The position numbers and the translations under genes are program-made. From assembly GCA_037142555.1 (NCBI GenBank), contig JBAXAJ010000005.1, positions 1 to 45,519 on the forward strand: a stretch of DNA of 45,519 nt. The letters are read 5' to 3'. This stretch comes from Candidatus Shapirobacteria bacterium. GTDB lineage: Bacteria > Patescibacteriota > Microgenomatia > UBA12405. The notes beneath the pieces were generated by a model. That model made no database searches, had not been told where the DNA came from, and saw nothing but the letters and a program-made list of their open reading frames with translations. Below are positions 1 through 45,519 of the stretch, one piece after another (positions within the stretch are counted from its first letter, which is position 1; each line of letters opens with the position of its first letter).

Positions 1-122
1 AACAACCTAATAACCAACTGACCCTCCTTCGCTGAAGCTACGGACGGGCAAAGGCTAAACAACCTAATAACCAACTGACCCTCCTTCGCTGAAGCTACGG
101 ACGGGCAAAGGCCAAACAACCT
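1..122. repeat. Tandem direct repeat with a 57-bp unit: copies at 1-57 and 58-114 plus 8 bp of a third. The array runs off the 5' window edge.
   Basis: Direct reading. The unit aacaacctaataaccaactgaccctccttcgctgaagctacggacgggcaaaggc[t/c]a repeats with one mismatch (t56 vs c113). It is G+C-rich relative to the flanks. Confidence 0.9.
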
Positions 123-176
123 TTGAAAGATTATATCAAAATAAATTTAAATCCTTATTTAATCTCTAATTATATA

Positions 177-182
177 TATAAT
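177..182 (+). promoter_or_regulatory. Candidate -10 box (TATAAT) 8 nt upstream of the lepB ATG
   Basis: Perfect TATAAT at 177-182. No Shine-Dalgarno sequence lies between it and the ATG at 191. TATAAT can occur by chance in AT-rich DNA. Confidence 0.3.
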
Positions 183-190
183 AATTAAAT

Positions 191-778
191 ATGAATAAAA
201 AATTAATTAATCAATCTGGTTCGATTGGTGGAATGATCCTAGAATTTGCCCAATCTTTAGTTTTAGCGTTGTCAGTTTTTGTGTTGTTATATCTTTTTGT
301 GGCTCAACCAAACGAAGTTAAAGGTAGTTCAATGGTTCCTAATTTTACAGATGGAGAATTTTTGTTAACTGATAAATTAACTTATCAAATGAGCAAACCA
401 CAACGAGGTGATGTAGTCATTTTTAAGGCTCCAGCTGGTGAAACTTGTGCTGTTGATGGTTGTGAATATATTAAAAGAGTAATTGGAGTCCCTGGAGACA
501 CTGTTATGGTTAAAGACCAAAAGGTTTTTTTGAATGGAACTGAGTTAAATCAATCATTTTTACCAGCTGATTTTGTGACTGATCCAGGTGAATTTAATCA
601 AGACGGTATTGAACAAATTGTCCCTGAAGGTCAATATCTTTGTTTTGGTGATAATCGAAGTCATTCTCGTGATGGTCGAGAATTTGGTCCAATTAAGAAA
701 GATTTGATAATTGGTAAGGCTTTTTTCAAATATTGGCCTCTTTCATCGATGGGACTTATTCCTAGGATAAGATATTAA
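191..778 (+). CDS. lepB: Signal peptidase I
   Basis: N-terminal TM segment, catalytic-Ser box GSSMVPNF, the YIKRVIGVPGD motif and the GDNRSHSRDGREFGPI box, all typical of the S26 family. Confidence 0.85.
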   Translation: MNKKLINQSGSIGGMILEFAQSLVLALSVFVLLYLFVAQPNEVKGSSMVPNFTDGEFLLTDKLTYQMSKPQRGDVVIFKAPAGETCAVDGCEYIKRVIGVPGDTVMVKDQKVFLNGTELNQSFLPADFVTDPGEFNQDGIEQIVPEGQYLCFGDNRSHSRDGREFGPIKKDLIIGKAFFKYWPLSSMGLIPRIRY

Positions 779-1611
779 TTTTTTAATTTCTTATTACAGA
801 CTTGTTCGTATAAAGTTTCAAGATTATTAAAACGTTTGTCTATTGGTCCTCTGAATTGAAAAGTGACACGAGTTACAACATTTGTTTGAACTATTTTGAC
901 TGTGGCAGTTTTATCATTGAAGAAAGATTGGATATCTTGCCCAATGTTGTCTAGTTTTGACTTTAAAAATTGTGGCAAATTTTCTTTAGTAATTGGAACA
1001 TCCCCTTCTTCAATTTTCTTTCTCATTCTTCTGGCAATATCTTCGGTTCGACGAACCGAGGCTTTTTCTTTTAGAACTATTTTGTAGGCTTCGATTATTA
1101 ATCGGCTGTCACCAATTCCAGAAAGAGCTCGAGCATGACCTTCTGAAATTAAACCAGATAGTAGACCATCTTTAAGAGCATCTGGAAGAGTTAAGAGTTT
1201 AAGGGAATTAATTACATAAGGAACGCTTTTACTGACCTTTTTAGCTATTTGATTATTATCAAAATGGAATTCTTCTCGTAGTCGCATGAAAGCTTTAGCT
1301 CTTTCAATTGGGTTTAGATCTTTTCTTTGAACATTTTCGACAATTGCCATTTCTAGCATTTGTTGAGGAGTGGTCTCTTTAACGATGGCTGGAACATATT
1401 CTAGTTTCAACACCCGAGCGGAGCGCCATCGTCGTTCTCCGGCGATGATTTGATAGCCTGCGGGGGTTTTAGCAATGATCAGTGGTTCAAGAATTCCATG
1501 TTCTCTGATTGATTCGACTAATTCGGAAATTGATTCTGGATTTATGACTCCACGAGGTTGGAGAGGGTTTGGTTCGAGTTGATTAGTTGGGATTTGAATC
1601 ACTTGTTTCAT
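775..1611 (-). CDS. parB: ParB/Spo0J-like partition/nucleoid protein
   Basis: N-terminal ParB box (LEPNPLQPR ... IIAGERRWRSA). HTH-like region QIAKKVSKSVPYVINSLKLL. No adjacent parA. Confidence 0.8.
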   Translation of the reverse strand: MKQVIQIPTNQLEPNPLQPRGVINPESISELVESIREHGILEPLIIAKTPAGYQIIAGERRWRSARVLKLEYVPAIVKETTPQQMLEMAIVENVQRKDLNPIERAKAFMRLREEFHFDNNQIAKKVSKSVPYVINSLKLLTLPDALKDGLLSGLISEGHARALSGIGDSRLIIEAYKIVLKEKASVRRTEDIARRMRKKIEEGDVPITKENLPQFLKSKLDNIGQDIQSFFNDKTATVKIVQTNVVTRVTFQFRGPIDKRFNNLETLYEQVCNKKLKN

Positions 1612-1691
1612 ATGTAAATAGATTACTATGAAAAGGCTTGTGAAAAAAGTGAGATGAAATGTGTCAGAATAAATCAGACCTAAACAAAGCT

Positions 1692-1718
1692 AAAAAAAAT
1701 CCCGCAATCGCGGGATTT
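1692..1718 (-). terminator. Rho-independent terminator after rplU-rpmA
   Basis: On the minus strand: aaatcccgc-gatt-gcgggattt hairpin (9-bp stem with a GC core) running into a T8 tract, immediately 3' of the rpmA stop. Confidence 0.75.
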
Positions 1719-1721
1719 AAA

Positions 1722-2051
1722 TTATTTTTTAGTTACAGCTTTTGGAGTTTTTACAACTTTTTTAGCGACTTTTTCGACTTTGATTGTTTTAATTACTTTT
1801 GGAGCTTTGACAACACAAACGAATCTTTTACCTAATTTTTTAAGAAATTTAACAACTCCTGGTCGGATAGCATAGAGAGTGAAATCTTTTCCGGTTTTGA
1901 CACCTTCACCAGCACGAAAACTGGAACCAACTTGGCGAATGATTATTTCACCAACTTTGATTTTTTGACCACCATAGACTTTAACACCACGTCTTTGTCC
2001 AGCGCGGTTTGATTTTTGGTTTGTTTTACCTTGTGATTTTGTATGTGCCAT
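1722..2051 (-). CDS. rpmA: Ribosomal protein L27 with a Lys-rich C-terminal tail
   Basis: MAHTKSQGKT...GVKVYGGQKIKVGEIIIRQVGSSFRAGEGV...TLYA matches the L27 core. About 30 extra K/V-rich residues at the C-terminus. Confidence 0.85.
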   Translation of the reverse strand: MAHTKSQGKTNQKSNRAGQRRGVKVYGGQKIKVGEIIIRQVGSSFRAGEGVKTGKDFTLYAIRPGVVKFLKKLGKRFVCVVKAPKVIKTIKVEKVAKKVVKTPKAVTKK

Positions 2052-2056
2052 AGATT

Positions 2057-2368
2057 TTAATTAATTTTAAGAATTTTAATGTCAGTTAATTGAGATCTAA
2101 AACCTTGGGTTTTTCGATAACGAGATTTTGATTTATATTTGAAAACTCTTAGTTTTTCACCTTTGTAGTTTTTTACAACTTCGAAATCAACAGAAGAATT
2201 TTTTACAGTTGGAGTTCCAACAATTATTTTGTCGTCGTTTGCAGTTAATAAAACTTGATCAGTTGATGATTTAACCCCTTCTTCTAGGTTAAGATTATCA
2301 ATAGTTATAATTTTATCTTCTTCGACTTTGAATTGAGAGCCAGATATGGCAATTACAGCGTATTTCAT
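2057..2368 (-). CDS. rplU: Ribosomal protein L21
   Basis: MKYAVIAISGSQFKVEEDK start and a C-terminal KYKSKSRYRKTQGFRSQLT box. Lies upstream of rpmA, as in the conserved rplU-rpmA pair. Confidence 0.85.
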   Translation of the reverse strand: MKYAVIAISGSQFKVEEDKIITIDNLNLEEGVKSSTDQVLLTANDDKIIVGTPTVKNSSVDFEVVKNYKGEKLRVFKYKSKSRYRKTQGFRSQLTDIKILKIN

Positions 2369-2376
2369 ACCTTTTG

Positions 2377-2404
2377 ATTATAGCATAGGAATTCTTATAG
2401 ACAA
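2377..2404 (-). promoter_or_regulatory. Candidate sigma70-type promoter for rplU-rpmA
   Basis: Minus strand reads TTGTCT, a 16-nt spacer, TATAAT, then caaaaggt and ATG. The -10 ends only 8 nt before the start codon. Confidence 0.4.
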
Positions 2405-2406
2405 GC

Positions 2407-3402
2407 TTAAGAAGAGTAGACAATACCGAGAGAAAAAAGAAGAGCCATCAGAGATGAACCACCGACGGAAATAAAGGGTAATGGAATGCCGGTTACGGGC
2501 AAAATTCCAATATTCATGCCAATATTCACGAAAGCTTGCATCCAAATTTGGAGAGCTATTCCAAGAGTGAATATAAAAAGAGGCCGGCTTTGAGTCGAAT
2601 AGGCTTTATTAAAAAGAGTTTTGATTAAGAAATAGTAGGAAATAATTATTATAAAAACACCGACAAAACCTAGTTCTTCAGTGGTGGCGGCAAACATGAA
2701 ATCAGTGTGTTTTTCGGGTAAAAATAAAAGTTGGCCTTGACTCCCCTTTTTGTAGCCTTTGCCAAAAAATCCACCAGAACCAATGGCTATTTTTGATTGA
2801 ATAACATTATAACCTTTTCCTTGTGGGTCGGCACCGGGGTCTAGAAAATTGACGATTCTTTGCCGCTGGTAATCATGCAGAACTTTGCCATAGATTAGAG
2901 GTGAAATTAGAGCCAGAACAACTAGTCCAATTAGAGTTAACTTTAATAGTTTTTTATTATATAAAATTACTGGAACCAAAAGAAATAGAACTGAGAGAGC
3001 ACTACCAAGATCTGGTTGAGCCATTATTATTGATACAGGTAGAAGATGAATCACTGGAAAGGCAGTGTTAGCCAGAAATAGTATTAACCAAGGTTTAGCG
3101 AGTTCTGATGGTTGGATAGTGGTGAATCCAATATCAATCCAACGACGAGAACCTCGGGTGATATTATTAAGAAGAATTGGAAGAAGTAGAGAAACACAAC
3201 AAATTATAAAAATAACCCATTTTGCTGAATTTGTTTGTTTTGCGTTGATTTGTTTACCGATGAAAAAGAGGCCGATGCCGATTCCCCAGGCTAATAATTG
3301 TTTCCAAAACAAATTTGGAGCCAGTGAACTAATCATCAGCATATTGATGCAAAATAGGACAAATAAGCTGACTAGAGCCGGTAACCAATGGTTTTTAAAC
3401 AT
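2407..3402 (-). CDS. rodA: SEDS-family peptidoglycan polymerase (FtsW/RodA/SpoVE family), the copy outside the dcw cluster
   Basis: Polytopic membrane protein with SEDS boxes (IQPSELAKP, DFMFAATTEELGFVG, GILPVTGIPLPFISVGGSS). The rodA assignment is only by exclusion, because the other SEDS copy sits next to murG. Confidence 0.6.
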   Translation of the reverse strand: MFKNHWLPALVSLFVLFCINMLMISSLAPNLFWKQLLAWGIGIGLFFIGKQINAKQTNSAKWVIFIICCVSLLLPILLNNITRGSRRWIDIGFTTIQPSELAKPWLILFLANTAFPVIHLLPVSIIMAQPDLGSALSVLFLLVPVILYNKKLLKLTLIGLVVLALISPLIYGKVLHDYQRQRIVNFLDPGADPQGKGYNVIQSKIAIGSGGFFGKGYKKGSQGQLLFLPEKHTDFMFAATTEELGFVGVFIIIISYYFLIKTLFNKAYSTQSRPLFIFTLGIALQIWMQAFVNIGMNIGILPVTGIPLPFISVGGSSLMALLFSLGIVYSS

Positions 3403-3411
3403 TAATAGATT

Positions 3412-6240
3412 TTAGCTTATTTTTTCTATTCTTAGAGAATCAGATTTTTCAATTGAGCTTCCGACAGTTTTAGAAAGAATTTCTTTTTCAAAACTAGCTG
3501 GCCATTGGGGGGCAAAAATTTTGATTTTATCTTTCAAATCTAGATTAGCTTCTTTTCGTAAACTTTGAATTTGGCGGATTAAATCTCGAGAATCCCCTTC
3601 TGCTTCTAGTTCTGGAGTCAATTGAGTGTCAAGAGAAACTGTTAAATTATTTTTACTTAAAATTATTTCAACATTTTTGACATTTAATTCATTTTTAATG
3701 ATGGCTAATAAATTTTCATCTAGATTTATTTTTTGAGAACTATCAATTGTGGCCTTAGAAAGAGGTTGACGAGTGCTGAGACTGTTAGTTTTTCTGATCA
3801 TGTTCCCCTGTTCACAAATTTCTCGAACATAGACCATATTTTCTAATAATTGTTGGTCTATTTCTTTAACTTCAGGATATAGAGCTAAATGAACTGATTC
3901 GAGAGCACTAGAATCAAAAGGTAGAACTAGATTTTGATAGAAATATTCACTAACAAATGGAATTAATGGAGCACTGGTTTTAGTGAATTGAACTAGAACT
4001 TGCCATAGAGTTTGGAGGGCTTGTTTGTCACCATTAACGAATCGATCGCGTGATTGACGAATGTACCAGCGAGATAGATCTTCGATGTATGGAGTTACTA
4101 ATTTGACTGCGTTTGGAATTATATATTTGTCTAATTCTTGGGCAAATTCTTTAGTAAACTGGTTAGTTCTGGTGATTATCCATTGATCCATGACATTTAA
4201 GTCACTAATTTCTAATGTCGAATTTCTAATTTCTAAATCGGGGGTCCAATCATGCATTTGACCATAAGTGTTGAGATATTTAAGACAATTCCAAAGAGGT
4301 AGAAGAACAAATTTAACTTTGTCTTCAATTTCTTTTTCACTAAGATTGATGTTTTCACCAACCATAATGACACTGCCCATTAAATATAGACGCATGGCTT
4401 CTCCACCATATTTTTGAAGAACCATTTTTGGATCAGGATAGTTTTTGAAAAGCTTACTCATTTTTCGACCATCAGTTCCCATCATAGTTCCGGTGACAAC
4501 ACAGTTTTTGAAAGATTCTGATTTAAATAGAGCATTTGAGAGAACATGAAGAGTGTAGAACCAACCTCTAGTTTGGCCGATATACTCGACAATGTAGTCA
4601 GCTGGGAATTCTTTTTTGAATTGCTCTTGTGTCTCATCAAAAGGATAGTGTCTTTCGGCATAAGGCATGGAACCTGATTCAAACCAACAATCAAGAACTT
4701 CAGAAACACGATTGACTGTTTTGCCGCATTTATCGCATTTAATGGTTACTTCATCGATGTCTGGTTTGTGAAGATTGGTTATCTTTTTTCCAGAGCGGGC
4801 TTCTAGATCGGCAATTGATTCAGGCACATAATTTTGGCCGCAATCACATTCCCAAACAGGAATTGGAGAGGCCCAATAACGATTTCGTGATAGACACCAA
4901 TCTGGAGCACTTTCAATCCCCTGCCCGAAACGACCACTCTTTATGTGTTCTGGAACCCAATTAATGTTTTTGTTGGTTTCTTTCATGCCATCTTTGATTG
5001 ATTGGACATTAAGATACCAAGCAGTTTGGGATTTATAGATTAAAGGAGTACTACAGCGATAGCAGAAAGGATAGCTGTGAGTGATTTTTTCTTCTTTAAA
5101 AATTAAATTTCTGTTTTTTAAATCTTCAATCACGGCTGGATCGGCTTTTTTGACAAAGAGGCCAGCGAAAAGAGTGACTTGTCCAACTATTTTTCCATCA
5201 TCATCAACATGGTCAATCACAGATAATTTATTTTCTTTTCCAAAAGCGGAATCGTCTTCTCCAAAACCTGGAGCGATGTGGACTATTCCAGTTCCATCTT
5301 CCATGGAAACAAAATCAGCATGATAGATTTTATAATCATTTGGAGTGACTTCAAAGAAAGAATAGAGAGATTCATAGGAAAGACCGATTAATTCTTGGCC
5401 TTTAAATTCTTTGACAATTTTATAATCTTGACCTGAAACTAGAGCCTCAAGTCTAGCTTTGGCAAGAATTATGTTTTCATTATTTAAATTAATTTCGATA
5501 TAAGTTTCGTTTTTGTTGATAGCCAATGCTAAATTTCCTGGAAGAGTCCAAGGTGTGGTGGTCCAAGCTAAGATGTAGGCATCTTGGTCTTTTAATTTAA
5601 ATTTAATAGAAATAGCTGGGTCTTCAACTTCTTTGTAGGAGTTGTCCATAGCAATTTCGAAATTAGAAAGTGGAGTGGAACAACGAGGACAATATAAAGA
5701 GATTCGGCGACCTTTGTAGATTAGACCTTTTTTGTAGAGTTCGGAAAAAACCCACATGACAGTTTCCATGTAGTTTAAATCCATGGTTTTGTAGGCGTTT
5801 TTGAAATCAACCCAGCGACCAATGTGGTCGACATACCATTCCCATTCTTGAGAAACATTTTGAACATAGTTATAACATTCGTCAATATATTTTCTGATGC
5901 CGATAGTTTCGATGTCTTTTTTGCTTTTTAAACCAAGAATTTCTTCGACTTTGTTTTCAGCTGGAAGACCATGACAATCCCAACCCCAAACTCTTTTAAC
6001 TTTTTTGCCTTTCATGGTTTGATATCGAGGAATTATGTCTTTGGCGATGCTAGATAATAGATGGCCATGATGAGGAGTTCCAGTGATGAATGGAGGGCCG
6101 TCGTAAAAAGTGTAGGCATTGTCTTCTGATCGTTGATCGACTGATTTTTCGAAAATTTTGTTTTCTTTCCAAAAAGAGAGAATCCCCTCTTCTATCTGAG
6201 GAAAGTTAACATTTGATGGTATATCTTTGAATTTCGCCAT
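3412..6240 (-). CDS. ileS: Isoleucyl-tRNA synthetase, type 2 (eukaryote/archaeal-like)
   Basis: FYDGPPFITGTPHHGH (HIGH region), KMSKL (KMSKS region), WCLSRNRYWASPIPVW. 942 aa. Confidence 0.85.
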   Translation of the reverse strand: MAKFKDIPSNVNFPQIEEGILSFWKENKIFEKSVDQRSEDNAYTFYDGPPFITGTPHHGHLLSSIAKDIIPRYQTMKGKKVKRVWGWDCHGLPAENKVEEILGLKSKKDIETIGIRKYIDECYNYVQNVSQEWEWYVDHIGRWVDFKNAYKTMDLNYMETVMWVFSELYKKGLIYKGRRISLYCPRCSTPLSNFEIAMDNSYKEVEDPAISIKFKLKDQDAYILAWTTTPWTLPGNLALAINKNETYIEINLNNENIILAKARLEALVSGQDYKIVKEFKGQELIGLSYESLYSFFEVTPNDYKIYHADFVSMEDGTGIVHIAPGFGEDDSAFGKENKLSVIDHVDDDGKIVGQVTLFAGLFVKKADPAVIEDLKNRNLIFKEEKITHSYPFCYRCSTPLIYKSQTAWYLNVQSIKDGMKETNKNINWVPEHIKSGRFGQGIESAPDWCLSRNRYWASPIPVWECDCGQNYVPESIADLEARSGKKITNLHKPDIDEVTIKCDKCGKTVNRVSEVLDCWFESGSMPYAERHYPFDETQEQFKKEFPADYIVEYIGQTRGWFYTLHVLSNALFKSESFKNCVVTGTMMGTDGRKMSKLFKNYPDPKMVLQKYGGEAMRLYLMGSVIMVGENINLSEKEIEDKVKFVLLPLWNCLKYLNTYGQMHDWTPDLEIRNSTLEISDLNVMDQWIITRTNQFTKEFAQELDKYIIPNAVKLVTPYIEDLSRWYIRQSRDRFVNGDKQALQTLWQVLVQFTKTSAPLIPFVSEYFYQNLVLPFDSSALESVHLALYPEVKEIDQQLLENMVYVREICEQGNMIRKTNSLSTRQPLSKATIDSSQKINLDENLLAIIKNELNVKNVEIILSKNNLTVSLDTQLTPELEAEGDSRDLIRQIQSLRKEANLDLKDKIKIFAPQWPASFEKEILSKTVGSSIEKSDSLRIEKIS

Positions 6241-6276
6241 ATTGTATTTTACACTATCTATTTTAAAGCTAATATC

Positions 6277-6305
6277 TTGACTTTTGGGCTAGAAGTGATA
6301 TTATA
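6277..6305 (+). promoter_or_regulatory. Candidate promoter with an extended -10
   Basis: TTGACT (6277-6282), a 16-17-nt spacer, then TGaTATTAT (6296-6304). It would give a leader of roughly 130 nt for the gene at 6438. Confidence 0.4.
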
Positions 6306-6437
6306 GGTCAGTTTGATGATGAAAATCACTAAACTAAAGTCTTTTTAACATTCTTTAGACAATCGCGTCTAAATTAAAATATACGAAAGATGGATGTACT
6401 TTAAAATACTTTAGAAAAAAGAAAAGAGGGATTGGTT

Positions 6438-6797
6438 ATGAGTAAAAGAAATACTGTATTTACAGCAGGTGTTGTTATTGGTGTGGTTATATCTGTTATA
6501 TTTGTTCTATTAATTAATTTGAACAAAGAACCGATTGCCGCTCAATCAGGAATGACTATTCTAGTCTATGATGATAGAGCAGTGATGATTGAAAAAGGTA
6601 CTTTGGTACAGGGACATGCACAGCAATTGATAGAAGCTGATGGTCATTTCCAGAAAAAAGAAATACAAACACCATTTGTGGCTACCGAATCAATGGTAGT
6701 TCGATGTAGTTTAGAAGGCTTTGTTTGTATTTTATATGCAGATGATGTTTCTAATAGCTTTTATTACCGACAAATATCACAACAAATTCTAAAGTAA
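6438..6797 (+). CDS. Hypothetical small membrane-anchored protein
   Basis: ATG at 6438 is preceded by aagaggg with about 7-nt spacing. The track's TTG at 6432 is less likely. One N-terminal TM helix. No motif recognised. Confidence 0.5.
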   Translation: MSKRNTVFTAGVVIGVVISVIFVLLINLNKEPIAAQSGMTILVYDDRAVMIEKGTLVQGHAQQLIEADGHFQKKEIQTPFVATESMVVRCSLEGFVCILYADDVSNSFYYRQISQQILK

Positions 6798-6828
6798 TAT
6801 AAAATGACGGCTGAAAGCTAAAATGATT

Positions 6829-6853
6829 AATACCAATTGGTATTTTTTGTTTT
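6829..6853 (+). terminator. Weak candidate intrinsic terminator
   Basis: aatacc-aatt-ggtatt hairpin followed by a T-rich run (ttttgtttt). The stem is short and AT-rich. Confidence 0.35.
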
Positions 6854-6873
6854 AGTGAGTAGGTCGTTTTTTT

Positions 6874-8040
6874 TTATTTATTTTTTCTTAAAAAGGCGGG
6901 GATGTCGAATTCGTCGATGATGTCAATTCCTTCTGGAATTTCTTTATTACCGAGCATTTTTTGGATTTGACTATTATCTATAGTTTTCATTTCTTCTTCT
7001 TGAGGAGGAGCTGTAGTTTGGAAATTAGGGATGTTGGTTTGAACAGACTGTTTTTTAATTGTTTGGTATATATGAGCTCGGGTGGTGTCAAAACCAGTGG
7101 CAATTACAGAAATTTTGATTTTACCCTTGAGGTTTGGATCAATAGTGGCACCAAAAATTATGTTTGAATCTGGAGCAGTGCGTTCAGTGATGGCTCTGGC
7201 TGATTCTTCAATTTCGGCCATGGTTAGGTCTGGTCCACCAGTGATGTTGATTAAAACTCCCCTAGCCCCTTCGATGTTAACTTCAACAATTGGAGAATCG
7301 ATTGCAGATTCGACAGCGAGTCTGGCTCGACCTTCACCTTCAGCTTCACCAGTTCCCATTAGAGCTGAACCAGCGTTACTCATGATTGATTTAATGTCGG
7401 CAAAATCGAGGTTGATTAGTCCAGGAACAGTGATTAGGTCGGCAATAGCTTTAGTTCCTTTGTTTAAAACAGAATCGGCAATTTTGAAAGCTTCGAGAAG
7501 AGTGGCTTTATTATTGACTACTTCCATGACTTTTTGGTTTGGGATAACGATTAGAGTATCAACATAATCTTTAAGTTGAGAAATGCCATCTTCGGCATTA
7601 GACATTCTTCTGGTACCTTCGAATAAAAATGGTTTAGTGACAACAGCGATAGTTAAGATTCCTAGTTCTTTTTTAGCAATTTGAGCAATAATTGGAGCAG
7701 CGCCGGTGCAGGTTCCTCCACCCATGCCGCCAGTTATGAAAACCATGTCGGTGCCTTCGAGGACTTCTTTAATTCTTTCTCTTGATTCTTCAGCCGCTTT
7801 TTGACCCATTTGAGGATTACCACCAGCTCCAAGACCTTTAGTTAATTTTTCACCAATTTGAATTTTAATAGGAGCAAGAGAATTTAATAGGGCTTGTGAA
7901 TCAGTGTTAACAGCAATGAAGTCAACACCTTGGATGCTGTCTTCAGAAATCATTGAGTTAATGGCATTATTTCCACCACCACCGACTCCGATAACTTTTA
8001 TTTTGGCAAATTGACCTGTAAGAGTTTTTACTAATCCCAT
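6874..8040 (-). CDS. ftsZ: Cell division GTPase FtsZ
   Basis: GVGGGGNNAINSM, the tubulin signature region GGMGGGTCTGAAP (with an unusual Cys) and NTDSQAL. Confidence 0.92.
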   Translation of the reverse strand: MGLVKTLTGQFAKIKVIGVGGGGNNAINSMISEDSIQGVDFIAVNTDSQALLNSLAPIKIQIGEKLTKGLGAGGNPQMGQKAAEESRERIKEVLEGTDMVFITGGMGGGTCTGAAPIIAQIAKKELGILTIAVVTKPFLFEGTRRMSNAEDGISQLKDYVDTLIVIPNQKVMEVVNNKATLLEAFKIADSVLNKGTKAIADLITVPGLINLDFADIKSIMSNAGSALMGTGEAEGEGRARLAVESAIDSPIVEVNIEGARGVLINITGGPDLTMAEIEESARAITERTAPDSNIIFGATIDPNLKGKIKISVIATGFDTTRAHIYQTIKKQSVQTNIPNFQTTAPPQEEEMKTIDNSQIQKMLGNKEIPEGIDIIDEFDIPAFLRKNK

Positions 8041-8045
8041 AGCAA

Positions 8046-9293
8046 TTATGGCAACAAAGGCTCGAGTAAAGATTTAATTCGATTAACAAATCCATTCATT
8101 GATATTTTTGATTTTTTAGTAGGAGTAGAAGTTTTTTTTGTTTCTTTATTAAACATAAGAAGACCAACTGAACTAGTGTAGGCAGGATTAAGTATATCAT
8201 CAATGATGCCGCCAACTTTAGGTGGGCTGGCAATTCTTAGAGGAAGTGGAATTATTTTACTGCAAGTTTCTTTGACATTAACTGTTTGAGCTCCACCACC
8301 AGTTAGAACGATTCCAGCTGGGATTATGCGAGTGTAACCACTGTTTTCTATTTGTTCATAAATTATGGAAAATATTTCTTCAAGTCGTGGTTTAATTATG
8401 CCGTTTACGGCTGTTTGAATAGAAATTTTTCTTTTGTCTTGATCGTCAATGTCGAAATGAGAAAGTTCAACTTCATCTTCGAATTTTTTACTTTCAACCA
8501 TTTTGGTTAATTTAATTTTGACTTTTTCAGCTTCTTCAAGAGAAAAACGGAGACCAATAGCTAAATCATTTGTGACATTGTTGGCTCCAATAGGAATGAC
8601 TGAGGAATAGATCGGGGCGCCTTCATTAAAAATAGTTAGAGTAGTGACACTGCCACCAACATCAACTAGAGCAACTCCAAGTTCTTTTTCGGTTTCAGTC
8701 AAACAGGCGCTGGCGGTTGAGAGTCCAGAATAGATTAGACTTTCGATTCGGACACCAATTTCTTCAAGACATTTTTTGAGGTTTTTGATGGCTGGACTTG
8801 AGGCGATGATGATGTGGGCGTCCATTTCTAGTCTGGTGCCGTTCATGCCGATTGGGTCGATGACTCCATCTTGGCCATCAACTGTGAATTTCATTGGAAT
8901 TATGTGAAGAATTTCTTTGCCCATAGGAATAGAAACAGCTTTGGCAGCTTCAATTACTCGATCGATGTCGTTGGCGACAATTTCTCCATTTTGGCTGCTG
9001 ATAGCAACAACCCCTTGAGAATTAATGGATTCAATGTGTGGAGCAGCGATTGAGACAGTGGCGTTAATTATTTGGAAACCAGCCATTCTTTCGGCTGATT
9101 CTATACTTTGAGTTATTGTTTGAGCGGCTTGTTCAAGATTAATTATTTGACCTTTTCGGAAACCAAGAGCTGGAATTGAGGAAACAGCAATTATGTTTAA
9201 TTTATTGTCTTCATTCTCTAGAAATTGGCCAATGATAGTGGTAACTTTTGAGGTTCCAATGTCTATTCCACTAATTATCTTTGAATGTTGCAT
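8046..9293 (-). CDS. ftsA: Cell division protein FtsA
   Basis: Actin-like ATPase boxes (GIDIGTSKV, LVDVGGSVTTL, VLTGGGAQ). Directly upstream of ftsZ. Confidence 0.88.
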   Translation of the reverse strand: MQHSKIISGIDIGTSKVTTIIGQFLENEDNKLNIIAVSSIPALGFRKGQIINLEQAAQTITQSIESAERMAGFQIINATVSIAAPHIESINSQGVVAISSQNGEIVANDIDRVIEAAKAVSIPMGKEILHIIPMKFTVDGQDGVIDPIGMNGTRLEMDAHIIIASSPAIKNLKKCLEEIGVRIESLIYSGLSTASACLTETEKELGVALVDVGGSVTTLTIFNEGAPIYSSVIPIGANNVTNDLAIGLRFSLEEAEKVKIKLTKMVESKKFEDEVELSHFDIDDQDKRKISIQTAVNGIIKPRLEEIFSIIYEQIENSGYTRIIPAGIVLTGGGAQTVNVKETCSKIIPLPLRIASPPKVGGIIDDILNPAYTSSVGLLMFNKETKKTSTPTKKSKISMNGFVNRIKSLLEPLLP

Positions 9294-9337
9294 ATTAAAT
9301 TCTAACTCATTTTAGAGTTTTTTCAAAAGGAAGATTG

Positions 9338-10423
9338 TTAAATAAGTTTATTAATTAAATTTAATAGTTTTAAATTAGGTTGATAAGTGATTTTTGAAGA
9401 TGAAACTTTAAGTTTATTAAGCTTTAAAATGCCTTCTAATAGACTTTTTTTATTTAATTCTTCTTGCTGAATAATGATAGTTTTGTCAGGGAGTTGTTTT
9501 TTAACCCAAGAAGCATTAATTTTTTGTTCATCTTGTTGGCTTTTAAAAAGAGGGATTAAAATTGATGATTTTTTGAGAGCAACTATTTCTTGACTAGTGT
9601 TGGCTCCAGAACGGCTGATTAATATTTTAGAATTGGAAAAAATCCAACCAATGTCATTTGAATTGACATATTCAATTGGATAATAATTTTTATATTTTTG
9701 AGTTAATTTTTTAAATTTTGAATAATCAGTTTTGCCGGTTTGGTGGATAATAGTGAAATCTTTTAAATTTGAAAGAATTAATTTAATAGTGTCATTTATG
9801 GTTTTAGAACCTTGGTTACCAGCAGTTATATAGATGATAGGACTTTGATTTTTTTTGATTATTTTTTCAAAATATTTTGAACTTTGGTTGTAAATTTCTG
9901 AACGAAGAAGATTTCCAGTTATGACACTTTTTTCTGTTTGGTCTTTATTTTCAAAAGAAAGAGCGACTTTGTTGACAAATAAACTGTTTATTTTAGTAGT
10001 TAAACTGATGGTTGGAGTTTGTTCATGAGTGATAGATGGAATTCTTTTGAGCCAGCTGGAAATGATTACCGGGACTGAAACATAACCACCAAAAGAGGCA
10101 ACAATGTCTGGTTTGATTTTAGAAACTTGGTTATAAGCTTGAATTACACCTTTGATGGTTTGAGGAATGCCTTGAATGGTGTTTGGAAGCCATCTTCGGT
10201 CTAGTTTGCCACAAACAATTGAACTAAAATTTACTCCTAGTTTAGGAATTATCTCGGATTCAATTGAAGGAGTGGTGTCAACGCTGGAATTATATTGACG
10301 GCCAATATAATAAATTTGCCATTTTGTTTTAGAGTCTTTTTTGAGCTGAGATATTAATTCAACGGCGGGAGTGAGATGGGTGCCGGTGATGATTATTTTC
10401 TTTTGTAGATCCTTTGATTTCAC
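9338..10423 (-). CDS. murG: Lipid II synthase MurG (UDP-GlcNAc:lipid I GlcNAc transferase)
   Basis: GT28 layout: N-terminal ITGTHLTPAVEL in place of the G-loop, ITAGNQGSK, and SRSGANTSQEI. Follows ftsW, as in dcw clusters. Confidence 0.8.
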   Translation of the reverse strand: MKSKDLQKKIIITGTHLTPAVELISQLKKDSKTKWQIYYIGRQYNSSVDTTPSIESEIIPKLGVNFSSIVCGKLDRRWLPNTIQGIPQTIKGVIQAYNQVSKIKPDIVASFGGYVSVPVIISSWLKRIPSITHEQTPTISLTTKINSLFVNKVALSFENKDQTEKSVITGNLLRSEIYNQSSKYFEKIIKKNQSPIIYITAGNQGSKTINDTIKLILSNLKDFTIIHQTGKTDYSKFKKLTQKYKNYYPIEYVNSNDIGWIFSNSKILISRSGANTSQEIVALKKSSILIPLFKSQQDEQKINASWVKKQLPDKTIIIQQEELNKKSLLEGILKLNKLKVSSSKITYQPNLKLLNLINKLI

Positions 10424-11501
10424 CCTTTGAGTATATCAGTAAATGGTTCTGTTTTTCGATATTATGTACTAATCCGACAGCTGAAAGAAGAGTTAAAAGA
10501 GATGAGCCTCCATAGGAAATAAATGGCAGTGGAACTCCGGTCAAAGGAATGATGGCAACAATGGCAGAAATGTTGATTAAACTTTGATAGGCAATCCAAC
10601 AACCAACGCTGGCGACTAGTAGAGACTGGAAAGGATCGGGAATTATTTGACTTAATTTAATTAAATAAGTGATTAGATAAATATAAATTAATAAAATAAC
10701 CATAATTCCAAAAAAGCCCATTTCCTCCCCTATTACAGCGAGAATTGAATCGGTTGATATTTTAGGGAGATAACGATATTTTTGGTCTGAATTAGCAAAA
10801 CCTTTGCCGAATAAACCACCAGAAGACAGGGCTAAAATTATTTGATTACTATGATAGGAACTAGTGCTTTGTTCGGCTTGAGGGTTAAGAAGAGTTTTAA
10901 GTCTGGCGTAGCGATATGGAGAAAGGATTATTAGAAGTAAACTTAGAAATACAGCCACTCCACAAAGTTTGAATAAGGGCATGATTTCCCCACCAGAAAG
11001 ATAATAAATAGAAATAATTATGGCGGAAATGAGGATGGCAGTGCTTAGATTTGGTTCTAAAATAATTAAGGCAAAAGGAATACTTAGGTAGAAAATCAGG
11101 CTTTTTATGTTTCTTTTTTCTTTAATTGAAAATAAAAAAGAAAAATAAATAATTGAAGTGAACTTTAATATTTCTGATGGTTGAATACTAAAAATTCCTA
11201 AATTCAGCCAACGCCTGGCTCCAAGAGTTTCATTACTTAGGCCAGGAACTAAAACTAGGAGAAGAGCGATTAAAGTGGCGATGTAAATTGAAAATGAAAA
11301 TTTTTTAATAAAATCTAGTTTTATTTTTGAAGTTATGTAGAAACAAATTATGCTTAAGACAAGCCAAAGAGATTGTTTTTTAAGGAAGAAGAATTTGTCT
11401 CCCATGCTTGAACTGGCTTCAGTTAGTGAAGAGATTGAGATGAAAACTAGACCAATGGCAATTAAACTAAAGACTAAAAAAAGTAGGGGCGATTTTTTCA
11501 T
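10359..11501 (-). CDS. ftsW: SEDS-family protein, dcw-cluster copy (FtsW)
   Basis: SEDS boxes (IQPSEILKF, DSILAVIGEEMGFFG, IPLTGVPLPFISYGGSS). Start placed at MKKSPLLF (11501) rather than the track's 11549. The 3' end overlaps murG by 65 nt. Confidence 0.75.
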   Translation of the reverse strand: MKKSPLLFLVFSLIAIGLVFISISSLTEASSSMGDKFFFLKKQSLWLVLSIICFYITSKIKLDFIKKFSFSIYIATLIALLLVLVPGLSNETLGARRWLNLGIFSIQPSEILKFTSIIYFSFLFSIKEKRNIKSLIFYLSIPFALIILEPNLSTAILISAIIISIYYLSGGEIMPLFKLCGVAVFLSLLLIILSPYRYARLKTLLNPQAEQSTSSYHSNQIILALSSGGLFGKGFANSDQKYRYLPKISTDSILAVIGEEMGFFGIMVILLIYIYLITYLIKLSQIIPDPFQSLLVASVGCWIAYQSLINISAIVAIIPLTGVPLPFISYGGSSLLTLLSAVGLVHNIEKQNHLLIYSKGEIKGSTKENNHHRHPSHSRR

Positions 11502-12594
11502 AATCAATTTTAACAGGATTAGTGTCTTTAGAAAAAACAGAAAAATCATTAAACTTTTTGATAGTTAAATTATTTTCGTCTTTTTTGACAATTTCTGAAC
11601 CAATTAGGTTTTGATTATAAAAACGATTTTGTTCACTTTCTATATCAATTTGGTAATCAAGATTTAAAAATTCAGCCAAGTGGAAATAGAAGAGTGGAGT
11701 TAAATTTTGGTTTAATTCAATTTGAGTGTAAAAAGCAAAAGAAGCGGTTAGGCGAGGATTACATTCTAGAAGATAGACTTGATCTTGACTGACAAAAAAA
11801 TCGAGACCAAAAAAGCCTTTATAATTTAGTCTTTTTAAAATATCACCAAAATTATTAGTTATTGATTTAACTTTTTCTTGTAAATCTTCTGAAATATTGG
11901 CTGGCCATTGACGACCAACCGTGGCAAAAGGATTGTCAGTCAATTCGATTAAGCCAGTGTATTGGAGAGCAGGTGGACTTTGGATTAGACCACTTTTGGT
12001 TAAGCAACAATTGTTAAGCAGAGAAAATCCTTCTAAAAATGGAGAAAACTTGACGAGAGTGTTTGGAGCTATTTTAGATTCAATGTTTGGCCAATTATTA
12101 GAATCAAAAGTGCTGTTCCCTGCCCAACCAAAATGAGTTTGAACAACTAGATGATTATTGTAAAGTTGTTGATATTTAAGAAAATTTTCTTGGGTGAAAG
12201 AGTCTATTGATGATGGAATTGCTGGCAGATTAAATTGAGTGCAGATTTCACTAAATTTGATTTTATCTTCTAAAAATCTATTTAGAGAACCAGGATTATT
12301 GATGTTAACCCAAGAATTTTTTTTGCATAAAAAATCGATTTTGCTTGATGCCTTGAAAGAAATTATGGCTGGAGTGCGATTGTTTTCTTTAGATTTCTTA
12401 GAAATATAATCGATTACTTTTGGGTCAGATAGAAGTTTCCCACTGTTTTTTATTTTAACTGATGGATAATCAGAAAGATAAATTTTTTGGAAATTATTGA
12501 GTTGAGGGAGGTCAATGTCTAGAAGTTCATCGACAACTAAAAAATAGAAATCGAATGGACTTTGGTTTAGAAGATTTTCTAGATTAGAATTCAT
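11467..12594 (-). CDS. ATP-grasp superfamily ligase, specificity unknown, not a canonical Ddl
   Basis: LEDKIKFSEICTQFNLPAIP, then a central domain, then GFFGLDFFVSQDQVYLLECNPRLT (ATP-grasp Mg/ATP loop). The Ddl signatures I know (e.g. GEDG..Q) were not seen. Confidence 0.65.
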   Translation of the reverse strand: MNSNLENLLNQSPFDFYFLVVDELLDIDLPQLNNFQKIYLSDYPSVKIKNSGKLLSDPKVIDYISKKSKENNRTPAIISFKASSKIDFLCKKNSWVNINNPGSLNRFLEDKIKFSEICTQFNLPAIPSSIDSFTQENFLKYQQLYNNHLVVQTHFGWAGNSTFDSNNWPNIESKIAPNTLVKFSPFLEGFSLLNNCCLTKSGLIQSPPALQYTGLIELTDNPFATVGRQWPANISEDLQEKVKSITNNFGDILKRLNYKGFFGLDFFVSQDQVYLLECNPRLTASFAFYTQIELNQNLTPLFYFHLAEFLNLDYQIDIESEQNRFYNQNLIGSEIVKKDENNLTIKKFNDFSVFSKDTNPVKIDYEKIAPTFFSL

Positions 12595-13355
12595 CTTTTA
12601 GCTCCAGTTAATAAAATGACAGGATGTTGACCACAGTCGATATTATTTTTGATTGCTTTGTAATAACCAGCAAGAGCTAGGGCACTTTCGTTGGATGTTT
12701 GAATATTATTTTTTTCTAAAAATTTTTGAGAAGAAATTATGTCTTCATTTTGGATAATTAGTTCTGAACCATTAGAATCTTTGACAGCAGAAATGACTCT
12801 ATTTTTTAGAGGTTGAAATTTAACAGTTAAAGCATCGGTTAGGGTTGTGTCTTTTGGTTTGACTGAAAAAACTTTTACATTTGAAAGGGCTTGGGAAATG
12901 CCAAGAAGAGTGGTGCCACTGCCCACTGGAACGAAGATACTGGTGATTTGAGGACATTGTTCTAATAATTCTCTACCAATTGCTTGATAGCCGATTAGAG
13001 CGGTTGGGTCAGTTGATTGACGGAGATAATAAGCATTATTTTTTTTGGCAAATTTAAAAGCATCACTGATTGGTTTTAAAGAAAATTGGACTTGATCAAT
13101 TTGTGATTTGATTTCTTTTAGTTTTTGAGGATCAATTTTTGGTGATAAGAAAACAGTTAGATCAATGTTGTTTAGTTTGCAAAAATGAATAGCAGAGATG
13201 GCAGCATTGCCAGTGCTGGAAATTACTGCTTTGGTGAAACCCTCTTTAATTAAATTTTGGACTTGGACAGAAATGGCTCTATCTTTGGCAGATCCGGTTT
13301 CATTTAAGTCTTCTCTTTTTAGATATATATTGTCTAGTTTGATTAGTGGAGTCAT
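12591..13355 (-). CDS. Minimal fold-type II PLP-dependent enzyme (threonine synthase / cysteine synthase-like), 254 aa
   Basis: REDLNETGSAKDRA (PLP-lysine box), SSTGNAAIS, PVGSGTT and a C-terminal LLTGAKR, as in the Trp-synthase-beta superfamily. Shorter than typical members. Confidence 0.65.
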   Translation of the reverse strand: MTPLIKLDNIYLKREDLNETGSAKDRAISVQVQNLIKEGFTKAVISSTGNAAISAIHFCKLNNIDLTVFLSPKIDPQKLKEIKSQIDQVQFSLKPISDAFKFAKKNNAYYLRQSTDPTALIGYQAIGRELLEQCPQITSIFVPVGSGTTLLGISQALSNVKVFSVKPKDTTLTDALTVKFQPLKNRVISAVKDSNGSELIIQNEDIISSQKFLEKNNIQTSNESALALAGYYKAIKNNIDCGQHPVILLTGAKR

Positions 13356-13364
13356 TGTTATAAT
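13356..13364 (+). promoter_or_regulatory. Extended -10 element (TGtTATAAT) 7 nt upstream of the LysW-like ATG
   Basis: Exact TGnTATAAT at 13356-13364, ATG at 13372, no SD sequence. Spacing fits a leaderless transcript. Confidence 0.35.
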
Positions 13365-13371
13365 ATATTAT

Positions 13372-13539
13372 ATGACAGAAGACAATAAAAAAATACTTTG
13401 TCCTGATTGTGGGGCAGAAATAATTAAAACTGAAGAGATGATGGTTGGAGATATCGTTGAGTGTCAAGAATGTGGCACTGAGGTTGAAATTTTATCTCTC
13501 GAGCCATTGCAATATCGAGAATTAGTTGAGGAAAAGTAA
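13372..13539 (+). CDS. LysW/ArgW-like amino-group carrier protein (zinc ribbon, 55 aa)
   Basis: MTEDNKKILCPDCGAEIIKTEEMMVGDIVECQECGTEVEILSLEPLQYRELVEEK. It is collinear with Thermus LysW as I remember it (CPECGAEL...GELVVCEDCGAELEV..L.PLRLEP..EE). The track ORF 13198-13539 has an implausible N-terminal extension antisense to the PLP gene. Confidence 0.6.
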   Translation: MTEDNKKILCPDCGAEIIKTEEMMVGDIVECQECGTEVEILSLEPLQYRELVEEK

Positions 13540-14073
13540 TCTCCAGAAACCTTGATGGATGAAGTTTTTGTCGGTGAGATCGGCTTGACCATATTTGACT
13601 CCCCTGCCGGAGAGAGAGCTGTCAACATATTCTATGATGTTTCCATTTTTTTCGATAATAAATAAAACATGATGACCATTTTTTTGTCTGGCTAAATCAC
13701 CTGTTTTAATTTCAGTTGCTTTTATTTCTTTTGAGAGTGGTTTTGAAGTGAGCATGTTGGCTGAGTTTTTTCGAGGATTTAGATTAGTCCCAAGATAAAA
13801 ATTTAAAAGTTGGCAAACAAGACCAGAACAATCAATTCCAATATTATTTTTTTTCTGGAAATTATAGATTTCTTGGGGAGATAAAGATAATAACTTTATA
13901 TTTTTATCGTTGGCTATTTCAATAGTTTTTAGGGCTATTTCTTTGGCACTACCTTTGCCTCCTAGAATTTTTTCTTTGATTATTTTGCCGTTCTTGAGAA
14001 GATTTTTACTATATGGCAAACCAATATAGTGTTTAATTTCTTCTTTAAGTTCTATTAATTTAGTCCCAACCAT
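13522..14073 (-). CDS. NlpC/P60 family cysteine peptidase (gamma-D-glutamyl amidase type), no signal peptide
   Basis: GIDCSGLVCQL (catalytic Cys), IKTGDLA, GHHVLFII (His). Start taken at MVGTKL (14073). The N-terminus is hydrophilic. Confidence 0.7.
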   Translation of the reverse strand: MVGTKLIELKEEIKHYIGLPYSKNLLKNGKIIKEKILGGKGSAKEIALKTIEIANDKNIKLLSLSPQEIYNFQKKNNIGIDCSGLVCQLLNFYLGTNLNPRKNSANMLTSKPLSKEIKATEIKTGDLARQKNGHHVLFIIEKNGNIIEYVDSSLSGRGVKYGQADLTDKNFIHQGFWRLLFLN

Positions 14074-15089
14074 AGTCCAAATATAGCTAATATTATTCCA
14101 GCTAGCCAAGCTCGAGTTACAATTTTTGGTTCTTCCCAACCAATCTTTTGAAGAGTTAAGTGAAGTGGAGCAGCAGGAAAAACTTTTTTATTAAAATATT
14201 TTTTACTAATGATTTGAATAGCACTACTCATTCCTTCTATGATGAATGGAGCTCCAATAATTAATAGTGGAACTACTTTCCCAAGAAGCAGAGCGATGAC
14301 AGCAATGGTGGCTCCAAAAGATAAAGATCCAACATCACCTAGCCAAATTCTGGCTGGAAAAATGTTGAAGTATAAAAAGGCAATTAGGGAACCAATCCAA
14401 AGAGCCAAGAAGACTGAAATAGGAGTGTCGAGGGAACTGTTTGATATGAACCAAAAAGCAAAAAGACAAATCATTAGAAGACCACAAGAAAGGCCATCTA
14501 ATCCATCTGTGATGTTAAAAAAATTGGAAAAGCCAGTTATCAAGAGAACAGAAATTGGGATATAAAAAATGCCTAAATTGACTGCTCCTAGGAATGGAAT
14601 GTAAATAAAATCTATTCCTAAACTGAAGAAAATGTAGCTGGAAATTAGACCAGCAATGATTAATTGAAGAATTAGTTTATGAACCATTTTTAAGCCAAAA
14701 AAGCCAGTTGTTTTGAAATTAAAAAACTTATGGATATCATCATAAAGTCCAAGTAATCCAAAACTAATGAAGGTAAAAAAGATGACTATTAATTCTTTAT
14801 TTATTTGATAATTTGACGAAATGAAGATATTGGAAAATTTTAAAACTGGGAAAAGAATAGCAAAAAGAATGCAGACGGCTACTATAATTAATAGTCCTCC
14901 ACCAACTGGAGTTCCTGTTTTTTGTTCATGAAATTTATCAAAAATCGGAGTTCTTTTGTTTTGAAAATCTAGAGTTTTTTGTTTTTGACGTTGGAATTTT
15001 AGTTTATAGAGAAGATCAATGAAAGGAACGACGAGAATGCTTGTAAGTAAGAAAGAAACTAAAAGTAGACCTAAATATAAGTGAGTCAT
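14055..15089 (-). CDS. mraY: Phospho-MurNAc-pentapeptide translocase
   Basis: Polytopic protein. NITDGLDGL box, a C-terminal PLHLTLQKIGW region (canonical HHHFE box not obvious), GT4-polyprenyl-phosphate transferase layout. Confidence 0.88.
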   Translation of the reverse strand: MTHLYLGLLLVSFLLTSILVVPFIDLLYKLKFQRQKQKTLDFQNKRTPIFDKFHEQKTGTPVGGGLLIIVAVCILFAILFPVLKFSNIFISSNYQINKELIVIFFTFISFGLLGLYDDIHKFFNFKTTGFFGLKMVHKLILQLIIAGLISSYIFFSLGIDFIYIPFLGAVNLGIFYIPISVLLITGFSNFFNITDGLDGLSCGLLMICLFAFWFISNSSLDTPISVFLALWIGSLIAFLYFNIFPARIWLGDVGSLSFGATIAVIALLLGKVVPLLIIGAPFIIEGMSSAIQIISKKYFNKKVFPAAPLHLTLQKIGWEEPKIVTRAWLAGIILAIFGLWLGLN

Positions 15090-15092
15090 AAT

Positions 15093-16421
15093 TTATGTTT
15101 TTATATATTCTATATTAGCACCTAAAGAACAAAGACGTTCTGCGAGTTTTTCATAACCTCTTTCGATATATTCAACTCCATCGATAATGGATTTACCATT
15201 AGCGGTTAGAGCGGCTAGGGTTATTGAGGCGCCTGATCTTAAATCATTAATAGAGAAAGAAGCTGGTTTGAGTTTAGCTGGTCCATAGATTTTGACTCCA
15301 TGGAAATATTTTTCATCATCACTTTCTTTATTAAATTCATAAAAAGTTTCAGGATCCTCGACTTTTGGATTGAAGAAAGTAATTTTGGCTCCCATTTTTT
15401 TGAGATCATTAATATGTTGAAAACGATTTGGGTAAACTCTTTCGATGATTGAACTGCAACCAACTGTTTGAGTTAAAACTAAACTGAAAATTGCTTGCCA
15501 GTCGGTCATGAAGCCTGGTTCTGGTCCTGTTTCGATATTAATACTAGTTAGAGGCTTGACCCATTCGACACAAATTTCATCGTTACCAGTTTTGATTTCA
15601 GCACCCATTTTTTTGATGGTTTCTAAAAATGTTTTAACAATGTCTGGTTGTATTCTTAGAATACAAATAGAACCTTTGGTGGCAAGAGCGGCACAAGCAA
15701 AAGTTATTATTTCATTTCGATCACAAATTACACTGTGTTCTGTACCATTTAATTTAGAAACACCTTGAATGGTGATTCTTTTAGGATTATTAATGTCTCT
15801 TTGAATTTTGGCACCCATGCTGTTTAACATCAAAATGAGGTCATCAATTTCTGGTTCCATGGCAGCATTGTCAAGAATGGTTTCACCAATAGTTAGGGCT
15901 GCTGTCATTATAATAACTTCAGTTATGGTGTGGGTTGGTTTTGGGAAAGTGTAGTGAGTTGGTTTAATTCCAGTAGTTTTAAAAATTATGTTGCCATTTG
16001 TTTCTTCTGTAGTTATGTTCATTTGAGAAAAACAGTCAAAAAGTCGATCTAGAGGTCTGGCTCCAAGTTTGTCTCCACCAGGAATTGGGATTGTGGCATT
16101 GCCAGTTCTTAATAGAAGTGGAGCGGCAAACATAAAAGAAGCTCGAGATTTTTCACCAGTTCCACTTGGAACAATGGAGTTAGTTATTTTAGGAGTGGTT
16201 AATTCAAGACAATGATCACCTTTTTGTTTAACTTTACAACCAAGACTTTTAGCGATACTAGTGGTTATTTTTACGTCTGAAATTTGAGGAACGTTGTTCA
16301 AATTAACAGTTTCCTCAGTCAACATCGAGGCAATTATCTGTTTAAAACTGGCATTTTTTGCTCCACGAATGGAAACTTCACCTTTTAATGGTTTTCCTCC
16401 AGTGATTATATATCTAGACAT
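15093..16421 (-). CDS. murA: UDP-GlcNAc 1-carboxyvinyltransferase
   Basis: ITGGKPLKGEVSIRGAKNA start. The active-site loop reads IPGGDKLGARPLD, with Asp where E. coli has Cys115. Confidence 0.88.
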   Translation of the reverse strand: MSRYIITGGKPLKGEVSIRGAKNASFKQIIASMLTEETVNLNNVPQISDVKITTSIAKSLGCKVKQKGDHCLELTTPKITNSIVPSGTGEKSRASFMFAAPLLLRTGNATIPIPGGDKLGARPLDRLFDCFSQMNITTEETNGNIIFKTTGIKPTHYTFPKPTHTITEVIIMTAALTIGETILDNAAMEPEIDDLILMLNSMGAKIQRDINNPKRITIQGVSKLNGTEHSVICDRNEIITFACAALATKGSICILRIQPDIVKTFLETIKKMGAEIKTGNDEICVEWVKPLTSINIETGPEPGFMTDWQAIFSLVLTQTVGCSSIIERVYPNRFQHINDLKKMGAKITFFNPKVEDPETFYEFNKESDDEKYFHGVKIYGPAKLKPASFSINDLRSGASITLAALTANGKSIIDGVEYIERGYEKLAERLCSLGANIEYIKT

Positions 16422-17706
16422 ATTTGATTATTTTTTTAAAAGTTTTTTGACTGGATAGGCCACCAGAGCTCATATAAATAAGGATATCATTTCCAACTAA
16501 TGATTGTTGATAGTGTTTGATAATGTCTTGTTCAGTTGGTAAATATATCAATTTAGATCCAATTTCTTTTTTGAAATCAGAAGCACTGACACGATCTTCT
16601 TTGCTTATATCTTTGTTGAATTTAATTTGGCCTAGGACAATTTCAACAGCTCCATTGAAAGCATCTTTAAGCCCAATTAAGCTGTCTTTATATTGTAAAA
16701 ATGAAGCATGAGGGAGATAGAATACTTTAATTTTTCTTTTTGGATATTTTAATTTAAGAGCTTCTATGGTTGATTTAATTCTTGGAGCTGATTGAGCAAA
16801 ATCATCAAAAAATAAAATATTGTTGGAATCAGCGACTAGTTCGAGACGTCGTTTGACACCTTTAAAAGTGGCCACAGCTTTGTCAATTATTTTTTTATTT
16901 ATGCCTAATTCTTGGCATAAAGTGATGGCTGCTAATTTGTTTTCATAATCATAATTACCGTCTGTTTGAGTTTCGTAGGTAACTATTCTGGCTTTAGTTA
17001 ATTTTGAAAGTTCTTGAGTTTTAAAACCAAGTTTATTAATTACTAAAAGTCCATTTTTTGGTAGATTAGAAACTAATTTTTTGAAAGCATTAAAATTTTC
17101 TGATTCTGATTTATAAGAATCTTTGTGCTCCCATTGAGCGCTGGTTAAAATTAGATATTTTGCGGGATAATATAAAAATTTGGCTTGGGTGTCTAGACCA
17201 TTAATTGATTCATCGGCTTCGATTATTGACCAGTCGGATTTGGTTATGTCTAGAGAATCAAATTTATTTAAGCTTTGACCACCAAACATATAACTTGGGT
17301 TTAGATTAGCTTTTTTAAATATCCAAACAAGTAGACTAGTAATAGTTGTTTTCCCATATGATCCAGCAACTAAAATTGGATTGTTTTTACTGACATACTT
17401 GGCGATATATTCTGTGGCAGAAATATATTTTATTTTTAATTTTTTGATTTGTTCAAATTCAGTTCTGGTTTTTTCAAAAGAATTATAAGAAGATCCAATT
17501 ATAGCCAAATCAATATTTTTATTAATGTTGGTATTATTAATTTTAATTTTGGCGCTATTTAGAGTGGTGCTAATCGGTGGGTAAATTTTGTCTTGGTCAG
17601 AACCAGTTATTTGATGACCTTCTTTTTTAAGAGCAACAGCTAGTGCTGCTGTCATAGTCCCAGCTATTCCAATTATGTGTATTTTCATATTTATAAAGTA
17701 GTCCAA
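16414..17706 (-). CDS. mpl: Mur ligase of the Mpl type (UDP-MurNAc:L-Ala-gamma-D-Glu-diamino acid ligase-like); could also act as MurC
   Basis: Collinear with E. coli Mpl from memory: MKIHIIGIAGT...GHQITGSD, IYPPISTTL (Mpl VYPPMSTLL), GSYGKTT, IIEADE, KRRLELV, FFDDFAQS, and the C-terminal ILIYMSSGG (Mpl ILVMSNGGF). Confidence 0.65.
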   Translation of the reverse strand: MDYFINMKIHIIGIAGTMTAALAVALKKEGHQITGSDQDKIYPPISTTLNSAKIKINNTNINKNIDLAIIGSSYNSFEKTRTEFEQIKKLKIKYISATEYIAKYVSKNNPILVAGSYGKTTITSLLVWIFKKANLNPSYMFGGQSLNKFDSLDITKSDWSIIEADESINGLDTQAKFLYYPAKYLILTSAQWEHKDSYKSESENFNAFKKLVSNLPKNGLLVINKLGFKTQELSKLTKARIVTYETQTDGNYDYENKLAAITLCQELGINKKIIDKAVATFKGVKRRLELVADSNNILFFDDFAQSAPRIKSTIEALKLKYPKRKIKVFYLPHASFLQYKDSLIGLKDAFNGAVEIVLGQIKFNKDISKEDRVSASDFKKEIGSKLIYLPTEQDIIKHYQQSLVGNDILIYMSSGGLSSQKTFKKIIKYV

Positions 17707-18281
17707 CTATTATTATTGAAATATTCGAAACCTGGCATGTTTCTTTTGTAATAACCATTTTCTTTTGAAAAACGACCGAGGTATGAATATTTGAGATTTT
17801 CTGATTGACTGTCGATTATTACTTGAAGAACTAATCTGATTGGAAGATTCCCATGACTATATTCAGGATCGTAAAAGACATAAGCAACATGGCTAATTTC
17901 TGGAGAAAAATAACAAAGAGTATAGGCGATTATTTTATTTTCTTCATTTTTCCAAACATAAACATAATTAAAAATATGATTTGTAAAAATTGTTTTTACT
18001 GAACTTGTTGGGAAATCCCATTCTAATTTTTTAATCCAAGAACTTATTTCTTTTTGGATTTGAGGAGTGTATTCAAATTGGTTTAGAGCTATTTTTTGAA
18101 AAGTGAAATTTTCTGTTTTTCTTAAAATACGACGATTTTCTGAACTAATTTCAGAAAAAGACAGATTGGAACGACAACTTGATTCTTGGTAGAAAAGATC
18201 TTTATCATTTCTTTGAGGTAAAAAACCAAGTTGGTAATTTTGATCGATAGTGTTTGAATTTTTTATATTGAATTGAGACAT
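17691..18281 (-). CDS. Arginyl/leucyl-tRNA-protein transferase (ATE/Bpt)-like protein, reduced form (196 aa)
   Basis: LGFLPQR...FSEISSENRRILRK resembles the ATE_N end. SHVAYVFYDPEYSHGNLPIRLVL...YSYLGRFSKENGYYKRNMPGFEYF..NSW resembles ATE_C (SA.Y.F.DP....LG...YLGY......M.YK..F.P.E). The N-terminal Cys cluster is absent. Confidence 0.55.
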   Translation of the reverse strand: MSQFNIKNSNTIDQNYQLGFLPQRNDKDLFYQESSCRSNLSFSEISSENRRILRKTENFTFQKIALNQFEYTPQIQKEISSWIKKLEWDFPTSSVKTIFTNHIFNYVYVWKNEENKIIAYTLCYFSPEISHVAYVFYDPEYSHGNLPIRLVLQVIIDSQSENLKYSYLGRFSKENGYYKRNMPGFEYFNNNSWTTL

Positions 18282-19510
18282 TAGTTTATGTTTTTATATC
18301 TAAAAGCGGTTCTGTAGGCTTCTGCTTCTGACCAAGGGTATTCGGTTTTTCCATGGAGAATTGATGTTTCATGACCTTTCCCACAAGCGATGATAGTGTC
18401 CCCTGTTTCAGCTAGTTTTATAGCTAAATTGAAGGCATCTTGTCGGTTAGGAATGTCAAAATATTTAAACTTTGGTCTTTTAACAATTCCACTGATTATT
18501 TGTTGATTAATATCTTCAACTTTTTCATCTCGAGTGTCATCAGCGGTGATTATAGCGATGTTGGCATTTTCAGAAACAACCTTTCCCATTATTGGTCTTT
18601 TAGATTTATCTCTGCCGCCAGTGGCACCAAAAATAATAATGATTTTACCAGTGGTGTTTTTCTTTAAAGATAATAGAGTGCTTTCAAGTGCAGCTGGAGT
18701 GTGAGCAAAATCAATTAAAGTTTTAAATTTAAAATCATTTGGAAATTCTTCAGTTCGGCCTTTAATTTTTGGAAAAACTTTGACAGTTTGGATTAATATA
18801 TTTGGATCAATATTGAGTTTGTCGATGATAGCAAAAGTGAGAAGAATATTATAAATTTGATAATAATAATTACTGTCAGTTATAATTTTGAGTTTTTTGA
18901 CTTTAAATTCAATATTTTTTTTGTCTATTTTTATTTTAGTGGCGTGGTAGTTTGATTTTGAATCGATTCCATAGCTGATGACTGTTTTATTAATTTCTTT
19001 TTTAATTTTATTAAATGAATCATCGTCTTTATTTAAAATTACAGTTTTAGCGGCTTTGAAAAGTTTAGTTTTAGCACTGATGTAGGTGTCTAGATCACGG
19101 AAATAATCTAGATGTTCGTGAGAAATATTGGTCAATCCGGCTATTTCGAATTTACAACCAAAATATCTAAATTGATCAATAGCATGTGCGGTAACTTCTA
19201 GAACAACATGAGTCACTTTTTCTTTGACCATTTGACGTAATAGTTTTTGGATTACGATTGGGTCCGGAGAAGTCATATGGAGTTGGGTGTTATATTCGCT
19301 ATCACCTATCTTGGCTCCAATAGTAGAAATCAGACCAGCTTTGATGCCTGAATTAGTTAAAACATGATGAATTAAATTGCAGGTTGTAGTTTTACCGTCA
19401 GTTCCAGTGACACCAATTAAAATTAGTTTTCTTGCTGGAAAACCATATATTAAACTCAATAAAAAATTTTTTGGTAAATGCCAAAGGATATTTTTCAGTT
19501 TTTGTATCAT
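18281..19510 (-). CDS. murE: MurE-like Mur ligase with a short N-terminus (409 aa)
   Basis: GVTGTDGKTTT P-loop at residues ~34-44, HEHLDYF, DFAHTPAALESTL, GATGGRDKSKRPIMG, ADDTRDE (in place of DNPR), GKGHE. Confidence 0.75.
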   Translation of the reverse strand: MIQKLKNILWHLPKNFLLSLIYGFPARKLILIGVTGTDGKTTTCNLIHHVLTNSGIKAGLISTIGAKIGDSEYNTQLHMTSPDPIVIQKLLRQMVKEKVTHVVLEVTAHAIDQFRYFGCKFEIAGLTNISHEHLDYFRDLDTYISAKTKLFKAAKTVILNKDDDSFNKIKKEINKTVISYGIDSKSNYHATKIKIDKKNIEFKVKKLKIITDSNYYYQIYNILLTFAIIDKLNIDPNILIQTVKVFPKIKGRTEEFPNDFKFKTLIDFAHTPAALESTLLSLKKNTTGKIIIIFGATGGRDKSKRPIMGKVVSENANIAIITADDTRDEKVEDINQQIISGIVKRPKFKYFDIPNRQDAFNLAIKLAETGDTIIACGKGHETSILHGKTEYPWSEAEAYRTAFRYKNIN

Positions 19511-19521
19511 TTTGTATTTTA

Positions 19522-21147
19522 TTATAACAAATTATTGATTTTTGAGGCCAATTCGAACCAAATTGGAGCAGCAGTGCTTGAACCCCAAGGCGAGCTTTTT
19601 GGGTTATTGATGGTGACTATCATAGTGAATTTAGGGTTTTCACAAGGAGAAAAGCCGATATATGAGGCAATAGTTGATGAATTAGTGTAATCCCCTTTTA
19701 TGGCAACTTGAGCAGTTCCGCTTTTGGCACAAACTTCTAGATCTTTTGGTTTCATTTTTGCAACAACTCCATTTTCAACAGCATATTTTAAGATGGCTTT
19801 CATTTGACTAGTTGTTTCGGGTTTAAAAACTTTAGTTTCAGGTTTAAATTTGGCTTTTATAATTTTATTATTTTCATCAAAATGATCGACAACATAAGGT
19901 TTAACTAAAACTCCGTTGTTGGCAATAGTGTTGAAAGCTTGAAGCATATTGATTTGAGTCATAGCTATCCCCTGTCCAAAAGAAGCGGTGGCTAGATCAA
20001 TTTCTGGCCATTCTTCTTTTAGAAGTGGTTTAACTTCACCTTGAAGATCAATTCCGGTTTTTTGATCTAAACCAATTTTGTGATAGTAATCTAGAAAGTT
20101 TTTTTCTCCTAATTTCCCAATGATATAACTCATACCGATATTGTCAGAGTTTTTAATAATATCTTGAAGTGATGAATTTGGGTGTAATTCTGAATCCCAA
20201 TTAGTGATGGTGTATTTACCAATTGCTCTTTGAGAACCACAGCCAGTGCAGACAAAATTAGTATCAATGGATTTTTTATCTAGAGCCATAGTCACTATTA
20301 AAGGTTTAAAAATTGAGCCTGGTTCGAAAAGATCGGAAATAGCTGGGTTTTTGAAGGCGCTGGGAGTGGCGGAGCTGGTGGCAGTCAAAGTTGACATTGC
20401 TAATAGAGCACCAGTTTTTGAATTGATGATGGTGATTGAGCCGGAATCAGATGTGTATCTGTCTAGGCCTTGTTGGAGTAATCTTTCTGATAGTACTTGG
20501 ATATTTCGGTTAATAGTGGTGTGTAGATTTCGGCCATCAACGGCATCAGAAGTCCAACTTTTTTTAGTTAGAATTGTTTTTCCAGTGCCATCTTTGGTGC
20601 CCAGAGAAAAGCCAGTTTTACCTTTTAATTGTTTGTCATAATAGGCTTCTAAACCCCCGACGCTATTATTACCTAAAATATCTTTAGCTAGATTATTTTC
20701 GGGATATAAACGTTTTTCAATATTTTGAAAATCGAGATTTAAATTTTTTAGATTTTCTTTTTGATTTTCAGTGACTTCTATTGGGAACGTGATCCATTTT
20801 CTATTAGAGTCAGCAATGAAGCTATTTATTAAATTTTGATTGTCTTGTTTGAAATTAGGGATGTTTTGGTCTATCTTTTGGAAAAGTTCATCTAATTTAT
20901 TATCTTTTATGTTGGGTTTATAGACAGATAATTGATAATAATTTCGATTAAGAACGATTGGATAGCCATCTGAAGTGAAAATTTTGCCTCTTTTTGGGTT
21001 AATTGTTTCTAATTTATAAGTTTGGTTTAGAGCTTTTTCTTTAAGTTCTGGTTCTTTAATTACTTGCCAATAAAAAAGTCTGACAGTTATTAGGGCAAAA
21101 GGTATTAGTAGTGCTATTAATAATAGTTTTGATCTTTTTGGTGACAT
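19522..21147 (-). CDS. ftsI: Class B penicillin-binding protein / transpeptidase
   Basis: N-terminal TM segment. SIFK (SxxK), SDN (SxN), KSGT (KTG-type). Sits between ftsL-like and murE. Confidence 0.85.
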   Translation of the reverse strand: MSPKRSKLLLIALLIPFALITVRLFYWQVIKEPELKEKALNQTYKLETINPKRGKIFTSDGYPIVLNRNYYQLSVYKPNIKDNKLDELFQKIDQNIPNFKQDNQNLINSFIADSNRKWITFPIEVTENQKENLKNLNLDFQNIEKRLYPENNLAKDILGNNSVGGLEAYYDKQLKGKTGFSLGTKDGTGKTILTKKSWTSDAVDGRNLHTTINRNIQVLSERLLQQGLDRYTSDSGSITIINSKTGALLAMSTLTATSSATPSAFKNPAISDLFEPGSIFKPLIVTMALDKKSIDTNFVCTGCGSQRAIGKYTITNWDSELHPNSSLQDIIKNSDNIGMSYIIGKLGEKNFLDYYHKIGLDQKTGIDLQGEVKPLLKEEWPEIDLATASFGQGIAMTQINMLQAFNTIANNGVLVKPYVVDHFDENNKIIKAKFKPETKVFKPETTSQMKAILKYAVENGVVAKMKPKDLEVCAKSGTAQVAIKGDYTNSSTIASYIGFSPCENPKFTMIVTINNPKSSPWGSSTAAPIWFELASKINNLL

Positions 21148-21353
21148 TATTGATTTAATGGATTTGAAATTGAAGTAAGTTCAGCTAGTTTTTTTTCTAG
21201 AACTTGTTGTTGTTTTTCTAAAATATCTAATTGGGAGAGATTTTTATTAAGTAAATTATTCTGATTAATAATTTCGCTTGAATAATAAAAAGAAAAAGAG
21301 ATTTGGAGAACTATAGTTACAGCTAAAATAATTATAAAAATTTTATTAGACAT
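21147..21353 (-). CDS. FtsL-like small bitopic coiled-coil protein
   Basis: 68 aa with one TM helix and a Leu-rich heptad stretch. Lies between rsmH and ftsI. Assignment is by position and architecture only. Confidence 0.5.
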   Translation of the reverse strand: MSNKIFIIILAVTIVLQISFSFYYSSEIINQNNLLNKNLSQLDILEKQQQVLEKKLAELTSISNPLNQ

Positions 21354-21362
21354 TAAACTATT

Positions 21363-22247
21363 CTATATGATTCTATATGATCTGAGTGTGGCTGAACGAG
21401 ATAATGGGTTTTTTGATACTTCTTTATGATTTGCTTTGACTGATTTTGATTTATTTGTGATTAGATTGTTATCAAAACTATTTTTAATAAATTGTTTAAC
21501 AATTCTGTCTTCTCCAGAATGAAAAGTTATTATGACAACTCTGCCATTTGATTTAATTGAAGTTAGAGTTTGAGCTAGAAGATTTCTTAAATTTTCAAAT
21601 TCTTCATTGACTAATATTCTTAAGCTCATAAAAATTTTAGTGCTAGGGTCAGTGTTGGTTCTGATGTTGCGTTGTTTATAGTAATCTCTGATGATGTTGG
21701 CTAATCTTTCACCTGATTTTATTGGTGATTTTTGGCGTTCTGTGATTATCCTTAAAATTAGAGGTTTGCTGTAGACTTCTTGACCATATTTAGTGAAAAC
21801 TTTATACAAATCTTCGAAAGAAGCAGTGTTTATGACCATTTCAGCAGTCACTTCTTGATTTTCAGGATCAAGACGCATGTCTAGAGATGAAGTGTCGTTG
21901 AAAGAAAATCCCCTATTTTGTGACTTTTGTTGATTTTGACTTAAACCAAGGTCAACAATGATTCCAGAAATTTCTTTTTTAATTTGGTTTTTAACAATAT
22001 CTTCTAATTTATTAAAGTTTGAATGAATTGGAAAAAAGTTTTTTCCCAGACCTTCTTTTTTAATCCTTTCTTGGGTTATTTTCAAATTATTTGGGTCTTG
22101 GTCAATTCCATAAACAATGCCACCTTTTTTAAGAATTTCGAGAGTGTGTCCACCGTTTCCAAGAGTAGCGTCGATATAAACTTCACCACTTTGAACATCG
22201 AGAAGATCGATCGTTTCTTGAGATAAAACTGGTAAATGATATTCCAT
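21363..22247 (-). CDS. rsmH: 16S rRNA (cytosine1402-N4)-methyltransferase
   Basis: YIDATLGNGGH, DLGLSQNQ, SGEDRIVK and a C-terminal NPLSRSATLR motif. Confidence 0.9.
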   Translation of the reverse strand: MEYHLPVLSQETIDLLDVQSGEVYIDATLGNGGHTLEILKKGGIVYGIDQDPNNLKITQERIKKEGLGKNFFPIHSNFNKLEDIVKNQIKKEISGIIVDLGLSQNQQKSQNRGFSFNDTSSLDMRLDPENQEVTAEMVINTASFEDLYKVFTKYGQEVYSKPLILRIITERQKSPIKSGERLANIIRDYYKQRNIRTNTDPSTKIFMSLRILVNEEFENLRNLLAQTLTSIKSNGRVVIITFHSGEDRIVKQFIKNSFDNNLITNKSKSVKANHKEVSKNPLSRSATLRSYRII

Positions 22248-22961
22248 CTATTGGATTAAGTAATCACCAACTAGAGAATTAGTGTTTTCTTTAGTGACAG
22301 TGTTTGGAGTGATGGAATTGATTTTTCCAGCTCCAGTGCCGTTAGAAAAAACGGAATAAACTGACTTTAAATTTTTAATTAAAACGAAGAAATCACTTTT
22401 GGTAGTGGTAGTGGCGCTAATAGCTAAATTTTCAGTTGGAAGAGCTAGACCCTTAATTTTAATGTCAGCTGAAGAAGTTAGAGCAAAAGAACTATTAAAG
22501 CTTACTTGACCATCTTTAGTGTTGAAATTTAAAGTTAAAGTTCCCCCAGTTATACCCTCATCATAGGCATATTTACAACCATTAGTGCAGCTTTCAGTTC
22601 CTAGAAGAAGATCTTTTTCGACAGTTTTAGTTACGTTTTTGACAGTGTCACCTACTCCTTTTTCCATTTCTAGTTTAGTAGTTTTATCGACAGCGGTGTA
22701 GATTAGTTCATATTCAATGCTGGTAACAGATGATGGGATATTTTCTATCTTTAGTTTTAACATGTGACCATCAGTTCGAGGAGTTAGACTGATATATGGT
22801 TTTTCTGTTTCGCTAAATTCAATTGTTTTAGTTGAAACATTATTATTTATTGGACTATTATTGACGGTCTTTGTTTTTTTATTAAATAAAGCAAAGATAA
22901 CTACAATAATTAATATTATTGCAATGACAGCGATGTAAATGATGTTTTTATTTGTTTTCAT
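22248..22961 (-). CDS. Hypothetical bitopic membrane protein with a ~200-aa extracytoplasmic beta-rich domain
   Basis: One N-terminal TM helix. Ser/Thr/Asn-rich domain with no recognised motif. Tightly coupled to glyQS (14-nt overlap) and rsmH (adjacent). Confidence 0.5.
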   Translation of the reverse strand: MKTNKNIIYIAVIAIILIIVVIFALFNKKTKTVNNSPINNNVSTKTIEFSETEKPYISLTPRTDGHMLKLKIENIPSSVTSIEYELIYTAVDKTTKLEMEKGVGDTVKNVTKTVEKDLLLGTESCTNGCKYAYDEGITGGTLTLNFNTKDGQVSFNSSFALTSSADIKIKGLALPTENLAISATTTTKSDFFVLIKNLKSVYSVFSNGTGAGKINSITPNTVTKENTNSLVGDYLIQ

Positions 22962-24285
22962 AACTACTATTTAACTGTTTTTCGAGCCAACTGTCAACCT
23001 CATCAGTTTTTACTCTGACTTGTTTCATAGTGTCTCGGTCTCGAATACTGACTGTGTCATCTTCTAAAGTTTGATAATCAACGACTAAACACCAAGGGGT
23101 TCCAATTTCATCTTGGCGGCGGTATTTTTTACCAATATTACTAGAATCATCCCAATCTACTGAATATTTTTGAGATAGAGTTTGATAAATTTCTTCTGAT
23201 TTTTTAATTAATTCTGGTTTATTAGCAGCTAAAGGAAGGACTGCTATTTTGTAAGCAGCGACTTGTGGTTTAACTTTCAAAAAAGTTCTGATTTCTCCAG
23301 ATTCTAATTTTTCTTCTCGATAGGCGTCTAAAAGCATAAAGAAGAAACTACGATCAACACCACCGGAAGTTTCAGTAATCCAAGGAGTGTATTTTTCATT
23401 TGTGACTGGATCGAGATATTTTAGATCTTGACCACTGAATTTAGCATGTTGAGTTAAATCATAATCCCCTCGCCAGTGGATTCCTTCCATTTCTGACCAA
23501 CCCCAAGGAGCGTTGTATTCAATATCAAAAGCTTTTTTAGCATAGAAAGCTAATTCATCTTTGTCATGTTCTCTAAATCTTAGATTTTCTGGATTATTAA
23601 AAAGTGATTGATACCAATTCATACGGTTACCTTTCCAATATTCATACCATTTGTCCATTTCATCAGGGTGAACAAAAAATTGAATGTCCCATTGTTCAAA
23701 TTCACGAGTTCGATATAAAAAGTTTTTAGGAGTTATTTCATTTCTGAAAGCTTTTCCAATTTGAGCAATACCAAAAGGAATTTTGACTCGGCTAGAATCA
23801 ACGATGTTTTTAAAATCAAGATAAATAGTTTGGCAAGCTTCACCTCTTAAATAAGCATGTTGTTTTTCACCCTCAATGACACCGATTTCAGTTTCAAAAA
23901 GAATATTATATTTTCGACCTTCAGTGAATTCACCAGCACATTCAGGACATTTTGAAGGGTCATCTAATAGATCAGGACGAAATCTTTTATGACATTTTTT
24001 ACATTCAACCATGATGTCGGCAAAGTTTTTGACGTGACCAGAAGCTTCCCAAACACGAGGATGAGTGATGATAGATCCATCAATTCCGACAACATCACGT
24101 CTTTTTAGGACATTGTCAGACCACCAAATATTTTTCCAATTTAGTTTCATTTGAGATCCGACTGGGCCGTAATCATAGAAACCTTGGACACCACCGTAGA
24201 TTTCTGAGTTTTGAAATATTATTCCTCGTCTCTTACAAAGACTGACGATTTTACTAACAAGTTCGTTTTGGTTTTTTTCTGCCAT
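22948..24285 (-). CDS. glyQS: Glycyl-tRNA synthetase (class II, homodimeric type)
   Basis: IVSLCKRRGIIFQNSEIYGG.QGFYDYGPVG, FRNEITP, a zinc-like CKKC...CPEC insertion and a C-terminal anticodon-binding domain. Confidence 0.9.
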   Translation of the reverse strand: MAEKNQNELVSKIVSLCKRRGIIFQNSEIYGGVQGFYDYGPVGSQMKLNWKNIWWSDNVLKRRDVVGIDGSIITHPRVWEASGHVKNFADIMVECKKCHKRFRPDLLDDPSKCPECAGEFTEGRKYNILFETEIGVIEGEKQHAYLRGEACQTIYLDFKNIVDSSRVKIPFGIAQIGKAFRNEITPKNFLYRTREFEQWDIQFFVHPDEMDKWYEYWKGNRMNWYQSLFNNPENLRFREHDKDELAFYAKKAFDIEYNAPWGWSEMEGIHWRGDYDLTQHAKFSGQDLKYLDPVTNEKYTPWITETSGGVDRSFFFMLLDAYREEKLESGEIRTFLKVKPQVAAYKIAVLPLAANKPELIKKSEEIYQTLSQKYSVDWDDSSNIGKKYRRQDEIGTPWCLVVDYQTLEDDTVSIRDRDTMKQVRVKTDEVDSWLEKQLNSSYENK

Positions 24286-24306
24286 GCAATATTATAGCCT
24301 ATTGCT

Positions 24307-24314
24307 TGTATAAT
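24307..24314 (+). promoter_or_regulatory. Candidate -10 (TG-TATAAT) 5 nt upstream of the cupin ATG
   Basis: tgtataat at 24307-24314, ATG at 24320, no SD. The whole divergent gap to glyQS is only 34 nt. Confidence 0.3.
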
Positions 24315-24319
24315 TTGTC

Positions 24320-24673
24320 ATGAAACTAATAAAATCAGAAAGTAAAGAATGGCTGCAAAAAGAAGGTTATAGCAAGAAGATTTATTTAAATGAAAATGAT
24401 TTAAATATTAAAGGCGGATTAGTTCAAAAACTGTTGGTAAAATCTGGAGAAACTGCTCAAGAACATCATCATGAAAAACAAACAGAAATATTTTATTTTT
24501 TGAATGAGAATGGATACTTTATAGTTAATGGAGAAAAAGTAGAGGTGAAAATTGATGATGTTTTAGTAGTGGAACCATTTGATATCCATACAGCGGTGAA
24601 TAAAACAGGGAAAGATTTTTCTTATATGGCTTTTAAATTTAATTACGAAGAGAGTGATTTGATTTGGGATTAG
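24320..24673 (+). CDS. Cupin-domain protein
   Basis: HHHEKQTEIFYFL...G....V.G and a later FDIHTAVN, typical of two-motif cupin_2. Confidence 0.65.
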   Translation: MKLIKSESKEWLQKEGYSKKIYLNENDLNIKGGLVQKLLVKSGETAQEHHHEKQTEIFYFLNENGYFIVNGEKVEVKIDDVLVVEPFDIHTAVNKTGKDFSYMAFKFNYEESDLIWD

Positions 24674-24674
24674 T

Positions 24675-24700
24675 TTCTCTTAGTTTAAGAGAATTAATTT
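24675..24700 (+). terminator. Hairpin between convergent genes; candidate terminator for the cupin gene
   Basis: ttctctta-gtt-taagagaa (8-bp stem) followed by ttaattt. Confidence 0.45.
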
Positions 24701-26040
24701 CTGACCAACGAATAAATACTTTGCTTAAAAACAATATTACTATTTTTTGGAATATTATTTTCTGTAAAAAGTGTGTATAAATGTGCGTTTTCTATGTTTT
24801 TTGGTGATTTATTTAAATAATCAAAAAGGTAATCAAAACCAAAATTTTTACCTAAATCTGTTTGATAACTCAAATTAAATGGTTGATCTTGTTTTTGATT
24901 AATTAAATAGTTAACAATAGATTTTTTATCATTAAGAGTAACTGATGAATTTTTTAAATTAATTATTTTATAAATGGAAAAGGAAAAGAAAATAAAAATT
25001 ATAAATATTAAAATTATATTTTTCTTTATTATTTTAGATAATATGAGAGCTAAAAATAATGGAATTAAAGCAGTCACCATAATATAGTAATATTCTGAAA
25101 TAGCACCTTTATATTGAGATAAAACTAAAACAGGAAATAAAATCCAAATTAAAACTAAAATTTTATTTTTGTTTCCCTTAATTAATAATGGAGAAATAAT
25201 TAAAACTAATAAAAAGAATAATCGTTCATATATTATTGGAAAAAAATTAAATATATTAAGATTACGCCAAAAAGATCTTAACCAAATGTAGTTAGTTGTT
25301 GTAGTAGAAATATCTTTATTACCAAAAATCATTAAAAATAATTTGTTTAAATTCAAAAAATCATGTCTAAAATCAAAAATAATTAAAGGAATAAAAGGAA
25401 TACAAAAAAGTAAAATTCCTAAAAATATTTCTTTTAATTTAGGTTTTTTTGGAGCTAAAAAAAATGAAAATATAATAATTGGGACTAAAGAAATAGATAC
25501 TAAGTGAATATTAGAAATAAAGCCAGCAAAAAGCATAGCTAAAGGGAAATAAAACTTTTTATTAATAGCTTGGTAGCAAATATAAAAAGCAGAAATGGCT
25601 ATAAGTGGTGAATACATAACATTCCAACAAATTGTTCCTAAACAAATGGAAATAAAAAGAGAGGCGATAAGAGCTATTTTAATATTAAAAATATTTTTAA
25701 TAAGAAAAAAAGAAATAATGATAGTCAGAATGTTAATAAAAATAACAGCGTAACTACCAGCAATTGGATCACCTTTGGTTGCTAAAAAGAAAGGTAACAA
25801 AAAATAATAATGATATGGTCCAACAAAAAAACCATTATCATTACTAACTCTAGGACCGATAAGAAGAGGTTTTTTCTGGTTAATAATAGAAAAAACTTTT
25901 GTAGCATCGTCAGCTTGGTCCCATTCAAATGTATAACCTTTATTAATTTTTACTAAAGAAAAAAATAGAACAAAAGAAATGGCTAATAAAATTGAAAAAA
26001 TTATTGAAAAATTAATTTTCTTCATAAAATATTTTAGCAT
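24694..26040 (-). CDS. Polytopic GT-C-like (ArnT/PMT-type) glycosyltransferase candidate
   Basis: At least 10 predicted TM segments. Acidic first-loop motif FEWDQADDA and a soluble C-terminal domain. Family call rests on architecture only. Confidence 0.4.
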   Translation of the reverse strand: MLKYFMKKINFSIIFSILLAISFVLFFSLVKINKGYTFEWDQADDATKVFSIINQKKPLLIGPRVSNDNGFFVGPYHYYFLLPFFLATKGDPIAGSYAVIFINILTIIISFFLIKNIFNIKIALIASLFISICLGTICWNVMYSPLIAISAFYICYQAINKKFYFPLAMLFAGFISNIHLVSISLVPIIIFSFFLAPKKPKLKEIFLGILLFCIPFIPLIIFDFRHDFLNLNKLFLMIFGNKDISTTTTNYIWLRSFWRNLNIFNFFPIIYERLFFLLVLIISPLLIKGNKNKILVLIWILFPVLVLSQYKGAISEYYYIMVTALIPLFLALILSKIIKKNIILIFIIFIFFSFSIYKIINLKNSSVTLNDKKSIVNYLINQKQDQPFNLSYQTDLGKNFGFDYLFDYLNKSPKNIENAHLYTLFTENNIPKNSNIVFKQSIYSLVRN

Positions 26041-26055
26041 TAATGAACTATGTTT

Positions 26056-26616
26056 TTATTTGAATAACCTATTTGATTCAAGTGGTTTTTCGATGATTGA
26101 TTCAAAAAATCTTTTAATTAATGATTGAGTGGTTTTATAATCTTTTTTCTCATAATAATCAAAAATTTCTTGAGGAACTCCAAAGCCTAAAACTTGAAGA
26201 AATAAAATTTCATTTTTAACATATTGATTAATTAAATTATTATTAATAGCGTCAATTATTTTTTCAGATATTTCATATATCCCCTCTATTTGTTGATTAT
26301 CAGCAATTAAATTATTTACAATCTCTAGAAAATAAAAAAGGAGATTTAATTGAGTTAGAGATTTTTTATGTTGTAAAAAAGGACTGATTGTTTTTGATTC
26401 AGAAAGCCAAGTGTATTCGTTTTTGTAATAGAGTTGAGCTTGGATGATATTACCTAGCTGAAGAGTGCTTAGACGACTACTCCTAATGTTTTTGGCACCT
26501 TTAGCTAGAGCAGTTATTTTGCCTTTTCTAGGGGTTAAAAGAGTTACTAGAGTGTCAGATTCTTTAAGAGTTTTCTTATTAATGACGATACCTAATGTTG
26601 AATGGTATTTTTCCAT
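26056..26616 (-). CDS. recO: DNA repair protein RecO (short form)
   Basis: The N-terminal OB-fold pattern GIVINKKTLKESDTLVTLLTPRKGKITALAKGAKN..S matches RecO. At 186 aa it lacks the usual zinc-finger/C-terminal length. Confidence 0.6.
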   Translation of the reverse strand: MEKYHSTLGIVINKKTLKESDTLVTLLTPRKGKITALAKGAKNIRSSRLSTLQLGNIIQAQLYYKNEYTWLSESKTISPFLQHKKSLTQLNLLFYFLEIVNNLIADNQQIEGIYEISEKIIDAINNNLINQYVKNEILFLQVLGFGVPQEIFDYYEKKDYKTTQSLIKRFFESIIEKPLESNRLFK

Positions 26617-28560
26617 TTATAAAGCAAGTTTAATTGTCTTATCACCTGTCCAACTGAAAGTTTCTTGTTTCTGACCATTAACACTTAACTCATACTCAAA
26701 TGCTTTTGTTCCAGCTTGTTTCTGGAGATAAAGAACATAATTTTTGGTTGCAGGGACACTACTTTCATATTGGATGCTAGTTTTTAAAGTTGATTTAGCA
26801 TATAAAGGATATTTATTACCGAAGAAGCCTTCAAAAACTTGTTTTCCTAATTCTTCATATTGGACTGTTTCAACTTCAGACCCAGTCATTTTAATCATTT
26901 TAGATCCGGTTGGGACATAAAATCTAAACCAATCTCGATATTTGGCAGCGTTTAGACAAAGATCACCTTTCTCTAGATTACAATTTGAAGCAGCTTCAGG
27001 GTTATTGTAAGTGATGGTTATTTTATGACTGACTTTGCCGTTTTTTGTAGTTATTTCATGTTTAATTTTTTCAGTGATGAATAAATTAGATTTAGCACTG
27101 GCCATATTAGATTCAGTCACATTAAAATAATCAGTGTTTTTATCTGTTTGGACAATAGATCCAGCGATATTAGCTAGTTCAGCAGCTTTTTGAACTTCTG
27201 GATCTAAAAAGTAGAATAAGATATGTTTTTGTTGGATATCGGTGAACATTAATTGGGTTAATGGTCCAATTTTACTTTTTTCTGAACCCATGGCATTTAA
27301 TAATAAGGAATTCATCAAAGGTCCTAAGAAACCTTTTCGATTAGTATCAATGAATGATTTTGGTTTATCAGCAAGCATTTCTAGTTCATAAATTATTTGA
27401 GGACAACCATTACATCGTTGATCTGGTTCTGAAGAGAAATTACCAAAACCACTAACACCAACTTTCCCTAGAACTTTAACGAAATCAACTAAAACTTGAG
27501 TATCAATCCCAATAACAGCGTCTATTTTATCTTTTGATTTAACAACTTTATTGTAATTTTCTAGAAAAAGAGTTGTGCTAGTTGGGAAATCTGGGGAAAT
27601 ATTCATATCACGAAGATTGTAGTAAGGAACATTGATATGATAGGCCTTGATTGGTCGTGGAGCTGGGATCCTACTATTTAGTTTAGCGTCTAATGCATAG
27701 ATATCATCAGAAACTGTGGAAGTCACTTTACCATTGTCAACTTTAATGATTCCATAGGCAGTCCAAAAACCACCAGTAGGTCTTAATTCAGCATCATTTT
27801 GGAAGATCATTAGATATTGTCGAGGTTTATCTTTACCTAGTAACCAAGAAATTTTAGAAAGTATTGGTTGACCATTTTTGATTAGAGTGTGAGTTTGATC
27901 GACTGTTTCTTGAGCCGATAAAATACTTGATCTTAATTTAAAGCCTTTGAATTCTTCTGGATAGCGTTTAGCATTGATTTGATTAAGAGAAGTTTCAATG
28001 TTGGTGATTTTATTATCAATAGTGCCTAAATGAGGGATCAAACCTTCGATTGATTGAGTCAAGAAAGCAATTCTATCTTCGGTGGTTTGTTCACCACTAG
28101 TTGATGTTCCTTTGGCCCCAATAAAATCTTTGTAAGGTTCTATGGCTTGGATAACGATATCGCCAGTGTCGAGACCATCTTTAATGATAGATATAACTCT
28201 TTTCCCATCTTTATAGTAGTTATTAGCAATTGGGATTATAGACATGTAACCTAATCTTTTGTAAGTTGATTCAATATTTTTAGTGTATATTCTGAGTTTC
28301 GAGATGCTTTCTTTAGCTTTTACTAAATCCTTATCATTGGCAGCTTGTTTTAGAACTTTGGCTTCTGCTTGAGCTATTTTAGCTTGAGATGCTATTTGTT
28401 TTATTGGAATAAAAACAAAGAAAAATCCTAAAATACCAATTACTGTTATGGAAATTAATAATATAGAGAAAAATGGTTTACTTAATATTTTTTTGATTTT
28501 AATTAACATATCATTTTTAGGGTTAATTTCTTTAGCTGGAGATAGATTAGTAAGATCCAT
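26617..28560 (-). CDS. DUF4012-domain envelope protein
   Basis: N-terminal TM segment. FQNDAELRPTGGFWTAYG matches the DUF4012 hallmark (N.AE.R.TGGF.G.Y). 647 aa. Confidence 0.6.
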   Translation of the reverse strand: MDLTNLSPAKEINPKNDMLIKIKKILSKPFFSILLISITVIGILGFFFVFIPIKQIASQAKIAQAEAKVLKQAANDKDLVKAKESISKLRIYTKNIESTYKRLGYMSIIPIANNYYKDGKRVISIIKDGLDTGDIVIQAIEPYKDFIGAKGTSTSGEQTTEDRIAFLTQSIEGLIPHLGTIDNKITNIETSLNQINAKRYPEEFKGFKLRSSILSAQETVDQTHTLIKNGQPILSKISWLLGKDKPRQYLMIFQNDAELRPTGGFWTAYGIIKVDNGKVTSTVSDDIYALDAKLNSRIPAPRPIKAYHINVPYYNLRDMNISPDFPTSTTLFLENYNKVVKSKDKIDAVIGIDTQVLVDFVKVLGKVGVSGFGNFSSEPDQRCNGCPQIIYELEMLADKPKSFIDTNRKGFLGPLMNSLLLNAMGSEKSKIGPLTQLMFTDIQQKHILFYFLDPEVQKAAELANIAGSIVQTDKNTDYFNVTESNMASAKSNLFITEKIKHEITTKNGKVSHKITITYNNPEAASNCNLEKGDLCLNAAKYRDWFRFYVPTGSKMIKMTGSEVETVQYEELGKQVFEGFFGNKYPLYAKSTLKTSIQYESSVPATKNYVLYLQKQAGTKAFEYELSVNGQKQETFSWTGDKTIKLAL

Positions 28561-28590
28561 AATTATTAGTGTAACTTATTATTTGAAGCT

Positions 28591-29244
28591 TTACCAGCGT
28601 GACAACATCGCCATTGGGGTTTTAATAATTATTTTAATTTCTTGAATAATAGATCTATTGTGAATGTAATGACAATCTAACCTAGCTCTTTGTTCGAAAG
28701 TTAATTCATTACGACCTGAGGTTTGCCAGAGCCCAGTTATTCCTGGTTTGACTGATCTTATTTGTTTGATTTGATCTTTGGTTTGAGGATATTTTTCTTC
28801 ATATTCTTGTAGTTCTTCTTCTCTGTAGGCTCTTGGCCCGATTAAACTCATGTCTCCTTTAAGAACATTAATTAATTGAGGGAATTCATCTATAGTTAAA
28901 GACCTGATTATTTTTCCAACAGGAGTTATTCTTGGATCTTCTGACATTGGTAGTTTCCAACCAGCATCTTTATATTTTTTCCATAATTCTGGATAGTTAT
29001 CTTTTAATCTTTTATCATTATCCCCTATGTACATTGATCTGAATTTGTACATCAAAAATTGTTTACTATTTTTACCGACTCTTTTTTGTCTAAATAAAAC
29101 TGGTCCAGGAGATGATTGTTTAATGATAATAGCGGTTACGATCATTATTGGAAGGAAAAGAATTAAGAGGAATAGAGATCCAAATAAATCGATGCTTCTT
29201 TTAAATAAATCGAATGGTATGTTTCTTATTTCTTTGTTTGTCAT
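28591..29244 (-). CDS. Small monotopic phosphoglycosyl transferase (bacterial sugar transferase, PglC/WbaP C-terminal type)
   Basis: KRSIDLFGSLFLLILFLPIMIV, PGPVLFRQKRVGKN, MYKFRSM, DEFPQLINVLKGDMSLIGPR. Confidence 0.8.
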   Translation of the reverse strand: MTNKEIRNIPFDLFKRSIDLFGSLFLLILFLPIMIVTAIIIKQSSPGPVLFRQKRVGKNSKQFLMYKFRSMYIGDNDKRLKDNYPELWKKYKDAGWKLPMSEDPRITPVGKIIRSLTIDEFPQLINVLKGDMSLIGPRAYREEELQEYEEKYPQTKDQIKQIRSVKPGITGLWQTSGRNELTFEQRARLDCHYIHNRSIIQEIKIIIKTPMAMLSRW

Positions 29245-30335
29245 TTTTTCTTTAAAAAATATGGCTCAAGTTTTTTATTTTTAACTATTAATGTTACTAA
29301 ATCTCTGACCTTAAAGCTATCCTTTAAATTACAGATTAAAAGAGCATCTGGAGTGTCTATTATAGCTAAATCTTTGACACCGACTAGACCGACAATTTTT
29401 TTATCTAGACCAGAAACAAGACAATCGGATGATTTAACACTTAAAATTGGGGTATCTTTTGTGATTGAAGCTTGACCATCTTTATTTTTTGGTAAATTCA
29501 AAAAAATGTTTTCCCATTCACCAACATCACTCCAATCAAAGGAAGCAGGAATGACTAAAATATTTTTAGATTTTTCAGAAATAGCTCTGTCTATTGGTAG
29601 TTCTTGAGAACTTAAATAAACATCGATGATTTTTTTTGGATTATTTAAATTAGTTTCGATTTTTAAATAGTCTTTATAATAATTAGGGTTTAGATTTTTG
29701 AATTCTGATTCAATAGTCTTAATTGAAAAAGTGTAGATTCCGGAATTCCAAAAAGCTTGTTTTTTGATTAGTTTTTGAGCATTATTAATTTCTGGTTTTT
29801 CAATAAAAGTGGAAACAGTAGAATAATTTTTAGTTTTAATTTGAGGGACAATATATCCATAAGATGTGTCAGGGCTAGTTGCTTTTATACCAATGGTGAT
29901 AATGGAATCATTGTTTTTGGCTAGATTTTTAGCTTTAATGAGATCTATTTTAAATTTGTTTACATTTTTAATGTAGTGGTCTGAAGGAAGACTGCTGATG
30001 ATGGCGTTTGGATTTATATTTTTAATATAAGCAGTTGCATAGAGTATAGCTAGAGCAGTGTTTTTCTTGATAGGTTCGCTAATTATATTTTTTTTAGGGA
30101 TATTTTTGCAAATTTTGGCAATTTTATTAAAATAGTTTTTATTGGAAATGATGAAAATATTGTCTTTTGAAGTGATTTTTAAGGCTCGTTTAACAGTTTC
30201 TTCAAGAAGTGATTCTTTTCCAAAAAGAGATAAAAATTGTTTCGGATTGTTAGCTCTTGAGAGAGGCCAGAGTCTTGGTCCGGTGCCACCACAAAGAATT
30301 AAGATACAATGCTTTTGTTTTGGTGTTTTTTCCAT
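29241..30335 (-). CDS. Mannose-1-phosphate guanylyltransferase-like nucleotidyltransferase
   Basis: ILCGGTGPRLWPLSR...PKQF N-terminal NTP-transferase box. ManC-like length, without a C-terminal cupin/PMI domain. Confidence 0.65.
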   Translation of the reverse strand: MEKTPKQKHCILILCGGTGPRLWPLSRANNPKQFLSLFGKESLLEETVKRALKITSKDNIFIISNKNYFNKIAKICKNIPKKNIISEPIKKNTALAILYATAYIKNINPNAIISSLPSDHYIKNVNKFKIDLIKAKNLAKNNDSIITIGIKATSPDTSYGYIVPQIKTKNYSTVSTFIEKPEINNAQKLIKKQAFWNSGIYTFSIKTIESEFKNLNPNYYKDYLKIETNLNNPKKIIDVYLSSQELPIDRAISEKSKNILVIPASFDWSDVGEWENIFLNLPKNKDGQASITKDTPILSVKSSDCLVSGLDKKIVGLVGVKDLAIIDTPDALLICNLKDSFKVRDLVTLIVKNKKLEPYFLKKK

Positions 30336-31444
30336 AAGTTTTTGACTGTTTGATTAAAGTTTAGCATAAAATTATGATTGGAAAAACGAGCGGCATTATT
30401 AACACAATTTTGTGGAGAAAAAGTTTCGTTTTGAAATTCTGCTAAAGCCTTAACTAACGATTTTACTGATTGTTTATTAAAAAATATGCCTGTTTTATGG
30501 TCAATAACAGTTTCAGTGATTCCACCTTGGTTAAAAGCAATGATTGGTTTGCCACAAGCTTGGGCTTCAATTGGAGTTAGACCAAAATCTTCAATTTGAG
30601 GGCAAATTAGAGCTTGGCAATTTTGGTATAGATTGAGTAATTTTTGATCATCAATGTTTCTTAATATTTTTATATTTTTATCATTGAGACTGTTAATTAA
30701 ATTAGTTAACTCTTTCTTTTGTCTCCCCTTGCCTACTATCTTTAAATTTAAATTTAATTGGTGACAAGCTTTGATGGCTAAATCAATTTTTTTGTGGGAA
30801 ACCAGTCGAGAAACTATTAGAAAATATTTTTCGTCAGTTTTTTTTGATGATGGAACAAAAAAAGAAGTGTCAATACCAGGATAAATTATTTCTGATGGTC
30901 GATTGTAGTTTTTTAAAATTCTTTCTTGGACTGTTTTTGAATTACATAAAAGATAGTCTGGTCGTTTGGCAAAAATATAATCTATTTTTTTATAGACATC
31001 TAAAATTACTTTTAAAAATAAAAATTGTTTAGGAGTTTGGTAGACATAACGATTTATGTTGTGGAGATAACAAAGGAATAAAGTTTCTGGTTGAGTTATT
31101 AGACAATGGCCAGAAACAGAAGTGGTGGAAATCACGACATCATATTGAGAAAAATCAAATTGTTCTAGAGCAATGGAATAAAGTGGAGTATAAAAAATGT
31201 TATTTTTTTTTGAAAAAGGAAGTTTATTTATAAAAGAAGTGATTACTTTGACATTTTTTGGCAACCAAGAAGTTTTTTTAGGATCATAGACTAAAGTGTA
31301 GATTGGAGCATCTGGATAAAGTTTGATTAAATCAAGTAACACTTTTTCAGCACCACCCCATTGATTTAACCAGTCATAAAAAAGAGCTACTTTTAGATTG
31401 TCTTTTGGTAAACTTCGAGAGTTAATTTGGCTGTTTTGGTCCAT
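30299..31444 (-). CDS. GT4-family glycosyltransferase
   Basis: GT-B layout. EDFGLTPIEAQACGKPIIA (E-x7-E region). Confidence 0.7.
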   Translation of the reverse strand: MDQNSQINSRSLPKDNLKVALFYDWLNQWGGAEKVLLDLIKLYPDAPIYTLVYDPKKTSWLPKNVKVITSFINKLPFSKKNNIFYTPLYSIALEQFDFSQYDVVISTTSVSGHCLITQPETLFLCYLHNINRYVYQTPKQFLFLKVILDVYKKIDYIFAKRPDYLLCNSKTVQERILKNYNRPSEIIYPGIDTSFFVPSSKKTDEKYFLIVSRLVSHKKIDLAIKACHQLNLNLKIVGKGRQKKELTNLINSLNDKNIKILRNIDDQKLLNLYQNCQALICPQIEDFGLTPIEAQACGKPIIAFNQGGITETVIDHKTGIFFNKQSVKSLVKALAEFQNETFSPQNCVNNAARFSNHNFMLNFNQTVKNLWKKHQNKSIVS

Positions 31445-32496
31445 GAATATTTTAATAATTGTTTGTGACCTAATTTAATTAGTTCAGATCTCAAAGTTAG
31501 TGATTTTTGAAGTTTTTGAATTTGATCAATTAAATCTTTGGCTTGGTAAGGATTAAAATATAGAACTGAATCTTGATATATTTCTGGGAGACAACTTAAA
31601 TTTGATGATATTACTGGGCAATTTAGAGCCATGGCTTCGAGTCCAGTTAAACTGAACCCTTCCATTAATGACGGATGGACTAGAGCTAGAGCTTTTGAAT
31701 ATATGTTTTGGAAACCAGTGTCATCGACATAACCTAAAAATTCAACTTGTTTAGTTAGTTTTAATTTTTTAATTGAAACTTCTAATTTTTCACTGAAATA
31801 GTTTCTTGAACAAATTATTTTTAATTTTAGTTTTGGAAGTTTGGTGAGAGCTAATAAAATAATTTTAATGTTTTTGTGAGGATATAAATTGCCAGTGTAG
31901 ACAATGTAGTTTTCTGGTTTTTCAATTATTTTTAATTTTAAATCTAAAAATTTTGGATCAACTGCTTCATGAGTGGTGGTTATATCTTTAGATTTTACTT
32001 TAAAGTTTTTGATTAAATATTCTCTCCAAAAATTACTAGGGACAATTATTTTACTGCTTTTAATGACAATATTAATTAAAAATAAATAAGATAGATGTTT
32101 TAGCCAATAAATGGAAGGATTTTTAGTGGTGGTTTCTTTACCTTTAAAAAAGTGTTTAATTAAATCGTGGACAGTGACCACTGATTTACCAAAATAAAAA
32201 ATTGGTTTATTAAAGTGAGTGAAATGAACTAAATCAGCTTTAAGTCGATATAGCAAAAAAGGTAATAAAAGTTGTTCTTTGAGTGAATAGTGAGCGATGT
32301 CGGTGGAAATATAATTGAATTTGTTTCCTAGGTCTTTTTTAACTTCTGATTCTAAATCTTTATAGACTATCAGAGTAAATTTATATTTGTTGAAATCTGG
32401 AAGCTTAGAAAGAGCGATTAATAAATTTTTTGTGTAACGACCAATTCCAGTGTGTTTTGGGCCATAGAGTCGAGCGTCAATTACTATATGTTTCAT
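31393..32496 (-). CDS. GT4-family glycosyltransferase
   Basis: EGFSLTGLEAMALNCPVISS, typical GT4 C-terminal domain. Confidence 0.7.
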   Translation of the reverse strand: MKHIVIDARLYGPKHTGIGRYTKNLLIALSKLPDFNKYKFTLIVYKDLESEVKKDLGNKFNYISTDIAHYSLKEQLLLPFLLYRLKADLVHFTHFNKPIFYFGKSVVTVHDLIKHFFKGKETTTKNPSIYWLKHLSYLFLINIVIKSSKIIVPSNFWREYLIKNFKVKSKDITTTHEAVDPKFLDLKLKIIEKPENYIVYTGNLYPHKNIKIILLALTKLPKLKLKIICSRNYFSEKLEVSIKKLKLTKQVEFLGYVDDTGFQNIYSKALALVHPSLMEGFSLTGLEAMALNCPVISSNLSCLPEIYQDSVLYFNPYQAKDLIDQIQKLQKSLTLRSELIKLGHKQLLKYSWTKTAKLTLEVYQKTI

Positions 32497-33404
32497 AAAT
32501 ATTTGGCTTTAAAAACTCTTTGGGTTTCTAATAATTTTATGCCACACATAACTATAAATTTAAGAGGAGCTGGATAATCTTTAATCAAATTTTCTTGATA
32601 GAAAATGCGCATAGCTTGAGTGCTGGCTTTAGCGATCATTATTTTAGTTTTTCTTGAGGCTTGAGTAATGTGTTTGGTCTGAGATTTAATTCCAGAAGAA
32701 ATTCCTTGATAATGAATTATTTCAAATTTAGGATTGAAAAATAAATTATATTTTTTATCTTTTAATTGGTAACAAAAATCGAGATCTTCTCCATAGAAAA
32801 AATATTTTTCATTCCACCATTTAACTTTTTTACCAACTTCGGTTTTGATCATTAAAAAGGCACCAACACAAGCTTCAATTGGATGAATAGTTTTTTTATT
32901 TAAATTTCCTAGAAAATAACCAGCGAAAAATTTGGAGTTAGGGAAAAGTTTTGAGAGGCCAGAAAAATAGCAAAGAGATCGCCATGGGTATGGGAAGCCA
33001 CGGTGACATTCTGGTTGTATTTTATTAGTGGAAGCCAAAATTATGGAACAAGTGGCAGCATCGACTTTTGCATTAGAATTGAAAAAATCTAACATGCCTT
33101 TTAGAGTGTTAGATTTAACTTTAGTATCGGGGTTTAAAAACAAAACATGTTTTGTTTTTGGAGAAATTATTTTTACACCTTGGTTATTCCCATAAGCAAA
33201 ACCTTTATTGGTTTTTAATTCTAGATATTTAATGTAGGAAGATTTGACTAATTTAGCTAATTTAATGCTGTTGTCAGTGGAACAATTATCAACAACTATT
33301 ACTTCAATTAAACATTTTCCAAGTTTAGATTTAGTGATGCTTTTAAGACATTCATTTAAATATTTTCCGGAATTATAATTTAAAATTATTACTGATAAAT
33401 CCAT
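32493..33404 (-). CDS. GT2-family glycosyltransferase
   Basis: LSVIILNYNSGKYL...VVDNCSTD...GFAYGNN...FLNPD (GT-A DxD context). Confidence 0.7.
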   Translation of the reverse strand: MDLSVIILNYNSGKYLNECLKSITKSKLGKCLIEVIVVDNCSTDNSIKLAKLVKSSYIKYLELKTNKGFAYGNNQGVKIISPKTKHVLFLNPDTKVKSNTLKGMLDFFNSNAKVDAATCSIILASTNKIQPECHRGFPYPWRSLCYFSGLSKLFPNSKFFAGYFLGNLNKKTIHPIEACVGAFLMIKTEVGKKVKWWNEKYFFYGEDLDFCYQLKDKKYNLFFNPKFEIIHYQGISSGIKSQTKHITQASRKTKIMIAKASTQAMRIFYQENLIKDYPAPLKFIVMCGIKLLETQRVFKAKYL

Positions 33405-33405
33405 T

Positions 33406-34620
33406 TTATTTTTTGTTATTAATTTTTTGATAAATTTGGTTTAGTCCATTAACACTGCCTTGGTATGAATATTTTTCACTGATTAATTTATTGGCTTCTT
33501 CCCCCATTGCTGTTCTTTTTTTATCGTCTTTTAAAAGATTAATAGTGTTAATTGCAACTTTGTCATAATCACAAATTATGGATTGTTTGAAATTTTCAAT
33601 TTTAATTCCACCCATTCCTTCTGGAGTAGTAATGATAGGAAGACGACATGCCATGGCTTCAAGAAATTTATTACGAGTTCCACCACCACTTCCCATTGGA
33701 GCAGTCAGAGCCCAACAATATTGATAATAATACATTGGATCTTTAGCTTGACCATCAAAATCGGCTTCTTCAACAATGATATCTTCAGATCGATAGTGAG
33801 CATAATAATCTGGAGCATGACGACCGATTATGTAGAATTTACAATCAGGGATGGCTTTTTTAAGTTTTGGCCAAACATCTTTTATAATCATTTCCACAGA
33901 TTCACGATTTTGCATCCATTTCATGTTGGAAACTCCGAAAAGAACTGATGGAAAAGGACTTTTCTTAGTTTTTGGTTTTGATTCAAAAAATTTATTATCA
34001 ACTCCATTTTGGAAAAGTTCAATGTCAGTTCTTTTAGTAATTTTAGAAATTAGTTCTTGATCCTCCTGGGCAAAAGCGACAACTGTGTGGGTGTTTTTCC
34101 AATAATGAGTTTCCCAGAATTTTAATTTTAAAACATCAATCCATAGCAGAGGGGCTAGCAATTTTTTCCAACCAGTTAAAGTTTCAACATAATGTTCATA
34201 AACTGCGTATTCGACTGTTAAGTCAACTAAAACTATTGGTACATCTGTTTTAGGGATGTTTGGCATTGGGTAGAAACAATCACAATGAATTAAATCAAAA
34301 GAGTTGTTATTTAATTCGTCTTGGATGGCTTGTCTAAACTTTTTATTGATATGTTTTACAACTAAAAAAGGATATGGACTGAAGGCGGTTAAAAGAACCT
34401 TTTTAGGATCCCAAGTTTTACCTCTCTTAACAACAATAACTTTTGAACAATATTGTTTGACATCTTCTAACCCTTCTTCATCAGGACTTAAACAGATTAG
34501 GGTGATGTCGTTGTCTGGAGATAAATATTTTATAGAATAAAATGAACTGTTTTGGCCACCAGACTGAGAAAGACGTGGAATGTATGGCGTGATCATTAAA
34601 ATTTTTCTTTTATTTTTCAT
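33406..34620 (-). CDS. GT4-like glycosyltransferase
   Basis: KILMITPY...SGGQ N-terminus and C-terminal GGGTRNKFLEAMACRLPIITT. Confidence 0.6.
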   Translation of the reverse strand: MKNKRKILMITPYIPRLSQSGGQNSSFYSIKYLSPDNDITLICLSPDEEGLEDVKQYCSKVIVVKRGKTWDPKKVLLTAFSPYPFLVVKHINKKFRQAIQDELNNNSFDLIHCDCFYPMPNIPKTDVPIVLVDLTVEYAVYEHYVETLTGWKKLLAPLLWIDVLKLKFWETHYWKNTHTVVAFAQEDQELISKITKRTDIELFQNGVDNKFFESKPKTKKSPFPSVLFGVSNMKWMQNRESVEMIIKDVWPKLKKAIPDCKFYIIGRHAPDYYAHYRSEDIIVEEADFDGQAKDPMYYYQYCWALTAPMGSGGGTRNKFLEAMACRLPIITTPEGMGGIKIENFKQSIICDYDKVAINTINLLKDDKKRTAMGEEANKLISEKYSYQGSVNGLNQIYQKINNKK

Positions 34621-36001
34621 TTTTATTTAAAATAATTAATTGATAATAAATTCCCATCATTATCCAAAAAAGATAGGCAGTTTTTGAGGCTTCAAAAACA
34701 TCTATAAAAACAGCGTTAGCTAGAGTGGTCAAAAGACAACCCAAGAATATTATAGATGTTAGATCGTAGATATTTTTTTGTTTTTTTAATATGGATGGAA
34801 TGGTTTTGATTATGAAAAATGAGATTATAGACATGAAAGAAATGAAACCTAAGAGGCCGCTTTCACCAAGTGATCTTAAGTAATCGTTATCGGTGGCTAA
34901 AGTTAGAGATCCTAGACCAGTTCCTAGAATCATATTTTTTTGAAAGGCGGTTATTGCTCGAGGCCATTCAACATTAAAACGGATTTCACCTGACCTAGCG
35001 ACACCAACATCAGCATCAACAGGAATTTGTTGTTCTGGAAGAGAATGTCTGGTCACAGGTGTTGGTAAGACTCCAATTGGAGTTGGGATAATTTTAGATA
35101 TTGGAGTTAGAGTTGGAGTTGGAGTTGGGTTATTTGGATTTTTGTTAAGATTAACTTGAGTTTTAAAAGCAGGAATGGTGGCTAATAATCTTTGATTTAA
35201 ATCTTTAGAATTAAAAATACTAAAAACTACTAATAAAGAGACAGGGATTATCCACAAGTATTTTTTTAAGAAAAATAAGGCAATAGAAATTCCACCCCAA
35301 AAGGCAAAAATGGAAACACGAGAAGCAGTTAGAGTTAATATTTGAAAAGAAGCTATCCATATAATTAAACCAGCAATTTTTAAATAAATATTTTTAGTCA
35401 AGATTGTGACAACACCAATAATAATTAATACGACACTTAAATAAGCAGCTAAATCGTAGTGACCAGCAAAAGTTGAACTAACTCGAGTCCAAACATCTAA
35501 TTTTAATAGTTGACCTTTGGAAAACTCTGAATTCATGGTGGAAATTATTGGTAGGTGAAAATATTTTTGACCATAACCATAGATGTCCACTAAAGCAGTA
35601 GAAATTAATAAAAATACATATGGAAAATATAAATCTTTAATTGATTTGATAGCGCTAATAGCGATAAAAAATAGAGACATATATTCAAAACGACGAAGCA
35701 TATGAAGAATAAGAATATTTCTTGGTTCTGTTTGATAAATAAGGATGGCATTAATAGTGGTAGCAATGATTGCTAAAAAGTAGACTAGAAAAAGACGACT
35801 AATTTTTATTTTAGTGAAAGGGAATCTTTTCCATAATTGATATATACCAAAAATGAGTATAGTTATGGCAATAACGATGTCATCTATTCTGATAGCTACA
35901 TAAGTTCCAGCAACATTAGTTAGAGGAAATTTAGGATAAAGAGGAATGAAAACAATTAAAATGGCAATTATTGATTTAAAAATATTTATATTCTTGAACA
36001 T
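34610..36001 (-). CDS. O-antigen polymerase/ligase (Wzy_C)-like polytopic membrane protein with a Pro/Thr-rich loop
   Basis: At least 10 TM helices. LTLTASRVSIFAF segment. NPNNPTPTPTLTP...PTPV linker followed by a large loop. Confidence 0.5.
   Translation of the reverse strand: MFKNINIFKSIIAILIVFIPLYPKFPLTNVAGTYVAIRIDDIVIAITILIFGIYQLWKRFPFTKIKISRLFLVYFLAIIATTINAILIYQTEPRNILILHMLRRFEYMSLFFIAISAIKSIKDLYFPYVFLLISTALVDIYGYGQKYFHLPIISTMNSEFSKGQLLKLDVWTRVSSTFAGHYDLAAYLSVVLIIIGVVTILTKNIYLKIAGLIIWIASFQILTLTASRVSIFAFWGGISIALFFLKKYLWIIPVSLLVVFSIFNSKDLNQRLLATIPAFKTQVNLNKNPNNPTPTPTLTPISKIIPTPIGVLPTPVTRHSLPEQQIPVDADVGVARSGEIRFNVEWPRAITAFQKNMILGTGLGSLTLATDNDYLRSLGESGLLGFISFMSIISFFIIKTIPSILKKQKNIYDLTSIIFLGCLLTTLANAVFIDVFEASKTAYLFWIMMGIYYQLIILNKNEK
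34755..34772. repeat. Copy 1 of the recurrent motif gatgttagatcgtagata
   Basis: Exact 16-mer tgttagatcgtagata shared with 38503-38518 and 38597-38612. Lies inside the Wzy-like CDS and is read as IYDLT. Confidence 0.85.
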
Positions 36002-36912
36002 GCTTGGAAGTAAATTGATGATGTATTTTTTTGTCCTAAAATAAAATAAAGTGTGCCTCTGAGTATAGCATTCGCTTTCATTAAAAATTTGACTATTCGG
36101 TATTGATTTTTGCTTTTATGTTTTTTAAAAAATGACAAAATTCCTAGATACTCATTAATGATTGGATCAATTCTATTAATAGCAGAAGCACCACCAAGAT
36201 GGATAATCTGAGGTCCGACTAGATAGTGGACTTGATAGCCTGGGTTAGTTTTTTTGATTCGATAGGACAGTTCAACTTCCTCTCCATACATAAAATAGTT
36301 TTCATCAAAACCACCAGTTTTGTCTAGACAAGGTCGTCTGATTAACATGAAAGCACCAGTTACCCAATCTTGTTGGTGATCATAGAGATAAAAATTGTCA
36401 TGAGTGTAAAAATTTGGAGTGTGAGGATGAATGGCTTTAATAAATTTATTTACAAAAGGCAAATCATCAAGCCCAAAACACCAAGTGAAAGTGTTTAAAA
36501 GATTTGGGAAATAACCACCGGAAGCTTGGATAGTTTTATCTTTATTTAATAGTTGAGCGGTGCAAGTTGAAGCTTCTGGGTGTGAAGATAACCAATTAAG
36601 ACTTTGGCTGATGGCTGAATGAAGAATTATAGTGTCTGAATTTAAAAATAAAATATAATTTCCTTTTGCGATTTTTAGACCTTGATTGTTTGCTTTTCCA
36701 AAACCCGAATTTTCTTTATTTTCAATTAAATTAATATATTTAAGTTTTTTTAATTCTTTTACAGAGTTATCTTTAGAATCATTATCAATAACAATAATTT
36801 CAAAAGGAATTTCTTTAAGACCTTTGTCTTGGTAAATTGATTTAATGCAATCGACAGTGAGTTTTTCAGTGTTGAAAGAAATAATAATAATAGAAAGGAT
36901 TGGATTTATCAT
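35986..36912 (-). CDS. GT2-family glycosyltransferase
   Basis: LSIIIISFNT...VIDNDSKDNS...GFGKANN...FLNSD. Confidence 0.7.
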   Translation of the reverse strand: MINPILSIIIISFNTEKLTVDCIKSIYQDKGLKEIPFEIIVIDNDSKDNSVKELKKLKYINLIENKENSGFGKANNQGLKIAKGNYILFLNSDTIILHSAISQSLNWLSSHPEASTCTAQLLNKDKTIQASGGYFPNLLNTFTWCFGLDDLPFVNKFIKAIHPHTPNFYTHDNFYLYDHQQDWVTGAFMLIRRPCLDKTGGFDENYFMYGEEVELSYRIKKTNPGYQVHYLVGPQIIHLGGASAINRIDPIINEYLGILSFFKKHKSKNQYRIVKFLMKANAILRGTLYFILGQKNTSSIYFQACSRI

Positions 36913-37445
36913 TTTTTCTTTTTTAAAAATGATTTGTAAGCATAAAAAGCAAAAATAATGACTGATTCAGTGAAAAAGAAAGAAATTAATCTATTTGGGA
37001 TAGAAGTTGGGAATGTTCTTATGGTTATTCTGCTTTTATAATCTGTTCCTTTATAGTTAATAGCAGCTCTTTTTTCAGGTTTAGTGAAAACATCATTTTC
37101 CCATTCGAAACCATTAATATATAAAGATTCTTTAAATGGAAAAGAAATTTCTTCTAAATAATATGTTTCCATATTAACTCTGAAAAGAGTTTTAGCTTTT
37201 TCTGGTGGATAATTTGAAATTGTTTTAAACAGTCCATTGTAATTTTTTTTATAAAAATCCATGACTTGGGCTCTGCTCATGTTAGTGAAATAACCAGAAA
37301 CATTAGGAATTTCAGTTGTGTCTTCACTTTTATCAGATTTGACACTGTTAATTAAATCAGGGATTTTTGGAGTTGGGCTTATTAAATAAAGAACGGCTAA
37401 TATATTGAAAATGACTAGTAGGACTATTAATATTTTATTTTTCAT
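36909..37445 (-). CDS. Hypothetical membrane-anchored protein
   Basis: Start taken at MKNKILIVLLV (37445), abutting the upstream stop. N- and C-terminal hydrophobic segments. No motif recognised. Confidence 0.45.
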   Translation of the reverse strand: MKNKILIVLLVIFNILAVLYLISPTPKIPDLINSVKSDKSEDTTEIPNVSGYFTNMSRAQVMDFYKKNYNGLFKTISNYPPEKAKTLFRVNMETYYLEEISFPFKESLYINGFEWENDVFTKPEKRAAINYKGTDYKSRITIRTFPTSIPNRLISFFFTESVIIFAFYAYKSFLKKKK

Positions 37446-37446
37446 A

Positions 37447-38043
37447 TTATTGAAAAAGCATTGGTCGACCAAGAAGATAATTTGGGTTGTCAATTTTTCG
37501 ATCACTAATTTTTTTAGCAGGAACACCGCCCCAAATTTCAAATTCTGGAATGTCTTTGGTCACTACAGCACCAGCAGCAACAACTGCACCTTTGCCAATT
37601 TTAATATTAGGAAGAATTATGGCTCGAGGGCCGATGAAAACGTAATCCCCTATTTCGACTGGTCCAAAAGAGTTGCCATAGTCTTCTGAATTAATGTCAT
37701 GTTCGTCATTGTAGATTAAAACTTGGCTAGCAATTCCAACATGGTTACCAATGGTTAATTTGTCTCGACCATCAAGAAAACAATGATCACCAATTATAGT
37801 GTCTTTACCAATTGTGATGTTTTCAGGATTAAAAAAATTAGCACCAATATGAATGGTGGAATTAAAAAAAGGCATGTTTACTCCGGAAATAATGTAGAAA
37901 AATTTTCTGACTGAATGGAGTGGGATGTAACCGACAAATCTTAGAACCATTAACCAAAATTCAAGACAGATGGTTTTAAGACGAATAATTGTTTTTTGAG
38001 AAATTTCTTGATTGGATAAGTTTTTACCTTCACGATTTTTCAT
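37447..38043 (-). CDS. Hexapeptide-repeat (LbH) acetyltransferase
   Basis: Repeated [LIV]G-x4 hexapeptides (ITIGKDTIIGDHCFL, IGNHVGIASQVLI, IGDYVFIGPRAIILPNIKIGKGAVVAAGAVV). Confidence 0.75.
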   Translation of the reverse strand: MKNREGKNLSNQEISQKTIIRLKTICLEFWLMVLRFVGYIPLHSVRKFFYIISGVNMPFFNSTIHIGANFFNPENITIGKDTIIGDHCFLDGRDKLTIGNHVGIASQVLIYNDEHDINSEDYGNSFGPVEIGDYVFIGPRAIILPNIKIGKGAVVAAGAVVTKDIPEFEIWGGVPAKKISDRKIDNPNYLLGRPMLFQ

Positions 38044-38050
38044 AGATTAA

Positions 38051-39166
38051 TTATATATTATTAAAGACTTTTATGACTGACTTGGCAGTGTTTTGCCAAC
38101 TAAATAAATCACTTCTAGTTTTGGCTTTGTCAGTTATATTTTTAATTTCTTTTGGATTTAATTTTTCTAGTTTAATAATTTGATCAACTAGTTCTTGTTG
38201 GTTAGTTGGTTCAAAATAAAAAGCATTATCTTCCATGACTTCTTTTAGAGGGGCAATGTTGCTTGAAATTACGGGTGTATTTGATTTCATGGCTTCGATG
38301 ACTGGGATTCCGAAACCTTCATAAATGCTTGGCATAATTAAAGCTTTGGCATTTTGATAGAGAGTCCATTTTTGAGATTCGTCAATAAAGTCAGTAAAAA
38401 TTACATTTGGTTCAATCCCCTCTTTTTTGACTGTTTCAAAAATTTCATCAAATAACCAACCTTTTTTGCCAGCAATAACAAGAGTAGATGTTAGATCGTC
38501 GATGTTAGATCGTAGATACTGAGCGAATGATTTAATTAAAAATGGAATATTTTTGTTTGGTTTTAAAGTTCCTAAATAGAGGTAATAGGTTTTAGGTGTT
38601 AGATCGTAGATATCTAAGATTTTTTGTTGGGTTTTAGAATCAATTTTTGGCGGGTTATCGACACCGTTATAAGCAATAGTTATTTTTTTAGGATCAATTT
38701 TGTAGATTCTTTCAATTTCAGTCTTAGAAAAATTAGAAACAGTAACTATATGATTAGCTTTTTTGATTGAAGTTTCCGTCCAGTTAATTAATTGATAGAG
38801 ATCTTTTTTATTAAATTGATCTTGAAATTCGAGGTAGCCAAGGTCATGGACGGTTGGAATAGTTGGACATGGAGCAAATTGAGGAGAATAGTGGCTTGGA
38901 GAATAAAAAAGATTTAATTTTTCTTTTTGAGTGAAAAGTTTAATTGGAAGTGCAAATTTTGTCCAAAGTTTTTGAGGGCCAAAAACTCGATATTGCCAGT
39001 TTGGATTTTCTTTTGGGAAATCGGCTGCAGGTGGATTCTTAAGATAAATAATATATTGATTTTTTTTATCTAGAGAATAAATGTTTTTTAAAAGGTTGAA
39101 AGCATATTGACCGACTCCGACTCTATTTTTGATGTTGGCTTCATTGCCATCAATTCCAATTATCAT
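38051..39166 (-). CDS. GT4-family glycosyltransferase
   Basis: YEGFGIPVIEAMKSNTPVISS. Paralogous in layout to the next gene. Confidence 0.7.
   Translation of the reverse strand: MIIGIDGNEANIKNRVGVGQYAFNLLKNIYSLDKKNQYIIYLKNPPAADFPKENPNWQYRVFGPQKLWTKFALPIKLFTQKEKLNLFYSPSHYSPQFAPCPTIPTVHDLGYLEFQDQFNKKDLYQLINWTETSIKKANHIVTVSNFSKTEIERIYKIDPKKITIAYNGVDNPPKIDSKTQQKILDIYDLTPKTYYLYLGTLKPNKNIPFLIKSFAQYLRSNIDDLTSTLVIAGKKGWLFDEIFETVKKEGIEPNVIFTDFIDESQKWTLYQNAKALIMPSIYEGFGIPVIEAMKSNTPVISSNIAPLKEVMEDNAFYFEPTNQQELVDQIIKLEKLNPKEIKNITDKAKTRSDLFSWQNTAKSVIKVFNNI
38487..38518. repeat. Copies 2a/2b of the recurrent motif, arranged as a 14-bp tandem (gatgttagatcgtc / gatgttagatcgtagata)
   Basis: Direct reading. 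Inside a GT4 CDS, where the full copy (2b, 38501-38518) is read as YLRSN and the variant copy (2a) as IDDLT. Confidence 0.85.
38595..38612. repeat. Copy 3 of the recurrent motif (ggtgttagatcgtagata)
   Basis: Exact 16-mer match. Same GT4 CDS, read as IYDLT. Confidence 0.85.
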
Positions 39167-39169
39167 GAT

Positions 39170-40306
39170 TTATTTTATCAAGTTATAAATGGCTAGAGTT
39201 TCTTTAGCGGTTTTTTGCCAACTAAAATCTTTGGAATGAATAATTCCAATTTTTGAAAGTTTATCGCGAAGATCTTTTGATTTAATAATTTTTCCGATGG
39301 CTTCACTTATATCTTGAGGTGATTTTGGATCAACTAAAAGAGCTGAATTGGCGGCTATTTCTGGAAGACAAGAAGTGTTGCTGGTAATGATTGGAGTGCT
39401 AACAGACATAGATTTGACTAGAGGCAGACCAAAGCCTTCATATAGAGATGGATATAGGAGACAAAGGGCGGCGGCGTGAATTGCGACCATGTCTTGTTCA
39501 GGAATGAAACCTAAAACTTTAATATTTTTGTTTTTAACACTAACATCGTCTCCCCAACCATATTTGCCAGTTATTGCTAGCTGAGTTTCGTCGTTAGGTT
39601 TTTTTTCTTGGAATAAATTAAAAGCTTTAATAATATTTTCAATGTTTTTTCGAGGTTCTCTGGTTCCTTGGACTAGAATAAAATCATTTAATTTATATCT
39701 TTTTTTAATGTCATCTTTTTGTTGTTCTTGAATAGTTTTTGATAATTCTAAGAATTGAGAATATTTTTCTTCAGCGGCTTCATAAACAACTTCAATTTTT
39801 TGAGGATTAATGTTTGGGAATAATTTTAATAAATCAGATTTAGTGTTTTGGGAAACACAAATGAAAGTGCTGCATTCTTTGGCTGCCCAATACATTTTGT
39901 TGGCGTGAGCTTTAATTACTTTTGGAGAATGCCAAGCTGGGTTAATGAAAGGAATTAAATCATGAACAGTAGTTATTGTTTTAGCTTTTGAGGTTGGAGC
40001 TTGAGTCCAATCTGAGGTGTGGAATAGATCGCATTTGCCGATGAAGAATTCAATTGGAATGATGTGAAGTTGATTCCAAAGAATCTGGAGAAGAGTTGGA
40101 GGAATTTTAAATTGATAGACCTCTATATTAGAGTATTGTTTTTTTAATTCAGCTATTTCGGTTGGAAGTGGGAGTCTTAGTGATGAATAAAAAAGTTTGT
40201 AAGTGTTAGTTTTGTCGATTTTAAGTAGATTTCTGACTAGATTTAGAGTGTAATCACTGACGCCAGTTTTGTAGGGAATGGAAGAAATATCAATGGCGAT
40301 AATCAT
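39170..40306 (-). CDS. GT4-family glycosyltransferase
   Basis: YEGFGLPLVKSMSVSTPIITS. GT-B layout. Confidence 0.7.
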   Translation of the reverse strand: MIIAIDISSIPYKTGVSDYTLNLVRNLLKIDKTNTYKLFYSSLRLPLPTEIAELKKQYSNIEVYQFKIPPTLLQILWNQLHIIPIEFFIGKCDLFHTSDWTQAPTSKAKTITTVHDLIPFINPAWHSPKVIKAHANKMYWAAKECSTFICVSQNTKSDLLKLFPNINPQKIEVVYEAAEEKYSQFLELSKTIQEQQKDDIKKRYKLNDFILVQGTREPRKNIENIIKAFNLFQEKKPNDETQLAITGKYGWGDDVSVKNKNIKVLGFIPEQDMVAIHAAALCLLYPSLYEGFGLPLVKSMSVSTPIITSNTSCLPEIAANSALLVDPKSPQDISEAIGKIIKSKDLRDKLSKIGIIHSKDFSWQKTAKETLAIYNLIK

Positions 40307-41271
40307 ATAGATAGTTTAGCAAGTTTTTGAATTTGTTTTCGTTTTCTTAATGTTTTTGGGATTTTAACTAAAATTTCTATTAATGTTTTTAGGAAGTCAA
40401 AAGGGAAAATAATTAAAGCTTTAATTTTATAAATTTTAATTGTTTCTCTTAAAAAATATGAAAGGTTACGGATCCTTTCTATAAAAATTTCTAAAAAATT
40501 ATCTAATATCTCTTTTGAAGAATAATTTTTAATAATTACAAAAAACCAATTTCTGAAAGATAATCTACTTCTGATATTTCTCATTTTGTTGCTTGTTCCC
40601 CCACCAAGATGATAGGAAATGGCACTAGGAATATAAAGAGTTTTGTAATTTAAATTATGGAGACGGAGGGCTAAATCGACATCTTCTTCATAAGCAAAAA
40701 AATCTTCATCAAAGAGACCAATTCTATTGAGTATGTCTTTATTGTAGATAACTAGAGCGGCGGAAGCGCCCCAGACAGATATATTAGATTTCAGGTCGTA
40801 AATTGTAGATTTGTTAAAAGTTTTTCCATTGGAGATGTTTTGGGCTTTGCCGGAATAGAAAAATTCGAGACCTTGTGACTCAAACTTGGTGCCGTCTTTA
40901 ATTAAAACTGTCCCAAAAAAAGTGGCAACTTTTGGATCTTTATTTTCTTTTATGATTGGAACAACTTTTTCAAACCAATTTTTTTCAAAAGTTAAATCAT
41001 TATTTAATAAAATCACCCATTCATATTTAGCTTTTCTGATTCCTTGATTTACAGCACCAGCGAAACCAAAATTTTTTGAATTTTGGATAATTTTTATTTT
41101 TTTAAATATTTCTTTAGATATTTCGATACTATTATCTTTAGAATTGTTATCAACCAAAATTATCTCAAAATTAACGTTTTTTACTTCTTTAATAGAGTTG
41201 ATTAATGAGTTTAGACAATCTGAAATAAATAAGGCACCGTTGTAGTTTGGGATTACTACCGAGAAATTCAT
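40303..41271 (-). CDS. GT2-family glycosyltransferase
   Basis: FSVVIPNYNG...LVDNNSKDNS...GFAGAVNQG...LLNND. Confidence 0.7.
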   Translation of the reverse strand: MNFSVVIPNYNGALFISDCLNSLINSIKEVKNVNFEIILVDNNSKDNSIEISKEIFKKIKIIQNSKNFGFAGAVNQGIRKAKYEWVILLNNDLTFEKNWFEKVVPIIKENKDPKVATFFGTVLIKDGTKFESQGLEFFYSGKAQNISNGKTFNKSTIYDLKSNISVWGASAALVIYNKDILNRIGLFDEDFFAYEEDVDLALRLHNLNYKTLYIPSAISYHLGGGTSNKMRNIRSRLSFRNWFFVIIKNYSSKEILDNFLEIFIERIRNLSYFLRETIKIYKIKALIIFPFDFLKTLIEILVKIPKTLRKRKQIQKLAKLSI

Positions 41272-41723
41272 AGTGGGTTTGGTAGTTGGATTATATCGCC
41301 GATTTTTAGATTTAATTTTTGAGAATCGTTAATATTTAATTCAAGGACATAGAGAGCTGGAGTTTCGTTTTGATAGATTTTTTGAGAATTATTAGTTTCA
41401 GTCACATTTTTGATGTCAACGACTTTTCCATTTTTATCAAGCCAAATCATGTCAAGAGGAATCATGGTGTCTTTCATCCAAAAAGGCAGTTTAGTCTCAA
41501 ATCCAAAGACAAAAAGCATTCCACAATTTGAACAAAGTTTTTCTCTTTTTGATAGACCTTTAATTTTTTGAGAAGTTGTTTTGGCTAGTTCAACTTTATA
41601 GTTTGTTTCATTAATTTTAATGTTAATGAAATTAGAGGTTGGCATGTAGAAGAACAGGCGCCAAATGAGAACAATGAAGATTATCAAAGGGAAAACTATG
41701 ATTAAGATAATATTTTTTGGCAT
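41268..41723 (-). CDS. DUF192-family protein with an N-terminal TM/signal anchor
   Basis: GLSKREKL...GMLFVF......FWMKDTMIPLDMIWLD..GKVV fits the DUF192 pattern. Confidence 0.6.
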   Translation of the reverse strand: MPKNIILIIVFPLIIFIVLIWRLFFYMPTSNFINIKINETNYKVELAKTTSQKIKGLSKREKLCSNCGMLFVFGFETKLPFWMKDTMIPLDMIWLDKNGKVVDIKNVTETNNSQKIYQNETPALYVLELNINDSQKLNLKIGDIIQLPNPL

Positions 41724-42919
41724 ATTTTTTCTCCTACTCTATTCCAAGTATAGTTATTTTTAACATAATTAAAAGCACTTTGACCCATTTGCTCTGTTTT
41801 TTTAGGGTTCTTAATAAGATATTCAATTTTTTTAGTTAAGTCTTGTTGATTATCAGTTTTGAATGTCAAGCCTCCTTTTGATTTATTAACTAATTCTTGT
41901 AGAGCTGGAATGTCGCTGGTTATGACGGCTTTTTTTCTGGCCCAGGCTTCAATTAAGACTAGACCAAAACTTTCTTGAACTGATGGTAGAACTAGAAAAG
42001 TGCAATTGTCGATTAATTTAACTAAATCTTTTTGAGCAAAAGAAAAATTAAATTTTATTTTTGATCTAATTTTTGGATCAAGTGATTTAACTAATTTTTC
42101 AATTTGAGGATAGAAGAGAGTTTTTTGACCAGCAATAGTTAAATCCACCCCTAACCCCTCCTTTGACGAAAGGAGGGGAATATTTTTTTGGATATCAGAG
42201 AATGATTTGATTAGAAGATCAACACGTTTGTGGGAAGATAGAGAGCCGATGAAGAGTATATTAAATCCACCCCTTAATCCCCTCCTTTGACTTAAAGGAG
42301 GGGAAATTAGAAAATCTTGGTCGATGCCGTTGCCGGCGAGGATGATTTTATTTGAACTAACTTTTAATTCTTTTTCGAAATAACTTTTTTCATATTCAGT
42401 TAAAACCCAGAGGTAATCTGCCTTTTTTAAGGCATTAATTAGAGGTTTTTGGTGAAAATCGGAATCTGTTTGATGGAAAGAAGAATTGATGAGTAATTTT
42501 GCTTTGGTTATTTTTTTAAAAAATTGGGCATAAAGAATTATGGTGGTTGGGAGTGGTCCGGCGATGATTAAATCTGGTTTAAATTTTATGATTTGAATGG
42601 TGGCTTTTAAAAAAGGAATAAATTTAAAGATTGGGCCTTTTTGGAGAACTTTTAATAAATCTTGATTTATAAATAGATTTAGAAGTTTTAGAGGTTTCCT
42701 TAATAATGTATAGACAGAGAGTTTGATGAAACCCTTCCTAAATCCTTCCCTTGACAGGGCAGGATTTTTTTTGACGAAGTCGTCGGTGCTGGAACAGTCG
42801 GAACTTAGATAGAGAGTTTGGTGTTTTTGTGATTCAAAATATTGGCCGAGTTTGTAGATAACTTTTGAGCCGCCATCGATGGCGGGAGGGAAAATATGAC
42901 TTAATAAAAGTATTTTCAT
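41702..42919 (-). CDS. GT4-family glycosyltransferase carrying three in-frame palindromic insertions
   Basis: MKILLLSHIFPPAIDGG, FNILFIGSLSSHKRVDLL, QESFGLVLIEAWARKKAVITS. GC-rich hairpin elements encode PALSREGFRKG, PPLSQRRGLRGG and PLLSSKEGLGV. Confidence 0.75.
   Translation of the reverse strand: MKILLLSHIFPPAIDGGSKVIYKLGQYFESQKHQTLYLSSDCSSTDDFVKKNPALSREGFRKGFIKLSVYTLLRKPLKLLNLFINQDLLKVLQKGPIFKFIPFLKATIQIIKFKPDLIIAGPLPTTIILYAQFFKKITKAKLLINSSFHQTDSDFHQKPLINALKKADYLWVLTEYEKSYFEKELKVSSNKIILAGNGIDQDFLISPPLSQRRGLRGGFNILFIGSLSSHKRVDLLIKSFSDIQKNIPLLSSKEGLGVDLTIAGQKTLFYPQIEKLVKSLDPKIRSKIKFNFSFAQKDLVKLIDNCTFLVLPSVQESFGLVLIEAWARKKAVITSDIPALQELVNKSKGGLTFKTDNQQDLTKKIEYLIKNPKKTEQMGQSAFNYVKNNYTWNRVGEKICQKILS
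42144..42178. repeat. GC-rich palindromic element E1
   Basis: tccacccctaa + cccctccttt-gacg-aaaggagggg (perfect 10-bp stem at 42155-42164/42169-42178), followed by aataTTTTTTT on the + strand. Confidence 0.9.
42266..42303. repeat. GC-rich palindromic element E2
   Basis: tccaccccttaat + cccctccttt-gactt-aaaggagggg (perfect 10-bp stem at 42279-42288/42294-42303). About 90% identical to E1. Confidence 0.9.
42731..42767. repeat. GC-rich palindromic element E3 (diverged family member)
   Basis: acccttcct + aaatccttccct-tgac-agggcaggattt (12-bp stem with one mismatch), whose 3' arm runs into a T8 tract (42765-42772) on the + strand. Confidence 0.8.
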
Positions 42920-42962
42920 TGATTAGTCTAATTATAGTTCATGTTATCCTAATAATTAGTTT

Positions 42963-43904
42963 ATGTTAAAGAAAATAATTAATTCAAAATTATTAAAACT
43001 GCTTCTTTCAGCCGTTTTGATTTACTTTGCTTTCAGGAAGGTAAACATTTTTAATATATTTAATGAATTAAAAACTGTACCACTCAAATGGGTCATTATT
43101 AATGTTCTATATTCAATAATAGTTTTGGTTCTTGGTTCTTATCGTTGGAGCGTGTTGCTTTTTGACAAAATTAATTTAAAGAAAGTAATTGATTTTTCTA
43201 AGGCCACTTTTTCTGGTGCTTTCTATGGATTATTTTTCCCAACCGGAATTGCTGGTGACTTTTTGAAATGGTTGCCACTGCAAAAAAAATATCCTGAATT
43301 AACAAAAACAAAACTTTTCAGCTCTGTTTTTCTTGATAGATTTATTGGTTTTTCAGCTTTTATGTTTGCTGCTTTTGTGGCAACTGGTTTAGGTCTATTA
43401 TTAAAATTTCAATTTCCAACATATTTGTTTTATTTGTTTGGGATAGTAAGCTTGGGAATTGTTCTCTTTTATGTGTTGGTATTTAATTTTGATTTTGAAA
43501 AATTATTAGTTAAATTTTCTAAATATAAAATTGTTTCAAAATTACATGAAGTTATAGATTTAGTTAAAAATAGTAATGTCGATAATATATTTAAGTGTTT
43601 AGGAATTTCTTTTATTACAGAATTACTTTGGGTGTCACAAGTTTGGTTTGTCAGTAATATTTTTCATGCTGGTTTCACTATCTTGTCAGTTTTTATATTT
43701 TTGCCAATTATTGCCATAATTTTGATTTTACCTATTTCAGTGGCAGGATTTGGAGCTAGAGAACAATTGTATTTAATCTTTTTTGCTCAAGTTGCAGTTA
43801 GTAATGAAAAGATATTATTAGTGTCCACTTTCATGGGAATATTGGGAATTTTGACAGCTCTTATTGGTGGGATAGTTGTCCTTCTTAAATCTTTTCTTAA
43901 ATAA
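42963..43904 (+). CDS. Lysylphosphatidylglycerol-synthase-TM-region (UPF0104, flippase-like) membrane protein
   Basis: About 8 TM helices. The early YRWSVLL motif is typical of the LPG_synthase_TM family. Confidence 0.5.
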   Translation: MLKKIINSKLLKLLLSAVLIYFAFRKVNIFNIFNELKTVPLKWVIINVLYSIIVLVLGSYRWSVLLFDKINLKKVIDFSKATFSGAFYGLFFPTGIAGDFLKWLPLQKKYPELTKTKLFSSVFLDRFIGFSAFMFAAFVATGLGLLLKFQFPTYLFYLFGIVSLGIVLFYVLVFNFDFEKLLVKFSKYKIVSKLHEVIDLVKNSNVDNIFKCLGISFITELLWVSQVWFVSNIFHAGFTILSVFIFLPIIAIILILPISVAGFGAREQLYLIFFAQVAVSNEKILLVSTFMGILGILTALIGGIVVLLKSFLK

Positions 43905-43924
43905 TTTGTTAAAATTAATTTGCT

Positions 43925-44030
43925 TTGTTAAGAGTTCTGATTTTTTAAATTAGAACAGCAACCGAGTTCCGACTAAAGTCGAGAATCGCGGTGCTATCTC
44001 CAAACTTTTGGAGGACAAGCCTCTTTATTA
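43925..44030 (+). promoter_or_regulatory. Candidate SAM riboswitch (SAM-I / SAM-IV clan-like) in the metK leader
   Basis: GUUAAGAG, then hairpin GUUCUGAUU/AAUUAGAAC, then AGCAACC, then inner hairpin CGAC-UAAA-GUCG, then GGUGCUAUCUCC, then hairpin CUCCAA-ACUU-UUGGAG, then CCUCUU. GCAACC...GGUGCUA and AAGAG...CUCUU mirror the SAM-I P3/P1 cores. CCUC (44020-44023) can pair with the SD GGAGG (44037-44041). Confidence 0.5.
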
Positions 44031-44048
44031 ATTAGTGGAGGAAAAATA

Positions 44049-45519
<1,471 letters not shown>

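Follow-up and report, generated by a model that had tools for sequence, protein, structure and literature searches.

A dcw cluster variant of Candidatus Shapirobacteria that may encode another route to the peptidoglycan stem peptide

Gene content and order of the cluster

The 45.5-kb stretch of DNA analysed here (the window) carries a dcw-type cluster on the minus strand, the LysW-like gene alone lying on the plus strand. The order runs rsmH, ftsL, ftsI, short murE, ATE-like, MurC/Mpl-family ligase, murA, mraY and, beyond mraY, NlpC/P60, LysW-like, PLP enzyme, ATP-grasp, ftsW, murG, ftsA, ftsZ. This order and the coordinates, reported in an earlier note on this DNA, were borne out by the open reading frames and translations of the window:

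21363..22247, minus strand: rsmH (MraW methyltransferase; PF01795, E 3.3e-75), which opens the dcw cluster
21147..21353, minus strand: ftsL-like small membrane protein, 68 aa, assigned from position and an N-terminal hydrophobic helix
19522..21147, minus strand: ftsI, class B PBP transpeptidase (PBP_dimer and Transpeptidase domains, E 1.2e-59)
18281..19510, minus strand: short MurE, 409 aa, MurE-subfamily ligase without the N-terminal UDP-binding domain 1
17691..18281, minus strand: ATE-like protein, 196 aa, predicted aminoacyl-tRNA-dependent aminoacyl transferase (PF04377 ATE_C, E 1.5e-6)
16414..17688, minus strand: MurC/Mpl-superfamily ligase of a third clade, 424 aa (start ATG at 17688)
15093..16421, minus strand: murA (NF006873, 431 bits; TIGR01072, 408 bits; both above cut-off)
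14055..15089, minus strand: mraY (PF00953, E 2.2e-28)
13522..14073, minus strand: cytoplasmic NlpC/P60-family cysteine peptidase, 183 aa (PF00877, E 1.5e-5)
13372..13539, plus strand: LysW-like zinc-ribbon protein, 55 aa, C-terminal ...EEK, candidate carrier (TIGR01206, E 4.6e-11)
12591..13355, minus strand: fold-type II PLP enzyme, 254 aa, nearest to short threonine synthases (PF00291, E 1.2e-37)
11467..12594, minus strand: ATP-grasp carboxylate-amine ligase, 375 aa (PF02655, E 2.8e-7)
10359..11549, minus strand: ftsW (TIGR02614, 314 bits)
9338..10423, minus strand: murG (TIGR01133 and NF009102, E 1e-51 to 1e-53)
8046..9293, minus strand: ftsA (translation; Pfam on an orthologue), just beyond the 9338-22247 span
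6874..8040, minus strand: ftsZ (translation; Tubulin/FtsZ_C on an orthologue)

The FtsI translation possesses the SxxK (SIFK), SDN and KSG motifs. A family search with the ftsL-like protein gave no match; its gene is conserved across many relatives in tblastn searches. Cluster genes overlap or abut (the PLP and ATP-grasp genes by 4 nt), and the 44 nt between murG and ftsA hold no ftsQ, murC, murB or ddl. The murF slot, from murE to mraY, contains the ATE-like gene, the third-clade ligase gene and murA, while the murD slot, from mraY to ftsW, contains the P60, LysW-like, PLP and ATP-grasp genes. Since essentially the same order recurs in 80 related GTDB species loci and on a 1.1-Mb contig at 50-60% identity, the arrangement is neither chance nor an assembly artefact. 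Among relatives the accessory proteins show median identities of 54-70%, on par with core proteins (78% for mraY). The extra genes are conserved and inherited together as one unit.

No homologs of murC, murD, murF, murB, ddl, ftsQ or mraZ were found in the window, nor within 10 kb of the ligase gene in the 80 related species. Using tblastn on the window, E. coli MurB, MurD, DdlB and FtsQ gave no match at E ≤ 1, MraZ gave a chance-level match only (20 residues, E 0.035; no mraZ lies upstream of rsmH), as did MurF (short, E 0.76), and MurC, Mpl and MurE matched only the two Mur ligases listed above. The absence of these seven genes claimed in the earlier note is therefore established only within the window and, in relatives, within 10 kb on either side of the ligase gene. 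Because murB occurs in no Shapirobacteria cluster and murA lies outside the cluster in 11 species, peptidoglycan genes also lie elsewhere.

The two Mur ligases

The short MurE consists of Mur_ligase_M and Mur_ligase_C domains only (Pfam). It scores 342 bits against TIGR01085 (cut-off 257), covering only model positions 75-470, and MurE chains in the PDB align to it only from their residues ~92-134 onwards. Its P-loop, GTDGKT, occupies residues 36-41. The N-terminal shortening had been noticed earlier, as had DDTR in place of DNPR, and both are confirmed. No upstream start restores domain 1: ftsI ends 11 nt upstream, and in ~70 species, where the P-loop lies 35-43 residues from the MurE start, the stop-to-stop frame never has space for this domain. 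Across 76 orthologues, conservation reaches at least 90% at the P-loop, at EVT(A)H, at the carbamyl-Lys position and at DDTR. The shortening is genuine: every relative examined lacks domain 1 and has intact catalytic residues.

Among its matches are MurT and the M domain of cyanophycin synthetase, which align without an equivalent N-terminal region and whose substrates are not UDP-linked. MurT (lipid II isoglutaminyl synthase) and other Mur relatives devoid of the UDP domain resemble the short MurE in having middle and C-terminal domains without a nucleotide-binding N-domain, an architecture implying that the substrate is not attached to UDP. Unlike MurT, to which its similarity is marginal (E 3e-7), the present protein is by its TIGR01085 score a true member of the MurE subfamily.

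The third-clade protein is the sole Mur ligase of the cluster with a UDP-binding N-domain and keeps the GIxGTM/D31 UDP motif. It had been described as Mpl-type, and much of this likeness stands. It has the three-domain architecture of Mpl (UDP-MurNAc:L-Ala-gamma-D-Glu-meso-DAP ligase); its IYPPISTTL aligns with VYPPMSTLL of Mpl, its C-terminal ILIYMSSGG contains MSSGG where Mpl has MSNGG (MSxGG), and both carry an extra segment of ~6 residues after EADE. Its best PDB match is P. arcticus Mpl (3hn7), and BLASTP against E. coli gave 153 bits for Mpl and 92 bits for MurC. The family assignment, however, does not stand. The TIGR murC profile scores higher than mpl (217 versus 164 bits), both below their own cut-offs (388.7 bits for mpl, TIGR01081); it has QS(A/P) instead of HHP and PHASF instead of EPRSNT, and (S/T)AFFDKRSK is not kept. 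In a crude NJ tree the protein falls in a third clade, which grouped with MurC in ~81% of bootstraps. On these grounds a bona fide Mpl was rejected. Given the higher murC score and the grouping with MurC, the enzyme could simply add L-Ala; the Arg residues with which MurC binds L-Ala have no aligned counterpart in it. Mpl joins preformed L-Ala-gamma-D-Glu-diamino acid tripeptide to UDP-MurNAc in recycling, whereas the present ligase, for which attachment of a preformed peptide is likewise proposed, would serve the main biosynthetic route.

The accessory proteins and their distribution

An AF2 model of the ATE-like protein (pLDDT 88.7) has only aminoacyl-tRNA transferases as Foldseek neighbours: at the top human and yeast ATE1 (E 5e-9, prob 1.0, TMq 0.64-0.71), followed by MprF aa-PG synthases, Sba18/Sbb17 and FemX. 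It has 569 homologs, the best 120 of which are 65-79% identical (its own protein, at 100%, aside). The fold is common to the Fem/MurM and ATE1/Bpt transferases, and Fem enzymes already couple aminoacyl-tRNA to peptidoglycan precursors. The present protein differs from this group in having only 196 aa, in lacking ATE_N and in being encoded between murE and the gene for the UDP-MurNAc ligase; it is proposed to act on the stem Glu at its alpha-amine instead of on the epsilon-amine of Lys. ATE/Bpt enzymes act on N-terminal Asp/Glu. In some distant clusters the partner is instead a DUF1611 protein, and DgcN, a named member of that family, N-acylates D-Glu (PMC12363236). Both partner families therefore acylate the alpha-amine of Glu.

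The Cys of GIDCSG and the downstream His of P60 are invariant in 63 orthologues, and P60 has no N-terminal hydrophobic segment or signal peptide. The LysW-like protein matches TIGR01206 below cut-off; PF21344 is recorded on its orthologues, ~60 of which have 50-57 aa, contain CPDC...CxEC and end almost invariably in EEK (ETK or EQK in three). The PLP enzyme, with the conserved Schiff-base Lys motif TGSAKDR, matches the threonine synthase model PRK08329 below cut-off (E 3.8e-31), and its PDB relatives include Thr deaminase, SbnA, Ser/Asp racemases, ThrC and CysK. The ATP-grasp protein matches PRK06524, also below cut-off (E 1.6e-34); its AF2 model (pLDDT 92.7) is closest to biotin carboxylase, PurT, PurK and PurD, and the fold is therefore generic. 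No substrate could be read from sequence or fold for these last three proteins.

In its size of ~55 aa, zinc ribbon and acidic tail the LysW-like protein resembles the carrier of the LysW/LysX amino-group carrier system, as does the placing of its gene beside those of an ATP-grasp ligase, a PLP enzyme and a hydrolase. It differs in ending in Lys (EEK) where LysW ends in Glu (EDWGE). Furthermore, the ATP-grasp enzyme does not belong to the LysX/RimK type, the PLP enzyme has fold-type II where that system uses an aminotransferase, and NlpC/P60 takes the place of the M20 peptidase as hydrolase.

Third-clade ligases at only 29-37% identity still occur with the partners seen here, namely a LysW-like protein with C-terminal Lys, the PLP enzyme, ATP-grasp, MraY, MurA and either an ATE-like or a DUF1611 protein. 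Locus L089 has the full cluster, with mraZ and without P60 (LysW-like C-terminus EEEK); L090 has short MurE, ATE-like protein, ligase, MurB and MurA; L092 has short MurE, DUF1611 and ligase; and L095 has ligase and ATE-like protein. L094 and L096-L105 present a stand-alone island of ATP-grasp, P60, MraY, DUF1611, ligase, LysW, PLP and MurA-like genes, the LysW-like protein of L094 ending in DEGK. None of murC, murD, murF and ddl was found in the contexts of L089, L090, L092, L094, L095 or L096-L105. Always kept are ATP-grasp and the aminoacyl-tRNA-transferase-like or DUF1611 protein and, in dcw-type clusters, MurE.

Possible routes to the stem peptide

There is nothing unusual about murA, mraY, murG, ftsW and ftsI, so that these cells make UDP-MurNAc-peptide, lipid I/II and cross-linked peptidoglycan. 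One might assume a canonical pathway, with murC (or the ligase acting as MurC), murD, murF, ddl and murB elsewhere and the extra genes modifying the stem: the ATE-like protein as a Fem/MurM-type branch transferase acting on the diamino acid, the PLP and ATP-grasp enzymes as racemase and D-amino-acid branch ligase, like Racfm/Aslfm of Enterococcus. The dispersal of murB and murA, the profile score and tree position of the ligase, FemX and MprF among the structural neighbours and the Ser/Asp racemases among the PLP relatives are consistent with this, as is the fact that D-Asp branch ligases are ATP-grasp enzymes (PMC2922099). We nevertheless regard it as rather unlikely, since it explains neither the loss of the UDP-binding domain of MurE in every species nor the new genes exactly in the murD and murF slots, leaves the LysW-like protein without a role, and sits poorly with a distant lineage whose accessory genes form a stand-alone operon with only MraY, ligase and MurA-like genes.

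LysW-type carriers pair with ATP-grasp ligases in the LysW/LysX/LysK pathway, a hydrolase freeing the product. By this precedent the LysW-like, PLP, ATP-grasp and P60 proteins might make a non-standard amino acid for MurE, for example a diamino-dicarboxylic substitute for meso-DAP, the other steps being canonical or as proposed below. The PLP enzyme is nearest to beta-replacement enzymes (ThrC, SbnA, CysK), MurE retains the Arg of DNPR that binds the distal carboxylate of DAP, and the metabolism of these lineages is sparse. The Lys terminus of the carrier, an ATP-grasp enzyme not of LysX/RimK type by HMM or fold neighbours and the lack of a deducible substrate make this improbable. Less probable still is the salvage proposed in the earlier note, whereby muropeptides imported from a host or partner are trimmed by P60 and joined as a block to UDP-MurNAc. 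The Mpl-like features of the ligase and a P60 without signal peptide but with its catalytic Cys and His point this way, as does the great scarcity of biosynthetic genes in these organisms (PMC6744442). However, the otherwise complete L089 cluster lacks P60, the conserved MurE, ATP-grasp and tRNA-transferase-like enzymes would be superfluous for pure salvage, the cluster encodes no transporter or amidase, and a tri- or tetrapeptide would still need D-Ala-D-Ala for FtsI. Salvage is thus doubtful as the core logic; the other part of that proposal, a stem peptide assembled off the nucleotide, is plausible because the extra genes are conserved and co-inherited.

We tentatively favour, at a little short of an even chance, a lineage-specific dcw variant encoding a non-orthologous route to UDP-MurNAc-peptide in which part of the peptide is built off the nucleotide. 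The step order and substrates are what we infer. The stem peptide would be assembled partly or wholly off the nucleotide, with the domain-1-less MurE forming the gamma-Glu-diamino-acid bond while the peptide is free or attached to a carrier. Using aminoacyl-tRNA as donor, the ATE-like enzyme might place L-Ala or Gly, as N-terminal residue, on the Glu alpha-amine, a step that the DUF1611/DgcN-like enzyme may take in other lineages. ATP-grasp, PLP enzyme and the Lys-ending LysW-like protein could supply a residue or the C-terminal part, which P60, where present, would release. The MurC/Mpl-family ligase would come last, joining the preformed peptide to UDP-MurNAc like Mpl. Counting against this off-nucleotide route are the location of murB, and in 11 species of murA, outside the cluster, the profile score and tree position of the ligase, and the substrates of the ATP-grasp, PLP and LysW-like proteins, which neither sequence nor fold reveals; moreover, no source of the D-Ala-D-Ala end needed by FtsI was identified.

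Enzyme replacement of the kind proposed here has a precedent in the MurD2/MurL pathway of Xanthomonas, in which different enzymes replace a canonical cytoplasmic stem-peptide step in few lineages (PMC8788868). That pathway acts on UDP-MurNAc-L-Ala and retains MurC, MurE and MurF, whereas the present cluster has no MurD homolog and adds tRNA-transferase-like, ATP-grasp, PLP and LysW-like proteins. A full-text literature search found no paper describing this system. In the tiny, uncultured Shapirobacteria and their relatives the murD and murF slots are filled by a fixed set of unusual enzymes, an arrangement that suggests, though short of proof, that the peptide portion of their wall is built by a novel route.

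Organization of the dcw cluster

The window is AT-rich (G+C ~31%), and the operon lies on its minus strand with tightly packed genes, from 22247 down to 6874. Family searches gave the following order, all on the minus strand unless stated:

rsmH
ftsL-like gene (68 aa)
ftsI
18281-19510 (-), MurE-subfamily ligase (409 aa), the short MurE
ATE_C-like protein (196 aa), the ATE-like protein
16414-17688 (-), MurC/Mpl-family ligase (424 aa), the ligase
murA
mraY
NlpC/P60 protein (183 aa), P60
LysW-like zinc-ribbon protein (55 aa), plus strand
fold-type II PLP enzyme (254 aa)
ATP-grasp protein (375 aa)
ftsW
murG
ftsA
ftsZ

Set against the E. coli order, the ATE-like gene, the ligase and murA stand where murF would be, and P60, the LysW-like gene, the PLP enzyme and the ATP-grasp gene where murD would be; nothing occupies the murC-ddl-ftsQ slot. 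In tblastn searches of the window, E. coli MurB, MurD, DdlB and FtsQ had no match at E <= 1, MraZ and MurF gave only short matches at chance level (E 0.035 and 0.76, respectively), and MurC, Mpl and MurE matched the two Mur ligases only. The earlier note had described this rewired cluster from the nucleotides alone, and it proved correct in all details checked, including the quoted motifs, the 11-nt gap between ftsI and murE, and DDTR in place of DNPR. Promoter and terminator scans performed no better than on shuffled sequence.

Elsewhere the window encodes GlyRS, RecO, a DUF4012 protein, a large glycosyltransferase cluster, MetK, RodA and IleRS, and extending it at both ends brought in nothing except glycan genes, ribosomal proteins and ParB. 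Four of these surrounding features deserve mention:

2407-3402 (-), RodA, a second SEDS protein besides FtsW (TIGR02210, 294 bits)
22248-22961 (-), conserved 237-aa membrane protein
22948-24285 (-), glycine-tRNA ligase, GlyRS (NF003211, E 1.6e-170)
28591-43000, large envelope-glycan cluster with a polyprenyl-phosphate sugar transferase, mannose-1-phosphate guanylyltransferase, many GT2/GT4 glycosyltransferases, a Wzy_C-like polymerase and a hexapeptide acyltransferase

Since both FtsW and RodA are encoded, the organism has division-type and elongation-type peptidoglycan polymerases. GlyRS and the 237-aa protein lie directly upstream of rsmH, the usual site of mraZ, and this synteny is kept in all Shapirobacteria loci and in a distant locus, L089. 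The proximity of GlyRS to a predicted aminoacyl-tRNA transferase is notable, yet it may simply be the housekeeping enzyme. Between murG and ftsA, the ftsQ position, 41 relatives encode a protein of 127-129 aa with one N-terminal membrane helix (L002 18790-19173; L089 18427-18816); the window is without it, its murG-ftsA gap being just 44 nt.

Scanning a single genome for each GTDB species yielded 80 loci, nearly all from Shapirobacteria, with identical gene order in 80/80; a 1.1-Mb contig at ~58% identity has the same order. None of these loci has a homolog of E. coli MurC, MurD, MurF, MurB, Ddl, FtsQ or MraZ within 10 kb of its ligase. The accessory proteins are as well conserved as the core, with median identities of 63% (ATE-like), 70% (LysW-like), 57% (P60), 55% (PLP enzyme) and 55% (ATP-grasp) against 57% for MurG and 59% for FtsI. 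In 11 species murA is missing from an otherwise identical cluster (L043, L055, L056, L058, L062, L065, L066, L076, L077, L081 and L083), and murB occurs in none of the scanned clusters; some peptidoglycan genes therefore lie elsewhere and are relocatable in this clade. Among the GTDB representative MAGs with the cluster, many bear the title "uncultured Gammaproteobacteria" and one "Candidatus Methanoperedens" (L010-L031, L050 and others); on Patescibacteria MAGs these look like mislabelled public records.

The two Mur ligases

The short MurE scores 342.1 bits with TIGR01085, the MurE subfamily model (curated cut-off 257.3), the match covering model positions 75-470 only, and so it lacks domain 1. 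In E. coli MurE it is this domain that holds the uridine nucleotide. Solved MurE chains align with the protein starting at their residues ~92-134, and its P-loop occupies residues 36-41. Across ~70 related species the P-loop follows the start by 35-43 residues, the stop-to-stop frame is too short for a domain of ~90 residues, and no upstream frame restores domain 1, which bears out the earlier claim that it is truly missing. A frameshift or misassembly was considered and ruled out, since the short form recurs in ~70 independent assemblies. Conservation is 90% or higher for the P-loop, the EVT(A)H motif, the carbamyl-lysine position, GKGHE and DDTR; in the last of these, the counterpart of the meso-DAP-type DNPR motif, the Arg is kept and the Asn and Pro are altered. 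Conservation of the short form together with its catalytic motifs argues that the short MurE is an active ligase, under selection, minus the domain that in E. coli MurE binds the uridine nucleotide.

The earlier note had called the ligase Mpl-type, and part of the evidence agrees. Its best solved relative is Psychrobacter Mpl (3hn7), and BLASTP favors E. coli Mpl (153 bits, 28% identity) over MurC (92 bits, 22%). In alignments the ligase and Mpl share an extra segment after EADE which MurC does not have, VYPPMSTLL of Mpl corresponds to IYPPISTTL, and MSNGG to MSSGG. When 1.8 billion representatives were searched with a profile, the Mpl-type 32-residue spacing turned up in nearly all of the best 150 relatives, most of which score higher with E. 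coli Mpl. On the other hand, the Mpl signature (S/T)AFFDKRSK (Das et al. 2011, PMC3060825) is not kept: the corresponding segment, SINGLDTQAK, agrees with it only in length, at the Asp and at the final Lys. The C-domain residues proposed as peptide binders in Mpl (HH, EPRSNT) are likewise changed, and the TIGR01081 (Mpl) score of 164.4 bits falls below the cut-off of 388.7.

Nor does the protein qualify as MurC, with 217.2 bits for TIGR01082 (cut-off 335.1) and with PHASFLQ aligned to PHRFTRTRD, so that both Arg of the L-Ala-binding His/Arg/Arg set are absent. The comparison of the two TIGR scores was rejected as an arbiter, since a relative bearing the Mpl motif AFFDKKSKF also scores higher as murC (290.7) than as mpl (277.2). 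A neighbor-joining tree separated canonical Mpl, MurC and a third clade holding the window's family, the last sister to MurC in ~81% of bootstraps; this crude NJ/Kimura tree, with a single MurD as root and some saturated distances, is taken to indicate three clades rather than a firm sister relation. The long spacing also occurs in some basal members of the MurC group, so the extra segment may be ancestral and not a shared derived feature. Given this mixture of Mpl and MurC traits and the tree, we place the ligase, on sequence criteria, in a third clade of the MurC/Mpl superfamily, neither true Mpl nor true MurC.

Accessory proteins and distant relatives

The ATE-like protein possesses an ATE_C domain (PF04377, 29.2 bits, cut-off 25); family searches found no ATE_N domain, and NCBIfam arginyltransferase models gave 22-25 bits against cut-offs of 170-267. 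Its predicted structure (pLDDT 88.7) has ATE1 as top Foldseek matches (probability 1.0), followed by MprF, Sba18/Sbb17 and FemX, all of them aminoacyl-tRNA-dependent transferases. The predicted ATP-grasp structure (pLDDT 92.7) resembles biotin carboxylase, PurT and PurK; with such generic neighbors its substrate is not inferable from fold, and a PDB sequence search was equally uninformative. Its similarity to Ddl models is confined to ~50 residues (E 2e-5 to 2e-3; PDB E 0.18), too little to place it in that family. The PLP enzyme retains the Schiff-base lysine (TGSAKDR), and its closest relatives are short threonine synthases, SbnA, CysK and Ser/Asp racemases. P60 belongs to NlpC/P60 (25.4 bits, Pfam gathering cut-off 23), with the Cys of DCSG and a His invariant and with no signal sequence.

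The tail of Thermus LysW is EDWGE, with Glu as the attachment site. Unlike true LysW with its C-terminal Glu, the LysW-like protein has a terminal Lys as its conserved feature: the sequence ends in EEK in nearly all of ~60 species, in ETK/EQK in three, in EEEK in L089 and in DEGK in L094. It is 50-57 aa long, carries a zinc ribbon, CPDC...CxEC (CPDC...CQEC in the LysW comparison), conserved in ~60 orthologs, and scores 42.4 bits, below the LysW cut-off of 53.2. The possibility that the EEK tail serves as a ribosomally made template, consumed in making the stem peptide, was considered and judged unlikely on cost. The gene always stands head-to-head with the PLP gene, even in lineages of ~30% identity (the gap in the window is 17 nt, 13355-13372), which implies a divergent promoter of its own; in the window its 3' end also overlaps that of P60 by 18 nt (13522-13539).

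The more distant contexts contain third-clade ligases with 29-37% identity to that of the window:

L089: mraZ, rsmH, ftsL, ftsI, short MurE, ATE-like, ligase, murA, mraY, LysW-like, PLP, ATP-grasp, ftsW, murG, x, ftsA, ftsZ; P60 absent
L090: short MurE, ATE-like, ligase, MurB, MurA
L092, 349-4612: short MurE (408 aa, domain 1 also absent), DUF1611/DgcN-like protein, ligase with the Mpl motif AFFDKKSKF
L095: ligase and a divergent ATE-like gene
L094 and ten relatives (L096-L105, e.g. L101 4103-13861): ATP-grasp, P60, MraY, DUF1611, ligase, LysW-like, PLP, MurA-like, a stand-alone island outside the dcw cluster

In these contexts the LysW-like, PLP and ATP-grasp proteins, and P60 where present, are linked with MraY, MurA and the ligase, and so with synthesis of the lipid I substrate. 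Immediately upstream of the ligase lies an ATE-like or a DUF1611 gene. At least one lineage can dispense with P60, as L089 shows, and L092 extends the pairing of short MurE and Mpl-like ligase beyond ATE-containing clusters. The island of L094 and its ten relatives is flanked by RuvB and NusA/trigger factor. Some contigs of L096-L105 carry an insertion of an IS200-type transposase and an APH-like kinase that separates DUF1611 from the ligase, and an S11 D-Ala-D-Ala carboxypeptidase lies ~6 kb from the island.

Proposed assembly of the stem peptide

ATE and Bpt act on N-terminal Asp/Glu. DgcN (DUF1611) acts on D-Glu (PMC12363236). We might suggest that non-orthologous enzymes replacing MurD and MurF form the peptide bonds off the nucleotide, and that the preformed peptide would then be joined by the Mpl-like ligase. 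Four observations fit this scheme, the individual steps of which we infer: the accessory genes replace the missing ones in situ, MurE has lost its UDP domain, a single ligase can bind UDP, and the partners come from two unrelated families with characterised members acylating the alpha-amine of Glu. We give it somewhat less than an even chance. The fullest version, in which Shapirobacteria and related Patescibacteria would entirely lack MurC, MurD, MurF and Ddl, is less likely. The stem peptide would then be built off the nucleotide by the UDP-domain-less MurE, an ATE-fold (aminoacyl-tRNA-dependent) or DUF1611 enzyme, and the ATP-grasp/PLP pair acting on the Lys-ending LysW-like carrier, with the finished peptide attached en bloc to UDP-MurNAc by the Mpl-like ligase.

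The main rival, itself a serious possibility, places the canonical genes elsewhere in the genome and has the extra genes decorate the stem peptide, by Fem-type branching or by D-amino-acid branches of the Aslfm/Racfm type. Decoration would, however, leave both the domain loss of MurE and the stand-alone island unexplained. Pure salvage, which the earlier note had raised as an option, is the weakest of the explanations.

The MurC-D-E-F ladder is, to our knowledge, regarded as near-universal in wall-bearing bacteria, and it is a classic target of antibiotics. No description of the present cluster came up in full-text searches, and the one alternative route met in the literature searched is MurD2/MurL (PMC8788868). 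The cluster is a variant of the dcw/peptidoglycan precursor system for which these searches found no earlier account, the absence of canonical genes applying to the window and, in relatives, to +-10 kb around the ligase; should the canonical ligases prove to be missing altogether, the variant would amount to a new pathway. With tRNA-transferase-like, carrier-protein, PLP and ATP-grasp genes in two of the four ligase slots, the conserved cluster is a concrete candidate for a second stem-peptide route, whose proteins are all small and expressible in E. coli. Such a route would give functions to several families now hypothetical or misnamed: public annotations list the ligase as Mpl (JGI) or "Mur ligase family protein," the ATE-like protein as arginyltransferase (JGI) or hypothetical, and the ATP-grasp protein as "predicted carboligase." It would also warn against calling a "peptidoglycan pathway complete" on partial gene lists, and bear on the cell-wall composition of Candidate Phyla Radiation bacteria.

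Follow-up and report, generated by a model that had tools for sequence, protein, structure and literature searches.

A lysine-tailed LysW-fold zinc ribbon encoded in a conserved cell-wall gene module of Microgenomates

Analysis of a 45,519-nt stretch of DNA from Candidatus Shapirobacteria (contig JBAXAJ010000005.1; referred to below as the window) revealed that positions 13372–13539 constitute a genuine protein-coding gene, at a level far above chance. Its product is a very acidic zinc ribbon with the LysW fold, homologous to LysW. Together with genes for a pyridoxal phosphate (PLP) enzyme (PALP), an ATP-grasp ligase and an NlpC/P60 hydrolase, this small gene makes up a conserved module, which is embedded in peptidoglycan-precursor clusters. 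The small protein belongs to a Microgenomates-wide subfamily (Shapirobacteria, Gottesmanbacteria and others), defined by a fixed 10-residue arm with an invariant C-terminal lysine (E-x-K-COOH). The distinguished features are as follows.

11467–12594, minus strand: ATP-grasp ligase, 375 aa, PRK06524-like, not LysX/RimK-like (Pfam ATP-grasp_3)
12591–13355, minus strand: threonine-synthase-like fold-type II PLP enzyme (PALP), 254 aa (Pfam PALP, 1.2e-37)
13356–13364, plus strand: extended −10-like box TGTTATAAT, ending 7 nt ahead of the ATG, probable promoter of the small gene
13367–13372, minus strand: perfect TATAAT, read from the sequence, putative PALP promoter
13372–13539, plus strand: LysW-fold zinc-ribbon CDS, 55 aa, stop codon 13537–13539 (Pfam, hhalign, Foldseek, codon-level conservation)
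13399–13410, plus strand: first zinc knuckle, C10-P-D-C13, with C10 and C13 invariant in the alignment
13462–13473, plus strand: second zinc knuckle, C31-Q-E-C34, with C31 and C34 invariant in the alignment
13507–13536, plus strand: ten-residue C-terminal arm L46–K55 (LQYRELVEEK), with E53 and the terminal K55 invariant
13522–14073, minus strand: NlpC/P60-like cysteine hydrolase, 183 aa from ATG 14073 (Pfam NLPC_P60, 25.4 bits, cut-off 23)

A prior sequence-only reading had proposed a LysW-like gene with two CxxC knuckles within a 113-aa plus-strand ORF. This ORF was confirmed at 13198–13539, and reading from Met59 (13372) yields exactly the 55-aa product that had been quoted. The gene is undamaged in 76 of 76 orthologous Shapirobacteria loci, with none of the stop codons or frameshifts that would have spoken against it, and its positional entropy (0.52, 0.24 and 1.33 bits at codon positions 1, 2 and 3, respectively; 76 loci) shows that variation falls mainly at third codon positions, so the gene is genuinely coding. 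Orthologues contain in-frame stops 1–25 codons ahead of the Met, and the 58 codons preceding Met59 are therefore noise, as had been supposed. A spurious ORF or a wrong start was thus ruled out by codon-position conservation and the upstream stops. Identity of the small protein to its orthologues (56–81%) is similar to that of MraY and higher than that of PALP or the ATP-grasp protein (about 45–70%). The position first given for the feature, 13356, marks where the TGTTATAAT box begins and not the start of the CDS.

The small gene is the sole credible plus-strand gene from ftsZ (6874) to a class II aminoacyl-tRNA synthetase gene (24285; “glyQS” in the earlier naming), and it shares 18 nt at its 3′ end (13522–13539) with the convergent NlpC/P60-like ORF, both as originally described. 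Its product is the most acidic of the window (pI 4.09, net charge −10 over 55 residues). The expectation that automated annotation could easily miss the gene did not hold: gene callers find it, an identical 55-aa protein is already present in a public protein collection (P0001), and the orthologues carry the NCBI and JGI name “lysine biosynthesis protein LysW”.

Membership in the LysW fold family is well supported. The Pfam model Zn_ribbon_LysW (PF21344) scores 43.4 bits on the small protein, against a gathering cut-off of 27; in hhalign the small-protein profile aligns to canonical LysW at 99.3% probability; phmmer matches the protein to PDB 3wwl_A at 3.5e-8. The six best Foldseek matches in the PDB are all LysW (TM 0.64–0.70, rmsd about 2 Å), and the two closest PDB LysW matches are 37–48% identical in sequence. 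The curated equivalog cut-offs were missed for both TIGR01206 (42.4 vs 53.2) and NF041070 (33.2 vs 75).

In canonical LysW, the γ-carboxyl of the terminal Glu of an EDWGE-type motif is the attachment site. The ELVEEK end of the small protein had been listed as an oddity; it is indeed non-canonical, but it is no one-off, being the invariant signature of a large subfamily. Counted from a conserved Pro to the C-terminus, the arm has 10 residues in 189 of the 198 K-ending relatives measured, and 15 in 43 of the 48 EDWGE-type LysW proteins measured. In a set of 319 small relatives, the last residue is K in 209 (E-x-K or E/D-K in 206), a W-G-E-type end is present in 49, and the two groups form separate classes. 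E53 and the terminal Lys are fixed, and the penultimate residue (E54) varies between E, Q, T and D; the relatives compared include no homologue ending ...EE without Lys. The tail glutamates, previously numbered E52 and E53, are correctly E53 and E54. Attachment at a terminal or penultimate Glu as in LysW, which the earlier reading implied, is at odds with this pattern of invariance and with the gene neighbourhood described below. The fixed tail is not merely a consequence of the 3′ overlap, since it is equally conserved at loci where the neighbouring gene does not overlap, and synonymous codons are used almost equally (E53, GAG 33 and GAA 34; K55, AAA 33 and AAG 34). A search of the literature on LysW, LysW-like proteins and Patescibacteria/CPR peptidoglycan returned nothing on a Lys-tailed subfamily, and this branch of the LysW carrier-protein family is previously undescribed.

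Gene order around the small gene is shared by 75 Shapirobacteria loci. In every examined locus reaching that far, the small gene lies head-to-head with PALP, from which it diverges here across 16 nt. PALP also adjoins the small gene in samples of six other lineages, in which the ATP-grasp and NlpC-like proteins are orthologous; ATP-grasp orthologues come after PALP in other Microgenomates lineages, and NlpC-like orthologues occur in all lineages. The order NlpC-like, MurD-like, small gene, PALP, ATP-grasp was found in Gottesmanbacteria-type loci (18 of the 22 reach far enough on the PALP side), with inserted genes displacing ATP-grasp in two of these 18. At one locus (L087) the small gene and PALP are retained beside what looks like a degraded ATP-grasp region, which suggests that the tightest partnership may be with the PLP enzyme alone. 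The module lies between mraY and ftsW in the window and adjoins the MurD-like ligase gene in Gottesmanbacteria-type loci. No LysX/Z/Y/J/K partners were found in the window or within 7–8 kb on either side at about 100 loci, whereas LysX is encoded directly downstream at three canonical LysW loci (L077, L079 and L080).

Several assignments of the module as a whole were considered and set aside. A replacement for MurD is not a general explanation: no MurD-like gene was found within 8 kb in the window or in 74 of 75 Shapirobacteria loci, but Gottesmanbacteria-type loci hold one inside the module. The idea that PALP and the ATP-grasp protein stand in for alanine racemase and D-Ala-D-Ala ligase is weakened by a cluster (L085) that also has a canonical Ddl. 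Screening for defence systems with PADLOC gave no meaningful match.

The best NCBIfam matches of PALP are threonine synthases, all under their cut-offs. The match starts at position 64 of 347 in the threonine synthase model, so that a roughly 60-residue N-terminal region is absent. Conservation across 90 orthologues is at least 97% for the PLP lysine K24, for S46, S47, G49 and N50 of the Asn loop, and for S146 and G147 of the phosphate loop. The protein is basic (pI 9.3) and has an S-T-G-N loop, without the S-S-G-N loop of fold-type II racemases. For the ATP-grasp protein, NF005096 gave 1.6e-34, which is under its cut-off; a RimK family match was not obtained, and a PDB sequence search returned nothing. 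Its AF2 model (pLDDT 93) has biotin carboxylase, PurK and PurT as best fold matches (TM about 0.6), and the first peptide ligase among the fold matches is at rank 47. The motif E277-x-N279 is invariant in orthologues; among the matches listed (120), the homologues are solely close Shapirobacteria orthologues, offering no functional lead. The protein is acidic overall (pI 5.3) and thus lacks an obvious charge complementarity to the small protein at the whole-protein level.

The ORF of the NlpC/P60-like protein can be extended to a TTG at 14139. Residues C82 and H135 are invariant in the orthologue alignment, and a PDB search with the profile gave marginal Spr/MepS matches alone, at the catalytic motifs. 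By inspection no signal peptide is apparent, and the hydrolase looks cytoplasmic. With their catalytic residues or motifs conserved, all three partner enzymes look active.

The probable −10 box of the small gene and the putative one of PALP lie back to back. The plus-strand box ends 7 nt before the ATG, as had been noted, and the minus-strand TATAAT overlaps the first base of this ATG and stops 11 nt short of the start codon of PALP. In orthologues the box is mostly CATATAAT, overlapping the PALP start codon. An exact TATAAT at most 60 nt upstream was found in 62 of 76 distinct upstream regions, as compared with 3.5% of the 60-nt windows of the stretch analysed, and this conservation supports a promoter directly upstream of the small gene. 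No enrichment of TGNTATAAT was detected in the window (4 found, 3.4 expected). A leaderless mRNA had been suggested by the position of the box together with the lack of a Shine-Dalgarno (SD) sequence. The argument from the SD loses its force, since an SD-like motif is present in just 3 of 43 window genes and absent in the other 40; the genome hardly uses SD sequences, and their lack at the small gene is not special. Among orthologues with an exact TATAAT, the box is 25–40 nt from the ATG in most loci and 3–13 nt in 13, this window included. No Rfam families or tRNAs were found in the window.

Pairs of an ATP-grasp ligase and a papain-like amidase make and break one amide bond, as in glutathionylspermidine synthetase/amidase and in tubulin tyrosine ligase and vasohibin. 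γ-D-Glutamyl bonds are a typical cleavage site of NlpC/P60 enzymes, and PLP enzymes require a free α-amine. The last requirement fits tethering of a substrate via its carboxylate and not, as in LysW, via its amine. We tentatively prefer the reading, held at somewhat less than an even chance, that the small protein is an amino-acid carrier of reversed polarity whose terminal Lys holds the cargo for PLP chemistry; every step has been inferred from the neighbouring genes and from the chemistry of their families. The ATP-grasp enzyme would turn a carboxylate of a free amino acid into an acyl phosphate and join it to the ε-amine of Lys55 or, less likely, extend the α-carboxylate of this residue. 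The PLP enzyme would then convert the tethered amino acid via its still-free α-amino group, by racemisation or β-replacement. Given the likeness to threonine synthase and the S-T-G-N loop, a phospho-ester substrate fits at least as well as racemisation. Finally, NlpC/P60 would cut the isopeptide bond, passing the product to the cell-wall precursor pathway and regenerating the carrier. The most specific candidate product is D-glutamate for the MurD step.

Taken further, the protein might represent a class of “carboxyl-group carriers” by means of which Microgenomates make a peptidoglycan building block along an ATP-driven route not recognised before, a proposal that we regard as speculative and improbable as it stands. 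The product might be D-glutamate supplied to MurD or a DAP-like diamino acid used by the unusual MurE; the tether would be a side-chain or α-carboxylate, with selective release by the NlpC/P60 isopeptidase.

The small protein can be compared with several described systems. It shares with LysW/ArgW of Thermus thermophilus, Sulfolobus and Thermococcus (PDB 3wwl, 3vpb, 5k2m) the globular zinc-ribbon fold, strong acidity, a length of about 55 aa, a flexible C-terminal arm and a nearby ATP-grasp gene. It differs in an arm 5 residues shorter that ends in E-x-K instead of EDWGE, in a terminal amine-bearing Lys in place of the cargo-carrying Glu γ-carboxyl, in its partners (a threonine-synthase-like PLP enzyme, a non-RimK ATP-grasp protein and an NlpC/P60 hydrolase, as opposed to LysX/Z/Y/J/K), and in its setting, which is peptidoglycan synthesis in CPR bacteria. 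The Streptomyces amino-group carriers of the DADH and vazabitide type are a precedent for recruitment of LysW-family carriers beyond lysine and arginine biosynthesis; as far as is known, they keep an acidic Glu-ending tail and LysX/Z/Y-type partners, unlike the small protein. In Enterococcus faecium, the D-aspartate ligase Asl(fm) acts with a racemase. The proposed scheme resembles this system in that an ATP-grasp enzyme and an amino-acid racemase act together in building the cell wall, with a lysine ε-amine as acceptor. However, the Asl(fm) acceptor is a nucleotide precursor, so no carrier protein is involved, and its racemase is PLP-independent.

The ligase/hydrolase pairs named above, and RimK, offer a further parallel: an ATP-grasp enzyme is encoded with a cysteine hydrolase, and the acidic C-terminal tail (...EE-X) has a genetically encoded last residue. 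The substrate proteins are unrelated, and the PLP enzyme present here is absent there. RimK, the subject of PMC10375531, is an ATP-grasp ligase acting on ribosomal protein S6. The logic proposed here also matches pearlin-type biosynthesis, in which an amino acid is added to the C-terminus of a ribosomal peptide and modified there (10.1101/2024.03.12.584671), before release by proteolysis. Those systems employ tRNA-dependent LanB-like ligases and unstructured peptides, in contrast to the folded zinc ribbon and ATP-grasp enzyme found here.

Among alternatives to the carrier, a rather unlikely one in our view is that the small protein serves the PLP enzyme, alone or in complex with the ATP-grasp protein, as a zinc-ribbon subunit or regulator bound non-covalently. 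Its acidic globule would dock onto the enzyme, and the Lys-carboxylate tail would act as a pseudo-substrate in an active or allosteric site, without covalent chemistry. PALP is the most invariant neighbour, arranged head-to-head, and the pair persists in L087 without an intact ATP-grasp gene; a small partner could replace the missing N-terminal region of PALP, and a protein of pI 4.1 would face a basic one. Yet a fixed arm with an invariant last residue points more to a tail that is processed or reactive, and such a role would leave the conserved ligase and hydrolase without a common substrate.

Another possibility, to which we assign a low probability, is that the encoded terminal Lys is itself the cargo, as in scaffold peptides or tubulin tyrosination. 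It would be modified on the scaffold, for instance at its ε-amine through β-replacement or acylation, yielding a DAP-like diamino-dicarboxylic acid, after which the NlpC/P60 peptidase would cut the Lys off and the ATP-grasp enzyme recharge the ...EE end with fresh lysine. The invariant terminal Lys next to a variable penultimate residue agrees with this, and RimK and tubulin tyrosine ligase are ATP-grasp enzymes that extend acidic C-termini. In the window's MurE-like ligase, DDTR takes the place of the DNPR motif with its Arg retained, a residue that binds a distal carboxylate in DAP-adding MurE. Building small molecules on the C-terminal end of a ribosomally made scaffold peptide is an established paradigm (10.1101/2024.03.12.584671). 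On the other hand, each turnover would require both an α-peptide-bond-specific peptidase and a Lys-specific ligase, and the lack of any homologue ending ...EE among the relatives indicates that the uncharged form is never encoded.

The fixed antisense position, between the minus-strand gene upstream and the PALP and ATP-grasp genes, may in addition be regulatory, through pairing of the mRNA with the read-through transcript or through polymerase collision, thereby coupling expression of the small protein and the enzymes. We find this doubtful, although it is compatible with the other readings. More than 100 loci from different lineages share this orientation without exception, even where the convergent partner differs (NlpC-like here, MurD-like in Gottesmanbacteria-type loci); 3′ ends often overlap, the two −10 boxes share the 16-nt spacer, and a simple, insensitive scan of 12400–14400 found no terminator-like site. 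The orientation may, however, have been frozen by tight operon packing.

That the protein is a graspetide-like substrate, in which the ATP-grasp enzyme forms an E53–K55 side-chain lactam, or a RiPP precursor, appears very improbable. In the tail, only E53 and K55 are invariant, the ATP-grasp gene is adjacent, and Glu-Lys lactams are among the products of graspetide ATP-grasp enzymes (PMC8939145). Graspetide precursors combine a leader with a core peptide bearing several Thr/Ser/Lys and Asp/Glu cross-link sites, and have a dedicated microviridin-type ATP-grasp enzyme. Against this reading stand the globular, highly conserved zinc-binding domain with its single E-x-K motif and no leader and core organisation, the location of the gene among housekeeping cell-wall genes in a reduced genome, an ATP-grasp fold closest to carboxylase and PurK types, and a PLP enzyme left without a role. 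The annotated function, a canonical LysW/ArgW amino-group carrier of lysine or arginine biosynthesis, can draw on the homologous globular domain and on the NCBI and JGI names, but hardly any probability remains for it: it is already contradicted on two defining features. The EDWGE tail with its terminal Glu and longer arm is lacking, the neighbours at about 100 loci are not LysX/Z/Y/J/K, and both equivalog scores and the ATP-grasp type also speak against it.

The database name LysW is thus probably wrong for these orthologues, and metabolic reconstructions relying on it would wrongly assign a portion of a lysine pathway to these reduced genomes. Papers on “LysW” that had seemed relevant concern an unrelated lysine transporter and a note on LysZ. 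To our knowledge, the LysW family is the sole known protein-based amino-group carrier of primary metabolism, and a branch with a Lys reactive end, another arm length and new partners would extend the carrier-protein concept. The proteins concerned are small and soluble. In Microgenomates (CPR), little is known of peptidoglycan chemistry or of where D-amino acids and diamino acids come from, and the location of the module in their cell-division and cell-wall cluster points to a missing step of wall synthesis.

The small gene encoding a 55-aa protein with a LysW-type zinc ribbon lies on the plus strand, divergent from a gene for a PLP enzyme (PALP). The features of this locus are the following:

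13198-13539, plus strand: host ORF (113 codons) in the ORF listing of the window
13372-13539, plus strand: small-gene CDS from Met59 (stop codon 13537-13539), product MTEDNKKILCPDCGAEIIKTEEMMVGDIVECQECGTEVEILSLEPLQYRELVEEK
13356-13364, plus strand: TGTTATAAT box
13353-13374, both strands: start codons of PALP and the small gene with the 16-nt spacer separating them, CAT-TGTTATAATATATTAT-ATG, with a -10 box each way
13372-13367, minus strand: TATAAT, 11 nt before the PALP ATG and overlapping the small-gene start codon
12591-13355, minus strand: PALP
11467-12594, minus strand: ATP-grasp protein
3′ end at 13522, minus strand: convergent NlpC/P60-like ORF, overlapping the small gene by 18 nt
6874-8040: ftsZ, one bound of the minus-strand gene train
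22948-24285: class II aminoacyl-tRNA synthetase gene (“glyQS” of the sequence-only reading), the other bound

The start coordinate given in the sequence-only reading, 13356, falls on the opening base of the TGTTATAAT box; the ATG is located at 13372, and the tail glutamates numbered E52/E53 are correctly E53 and E54. The 18-nt overlap of 3′ ends (13522 against the stop codon ending at 13539) was borne out, and the gene is indeed the only one on the plus strand, as all other credible genes from ftsZ to the synthetase gene are on the minus strand. A search of a public protein collection revealed 107 relatives, almost all 50-59 residues long. An identical 55-aa protein has already been called on a 57-kb contig, and several Candidatus Shapirobacteria relatives carry the NCBI or JGI name “lysine biosynthesis protein LysW”, which means that the gene is not hidden and is not usually annotated with a wrong start, contrary to what had been suspected.

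A total of 76 loci were compared: 71 further Shapirobacteria-type loci from a scan (one genome per species), four others and the window. All 76 keep the reading frame intact, and the stop codons or frameshifts named as grounds for rejecting the gene were not seen. In-frame stops occur 1-25 codons upstream of the Met in most loci, and the long form of the ORF (its first 58 codons) is therefore noise, as had been supposed. Positional entropy across the 30 C-terminal codons amounts to 0.52, 0.24 and 1.33 bits at codon positions 1, 2 and 3, respectively, and synonymous codons are used freely at invariant residues (E53, GAG 33 times and GAA 34 times; K55, AAA 33 times and AAG 34 times). Because entropy is concentrated at position 3 and synonymous codons are free, protein-level purifying selection acts in the plus frame. 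The small gene is real and well conserved.

The extended -10 box was confirmed to end 7 nt before the ATG. Of 76 distinct regions upstream of orthologues, 62 contain an exact TATAAT no more than 60 nt away, against a background of 3.5% of 60-nt windows, which supports a putative promoter at this site; in 46 of these regions the box reads CATATAAT and overlaps the PALP start codon. The window shows no enrichment of the motif TGNTATAAT, and no terminator-like site was found near the small gene. The missing SD, taken earlier as a sign of a leaderless mRNA, is uninformative, since only 3 of the 43 genes of the window carry an SD-like motif. The distance from box to ATG is bimodal (3-13 nt in 13 loci, including the window, and 25-40 nt in most). 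Judging by this spacing, a leaderless mRNA is plausible in the window and does not appear to be a family trait. At several other genes, e.g. 22948-24285, 24320-24673, 2057-2368 and 18281-19510, a TATAAT-like box precedes the ATG by 4-11 nt, which suggests widespread SD-independent initiation, perhaps with leaderless transcripts, in the source organism.

The proposed relationship to the LysW family was corroborated by alignment. The protein matches Pfam Zn_ribbon_LysW (43.4 bits versus a threshold of 27), the Thermus and Thermococcus LysW chains in the PDB align at E = 3.5e-8 and 3.5e-7, respectively, and the family profile matches that of canonical LysW with 99.3% probability. The six best PDB matches of its AlphaFold model (pLDDT 81) are all LysW (TM 0.64-0.70), with nothing significant besides LysW. 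No other product of the window is as acidic as this protein (pI 4.09, net charge -10). Both curated LysW equivalog cut-offs are nevertheless missed, and in the profile alignment homology to canonical LysW ends at residue 53, the EDWGE end being absent. LysX/Z/Y/J/K are not among the neighbours of the small gene; in canonical loci from the same scan, the proteins end EDWGE and LysX is directly downstream. The protein thus has the LysW fold without being LysW.

The ELVEEK tail, previously considered an oddity, is instead a subfamily hallmark: 209 of the 319 small relatives collected end in K, and every Shapirobacteria relative ends E-[E/Q/T]-K. When 1.8 billion representative proteins were searched exhaustively with a profile, 869 relatives emerged; among the best 150 of these and in a follow-up search, ...EEEK or ...EEK ends were also common outside Shapirobacteria, under source names including Candidatus Microgenomates and Gottesmanbacteria. 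The conserved Pro is 10 residues from the C-terminus in 189 of 198 measurable E-x-K or EK proteins, and 15 residues in 43 of 48 W-G-E-type LysW. Conservation in the tail is highest at the terminal Lys, Glu prevails at the third-from-last position and the penultimate one is variable; this conservation is undiminished in loci without overlap with the downstream gene. The fixed arm length and invariant C-terminal residue point to a tail that may reach into an active site.

Many relatives of 120-140 aa (P0251, P0253-P0255, P0264, P0275 and others) contain two tandem LysW-like zinc ribbons and basic or mixed tails, and in others a long poly-acidic tail lacks W-G-E; both appear to be further uncharacterised LysW-family branches. 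One lineage (locus L087) encodes a tandem two-domain K-tailed protein of 103 aa (P0231).

In all 75 Shapirobacteria loci the small gene is flanked by minus-strand genes, with murG, ftsW, ATP-grasp and PALP on one side, and NlpC/P60-like, mraY and murA on the other. The head-to-head arrangement with PALP was also found in six samples from other lineages, whose ATP-grasp-like (438-455 aa) and NlpC/P60-like (232-261 aa) proteins are orthologues of those of the window (phmmer E 1e-61 to 6e-27 and 1e-16 to 2e-10, respectively). Among 22 Gottesmanbacteria-type metagenome loci, 18 extend far enough on the PALP side and show the order NlpC-like, MurD-like, small gene, PALP, ATP-grasp, the last displaced by inserted genes in two of the 18. 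Further neighbours in other-lineage loci are mraY, a MurF-like ligase, FemAB and Ddl. Given these shared neighbours, the small protein, PLP enzyme, ATP-grasp and cysteine hydrolase form a conserved unit tied to peptidoglycan-precursor genes. The unit adjoins MurD in one lineage, and in that of the window it sits between mraY and ftsW, a slot usually occupied by MurD.

In L087, where the tandem protein and the ATP-grasp region next to PALP together account for 4187-5434 and 7001-7312, the ATP-grasp region is matched at 32% in tblastn, but only small ORFs are called there, so it may be a pseudogene. A 995-aa protein of another locus, L084 (7161-10148, minus strand), without a Pfam or NCBIfam match, converges on the small gene and overlaps its 3′ end. 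Among L005, L009, L010, L012 and about 30 further loci, all Shapirobacteria-type cell-wall loci, many stand in genome records titled “uncultured Gammaproteobacteria bacterium” and one in a record titled “Candidatus Methanoperedens sp.”; these titles are probably wrong or placeholders.

PALP is closest to threonine synthases, below their cut-offs, and lacks their N-terminal region; weaker similarity reaches SbnA, Ser/Thr dehydratases and Ser/Asp racemases. At least 97% of 90 PALP orthologues retain the PLP lysine, the Asn loop and the phosphate loop. The confident ATP-grasp model (pLDDT 93) is closest in fold to biotin carboxylase, PurK and PurT (TM ~0.6, 13% identity), LysX and RimK are absent from its 50 best fold matches, and its E-x-N motif is invariant. 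This protein is not simply a D-Ala-D-Ala ligase, because the related locus L085 carries a canonical Ddl as well. In the NlpC/P60-like protein the Cys and His are invariant, inspection shows no signal peptide, and the resemblance to Spr/MepS is only marginal and falls at the catalytic motifs.

Other distinguished features of the window are:

6432-6797, plus strand: 121-codon TTG ORF, the sole ORF in 6241-6873
16414-17706, minus strand: MurC/Mpl-type Mur ligase
17691-18281, minus strand: arginyl/leucyl-tRNA-protein-transferase-like protein, 196 aa (Pfam ATE_C)
18281-19510, minus strand: MurE-like ligase, only 409 aa
26617-28560: DUF4012, upstream of the glycosyltransferase run
28591-42919, minus strand: glycosyltransferases (GT1, GT2, GT4) with a sugar transferase, nucleotidyl transferase and Wzy-like protein

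The MurE-like ligase lacks the N-terminal nucleotide-binding domain, since its match to MurE models begins only at about position 94, and the upstream space is too small for one. It has DDTR where DAP-adding MurE has DNPR; short forms (406-433 aa) occur in related loci too. The MurC/Mpl-type ligase passes neither cut-off (MurC, 217 bits versus 335; Mpl, 164 versus 389). Between these two Mur ligases lies the ATE_C protein, a position kept in Shapirobacteria loci L001, L003 and L004; a possible function is tRNA-dependent side-chain transfer, as by FemX. No MurB or Ddl genes were detected in the window or within 8 kb in the 75 Shapirobacteria loci, where a MurD-like match was found in one locus and MurF-like matches in 11, with none of either in the window. 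The 28591-42919 region is probably a surface-polysaccharide cluster; two proteins upstream of it (22248-22961 and 24694-26040) have no family match. Neither a tRNA nor an Rfam match was found in the ~630 nt between a 942-aa gene and ftsZ (6241-6873).

ATP-grasp enzymes join a carboxylate and an amine via an acyl phosphate, papain-like NlpC/P60 and CHAP hydrolases reverse such amides, typically gamma-glutamyl ones, and PLP enzymes require a free alpha-amine. We infer that the simplest scheme giving a role to each of the four conserved parts and to the invariant Lys at the C-terminus would be a LysW-like carrier with reversed polarity: an amino acid would be tethered via a carboxylate to the epsilon-amine of Lys55, transformed there by the PLP enzyme, and the product released by the hydrolase. 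Alternatively, the small protein might bind the PLP enzyme non-covalently as its regulatory subunit, the terminal Lys might itself be the cargo, cyclically removed and re-added, or the tail might form an intramolecular lactam; an antisense regulatory role might exist on top of other functions. For the reversed-polarity carrier, the association with MurD makes D-glutamate a candidate product, and a beta-replacement would fit equally well, given the threonine-synthase-like PLP enzyme. No description of the K-tailed proteins was found in the searchable literature, and they apparently represent an undescribed subfamily that is accompanied by a distinct set of enzymes in the cell-wall clusters of Microgenomates.

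Follow-up and report, generated by a model that had tools for sequence, protein, structure and literature searches.

The dcw cluster of Candidatus Shapirobacteria, an uncultivated, ultra-small member of the CPR, contains a gene for what we read as a minimal GNAT-fold transferase of the ATE/Bpt lineage (hereafter ATEL, an ATE/Bpt-like putative aminoacyl-tRNA transferase), predicted from its sequence to be catalytically competent. The gene is linked to peptidoglycan genes both here and in its relatives, and its product is probably a peptidoglycan-linked aminoacyl transferase. We give about an even chance to the fuller proposal that ATEL has been recruited to peptidoglycan-precursor synthesis as an aminoacyl-tRNA-dependent enzyme with a Fem-like acceptor. 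The features concerned, in the window (the whole 45,519-nucleotide stretch of DNA that was analysed), are as follows.

17691..18281, minus strand: ATEL, putative aminoacyl-tRNA transferase, 196-aa ORF
17760..18011, minus strand: GNAT-like core of ATEL, residues 91-174 (Pfam ATE_C positions 22-105 of 122)
18117..18146, minus strand: SSENRRILRK basic helix of ATEL, residues 46-55 by translation (helix at 47-54 in the model)
17745..17750, minus strand: putative catalytic dyad Y178-K179 of ATEL, by translation and alignment to klAte1 Tyr303-Lys304
18281..19510, minus strand: murE, 409 aa (TIGR01085, 342 bits, cut-off 257)
16414..17688 (alternative TTG start at 17706), minus strand: MurC/Mpl-type UDP-MurNAc ligase, 424 aa, directly downstream of ATEL

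Given a 196-aa ORF in a genome of 32% GC and a total of 569 homologues (65-79% identity among the 120 matches listed), ATEL is a real gene under selection. The murE stop codon (TAA) and the ATG of ATEL have one base in common (TAATG, read on the minus strand), just as a preliminary description of this DNA had noted, and across 59 species-level relatives the murE stop and the ATEL start lie between -23 and +10 nt apart. The 16-nt overlap with the ligase gene claimed in the same description holds only if the ligase starts at the TTG at 17706. The ATG at 17688 (MKIHIIGIAG...) is more likely to be the start, since residue 1 in both the MurC and the Mpl models falls on its methionine, as does the N-terminus of the solved Mpl structure; a 2-nt spacer then remains after ATEL. 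The ATEL and ligase genes are tightly packed under either start, bearing out the proposed tight coupling of murE, ATEL and ligase, and no terminator-like site was found in the window between the genes around ATEL in the dcw cluster.

The placement of ATEL in the ATE/Bpt lineage rests on its C-terminal half, which had been described as being of the ATE_C type. The profile search agreed, with residues 91-174 matching Pfam ATE_C (PF04377) significantly (29.2 bits, E 1.5e-6; gathering score 25 bits) and the same model matching 14 of 17 diverse family members. Pfam ATE_N (PF04376) gave no match in ATEL at E <= 1, nor in any of the 17 members at E <= 0.01. The likeness of the FSEISSENRRILRK stretch to the end of ATE_N is thus not reflected in Pfam, but it has some backing from the NCBIfam Bpt models, which align weakly from residue 43-45 (residues 43-196, E ~3e-5); this stretch may be the counterpart of alpha3, the basic helix with which ATE1 binds tRNA (PMC9351520). 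ATEL contains only two cysteines (C36 and C123), forming neither a CxxC nor a CC motif, and no conserved Cys column exists in the wider family alignment. The four metal/Fe-S cysteines of klAte1 (C23, C26, C95, and C96; PMC9351520) and of Bpt are therefore without counterpart, and the earlier view of an ATE/Bpt homologue that has lost its N-terminal Cys cluster holds.

Via ATE_C, the leucyl-tRNA-protein transferase Bpt of the Leu/N-degron pathway is the closest sequence family to ATEL, and the two are of a similar size class (about 240 aa in Bpt, 196-267 aa in the ATEL family). They also share a predicted YK catalytic dyad and an uncharged or hydrophobic donor pocket (A168, A185, Q189, and L201 in Bpt; V132, L150, V154, and S166 in ATEL). 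However, ATEL scores only 15-25 bits against the NCBIfam arginyltransferase/Bpt equivalogs, an order of magnitude under the cut-offs of 170-358, and a Verrucomicrobiota member reaches 46 bits. As these scores lie so far under the Bpt cut-offs, we place ATEL in a separate small family, and the sub-cut-off scores together with the cluster count (224 clusters found by the family profile among 1.84 billion representatives) suggest that this family is distinct from canonical Bpt.

One alternative is that ATEL is simply a Bpt-type N-degron enzyme, tagging proteins that begin with Asp or Glu with a destabilising residue, and that its location in the dcw cluster is incidental. Bpt and ATE1 are its only named relatives, and the family annotation at JGI is arginyl-tRNA-protein transferase (NCBI uses 'hypothetical protein'). 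We consider this very unlikely given the distance from the Bpt equivalogs, the missing ATE_N match and Cys cluster, the small number of family clusters, and the peptidoglycan-gene context in two phyla with a Mur ligase fusion in one lineage (see below). In addition, where loci carried precomputed Pfam hits, their called genes (+/-6-10 kb per homologue) included no listed ClpS or ClpA family, and a search of the literature on ClpS in Patescibacteria returned nothing relevant. The JGI name is probably wrong on both donor and acceptor; for the donor it is almost certainly wrong, since the ATEL family has V, T, A or S (by marginal alignment) in place of Glu277, the residue that contacts the side chain of Arg in ATE1. 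The motif that forms the acidic-N-terminus pocket in Bpt and ATE1 also appears altered: GFLPQR in ATEL, which we take to be the equivalent of ATE1 GWRRSG (klAte1 R80), has its Arg off the GWRRSG position, with R24 and R37 conserved nearby, in a tentative mapping by motif.

The AlphaFold2 model of ATEL (pLDDT 80.7, pTM 0.79) shows a single GNAT-like core in its 196 aa. Its top Foldseek matches are ATE1 structures (PDB 7TIF, 7WG1, 8E3S, and 8TZV; E 5e-9, query-normalised TM 0.66-0.75), followed in a second tier by the MprF aa-PG synthase domain (TM 0.49-0.57) and Sba18, with no Fem structure among the best 50 matches. ATEL spans only about one third of ATE1 and lacks its Zn/Fe-S Cys cluster and C-terminal extension, but appears to have kept both the basic tRNA-binding helix and the Tyr-Lys dyad. 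In the helix, S47, E48, R50, and R51 are invariant across the family, and the SSENRRILRK segment would be the counterpart of alpha3 in ATE1, whose basic patch in klAte1 binds the 3' end of the tRNA (PMC9351520). K179 of the putative dyad is invariant and Y178 nearly so, the pair aligning with the 'KYK' motif of human ATE1 by HMM at a marginal E of 0.04 (residue mapping from ATEL to ATE1 relies on marginal alignments throughout, E 0.04-0.15). In klAte1, the catalytic Tyr303-Lys304 corresponds to Phe304-Lys305 of FemX, and the K304A mutant is dead (PMC9351520).

When compared with PDB sequences, a profile of the close ATEL family found nothing relevant, and one of the wide family returned GNAT acetyltransferases (E 0.011) and ATE1 (E 0.04), all marginal. 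That acetyltransferases are matched as well as ATE1, and that the generic GNAT acetyltransferase model (Acetyltransf_1) is matched by 3 of the 17 family members, would be in keeping with an acyl-CoA-dependent N-acyltransferase acting on a peptidoglycan precursor or amino acid, for example one acetylating or succinylating a diamino acid. This appears improbable, since ATE_C is the dominant family match and the sole one above threshold, Foldseek places the tRNA-dependent ATE1, MprF, and Sba18 first, and two features typical of tRNA-dependent transferases, the YK dyad and the basic helix, show little or no variation. Moreover, the CoA-binding loop (R/Q-x-x-G-x-G/A) is absent in ATEL, with HGNLPIR in its place.

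The second-tier structural matches raise a different alternative. The MprF synthase domain (DUF2156) is, as we propose for ATEL, a tRNA-dependent transferase of GNAT fold, and ATEL might aminoacylate some other envelope molecule in an MprF-like manner (a hydroxyl or amine of a lipid or polymer) or else assist the Mur ligases without being a catalyst itself. Consistent with this, a distant family member, P0234, which lies outside any peptidoglycan cluster, has a C-terminal membrane segment, and the window encodes an LPG_synthase_TM-only protein (42963..43904). However, the TM scores to MprF are lower than those to ATE1, ATEL of the window has neither a membrane segment or domain nor a match to the DUF2156 family, and MprF differs in its acceptor (a lipid hydroxyl) and gene context. 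The genes conserved around ATEL encode enzymes that make precursors in the cytoplasm, not lipid enzymes, and its invariant or near-invariant catalytic residues speak against a purely structural role, so we regard either version as highly improbable.

The genomic context of ATEL, as opposed to that of Bpt, holds murE, the MurC/Mpl ligase, mraY, and alr, with no N-degron genes. The murE-ATEL-ligase order is kept in 60 of 60 GTDB species loci with flanks reaching the neighbours, across which ATEL identity drops to 45%, although these loci represent largely one collinear lineage rather than 60 independent events. The adjacency of murE and ATEL is thus conserved in relatives and its context is not variable. 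More divergent CPR homologues (27-39% identity) occur in at least three arrangements, with MurE, MraY and/or the MurC/Mpl ligase as neighbours. In one lineage, ATEL and the ligase are naturally fused through a Pro/Ser-rich linker (protein P0122); the fusion occurs in three assemblies with the same DNA (0-1 mismatch), which represent one population, and we rejected treating them as three independent cases.

ATEL is also found in Verrucomicrobiota, a phylum unrelated to the CPR. There, 53 of the 59 informative loci have an alanine racemase gene (TIGR00492, 372 bits) upstream of ATEL on the same strand, directly adjacent to it in 45, a linkage that gives no specific pointer to a branch at position 3 of the stem peptide. 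Taking together the conserved order, the divergent CPR flanks, the fusion, and the coupling to alanine racemase, a role in peptidoglycan-precursor synthesis is much more likely than N-degron tagging. The preliminary description had proposed a Fem-like peptidoglycan role; the precursor context stands, being conserved in two phyla, and the branch mechanism itself is retained only as a proposal.

The ligases flanking ATEL are themselves unusual. Residues 19-402 of murE align with TIGR01085 positions 75-470, and Pfam recovers only Mur_ligase_M and Mur_ligase_C, the N-terminal UDP-binding domain 1 being absent, as it is in the MurE and MurF-type ligases of ATEL lineages. The downstream ligase had been called 'Mpl-type', a defensible but provisional label: NCBIfam ranks murC (217 bits) over mpl (164 bits), both under cut-off, whereas among solved structures the ligase matches Mpl 3HN7 most strongly (138.7 bits; the top MurC scores 104). 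It contains the Mpl-like motifs GSD..IYPPIS and EADES..D..AKF (PMC3060825), and Mpl-like motifs also occur in the ligase of several ATEL lineages. murD is absent from its usual mraY-ftsW slot in the dcw cluster, which is occupied by a trio of LysW-like, PLP-enzyme, and ATP-grasp genes; in the literature, our search turned up no relevant account of murD/murF loss in Microgenomates. The cluster also encodes a cytoplasmic-looking NlpC/P60 peptidase.

These features would suit a salvage or 'reverse-order' assembly, in which ATEL would use aminoacyl-tRNA to place L-Ala or Gly on the alpha-amine of a free peptide that begins with D-Glu (gamma-D-Glu-DAP, optionally followed by D-Ala-D-Ala) and the Mpl-like ligase would then attach the product to UDP-MurNAc. 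By ancestry, ATE/Bpt enzymes act on N-terminal Glu or Asp, whose alpha-amine they acylate (PMC9351520), and the affinity of the ligase to Mpl, its fusion to ATEL, the missing UDP-binding domains, the slot without murD, and the peptidase all point in this direction. Nevertheless, a MurD-like ligase adjoins the ATEL module in one lineage (L153), ATEL is present in Verrucomicrobiota too, where we see no sign that MurD is missing, NCBIfam ranks the ligase slightly higher as MurC, and the acidic-pocket Arg of the GWRRSG motif appears not to be in place, leaving this assembly unlikely on balance. The first two of these observations also weaken a 'MurD bypass' as the family-wide function, and we dropped it.

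A broader version, a new precursor route in which these CPR bacteria assemble or salvage the stem peptide in part away from the nucleotide and in part by means of tRNA, is in our view distinctly doubtful. Here, the MurE and MurF-type ligases without UDP domain would act on free peptides, and ATEL, having retained the ancestral ATE/Bpt preference for a Glu at the N-terminus, would draw on aminoacyl-tRNA to cap the D-Glu end with L-Ala or Gly. The complete peptide would be joined to UDP-MurNAc by the Mpl-like ligase, whether fused to ATEL or adjacent to it, with the LysW-like/PLP-enzyme/ATP-grasp trio providing an unusual amino acid.

In our preferred reading, a peptidoglycan-linked aminoacyl transferase, an ancestor of ATEL would have moved from tagging protein N-termini to cytoplasmic peptidoglycan-precursor synthesis. 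The SSENRRILRK helix would grip the acceptor end of the aminoacyl-tRNA, and the uncharged pocket (V132, L150, V154, and S166) would accept a small or neutral residue of the Ala, Gly, Ser or Leu kind, not Arg, so that a neutral amino acid is the probable donor. The ester would then be attacked by a free amine of a stem-peptide intermediate, with K179, along with Y178, stabilising the tetrahedral intermediate. Our leading candidate for the acceptor is the diamino acid that MurE installs at position 3, through its side-chain amine and as part of UDP-MurNAc-peptide or lipid II, which would result in a Fem-like branch from a non-Fem enzyme. We hold this acceptor tentatively, at somewhat less than an even chance. 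MurE scores higher as a DAP-type enzyme (350 bits) than as a Lys-type one (203 bits), which counts against a position-3 branch, and tRNA-dependent (Fem) branches are rarer on DAP-type peptidoglycan. Other amine acceptors, such as a free peptide passed to the Mpl-like ligase, fit the evidence equally.

Two possible pointers to the donor were dropped. A glycyl-tRNA synthetase (22948..24285; NF003211, 568 bits) lies 4.7 kb upstream of ATEL with synteny kept throughout, but recO-glyS adjacency is a common bacterial arrangement. The model for a dedicated donor tRNA is the staphylococcal cell-wall tRNAGly genes; the window contains no such tRNA gene near ATEL, and none recurs consistently across the 60 loci.

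To our knowledge, only FemABX-type enzymes are known to carry out tRNA-dependent chemistry on peptidoglycan, and these enzymes are targets with a link to beta-lactam resistance. FemX, FemABX, and MurM are the closest functional analogues of ATEL by their shared pathway neighbourhood, with the same superfold and the chemistry we propose (an aromatic-Lys dyad, a basic tRNA helix, and an amine acceptor). However, FemXWv has a double-GNAT fold whereas ATEL has the single core, PF02388 (FemAB) matched none of the 17 ATEL family members, and the hosts differ, with CPR and Verrucomicrobiota on one side and Firmicutes and Actinobacteria on the other. ATEL would have a separate origin, in the ATE/Bpt branch. 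The GNAT-fold small-molecule aminoacyl-tRNA transferases VlmA, DhpH, DhpK, PacB, and Orf11 are likewise all of the Fem-type double-GNAT kind (2026 review, PMC12945691).

Our literature search found no described CPR peptidoglycan tRNA transferase, and the conserved neighbours in two phyla suggest a cell-wall-precursor role not yet described for the ATE/Bpt enzyme family. If ATEL does act on wall precursors, the ATE/Bpt branch would have been independently recruited to the Fem job, widening the known uses of charged tRNA beyond translation. It would also provide a first concrete entry point to cell-wall chemistry in CPR/Patescibacteria, on which we know of no experimental data, and the hypothesis is directly testable with recombinant protein. 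As a minor observation, in one protein (P0182, on a single contig) ATEL is fused to a PEP-synthase/PigC-like domain, the only peptidoglycan gene nearby being a Mur ligase 4.4 kb upstream.

ATEL, the 196-aa ATE/Bpt-like putative aminoacyl-tRNA transferase, is encoded within the division and cell wall (dcw) cluster of the window (GC content of 32%). Every cluster gene around ATEL lies on the − strand, and no terminator-like site was found between these genes. From upstream to downstream, the features are:

22948..24285, −, glycyl-tRNA synthetase, GlyRS (NF003211, 568 bits)
22248..22961, −, orf237
21363..22247, −, mraW
21147..21353, −, ftsL-like
19522..21147, −, ftsI
18281..19510, −, murE
17691..18281, −, ATEL, 196-aa ORF
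16414..17688, −, MurC/Mpl-type ligase
15093..16421, −, murA
14055..15089, −, mraY
13522..14139, −, NlpC/P60
12591..13355, −, PLP enzyme (PALP)
11467..12594, −, ATP-grasp
10359..11549, −, ftsW
9338..10423, −, murG
8046..9293, −, ftsA
6874..8040, −, ftsZ

As the preliminary description had it, the murE stop and the ATEL start have one base in common (TAATG). The 16-nt overlap it reported between ATEL and the ligase stands only if the ligase is read from an upstream TTG, and is lost with the ATG 2 nt beyond the ATEL stop, the start that fits the ligase N-terminus best. The GlyRS gene, which shares the strand of mraW and lies two genes upstream of it (an arrangement kept in relatives from the CPR, i.e., Patescibacteria), could supply Gly-tRNA to ATEL, but recO-glyS linkage is widespread among bacteria. 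The 237-aa orf237 is syntenic in all examined CPR relatives, upstream of mraW or mraZ; neither it nor the conserved ORF at 24694..26040 (−, 448 aa) had a Pfam or NCBIfam match.

By domain and fold, ATEL belongs to the ATE/Bpt superfamily. The ATE_C pattern recognized earlier was borne out by a score above the Pfam gathering score (29.2 vs 25), and the missing Cys cluster by the lack of any conserved Cys in the family. The supposed ATE_N-like stretch was only partly borne out, with no match to the Pfam ATE_N profile; the FemAB and Leu_Phe_trans profiles gave no match either. NCBIfam Bpt/arginyltransferase models span residues 43–196 at 15–25 bits (cut-offs of 170–358). Of the features that define Bpt and ATE1, ATEL lacks ATE_N and the Cys cluster and scores below equivalog level. 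An AlphaFold2 model with 17 homologues as input was confident (pLDDT 80.7, pTM 0.79), and its top PDB matches were the ATE1 structures from human and yeast (query TM 0.66–0.75, E 5e-9), followed by the synthase domain of MprF, which depends on aminoacyl-tRNA, and by the peptide synthase Sba18, likewise tRNA-dependent. The family profile, searched against 1.84 billion representative proteins, returned 224 clusters at E ≤ 0.001, a count which may include canonical Bpt and from which we read ATEL as a putative small, separate family. Distant members are mostly 215–270 aa, with MKLFFSEFKPNYSKYxFPYQV as an extra N-terminal segment and, in many cases, a tail at the C-terminus. We found no family like ATEL described in the literature searched; a review from 2026 on the tRNA-dependent enzymes of natural-product biosynthesis attributes small-molecule acceptors to Fem-type double-GNAT transferases only (PMC12945691).

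In K. lactis Ate1, a mutational study assigned metal binding to C23, C26, C95, and C96, recognition of the acidic N-terminal residue to R80, tRNA 3′ end binding to the basic α3 helix (K112-K123), the Arg pocket to S255, S273, E277, and Y289 (A168, A185, Q189, and L201 in Bpt), and catalysis to Y303-K304, the counterpart of F304-K305 in FemX (PMC9351520). Invariant across the ATEL family are G19, R37, S47, E48, R50, R51, Y167, G169, K179, and W193. From an HMM alignment with human ATE1 that is weak (marginal at E 0.04) and anchored on conserved motifs, we infer that Y178-K179 lines up with the YK dyad and that V132, L150, V154, and S166 would form the donor pocket; all family members have V, T, A, or S in place of Glu277, and SSENRRILRK is a predicted helix at the α3 position. 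Given this dyad, helix, and uncharged position, the enzyme looks active and is probably tRNA-dependent, with Arg an unlikely donor and an acyl-CoA donor the less likely alternative to aminoacyl-tRNA.

For Shapirobacteria, a scan of one genome per GTDB species yielded 60 loci, with ATEL 45–74% identical to that of the window. The murE/ATEL adjacency is kept at every locus with flanks present (gaps of −23 to +10 nt), and, flanks permitting, so is the order aaRS-orf237-mraW-ftsI-murE-ATEL-ligase-(murA)-mraY-NlpC-PALP-ATP-grasp. As a single collinear lineage, these loci represent deep conservation and not 60 independent events; independent support for the peptidoglycan context comes from other CPR lineages, where ATEL is only 27–39% identical. 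Here the order is murE-ATEL-ligase-murB-murA-murF-mraY (loci L065-L078), murE-ATEL-ligase-murA-murF...mraY-LysW-like-PALP-ATP-grasp-ftsW-murG (L150), ATP-grasp-x-mraY-ATEL-ligase...LysW-like-PALP (L147 and L153), ATEL-ligase-PgeF-murB-murA (a Dojkabacteria contig), or murE-ATEL without the ligase (L081 and L095). A Pro/Ser-rich linker fuses ATEL to the ligase in P0122 (645 aa), whose three carrier assemblies have the same DNA and count as one lineage. In a GC-rich (54–60%) clade of Verrucomicrobiota (NCBI name), no dcw genes were found near ATEL. Of the 59 informative loci there, 53 have a bona fide alanine racemase gene (TIGR00492, 372 bits) upstream of ATEL in the same orientation; in 45 it immediately adjoins ATEL, with overlapping reading frames in some. 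The family is thus linked with the cytoplasmic metabolism of peptidoglycan precursors in two phyla and in several gene arrangements; N-degron tagging, disfavored from the outset, and lipid aminoacylation are less likely roles.

Two further arrangements were observed. In the Dojkabacteria relative, the gene next after the ATEL-adjacent ligase (L145 3355..4179) is of the Cu-oxidase_4 family, the PgeF/YfiH family of peptidoglycan editing factors. On one contig, where a MurE-like ligase is encoded 4.4 kb upstream, an ATEL domain is fused to a PEP-synthase/PigC-like PPDK_N and PEP-utilizer module (P0182; L152 9001..11430, 809 aa).

To our knowledge, aminoacyl-tRNA acylates amines only, and in the canonical pathway the sole free amine on the precursor is that of the diamino acid side chain at position 3. 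Since this side chain is the work of the gene directly upstream, the simplest reading, and the one we favor, is a Fem-like branch, in which ATEL would transfer an aminoacyl group onto that amine; in its working, ATEL may be likened most to FemX, yet it is no Fem protein. Against this, MurE scored as DAP-type, and the alanine racemase linkage is unspecific to a branch. The chief interest of ATEL is that it opens CPR cell-wall chemistry to experiment.

Alternatively, ATEL may cap the α-amine of a D-Glu-initiated peptide, serving an Mpl-like ligase, consistent with its ATE/Bpt ancestry (substrates with N-terminal Glu or Asp) and its fusion to the ligase. Mpl-like features of the ligase also fit capping. 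NCBIfam scores of the window ligase were 217 bits for MurC and 164 bits for Mpl, both under cut-off, and ATEL-adjacent ligases score slightly higher as MurC, always under both cut-offs (closest 250 vs 246, in one relative). The best match of the window ligase among solved structures was the Psychrobacter murein peptide ligase Mpl (3HN7, the protein of PMC3060825; 138.7 bits, E 2.4e-39), against 104 bits for the best MurC structure. This alignment takes in GSD..YPP(M/I)S, an N-domain motif of the Mpl type, and a longer loop, where Mpl-specific (S/T)AFFDKRSK becomes INGLDTQAKF; Mpl-type motifs were found again in ATEL-adjacent ligases of several lineages. Capping would likewise fit the truncation of the other Mur ligases: the 409-aa window MurE, with its P-loop at residue ~34, lacks UDP-binding domain 1 (~75 residues at the N-terminus), as do MurF-type ligases of related CPR lineages (L070 12455..13666, L150 13467..14735; alignments begin at model position 64-65), and only the MurC/Mpl-type ligase keeps the N-terminal nucleotide-binding domain. 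The empty murD slot would fit as well. From mraW to ftsZ (6874..22247 only), murD, murF, murB, ddl, and mraZ are absent from the Shapirobacteria cluster; murB and murF stay in the cluster of related lineages, and the MurD-like ligase close to the module in L153 argues against capping.

The mraY-ftsW interval, the usual position of murD, holds a trio comprising PALP (12591..13355, −), an ATP-grasp_3 ligase (11467..12594, −), and, antisense between the NlpC/P60 and PLP-enzyme genes, a 55-aa Zn-ribbon ORF (13372..13539, +; MTEDNKKILCPDCG...ECQECG...LVEEK), whose counterparts in L147, L150, and L153 were called LysW-like (PF21344). Found again with ATEL in several CPR lineages, the trio may be an amino-group-carrier-protein module making or attaching an unusual stem-peptide amino acid. 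Read from TTG, NlpC/P60 overlaps mraY by 85 nt, and Met23 is the more likely start; it has no obvious signal peptide, and a cytoplasmic YkfC-like γ-D-Glu-diamino-acid peptidase in the dcw cluster, if such it is, would hint at muropeptide recycling. Elsewhere in the window, a 14-kb block (28591..42919, −) is probably a surface polysaccharide locus, given its glycosyltransferases, Wzy-like polymerase, sugar transferase, and nucleotidyl transferase. It adjoins a gene for an LPG_synthase_TM-only protein (42963..43904, +), which has the MprF flippase-like domain without the synthase domain.

Follow-up and report, generated by a model that had tools for sequence, protein, structure and literature searches.

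Why should one glycosyltransferase gene in an AT-rich stretch of DNA carry three short, GC-rich islands, each of them read through without a stop codon? The islands, termed E1, E2 and E3, all lie on the coding strand of a single GT4 gene, and none lies elsewhere in the window, by which we mean the whole 45.5-kb stretch of DNA that was analysed (32% GC); the gene holds three of the three copies even though it makes up 2.7% of this length. A sequence-only reading had rightly located the islands within the ORF at 41702-42919 and had taken them for palindromes of two arms. Here we propose that E1-E3 are probably short dispersed repeats of the class II intrastrand purine-motif triplex design, which would act at the level of single-stranded DNA (ssDNA) and whose copies in genes would be tolerated.

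Results

Three elements in one GT4 gene

The 405-aa product of the host ORF matches the Pfam family Glycos_transf_1 (E=5.6e-28), and among its 492 homologues the best named ones are GT4 enzymes of Candidatus Shapirobacteria. The gene is part of a conserved polysaccharide cluster (LPG_synthase_TM / GT4 / DUF192 / GT2), the synteny of which is kept in contigs L121-L127 and L248. Since L248, a near-identical contig from another sample (13 mismatches in 13.8 kb), contains the same three elements, an assembly artefact is excluded. No Rfam family matched the window at gathering thresholds, and Rfam searches of eight element-bearing loci returned chance-level matches only. The features are the following.

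41702-42919, minus strand: host gene, GT4 (GT-B) glycosyltransferase, 405 aa, from the ORF and Pfam
42141-42178, minus strand: E1, class II intrastrand triplex motif, 38 nt, aa 248-260 (PLLSSKEGLGVDL), frame offset 0
42169-42178, minus strand: E1 pyrimidine (Y) arm CCCCTCCTTT
42165-42168, minus strand: E1 loop 1, cgtc
42155-42164, minus strand: E1 purine (R) arm AAAGGAGGGG
42152-42154, minus strand: E1 loop 2, tta
42141-42151, minus strand: E1 third (reverse-Hoogsteen) arm GGGGTGGATTT, mirror of the R arm with A to A or T
42263-42304, minus strand: E2, class II intrastrand triplex motif, 41-42 nt, aa 206-219 (SPPLSQRRGLRGGF), frame offset 1
42294-42304, minus strand: E2 Y arm, 11 nt
42289-42293, minus strand: E2 loop 1, aagtc
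42278-42288, minus strand: E2 R arm, 11 nt
42275-42277, minus strand: E2 loop 2, tta
42264-42274, minus strand: E2 third arm, 11 nt
42729-42764, minus strand: E3, class II triplex motif of another sequence family, aa 52-64 (NPALSREGFRKGF), frame offset 2
42756-42764, minus strand: E3 Y arm
42752-42755, minus strand: E3 loop 1, gtca
42743-42751, minus strand: E3 R arm
42740-42742, minus strand: E3 loop 2, ttt
42731-42739, minus strand: E3 third arm

A third arm beyond the hairpin

The exact hairpin CCCCTCCTTT-N4/5-AAAGGAGGGG occurs twice in the window against 0 expected from 100 shuffles, and E1 and E2 account for two of its three strong GC-rich hairpins. When folded as DNA with ViennaRNA, which models the hairpin part only, the three hairpins reach -10.8, -11.7 and -9.8 kcal/mol, with z-scores of -4.1, -3.6 and -3.7. 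The hairpins described previously are thus real, but the two-armed reading of them overlooked a third arm. On the coding strand each element consists of a Y arm, a loop, an R arm, a 3-nt loop and a G/A/T mirror of the R arm, and this last arm reaches about 14 nt past the hairpin (the 'tccacccc' part). E1 reads CCCCTCCTTT cgtc AAAGGAGGGG tta GGGGTGGATT(T) on the minus strand, with 10/10 Watson-Crick pairs and 10/10 allowed triads; the chance of a third arm of the E1 type within 25 nt of a hairpin is ~1e-4. E2, read on the same strand as TCCCCTCCTTT aagtc AAAGGAGGGGA tta AGGGGTGGATT, has 0 mismatches with 11-nt arms, and in the 10-nt register all 10 of its 10 triads are allowed. E3 (TCCTGCCCT gtca AGGGAAGGA ttt AGGAAGGGT, minus strand) had been regarded as a diverged copy and is instead a well-formed member of another sequence family, its 9-nt arms making eight of nine Watson-Crick pairs, with a central G.A mismatch, and nine of nine allowed triads. 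A relaxed triplex-motif finder run over the 45.5 kb returned three matches, namely E1, E2 and E3.

An antiparallel purine-motif triple helix calls for a mirror arm, and the arms of E1-E3 comply, the triads in their third arms being G·G-C, A·A-T and T·A-T. The ITxF definition (PMC4666352) admits stems of 6-15 nt, one mismatch being the maximum in those of at least 7 nt, and loops of 1-6 nt. E1 (stem 10, loops 4 and 3), E2 (stem 11, loops 5 and 3) and E3 (stem 9 with one Watson-Crick mismatch, loops 4 and 3) all lie within these limits, and they also share the ITxF arm order, the triad alphabet with an antiparallel third strand and the above-chance repetition.

The class II design has been published for E. 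coli BoxC/PIT/TMECO, for intergenic copies only (Holder 2015, NAR 43:10126, PMC4666352); for these motifs PMC4666352 cites Hoyne & Maher 2000 and 2002. CD and NMR showed that an oligonucleotide of E. coli TMECO folds as ssDNA into a stable triplex with a Tm of 70-82 C (PMC4666352), and the E. coli triplex was undetected by Holder et al. in duplex DNA or in vivo (PMC4666352). E1-E3 may adopt such a fold in the cell. They resemble TMECO in carrying pyrimidine, purine and reverse-Hoogsteen arms in this order on one strand and with the same triad alphabet, in arm length (9 nt in TMECO, 9-11 nt here), in the size of loop 1 (3-6 nt) and loop 2 (3 nt), the TTA of E1 and E2 being that of TMECO type A, in tolerating a central mismatch (here in E3), and in being multi-copy, dispersed and near locally variable sequence. 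They differ in sequence, since the TMECO consensus CCCTCNCCC-N3-6-GGGNGAGGG-N3-GGGNGAGGG gave 0 matches in the window and 248 loci, and in host, which is a CPR bacterium of 32% GC here and proteobacterial for TMECO. They also differ in location: TMECO/PIT are intergenic and described relative to neighbouring ORFs, whereas here the copies are coding and in frame.

Covariation of the third arm with the hairpin

At least 120 genome loci were collected by a pattern that specified the hairpin only. In the 120 genome loci listed, a perfect mirror arm is present in 86 of 145 hairpins and one matched to at least 90% in 107 of 145, whereas a perfect direct repeat occurs in only 7 of the same 145. For arms that were never selected, a set of 237 hairpins with at least 25 distinct arm sequences, the perfect mirror arm is found in 180 and the perfect direct repeat in 19; examples of arm and mirror are AAAGGGAGA with AGAGGGATT, AAGAGGGA with AGGGAGAT and GGGAGAGGGGGA with AGGGGGTGAGGG. 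The asymmetry of many arms makes the mirror (antiparallel) rule directly visible. As a control, perfect third-arm matches numbered 355 downstream and 8 upstream.

The three arms also change together at a single orthologous site. At the E2 site, P0015 carries CCCCGCCCT/AGGGAGGGG/GGGGAGGGT and P0067 carries CCCCGTCTT/AAGAAGGGG/GGGGAAGAT; the two have loop 2 and the central mismatch in common and differ at two positions, each of which is changed in all three arms, which we regard as a signature of selection on the three-stranded fold. Common descent across phyla was considered on account of the conserved tail and rejected, as the tail is dictated by the arm via the triad rule, so that the likeness between Prevotella, Acinetobacter and CPR motifs with the same arm may be convergent.

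DNA-level conservation in protein loops

The elements stand at frame offsets 0, 1 and 2 (counted for E1 and E2 from their shared 10-nt arm and for E3 from its 9-nt arm) and yield the stop-free peptides PLLSSKEGLGVD, SPPLSQRRGLRGGF and NPALSREGFRKGF. As had been noticed before, the shared arm is decoded as P-L-L in E1 and as (S)-P-P-L in E2, and antisense copies elsewhere encode KSTPNPSF and NPPLTPPL. One DNA read in different frames implies that these are DNA-level repeats and not conserved peptides. Between orthologues the nucleotide identity of the elements is 89-100%, as against 53-65% at the third codon positions of the rest of the gene; the rise is confined to the element, with no step in the flanks, and synonymous positions inside the elements are nearly invariant. 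Among 8 loci we found no orthologue encoding the same peptides by unrelated codons. The earlier proposal that conservation resides in the DNA is borne out by both the differing frames and these identities, and the Gly/Pro/Arg-rich inserted peptides would then be by-products, presumably neutral for the protein.

The AlphaFold model of the host protein (pLDDT 79.7) places all three elements within loops, linkers or low-confidence segments. E1 forms a loop ahead of strand 258-265 and E2 an inter-domain linker ahead of strand 219-226, in agreement with the suggested insertion in loops ahead of strands; E3 falls in the disordered stretch 41-78. Judging from the model, the inserts would add floppy loops to the GT4 protein.

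Copies beyond the window

The search for further copies that the sequence-only reading had proposed was productive. Identical 38-41-mers stand at non-homologous sites, coding and intergenic, in other Shapirobacteria contigs, and 41-mers identical down to their loops are found at L121 7711 (intergenic) and L126 10431 (inside GT4). Triplex-type hairpin loci number at least 120 in the genome collection and at least 120 in the metagenome collection. Contigs of no more than 40% GC, 669 kb in all, contain 144 perfect motifs: 97 lie in noncoding DNA, 20 are ambiguous, and 27 fall in ORFs of at least 150 aa, coding status outside the GT4 loci being an ORF-length proxy; 14 of these 27 are sense and 13 antisense. 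A strand bias of 65:33 was also noted among the motifs. Elements also occur in other genes of related contigs, such as those for GT2, TsaD, PheT, Wzy and a TraG-like ATPase. Prevotella and Alistipes have many motifs of this design, mostly in intergenic DNA, and the Prevotella copies form inverted pairs 130-250 bp apart.

A phage origin was rejected after a search of 2.9 million viral contigs, in which both the hairpin pattern and the hairpin-plus-tail pattern gave 0 matches. When the arm sequences were searched as plain text in the literature, only primers and unrelated sequences turned up, and searches for in-frame hairpin or palindromic inserts in CPR/Patescibacteria returned nothing relevant.

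Turnover at the GT4 loop sites

An alignment of GT4 orthologues, likewise suggested beforehand, showed that the elements are either absent or replaced by other elements at the same sites. The E1 DNA occupies the same codon position in P0006, P0038 and P0067, whereas E3 is identical or 1 nt different in P0002 and P0015 and decayed in P0004. Four to five loop sites in this GT4 are taken by elements of differing families, and occupancy on the orthologue tree is patchy, with at least one occupied site in 54 of 120 orthologues by a peptide proxy. Across 141 kb, seven of 13 strict hairpins fall within GT4. In eight GT4 orthologues all 15 of 15 motifs are sense and the frame per site is nearly fixed. 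Repeated random insertion explains this less well than does long-term maintenance or conversion at occupied sites, and the elements may have a host function there.

No presence/absence pair was found among very close relatives, hence no target-site signature is definable. That E1 arrived by recombination along with a larger piece of the gene was rejected, flank identity being no higher in E1-bearing pairs than in those lacking E1. In the neighbouring GT2 gene, the site at which relatives have a motif holds an unrelated cassette of the same length in the window. This AT-rich segment was considered as a decayed motif; it shows no positional similarity to the relatives' motif, which points to replacement and not decay.

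The T runs on the antisense strand beside E1 and E3 had been likened to intrinsic terminators, a suggestion that did not hold up. Only E1 scores terminator-like, 1 such case being found with 1.1 expected by chance; its T run corresponds to lysine and asparagine codons and is missing in orthologues with the same element, and the run beside E3 is also present in orthologues without the element.

Discussion

On the reading that we think probable, the acting molecule would be ssDNA exposed in replication, repair or transcription, and not RNA or protein. The repeats would be multiplied or homogenised through copying or gene conversion, possibly on this ssDNA; most copies are intergenic, and those within genes would persist only if they were in frame, stop-free and in tolerant surface loops. 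At the GT4 loop sites, an element would hold its orientation, be exchanged for another, be reshaped by compensatory changes in all three arms, or decay, and this turnover would render the GT4 loops hypervariable between orthologues. Tentatively, and with considerable doubt, we further suggest that CPR triplex motifs are self-maintaining DNA structures that colonise genes in frame and are conserved for the triplex fold itself.

It is unlikely that we are dealing with transposase-driven miniature elements (REP/REPIN-RAYT, IS200/IS605-type PATE or MITE/RPE-like) of which the third arm is a part of the recognition site. Folded ssDNA is the substrate of HUH transposases, unrelated sites carry identical copies, and the Prevotella inverted pairs resemble REPINs/BIMEs; in-frame colonisation of genes also has a parallel in the RPEs, in so far as PMC10969869 relates it. 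However, the flanks of E1-E3 (5' AAATATT, CTAATTT and AAAAAAAAT; 3' TTAACT, TAATAT and TTCATC) show no terminal inverted repeats, target-site duplication or GTAG tag, and inverted repeats or duplications are not evident at a filled/empty site near aa 135 either, with the proviso that an orthologue identity of ~70% may hide short ones. TTAGTT-like words at some intergenic copies were considered as a target-site duplication and discarded, being inconsistent and absent at E1-E3. No transposase, and in particular no RAYT (Y1 transposase), was found among the ORFs of 1-22 kb or the gene calls of ~31.7-45.5 kb of the window, that is, on either side of ~22.2-31.7 kb. Furthermore, a full-length mirror, changing in step with at least 25 different arm sequences across many phyla, would be needless for recognition, and no transposase linked to BoxC/PIT of E. 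coli appears in the literature consulted.

Decidedly improbable, in our view, is that the elements are host-kept sites of programmed instability or recombination, diversifying the loops of surface-polysaccharide glycosyltransferases by cassette exchange or as contingency loci. This would agree with the four to five loop sites, occupied by differing families always in sense and nearly always in the same frame, with the patchy occupancy on the tree, with the maintenance of the design in place by three-way compensatory changes, with the similarly swapped site in the GT2 neighbour, and with the unusual instability of the triplex-motif (TM) loci between E. coli strains (PMC4666352). Yet elements also reside in the housekeeping genes for TsaD and PheT, which would gain nothing obvious from diversification, copies are mostly intergenic, a link of loop variants to enzyme specificity is conjecture, and the same pattern is explained by selfish gene conversion.

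We give little credit to an action in the mRNA, by which an SD-like AAAGGAGG would be sequestered by the anti-SD arm and would cause ribosome pausing at domain boundaries or, in E1, an internal start at GTG. It is true that the hairpins fold as RNA too (-16.8, -19.0 and -14.6 kcal/mol), that E2 is exactly at the inter-domain linker and E1 just ahead of a strand, and that the E1 GTG is in frame, 8 nt after GGAGG. This GTG, however, is GTA in P0038 and P0067, nothing SD-like is present in other families that occupy the same sites (e.g. AGGGAGA, AAGAAGGGG), and the z-scores for RNA are -1.8 to -2.1 compared with -3.6 to -4.1 for DNA. The SD-like role, raised in the sequence-only reading, also fits poorly with the abundance of the same, mostly intergenic design in Prevotella and Alistipes; Shine-Dalgarno sequences are rarely used by Bacteroidota. 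Finally, the third arm follows the purine-motif rule, and RNA is reported not to form purine-motif triplexes (PMC4666352).

Hardly credible is selection for flexible Gly/Pro/Arg peptide loops or for a G-quadruplex (G4) of the G-rich strand, for although the peptides are hydrophilic, glycine-rich and in loops, GGAGGGGTTAGGGGTGG has four G runs and related repeats of archaea alternate in vitro between a triplex and a G4 (PMC8044849), the three frames and antisense copies make different peptides from the same DNA, synonymous positions within the elements scarcely vary, many mirror-rule families such as AAAGGGAGA...AGAGGGATT and AAGAGGGA...AGGGAGAT lack four G runs, and NMR of TMECO reveals a triplex and not a G4 (PMC4666352).

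Returning to the triplex design, its likeness to RPEs and other REP/MITE-like elements, as originally proposed, is upheld for the RPE-like colonisation of loops in frame but not for a plain palindrome or for membership among RPEs, and the elements are probably not MITEs either. The GC clusters and double-hairpin elements of fungal mitochondria are also small, GC-rich and mobile in AT-rich genomes and can be in frame in genes; they are organellar and hairpin-only, and we know of no mirror third arm in them. RPEs (Ogata et al. 2000, via PMC10969869) are, as far as that account goes, selfish-looking, fold-compatible and in frame in unrelated genes including housekeeping ones, in a reduced, AT-rich host genome, and insertion in frame at tolerant positions is a behaviour shared with E1-E3. 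From the same account, however, RPEs are ~100-150 bp long, confined to Rickettsia and marked by one conserved peptide and frame per family, whereas the present elements are 36-42 bp long, are read in any of the three frames and in either orientation, and follow a triplex and not a palindrome design. The REP sequences of the REPIN-RAYT systems, as portrayed in PMC2817692 and PMC3116915, are likewise GC-rich structured repeats of 20-40 bp, in high copy and often in inverted pairs; these sources describe them as two-armed palindromes with a GTAG/CGTC end tag and a cognate RAYT, extragenic by definition, whereas E1-E3 have no end tag and contain CGTC only as loop 1 of E1. The short, interspersed repeats of Methanomicrobiaceae (PMC8044849) combine a GC hairpin with an antiparallel G-rich third strand in vitro, in competition with a G-quadruplex, but their arm order is reversed (G-rich 5', C-tract 3', class I-like), they are archaeal, and they are reported in non-coding regions only.

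What looks new is that the elements have colonised genes in frame in Candidatus Shapirobacteria and in comparable contigs of low GC (those for TsaD, PheT and Wzy too), and so do the GT4 hotspot with its four to five loop sites, and the three-way covariation between elements at one orthologous site. To our knowledge, BoxC/PIT/TMECO have been known for >20 years with no function or copying mechanism assigned and have been treated as intergenic curiosities. Here the same triplex design thrives in tiny AT-rich CPR genomes, is tolerated inside essential genes without breaking them, and occupies the same protein loops repeatedly. Should the motifs indeed be self-maintaining, defined protein loops would become long-lived exchangeable cassettes, a non-B DNA structure would for the first time be the selected unit within coding sequence, rather than protein or RNA, and a natural system would be at hand that leads toward the machinery copying BoxC/PIT-type repeats. 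Three-way covariation may serve as a comparative handle on in-cell triplex DNA, like pair covariation for RNA. The repeats would also account for a class of unusual low-complexity inserts, rich in Gly, Pro and Arg, by which CPR proteins mislead alignments, domain calls and structure predictions, and annotators should be warned that such inserts reflect DNA biology and are not protein features.

Some variants of the motif carry a second hairpin of 10-23 nt nested in loop 2; these also look new, and ITxF, with its loops of 1-6 nt, would miss them.

Three triplex motifs in one glycosyltransferase gene

The GT4 gene that carries the three GC-rich elements lies, in a window of 32% GC, within a polysaccharide cluster that adjoins the cell-division/cell-wall (dcw) cluster.

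41702-42919, minus strand: GT4 glycosyltransferase ORF, 405 aa (Pfam Glycos_transf_1, E=5.6e-28)
42141-42178, minus strand: element E1
42263-42304, minus strand: element E2
42729-42764, minus strand: element E3
40303-41271, minus strand: neighbouring GT2 gene, with a motif-site segment at 40775-40812

The hairpin CCCCTCCTTT-N4/5-AAAGGAGGGG occurs exactly twice in the window versus 0 expected, and E1 and E2 are two of the only three strong GC-rich hairpins in 45.5 kb. The remaining one (AAATCCCGCaatcGCGGGATTT, 1697-1718), with a T run after it on the minus strand and just downstream of rpmA (L27, 1722-2051, minus strand), has the look of a standard intrinsic terminator rather than of a triplex motif. 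Folded as single-stranded DNA, E1, E2 and E3 reach -10.8, -11.7 and -9.8 kcal/mol (z-scores -4.1, -3.6 and -3.7). The same three elements recur in a near-identical contig of different sample origin (13 mismatches over 13.8 kb), which rules out an assembly artefact. That contig also encodes, 3.6 kb past the window end (L248, 1809-2930), a 373-aa protein with Pfam Collagen repeats, adjoining an epimerase gene.

The sequence-only reading was right that these are hairpins, but it missed a third arm, and its view of their nature was wrong or incomplete: they are class II intrastrand triplex motifs, in which a pyrimidine arm, a loop and a purine arm are followed by a short loop and a mirror third arm. 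In most matches listed by a hairpin-only genome scan, the hairpin is followed, 1-5 nt downstream, by a GGGG[T/A]GG[A/T]TT tail, which is the mirror of the purine arm AAAGGAGGGG with A positions taking A or T, and which fits antiparallel third-strand pairing on the purine strand (G*G-C, A*A-T, T*A-T). The mirror rule was then run over all DNA fetched.

Third arms of hairpins in all DNA fetched
Loci from the hairpin-only pattern: 145 hairpins; perfect mirror arm 86 (at least 90% match: 107); perfect direct repeat 7
Other, never-selected arm sequences: 237 hairpins; perfect mirror arm 180; perfect direct repeat 19

The never-selected set comprises at least 25 distinct arms, among them AAAGGGAGA with its mirror AGAGGGATT, AAGAGGGA with AGGGAGAT, AAGGGGGAG with GAGGGGGAT and GGGAGAGGGGGA with AGGGGGTGAGGG. 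As a control for the side of the third arm, perfect matches numbered 355 downstream versus 8 upstream. E1 scores 10/10 for Watson-Crick pairing and 10/10 for allowed triads, as does E2 in its 10-nt register (its 11-nt arms are also mismatch-free), and E3 scores 8/9 and 9/9; a relaxed triplex-rule finder run over the whole window returned E1, E2, E3 and nothing else.

In many copies a second small GC hairpin is nested between purine arm and third arm (CCGGtttaTCCGG, CCCCGCagcaGCGGGG, TGTCTCGCaacaGCGAGACA), a modular variant that would escape published finders, whose loops are 1-6 nt only.

Motifs with a nested hairpin, by fetched locus
L123, 5560-5605
L126, 10799-10847
L124, 1360-1403
L147, 2266-2311
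L099, 7483-7535

At the window edge, upstream of the signal peptidase gene, positions 1-122 hold a GC-rich tandem repeat (57-bp unit AACAACCTAATAACCAACTGACCCTCCTTCGCTGAAGCTACGGACGGGCAAAGGCCA, 2.1 copies, 98% identical) with CCCTCC...GGACGGG and an inner GCTGAAGC hairpin; it breaks the triplex rule and recalls extended compound elements of loci L134, L142 and L238.

Relation to the published motif class

The class II intrastrand triplex motif was defined in Holder et al. 2015 (PMC4666352), the design having first been noticed in E. coli, as BoxC and as the PIT ("potential intrastrand triplex") elements that Hoyne and Maher reported (PMC4666352). The E. coli repeat TMECO has the consensus CCCTCNCCC-N3-6-GGGNGAGGG-N3-GGGNGAGGG; its type A shares the second loop TTA with E1 and E2 (PMC4666352). 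Single-stranded TMECO forms a very stable triplex by CD and NMR (Tm 70-82 C), which was undetected in duplex DNA and in vivo; it showed neither promoter nor terminator activity and marks loci unusually rearranged between E. coli strains (PMC4666352). Methanogens have a class I-like analogue (PMC8044849), and the copies described in both papers are intergenic (PMC4666352, PMC8044849). The TMECO sequence occurs 0 times in the window and 0 times in all 248 loci, and E1-E3 therefore have its design, not its sequence family. Our literature search found no report of in-frame coding copies of triplex motifs or of such motifs in CPR bacteria. E1-E3 belong to a known structural class, of which the setting and the variants are new.

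Conservation and turnover among orthologues

All three elements are read without stops, E1 as PLLSSKEGLGVDL (aa 248-260), E2 as SPPLSQRRGLRGGF (aa 206-219) and E3 as NPALSREGFRKGF (aa 52-64), at frame offsets of 0, 1 and 2 counted from the 10-nt arm common to E1 and E2 and from the 9-nt arm of E3. An AlphaFold2 model of GT4 (mean pLDDT 79.7, pTM 0.78), with the expected two Rossmann-like halves, bears out the loop locations proposed from sequence: E3 falls in a disordered segment (41-78), E2 in the linker directly before strand 219-226 (NILFIGS) and E1 in the loop ahead of strand 258-265.

We retrieved 492 GT4 homologues, those with names being Candidatus Shapirobacteria. Across 35 aligned orthologues with 62-76% identity the protein is well conserved except in four to five hypervariable stretches: four that follow aa ~50, ~135, ~205 and ~245, to which our element analysis was applied, and a fifth, short one near aa 85. 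A codon alignment of the window and seven orthologous loci with conserved synteny shows inserts that vary between lineages at fixed sites. At the E1 site, P0006, P0038 and P0067 have nearly the same 38 nt as the window, P0002 and P0015 have GC-rich elements of other kinds, and P0034 and P0004 have short AT-rich sequence. The aa-135 site, empty in the window, is occupied in P0015 by an E2-like element of 41 nt and in P0038 and P0067 by another element; E3 is common to the window, P0002 and P0015 and decayed in P0004. Occupancy is patchy on the neighbour-joining tree, and by a peptide proxy at least one site is occupied in 54/120 orthologues and three or four in 13/120. Tandem elements, two or three per site, occur in P0079, P0114, P0050 and P0084 (A1 columns ~258-300), for example SPLEKREKLLTPCPACPPKWRVKGRVREGF, with inserts reaching ~40 aa, and in P0003 (KSTPHPVKGGDGGGF) a tail of antisense type seems joined to a motif of sense type.

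Between orthologues the elements are 89-100% identical in nucleotides versus 53-65% for third codon positions elsewhere in GT4, a rise restricted to the element and absent from the flanks. Conservation is thus at the DNA level, as the sequence-only reading held, and selection for the peptides is contradicted by the three frames and this synonymous-site conservation. At the E2 site, P0015 (CCCCGCCCT gtca AGGGAGGGG tta GGGGAGGGT) and P0067 (CCCCGTCTT gtga AAGAAGGGG tta GGGGAAGAT) have loop 2 and a central G.A mismatch in common and differ at two positions, each altered in all three arms; such covariation is to be expected under selection for the triplex or if pre-adapted copies drive conversion.

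GT4 is a hotspot: it makes up 2.7% of the window yet holds 3/3 of the copies there, and in 141 kb of DNA from syntenic loci it holds 7/13 strict hairpins. In L121, L124 and L126 a triplex motif (TPSLSKEGVGGGL) also lies in the neighbouring GT2 gene, as does a decayed one in L122; at that site (40775-40812) the window GT2 instead has an AT-rich segment, equal in length but unrelated, NKSTIYDLKSNIS. Its STIY[DN]L..SNIS peptide recurs at GT4 triplex-motif sites in P0016, P0008, P0004, P0054 and P0021, and such segments perhaps form a second cassette family, AT-rich and using the same loop sites.

What maintains the elements

The object under selection would be a single-stranded DNA fold, in repeats that presumably spread or become homogenised by some process, with coding copies surviving only if in-frame, stop-free and in loops; such behaviour is in keeping with the earlier likening to Rickettsia palindromic elements. 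All 15 motifs of eight GT4 orthologues are sense-oriented, with a frame per site that is nearly fixed despite different arm families, and this uniformity, together with the three-way covariation, goes beyond simple selfish insertion. It is possible that diversification of GT loops benefits the host. A transposase-driven REP/MITE model strikes us as unlikely: no transposase was seen among the window ORFs at 1-22 kb or the gene calls at ~31.7-45.5 kb, nor was an end tag, a terminal inverted repeat or a target-site duplication seen at the elements. RNA-level roles (sequestration of the SD-like arm, an internal start at the in-frame GTG of E1, pausing), in part raised by the sequence-only reading, make a weak case, given that RNA z-scores of the elements are only about -2, the GTG is not conserved among orthologues, elements of other arm families at these sites contain nothing SD-like and the third-arm rule belongs to DNA; RNA is stated not to form purine-motif triplexes (PMC4666352). 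A G-quadruplex gives no account of families without four G runs. The antisense terminators proposed earlier score at chance level, their T runs being host lysine codons.

Distribution beyond the gene

The motifs are dispersed and multi-copy. The hairpin-only scan, with one genome per species, gave at least 120 loci, the matches listed spanning many phyla (Prevotella, Alistipes, Thiothrix, Acinetobacter, Dehalococcoidales, Saccharibacteria, Shapirobacteria), and searching metagenomes for the hairpin plus its tail gave at least 120 loci as well; none of the 2.9 million viral contigs searched contained a copy. The count of coding versus intergenic copies that had been suggested gives, among the matches listed, 144 perfect motifs in 669 kb of contigs at or below 40% GC, with 97 noncoding, 20 ambiguous and 27 within ORFs of at least 150 aa (14 sense, 13 antisense, every frame used). 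Identical 41-mers, loops included, stand at non-homologous sites (intergenic in L121, within GT4 in L126), so that some process must copy or homogenise motifs.

Among the genes that host motifs are TsaD (with two), PheT, a TraG/VirB4-like ATPase and a Wzy-type ligase. The TsaD ORF of L220 has two antisense-oriented motifs (peptides KPTPSPSLEERRGKN and NPSKSTPNPSFDERRGKQ), and Pfam matches its domain as three separate stretches, which shows that inserts fragment domain calls in CPR proteins. The PheT of L154 has a nucleotidyltransferase-like Pfam Aminoglyc_resit match (E=5.9e-07, aa ~516-580) that looks like an inserted domain, since it precedes the B5 match at aa 658-690.

Among motifs in low-GC loci of at least 4 kb, 65 have the triplex-forming sequence on the strand that is locally C>G and 33 on the opposite, G>C strand, and another 18 lie in loci where skew is weak, a count of non-independent copies made without gene calls; in the window that sequence is likewise on the C>G (coding) strand. 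This preference could reflect replication or transcription orientation. In Prevotella and Prevotellaceae, hairpin-plus-third-arm motifs stand in inverted pairs spaced 130-250 bp apart; this recalls both REPIN/BIME doublets and an E. coli arrangement mentioned as "palindromic TM".

Inverted motif pairs in Prevotella and Prevotellaceae, by fetched locus
L031, 852/981
L032, 2605/2844
L024, 3806/4051
L072, 3924/4090
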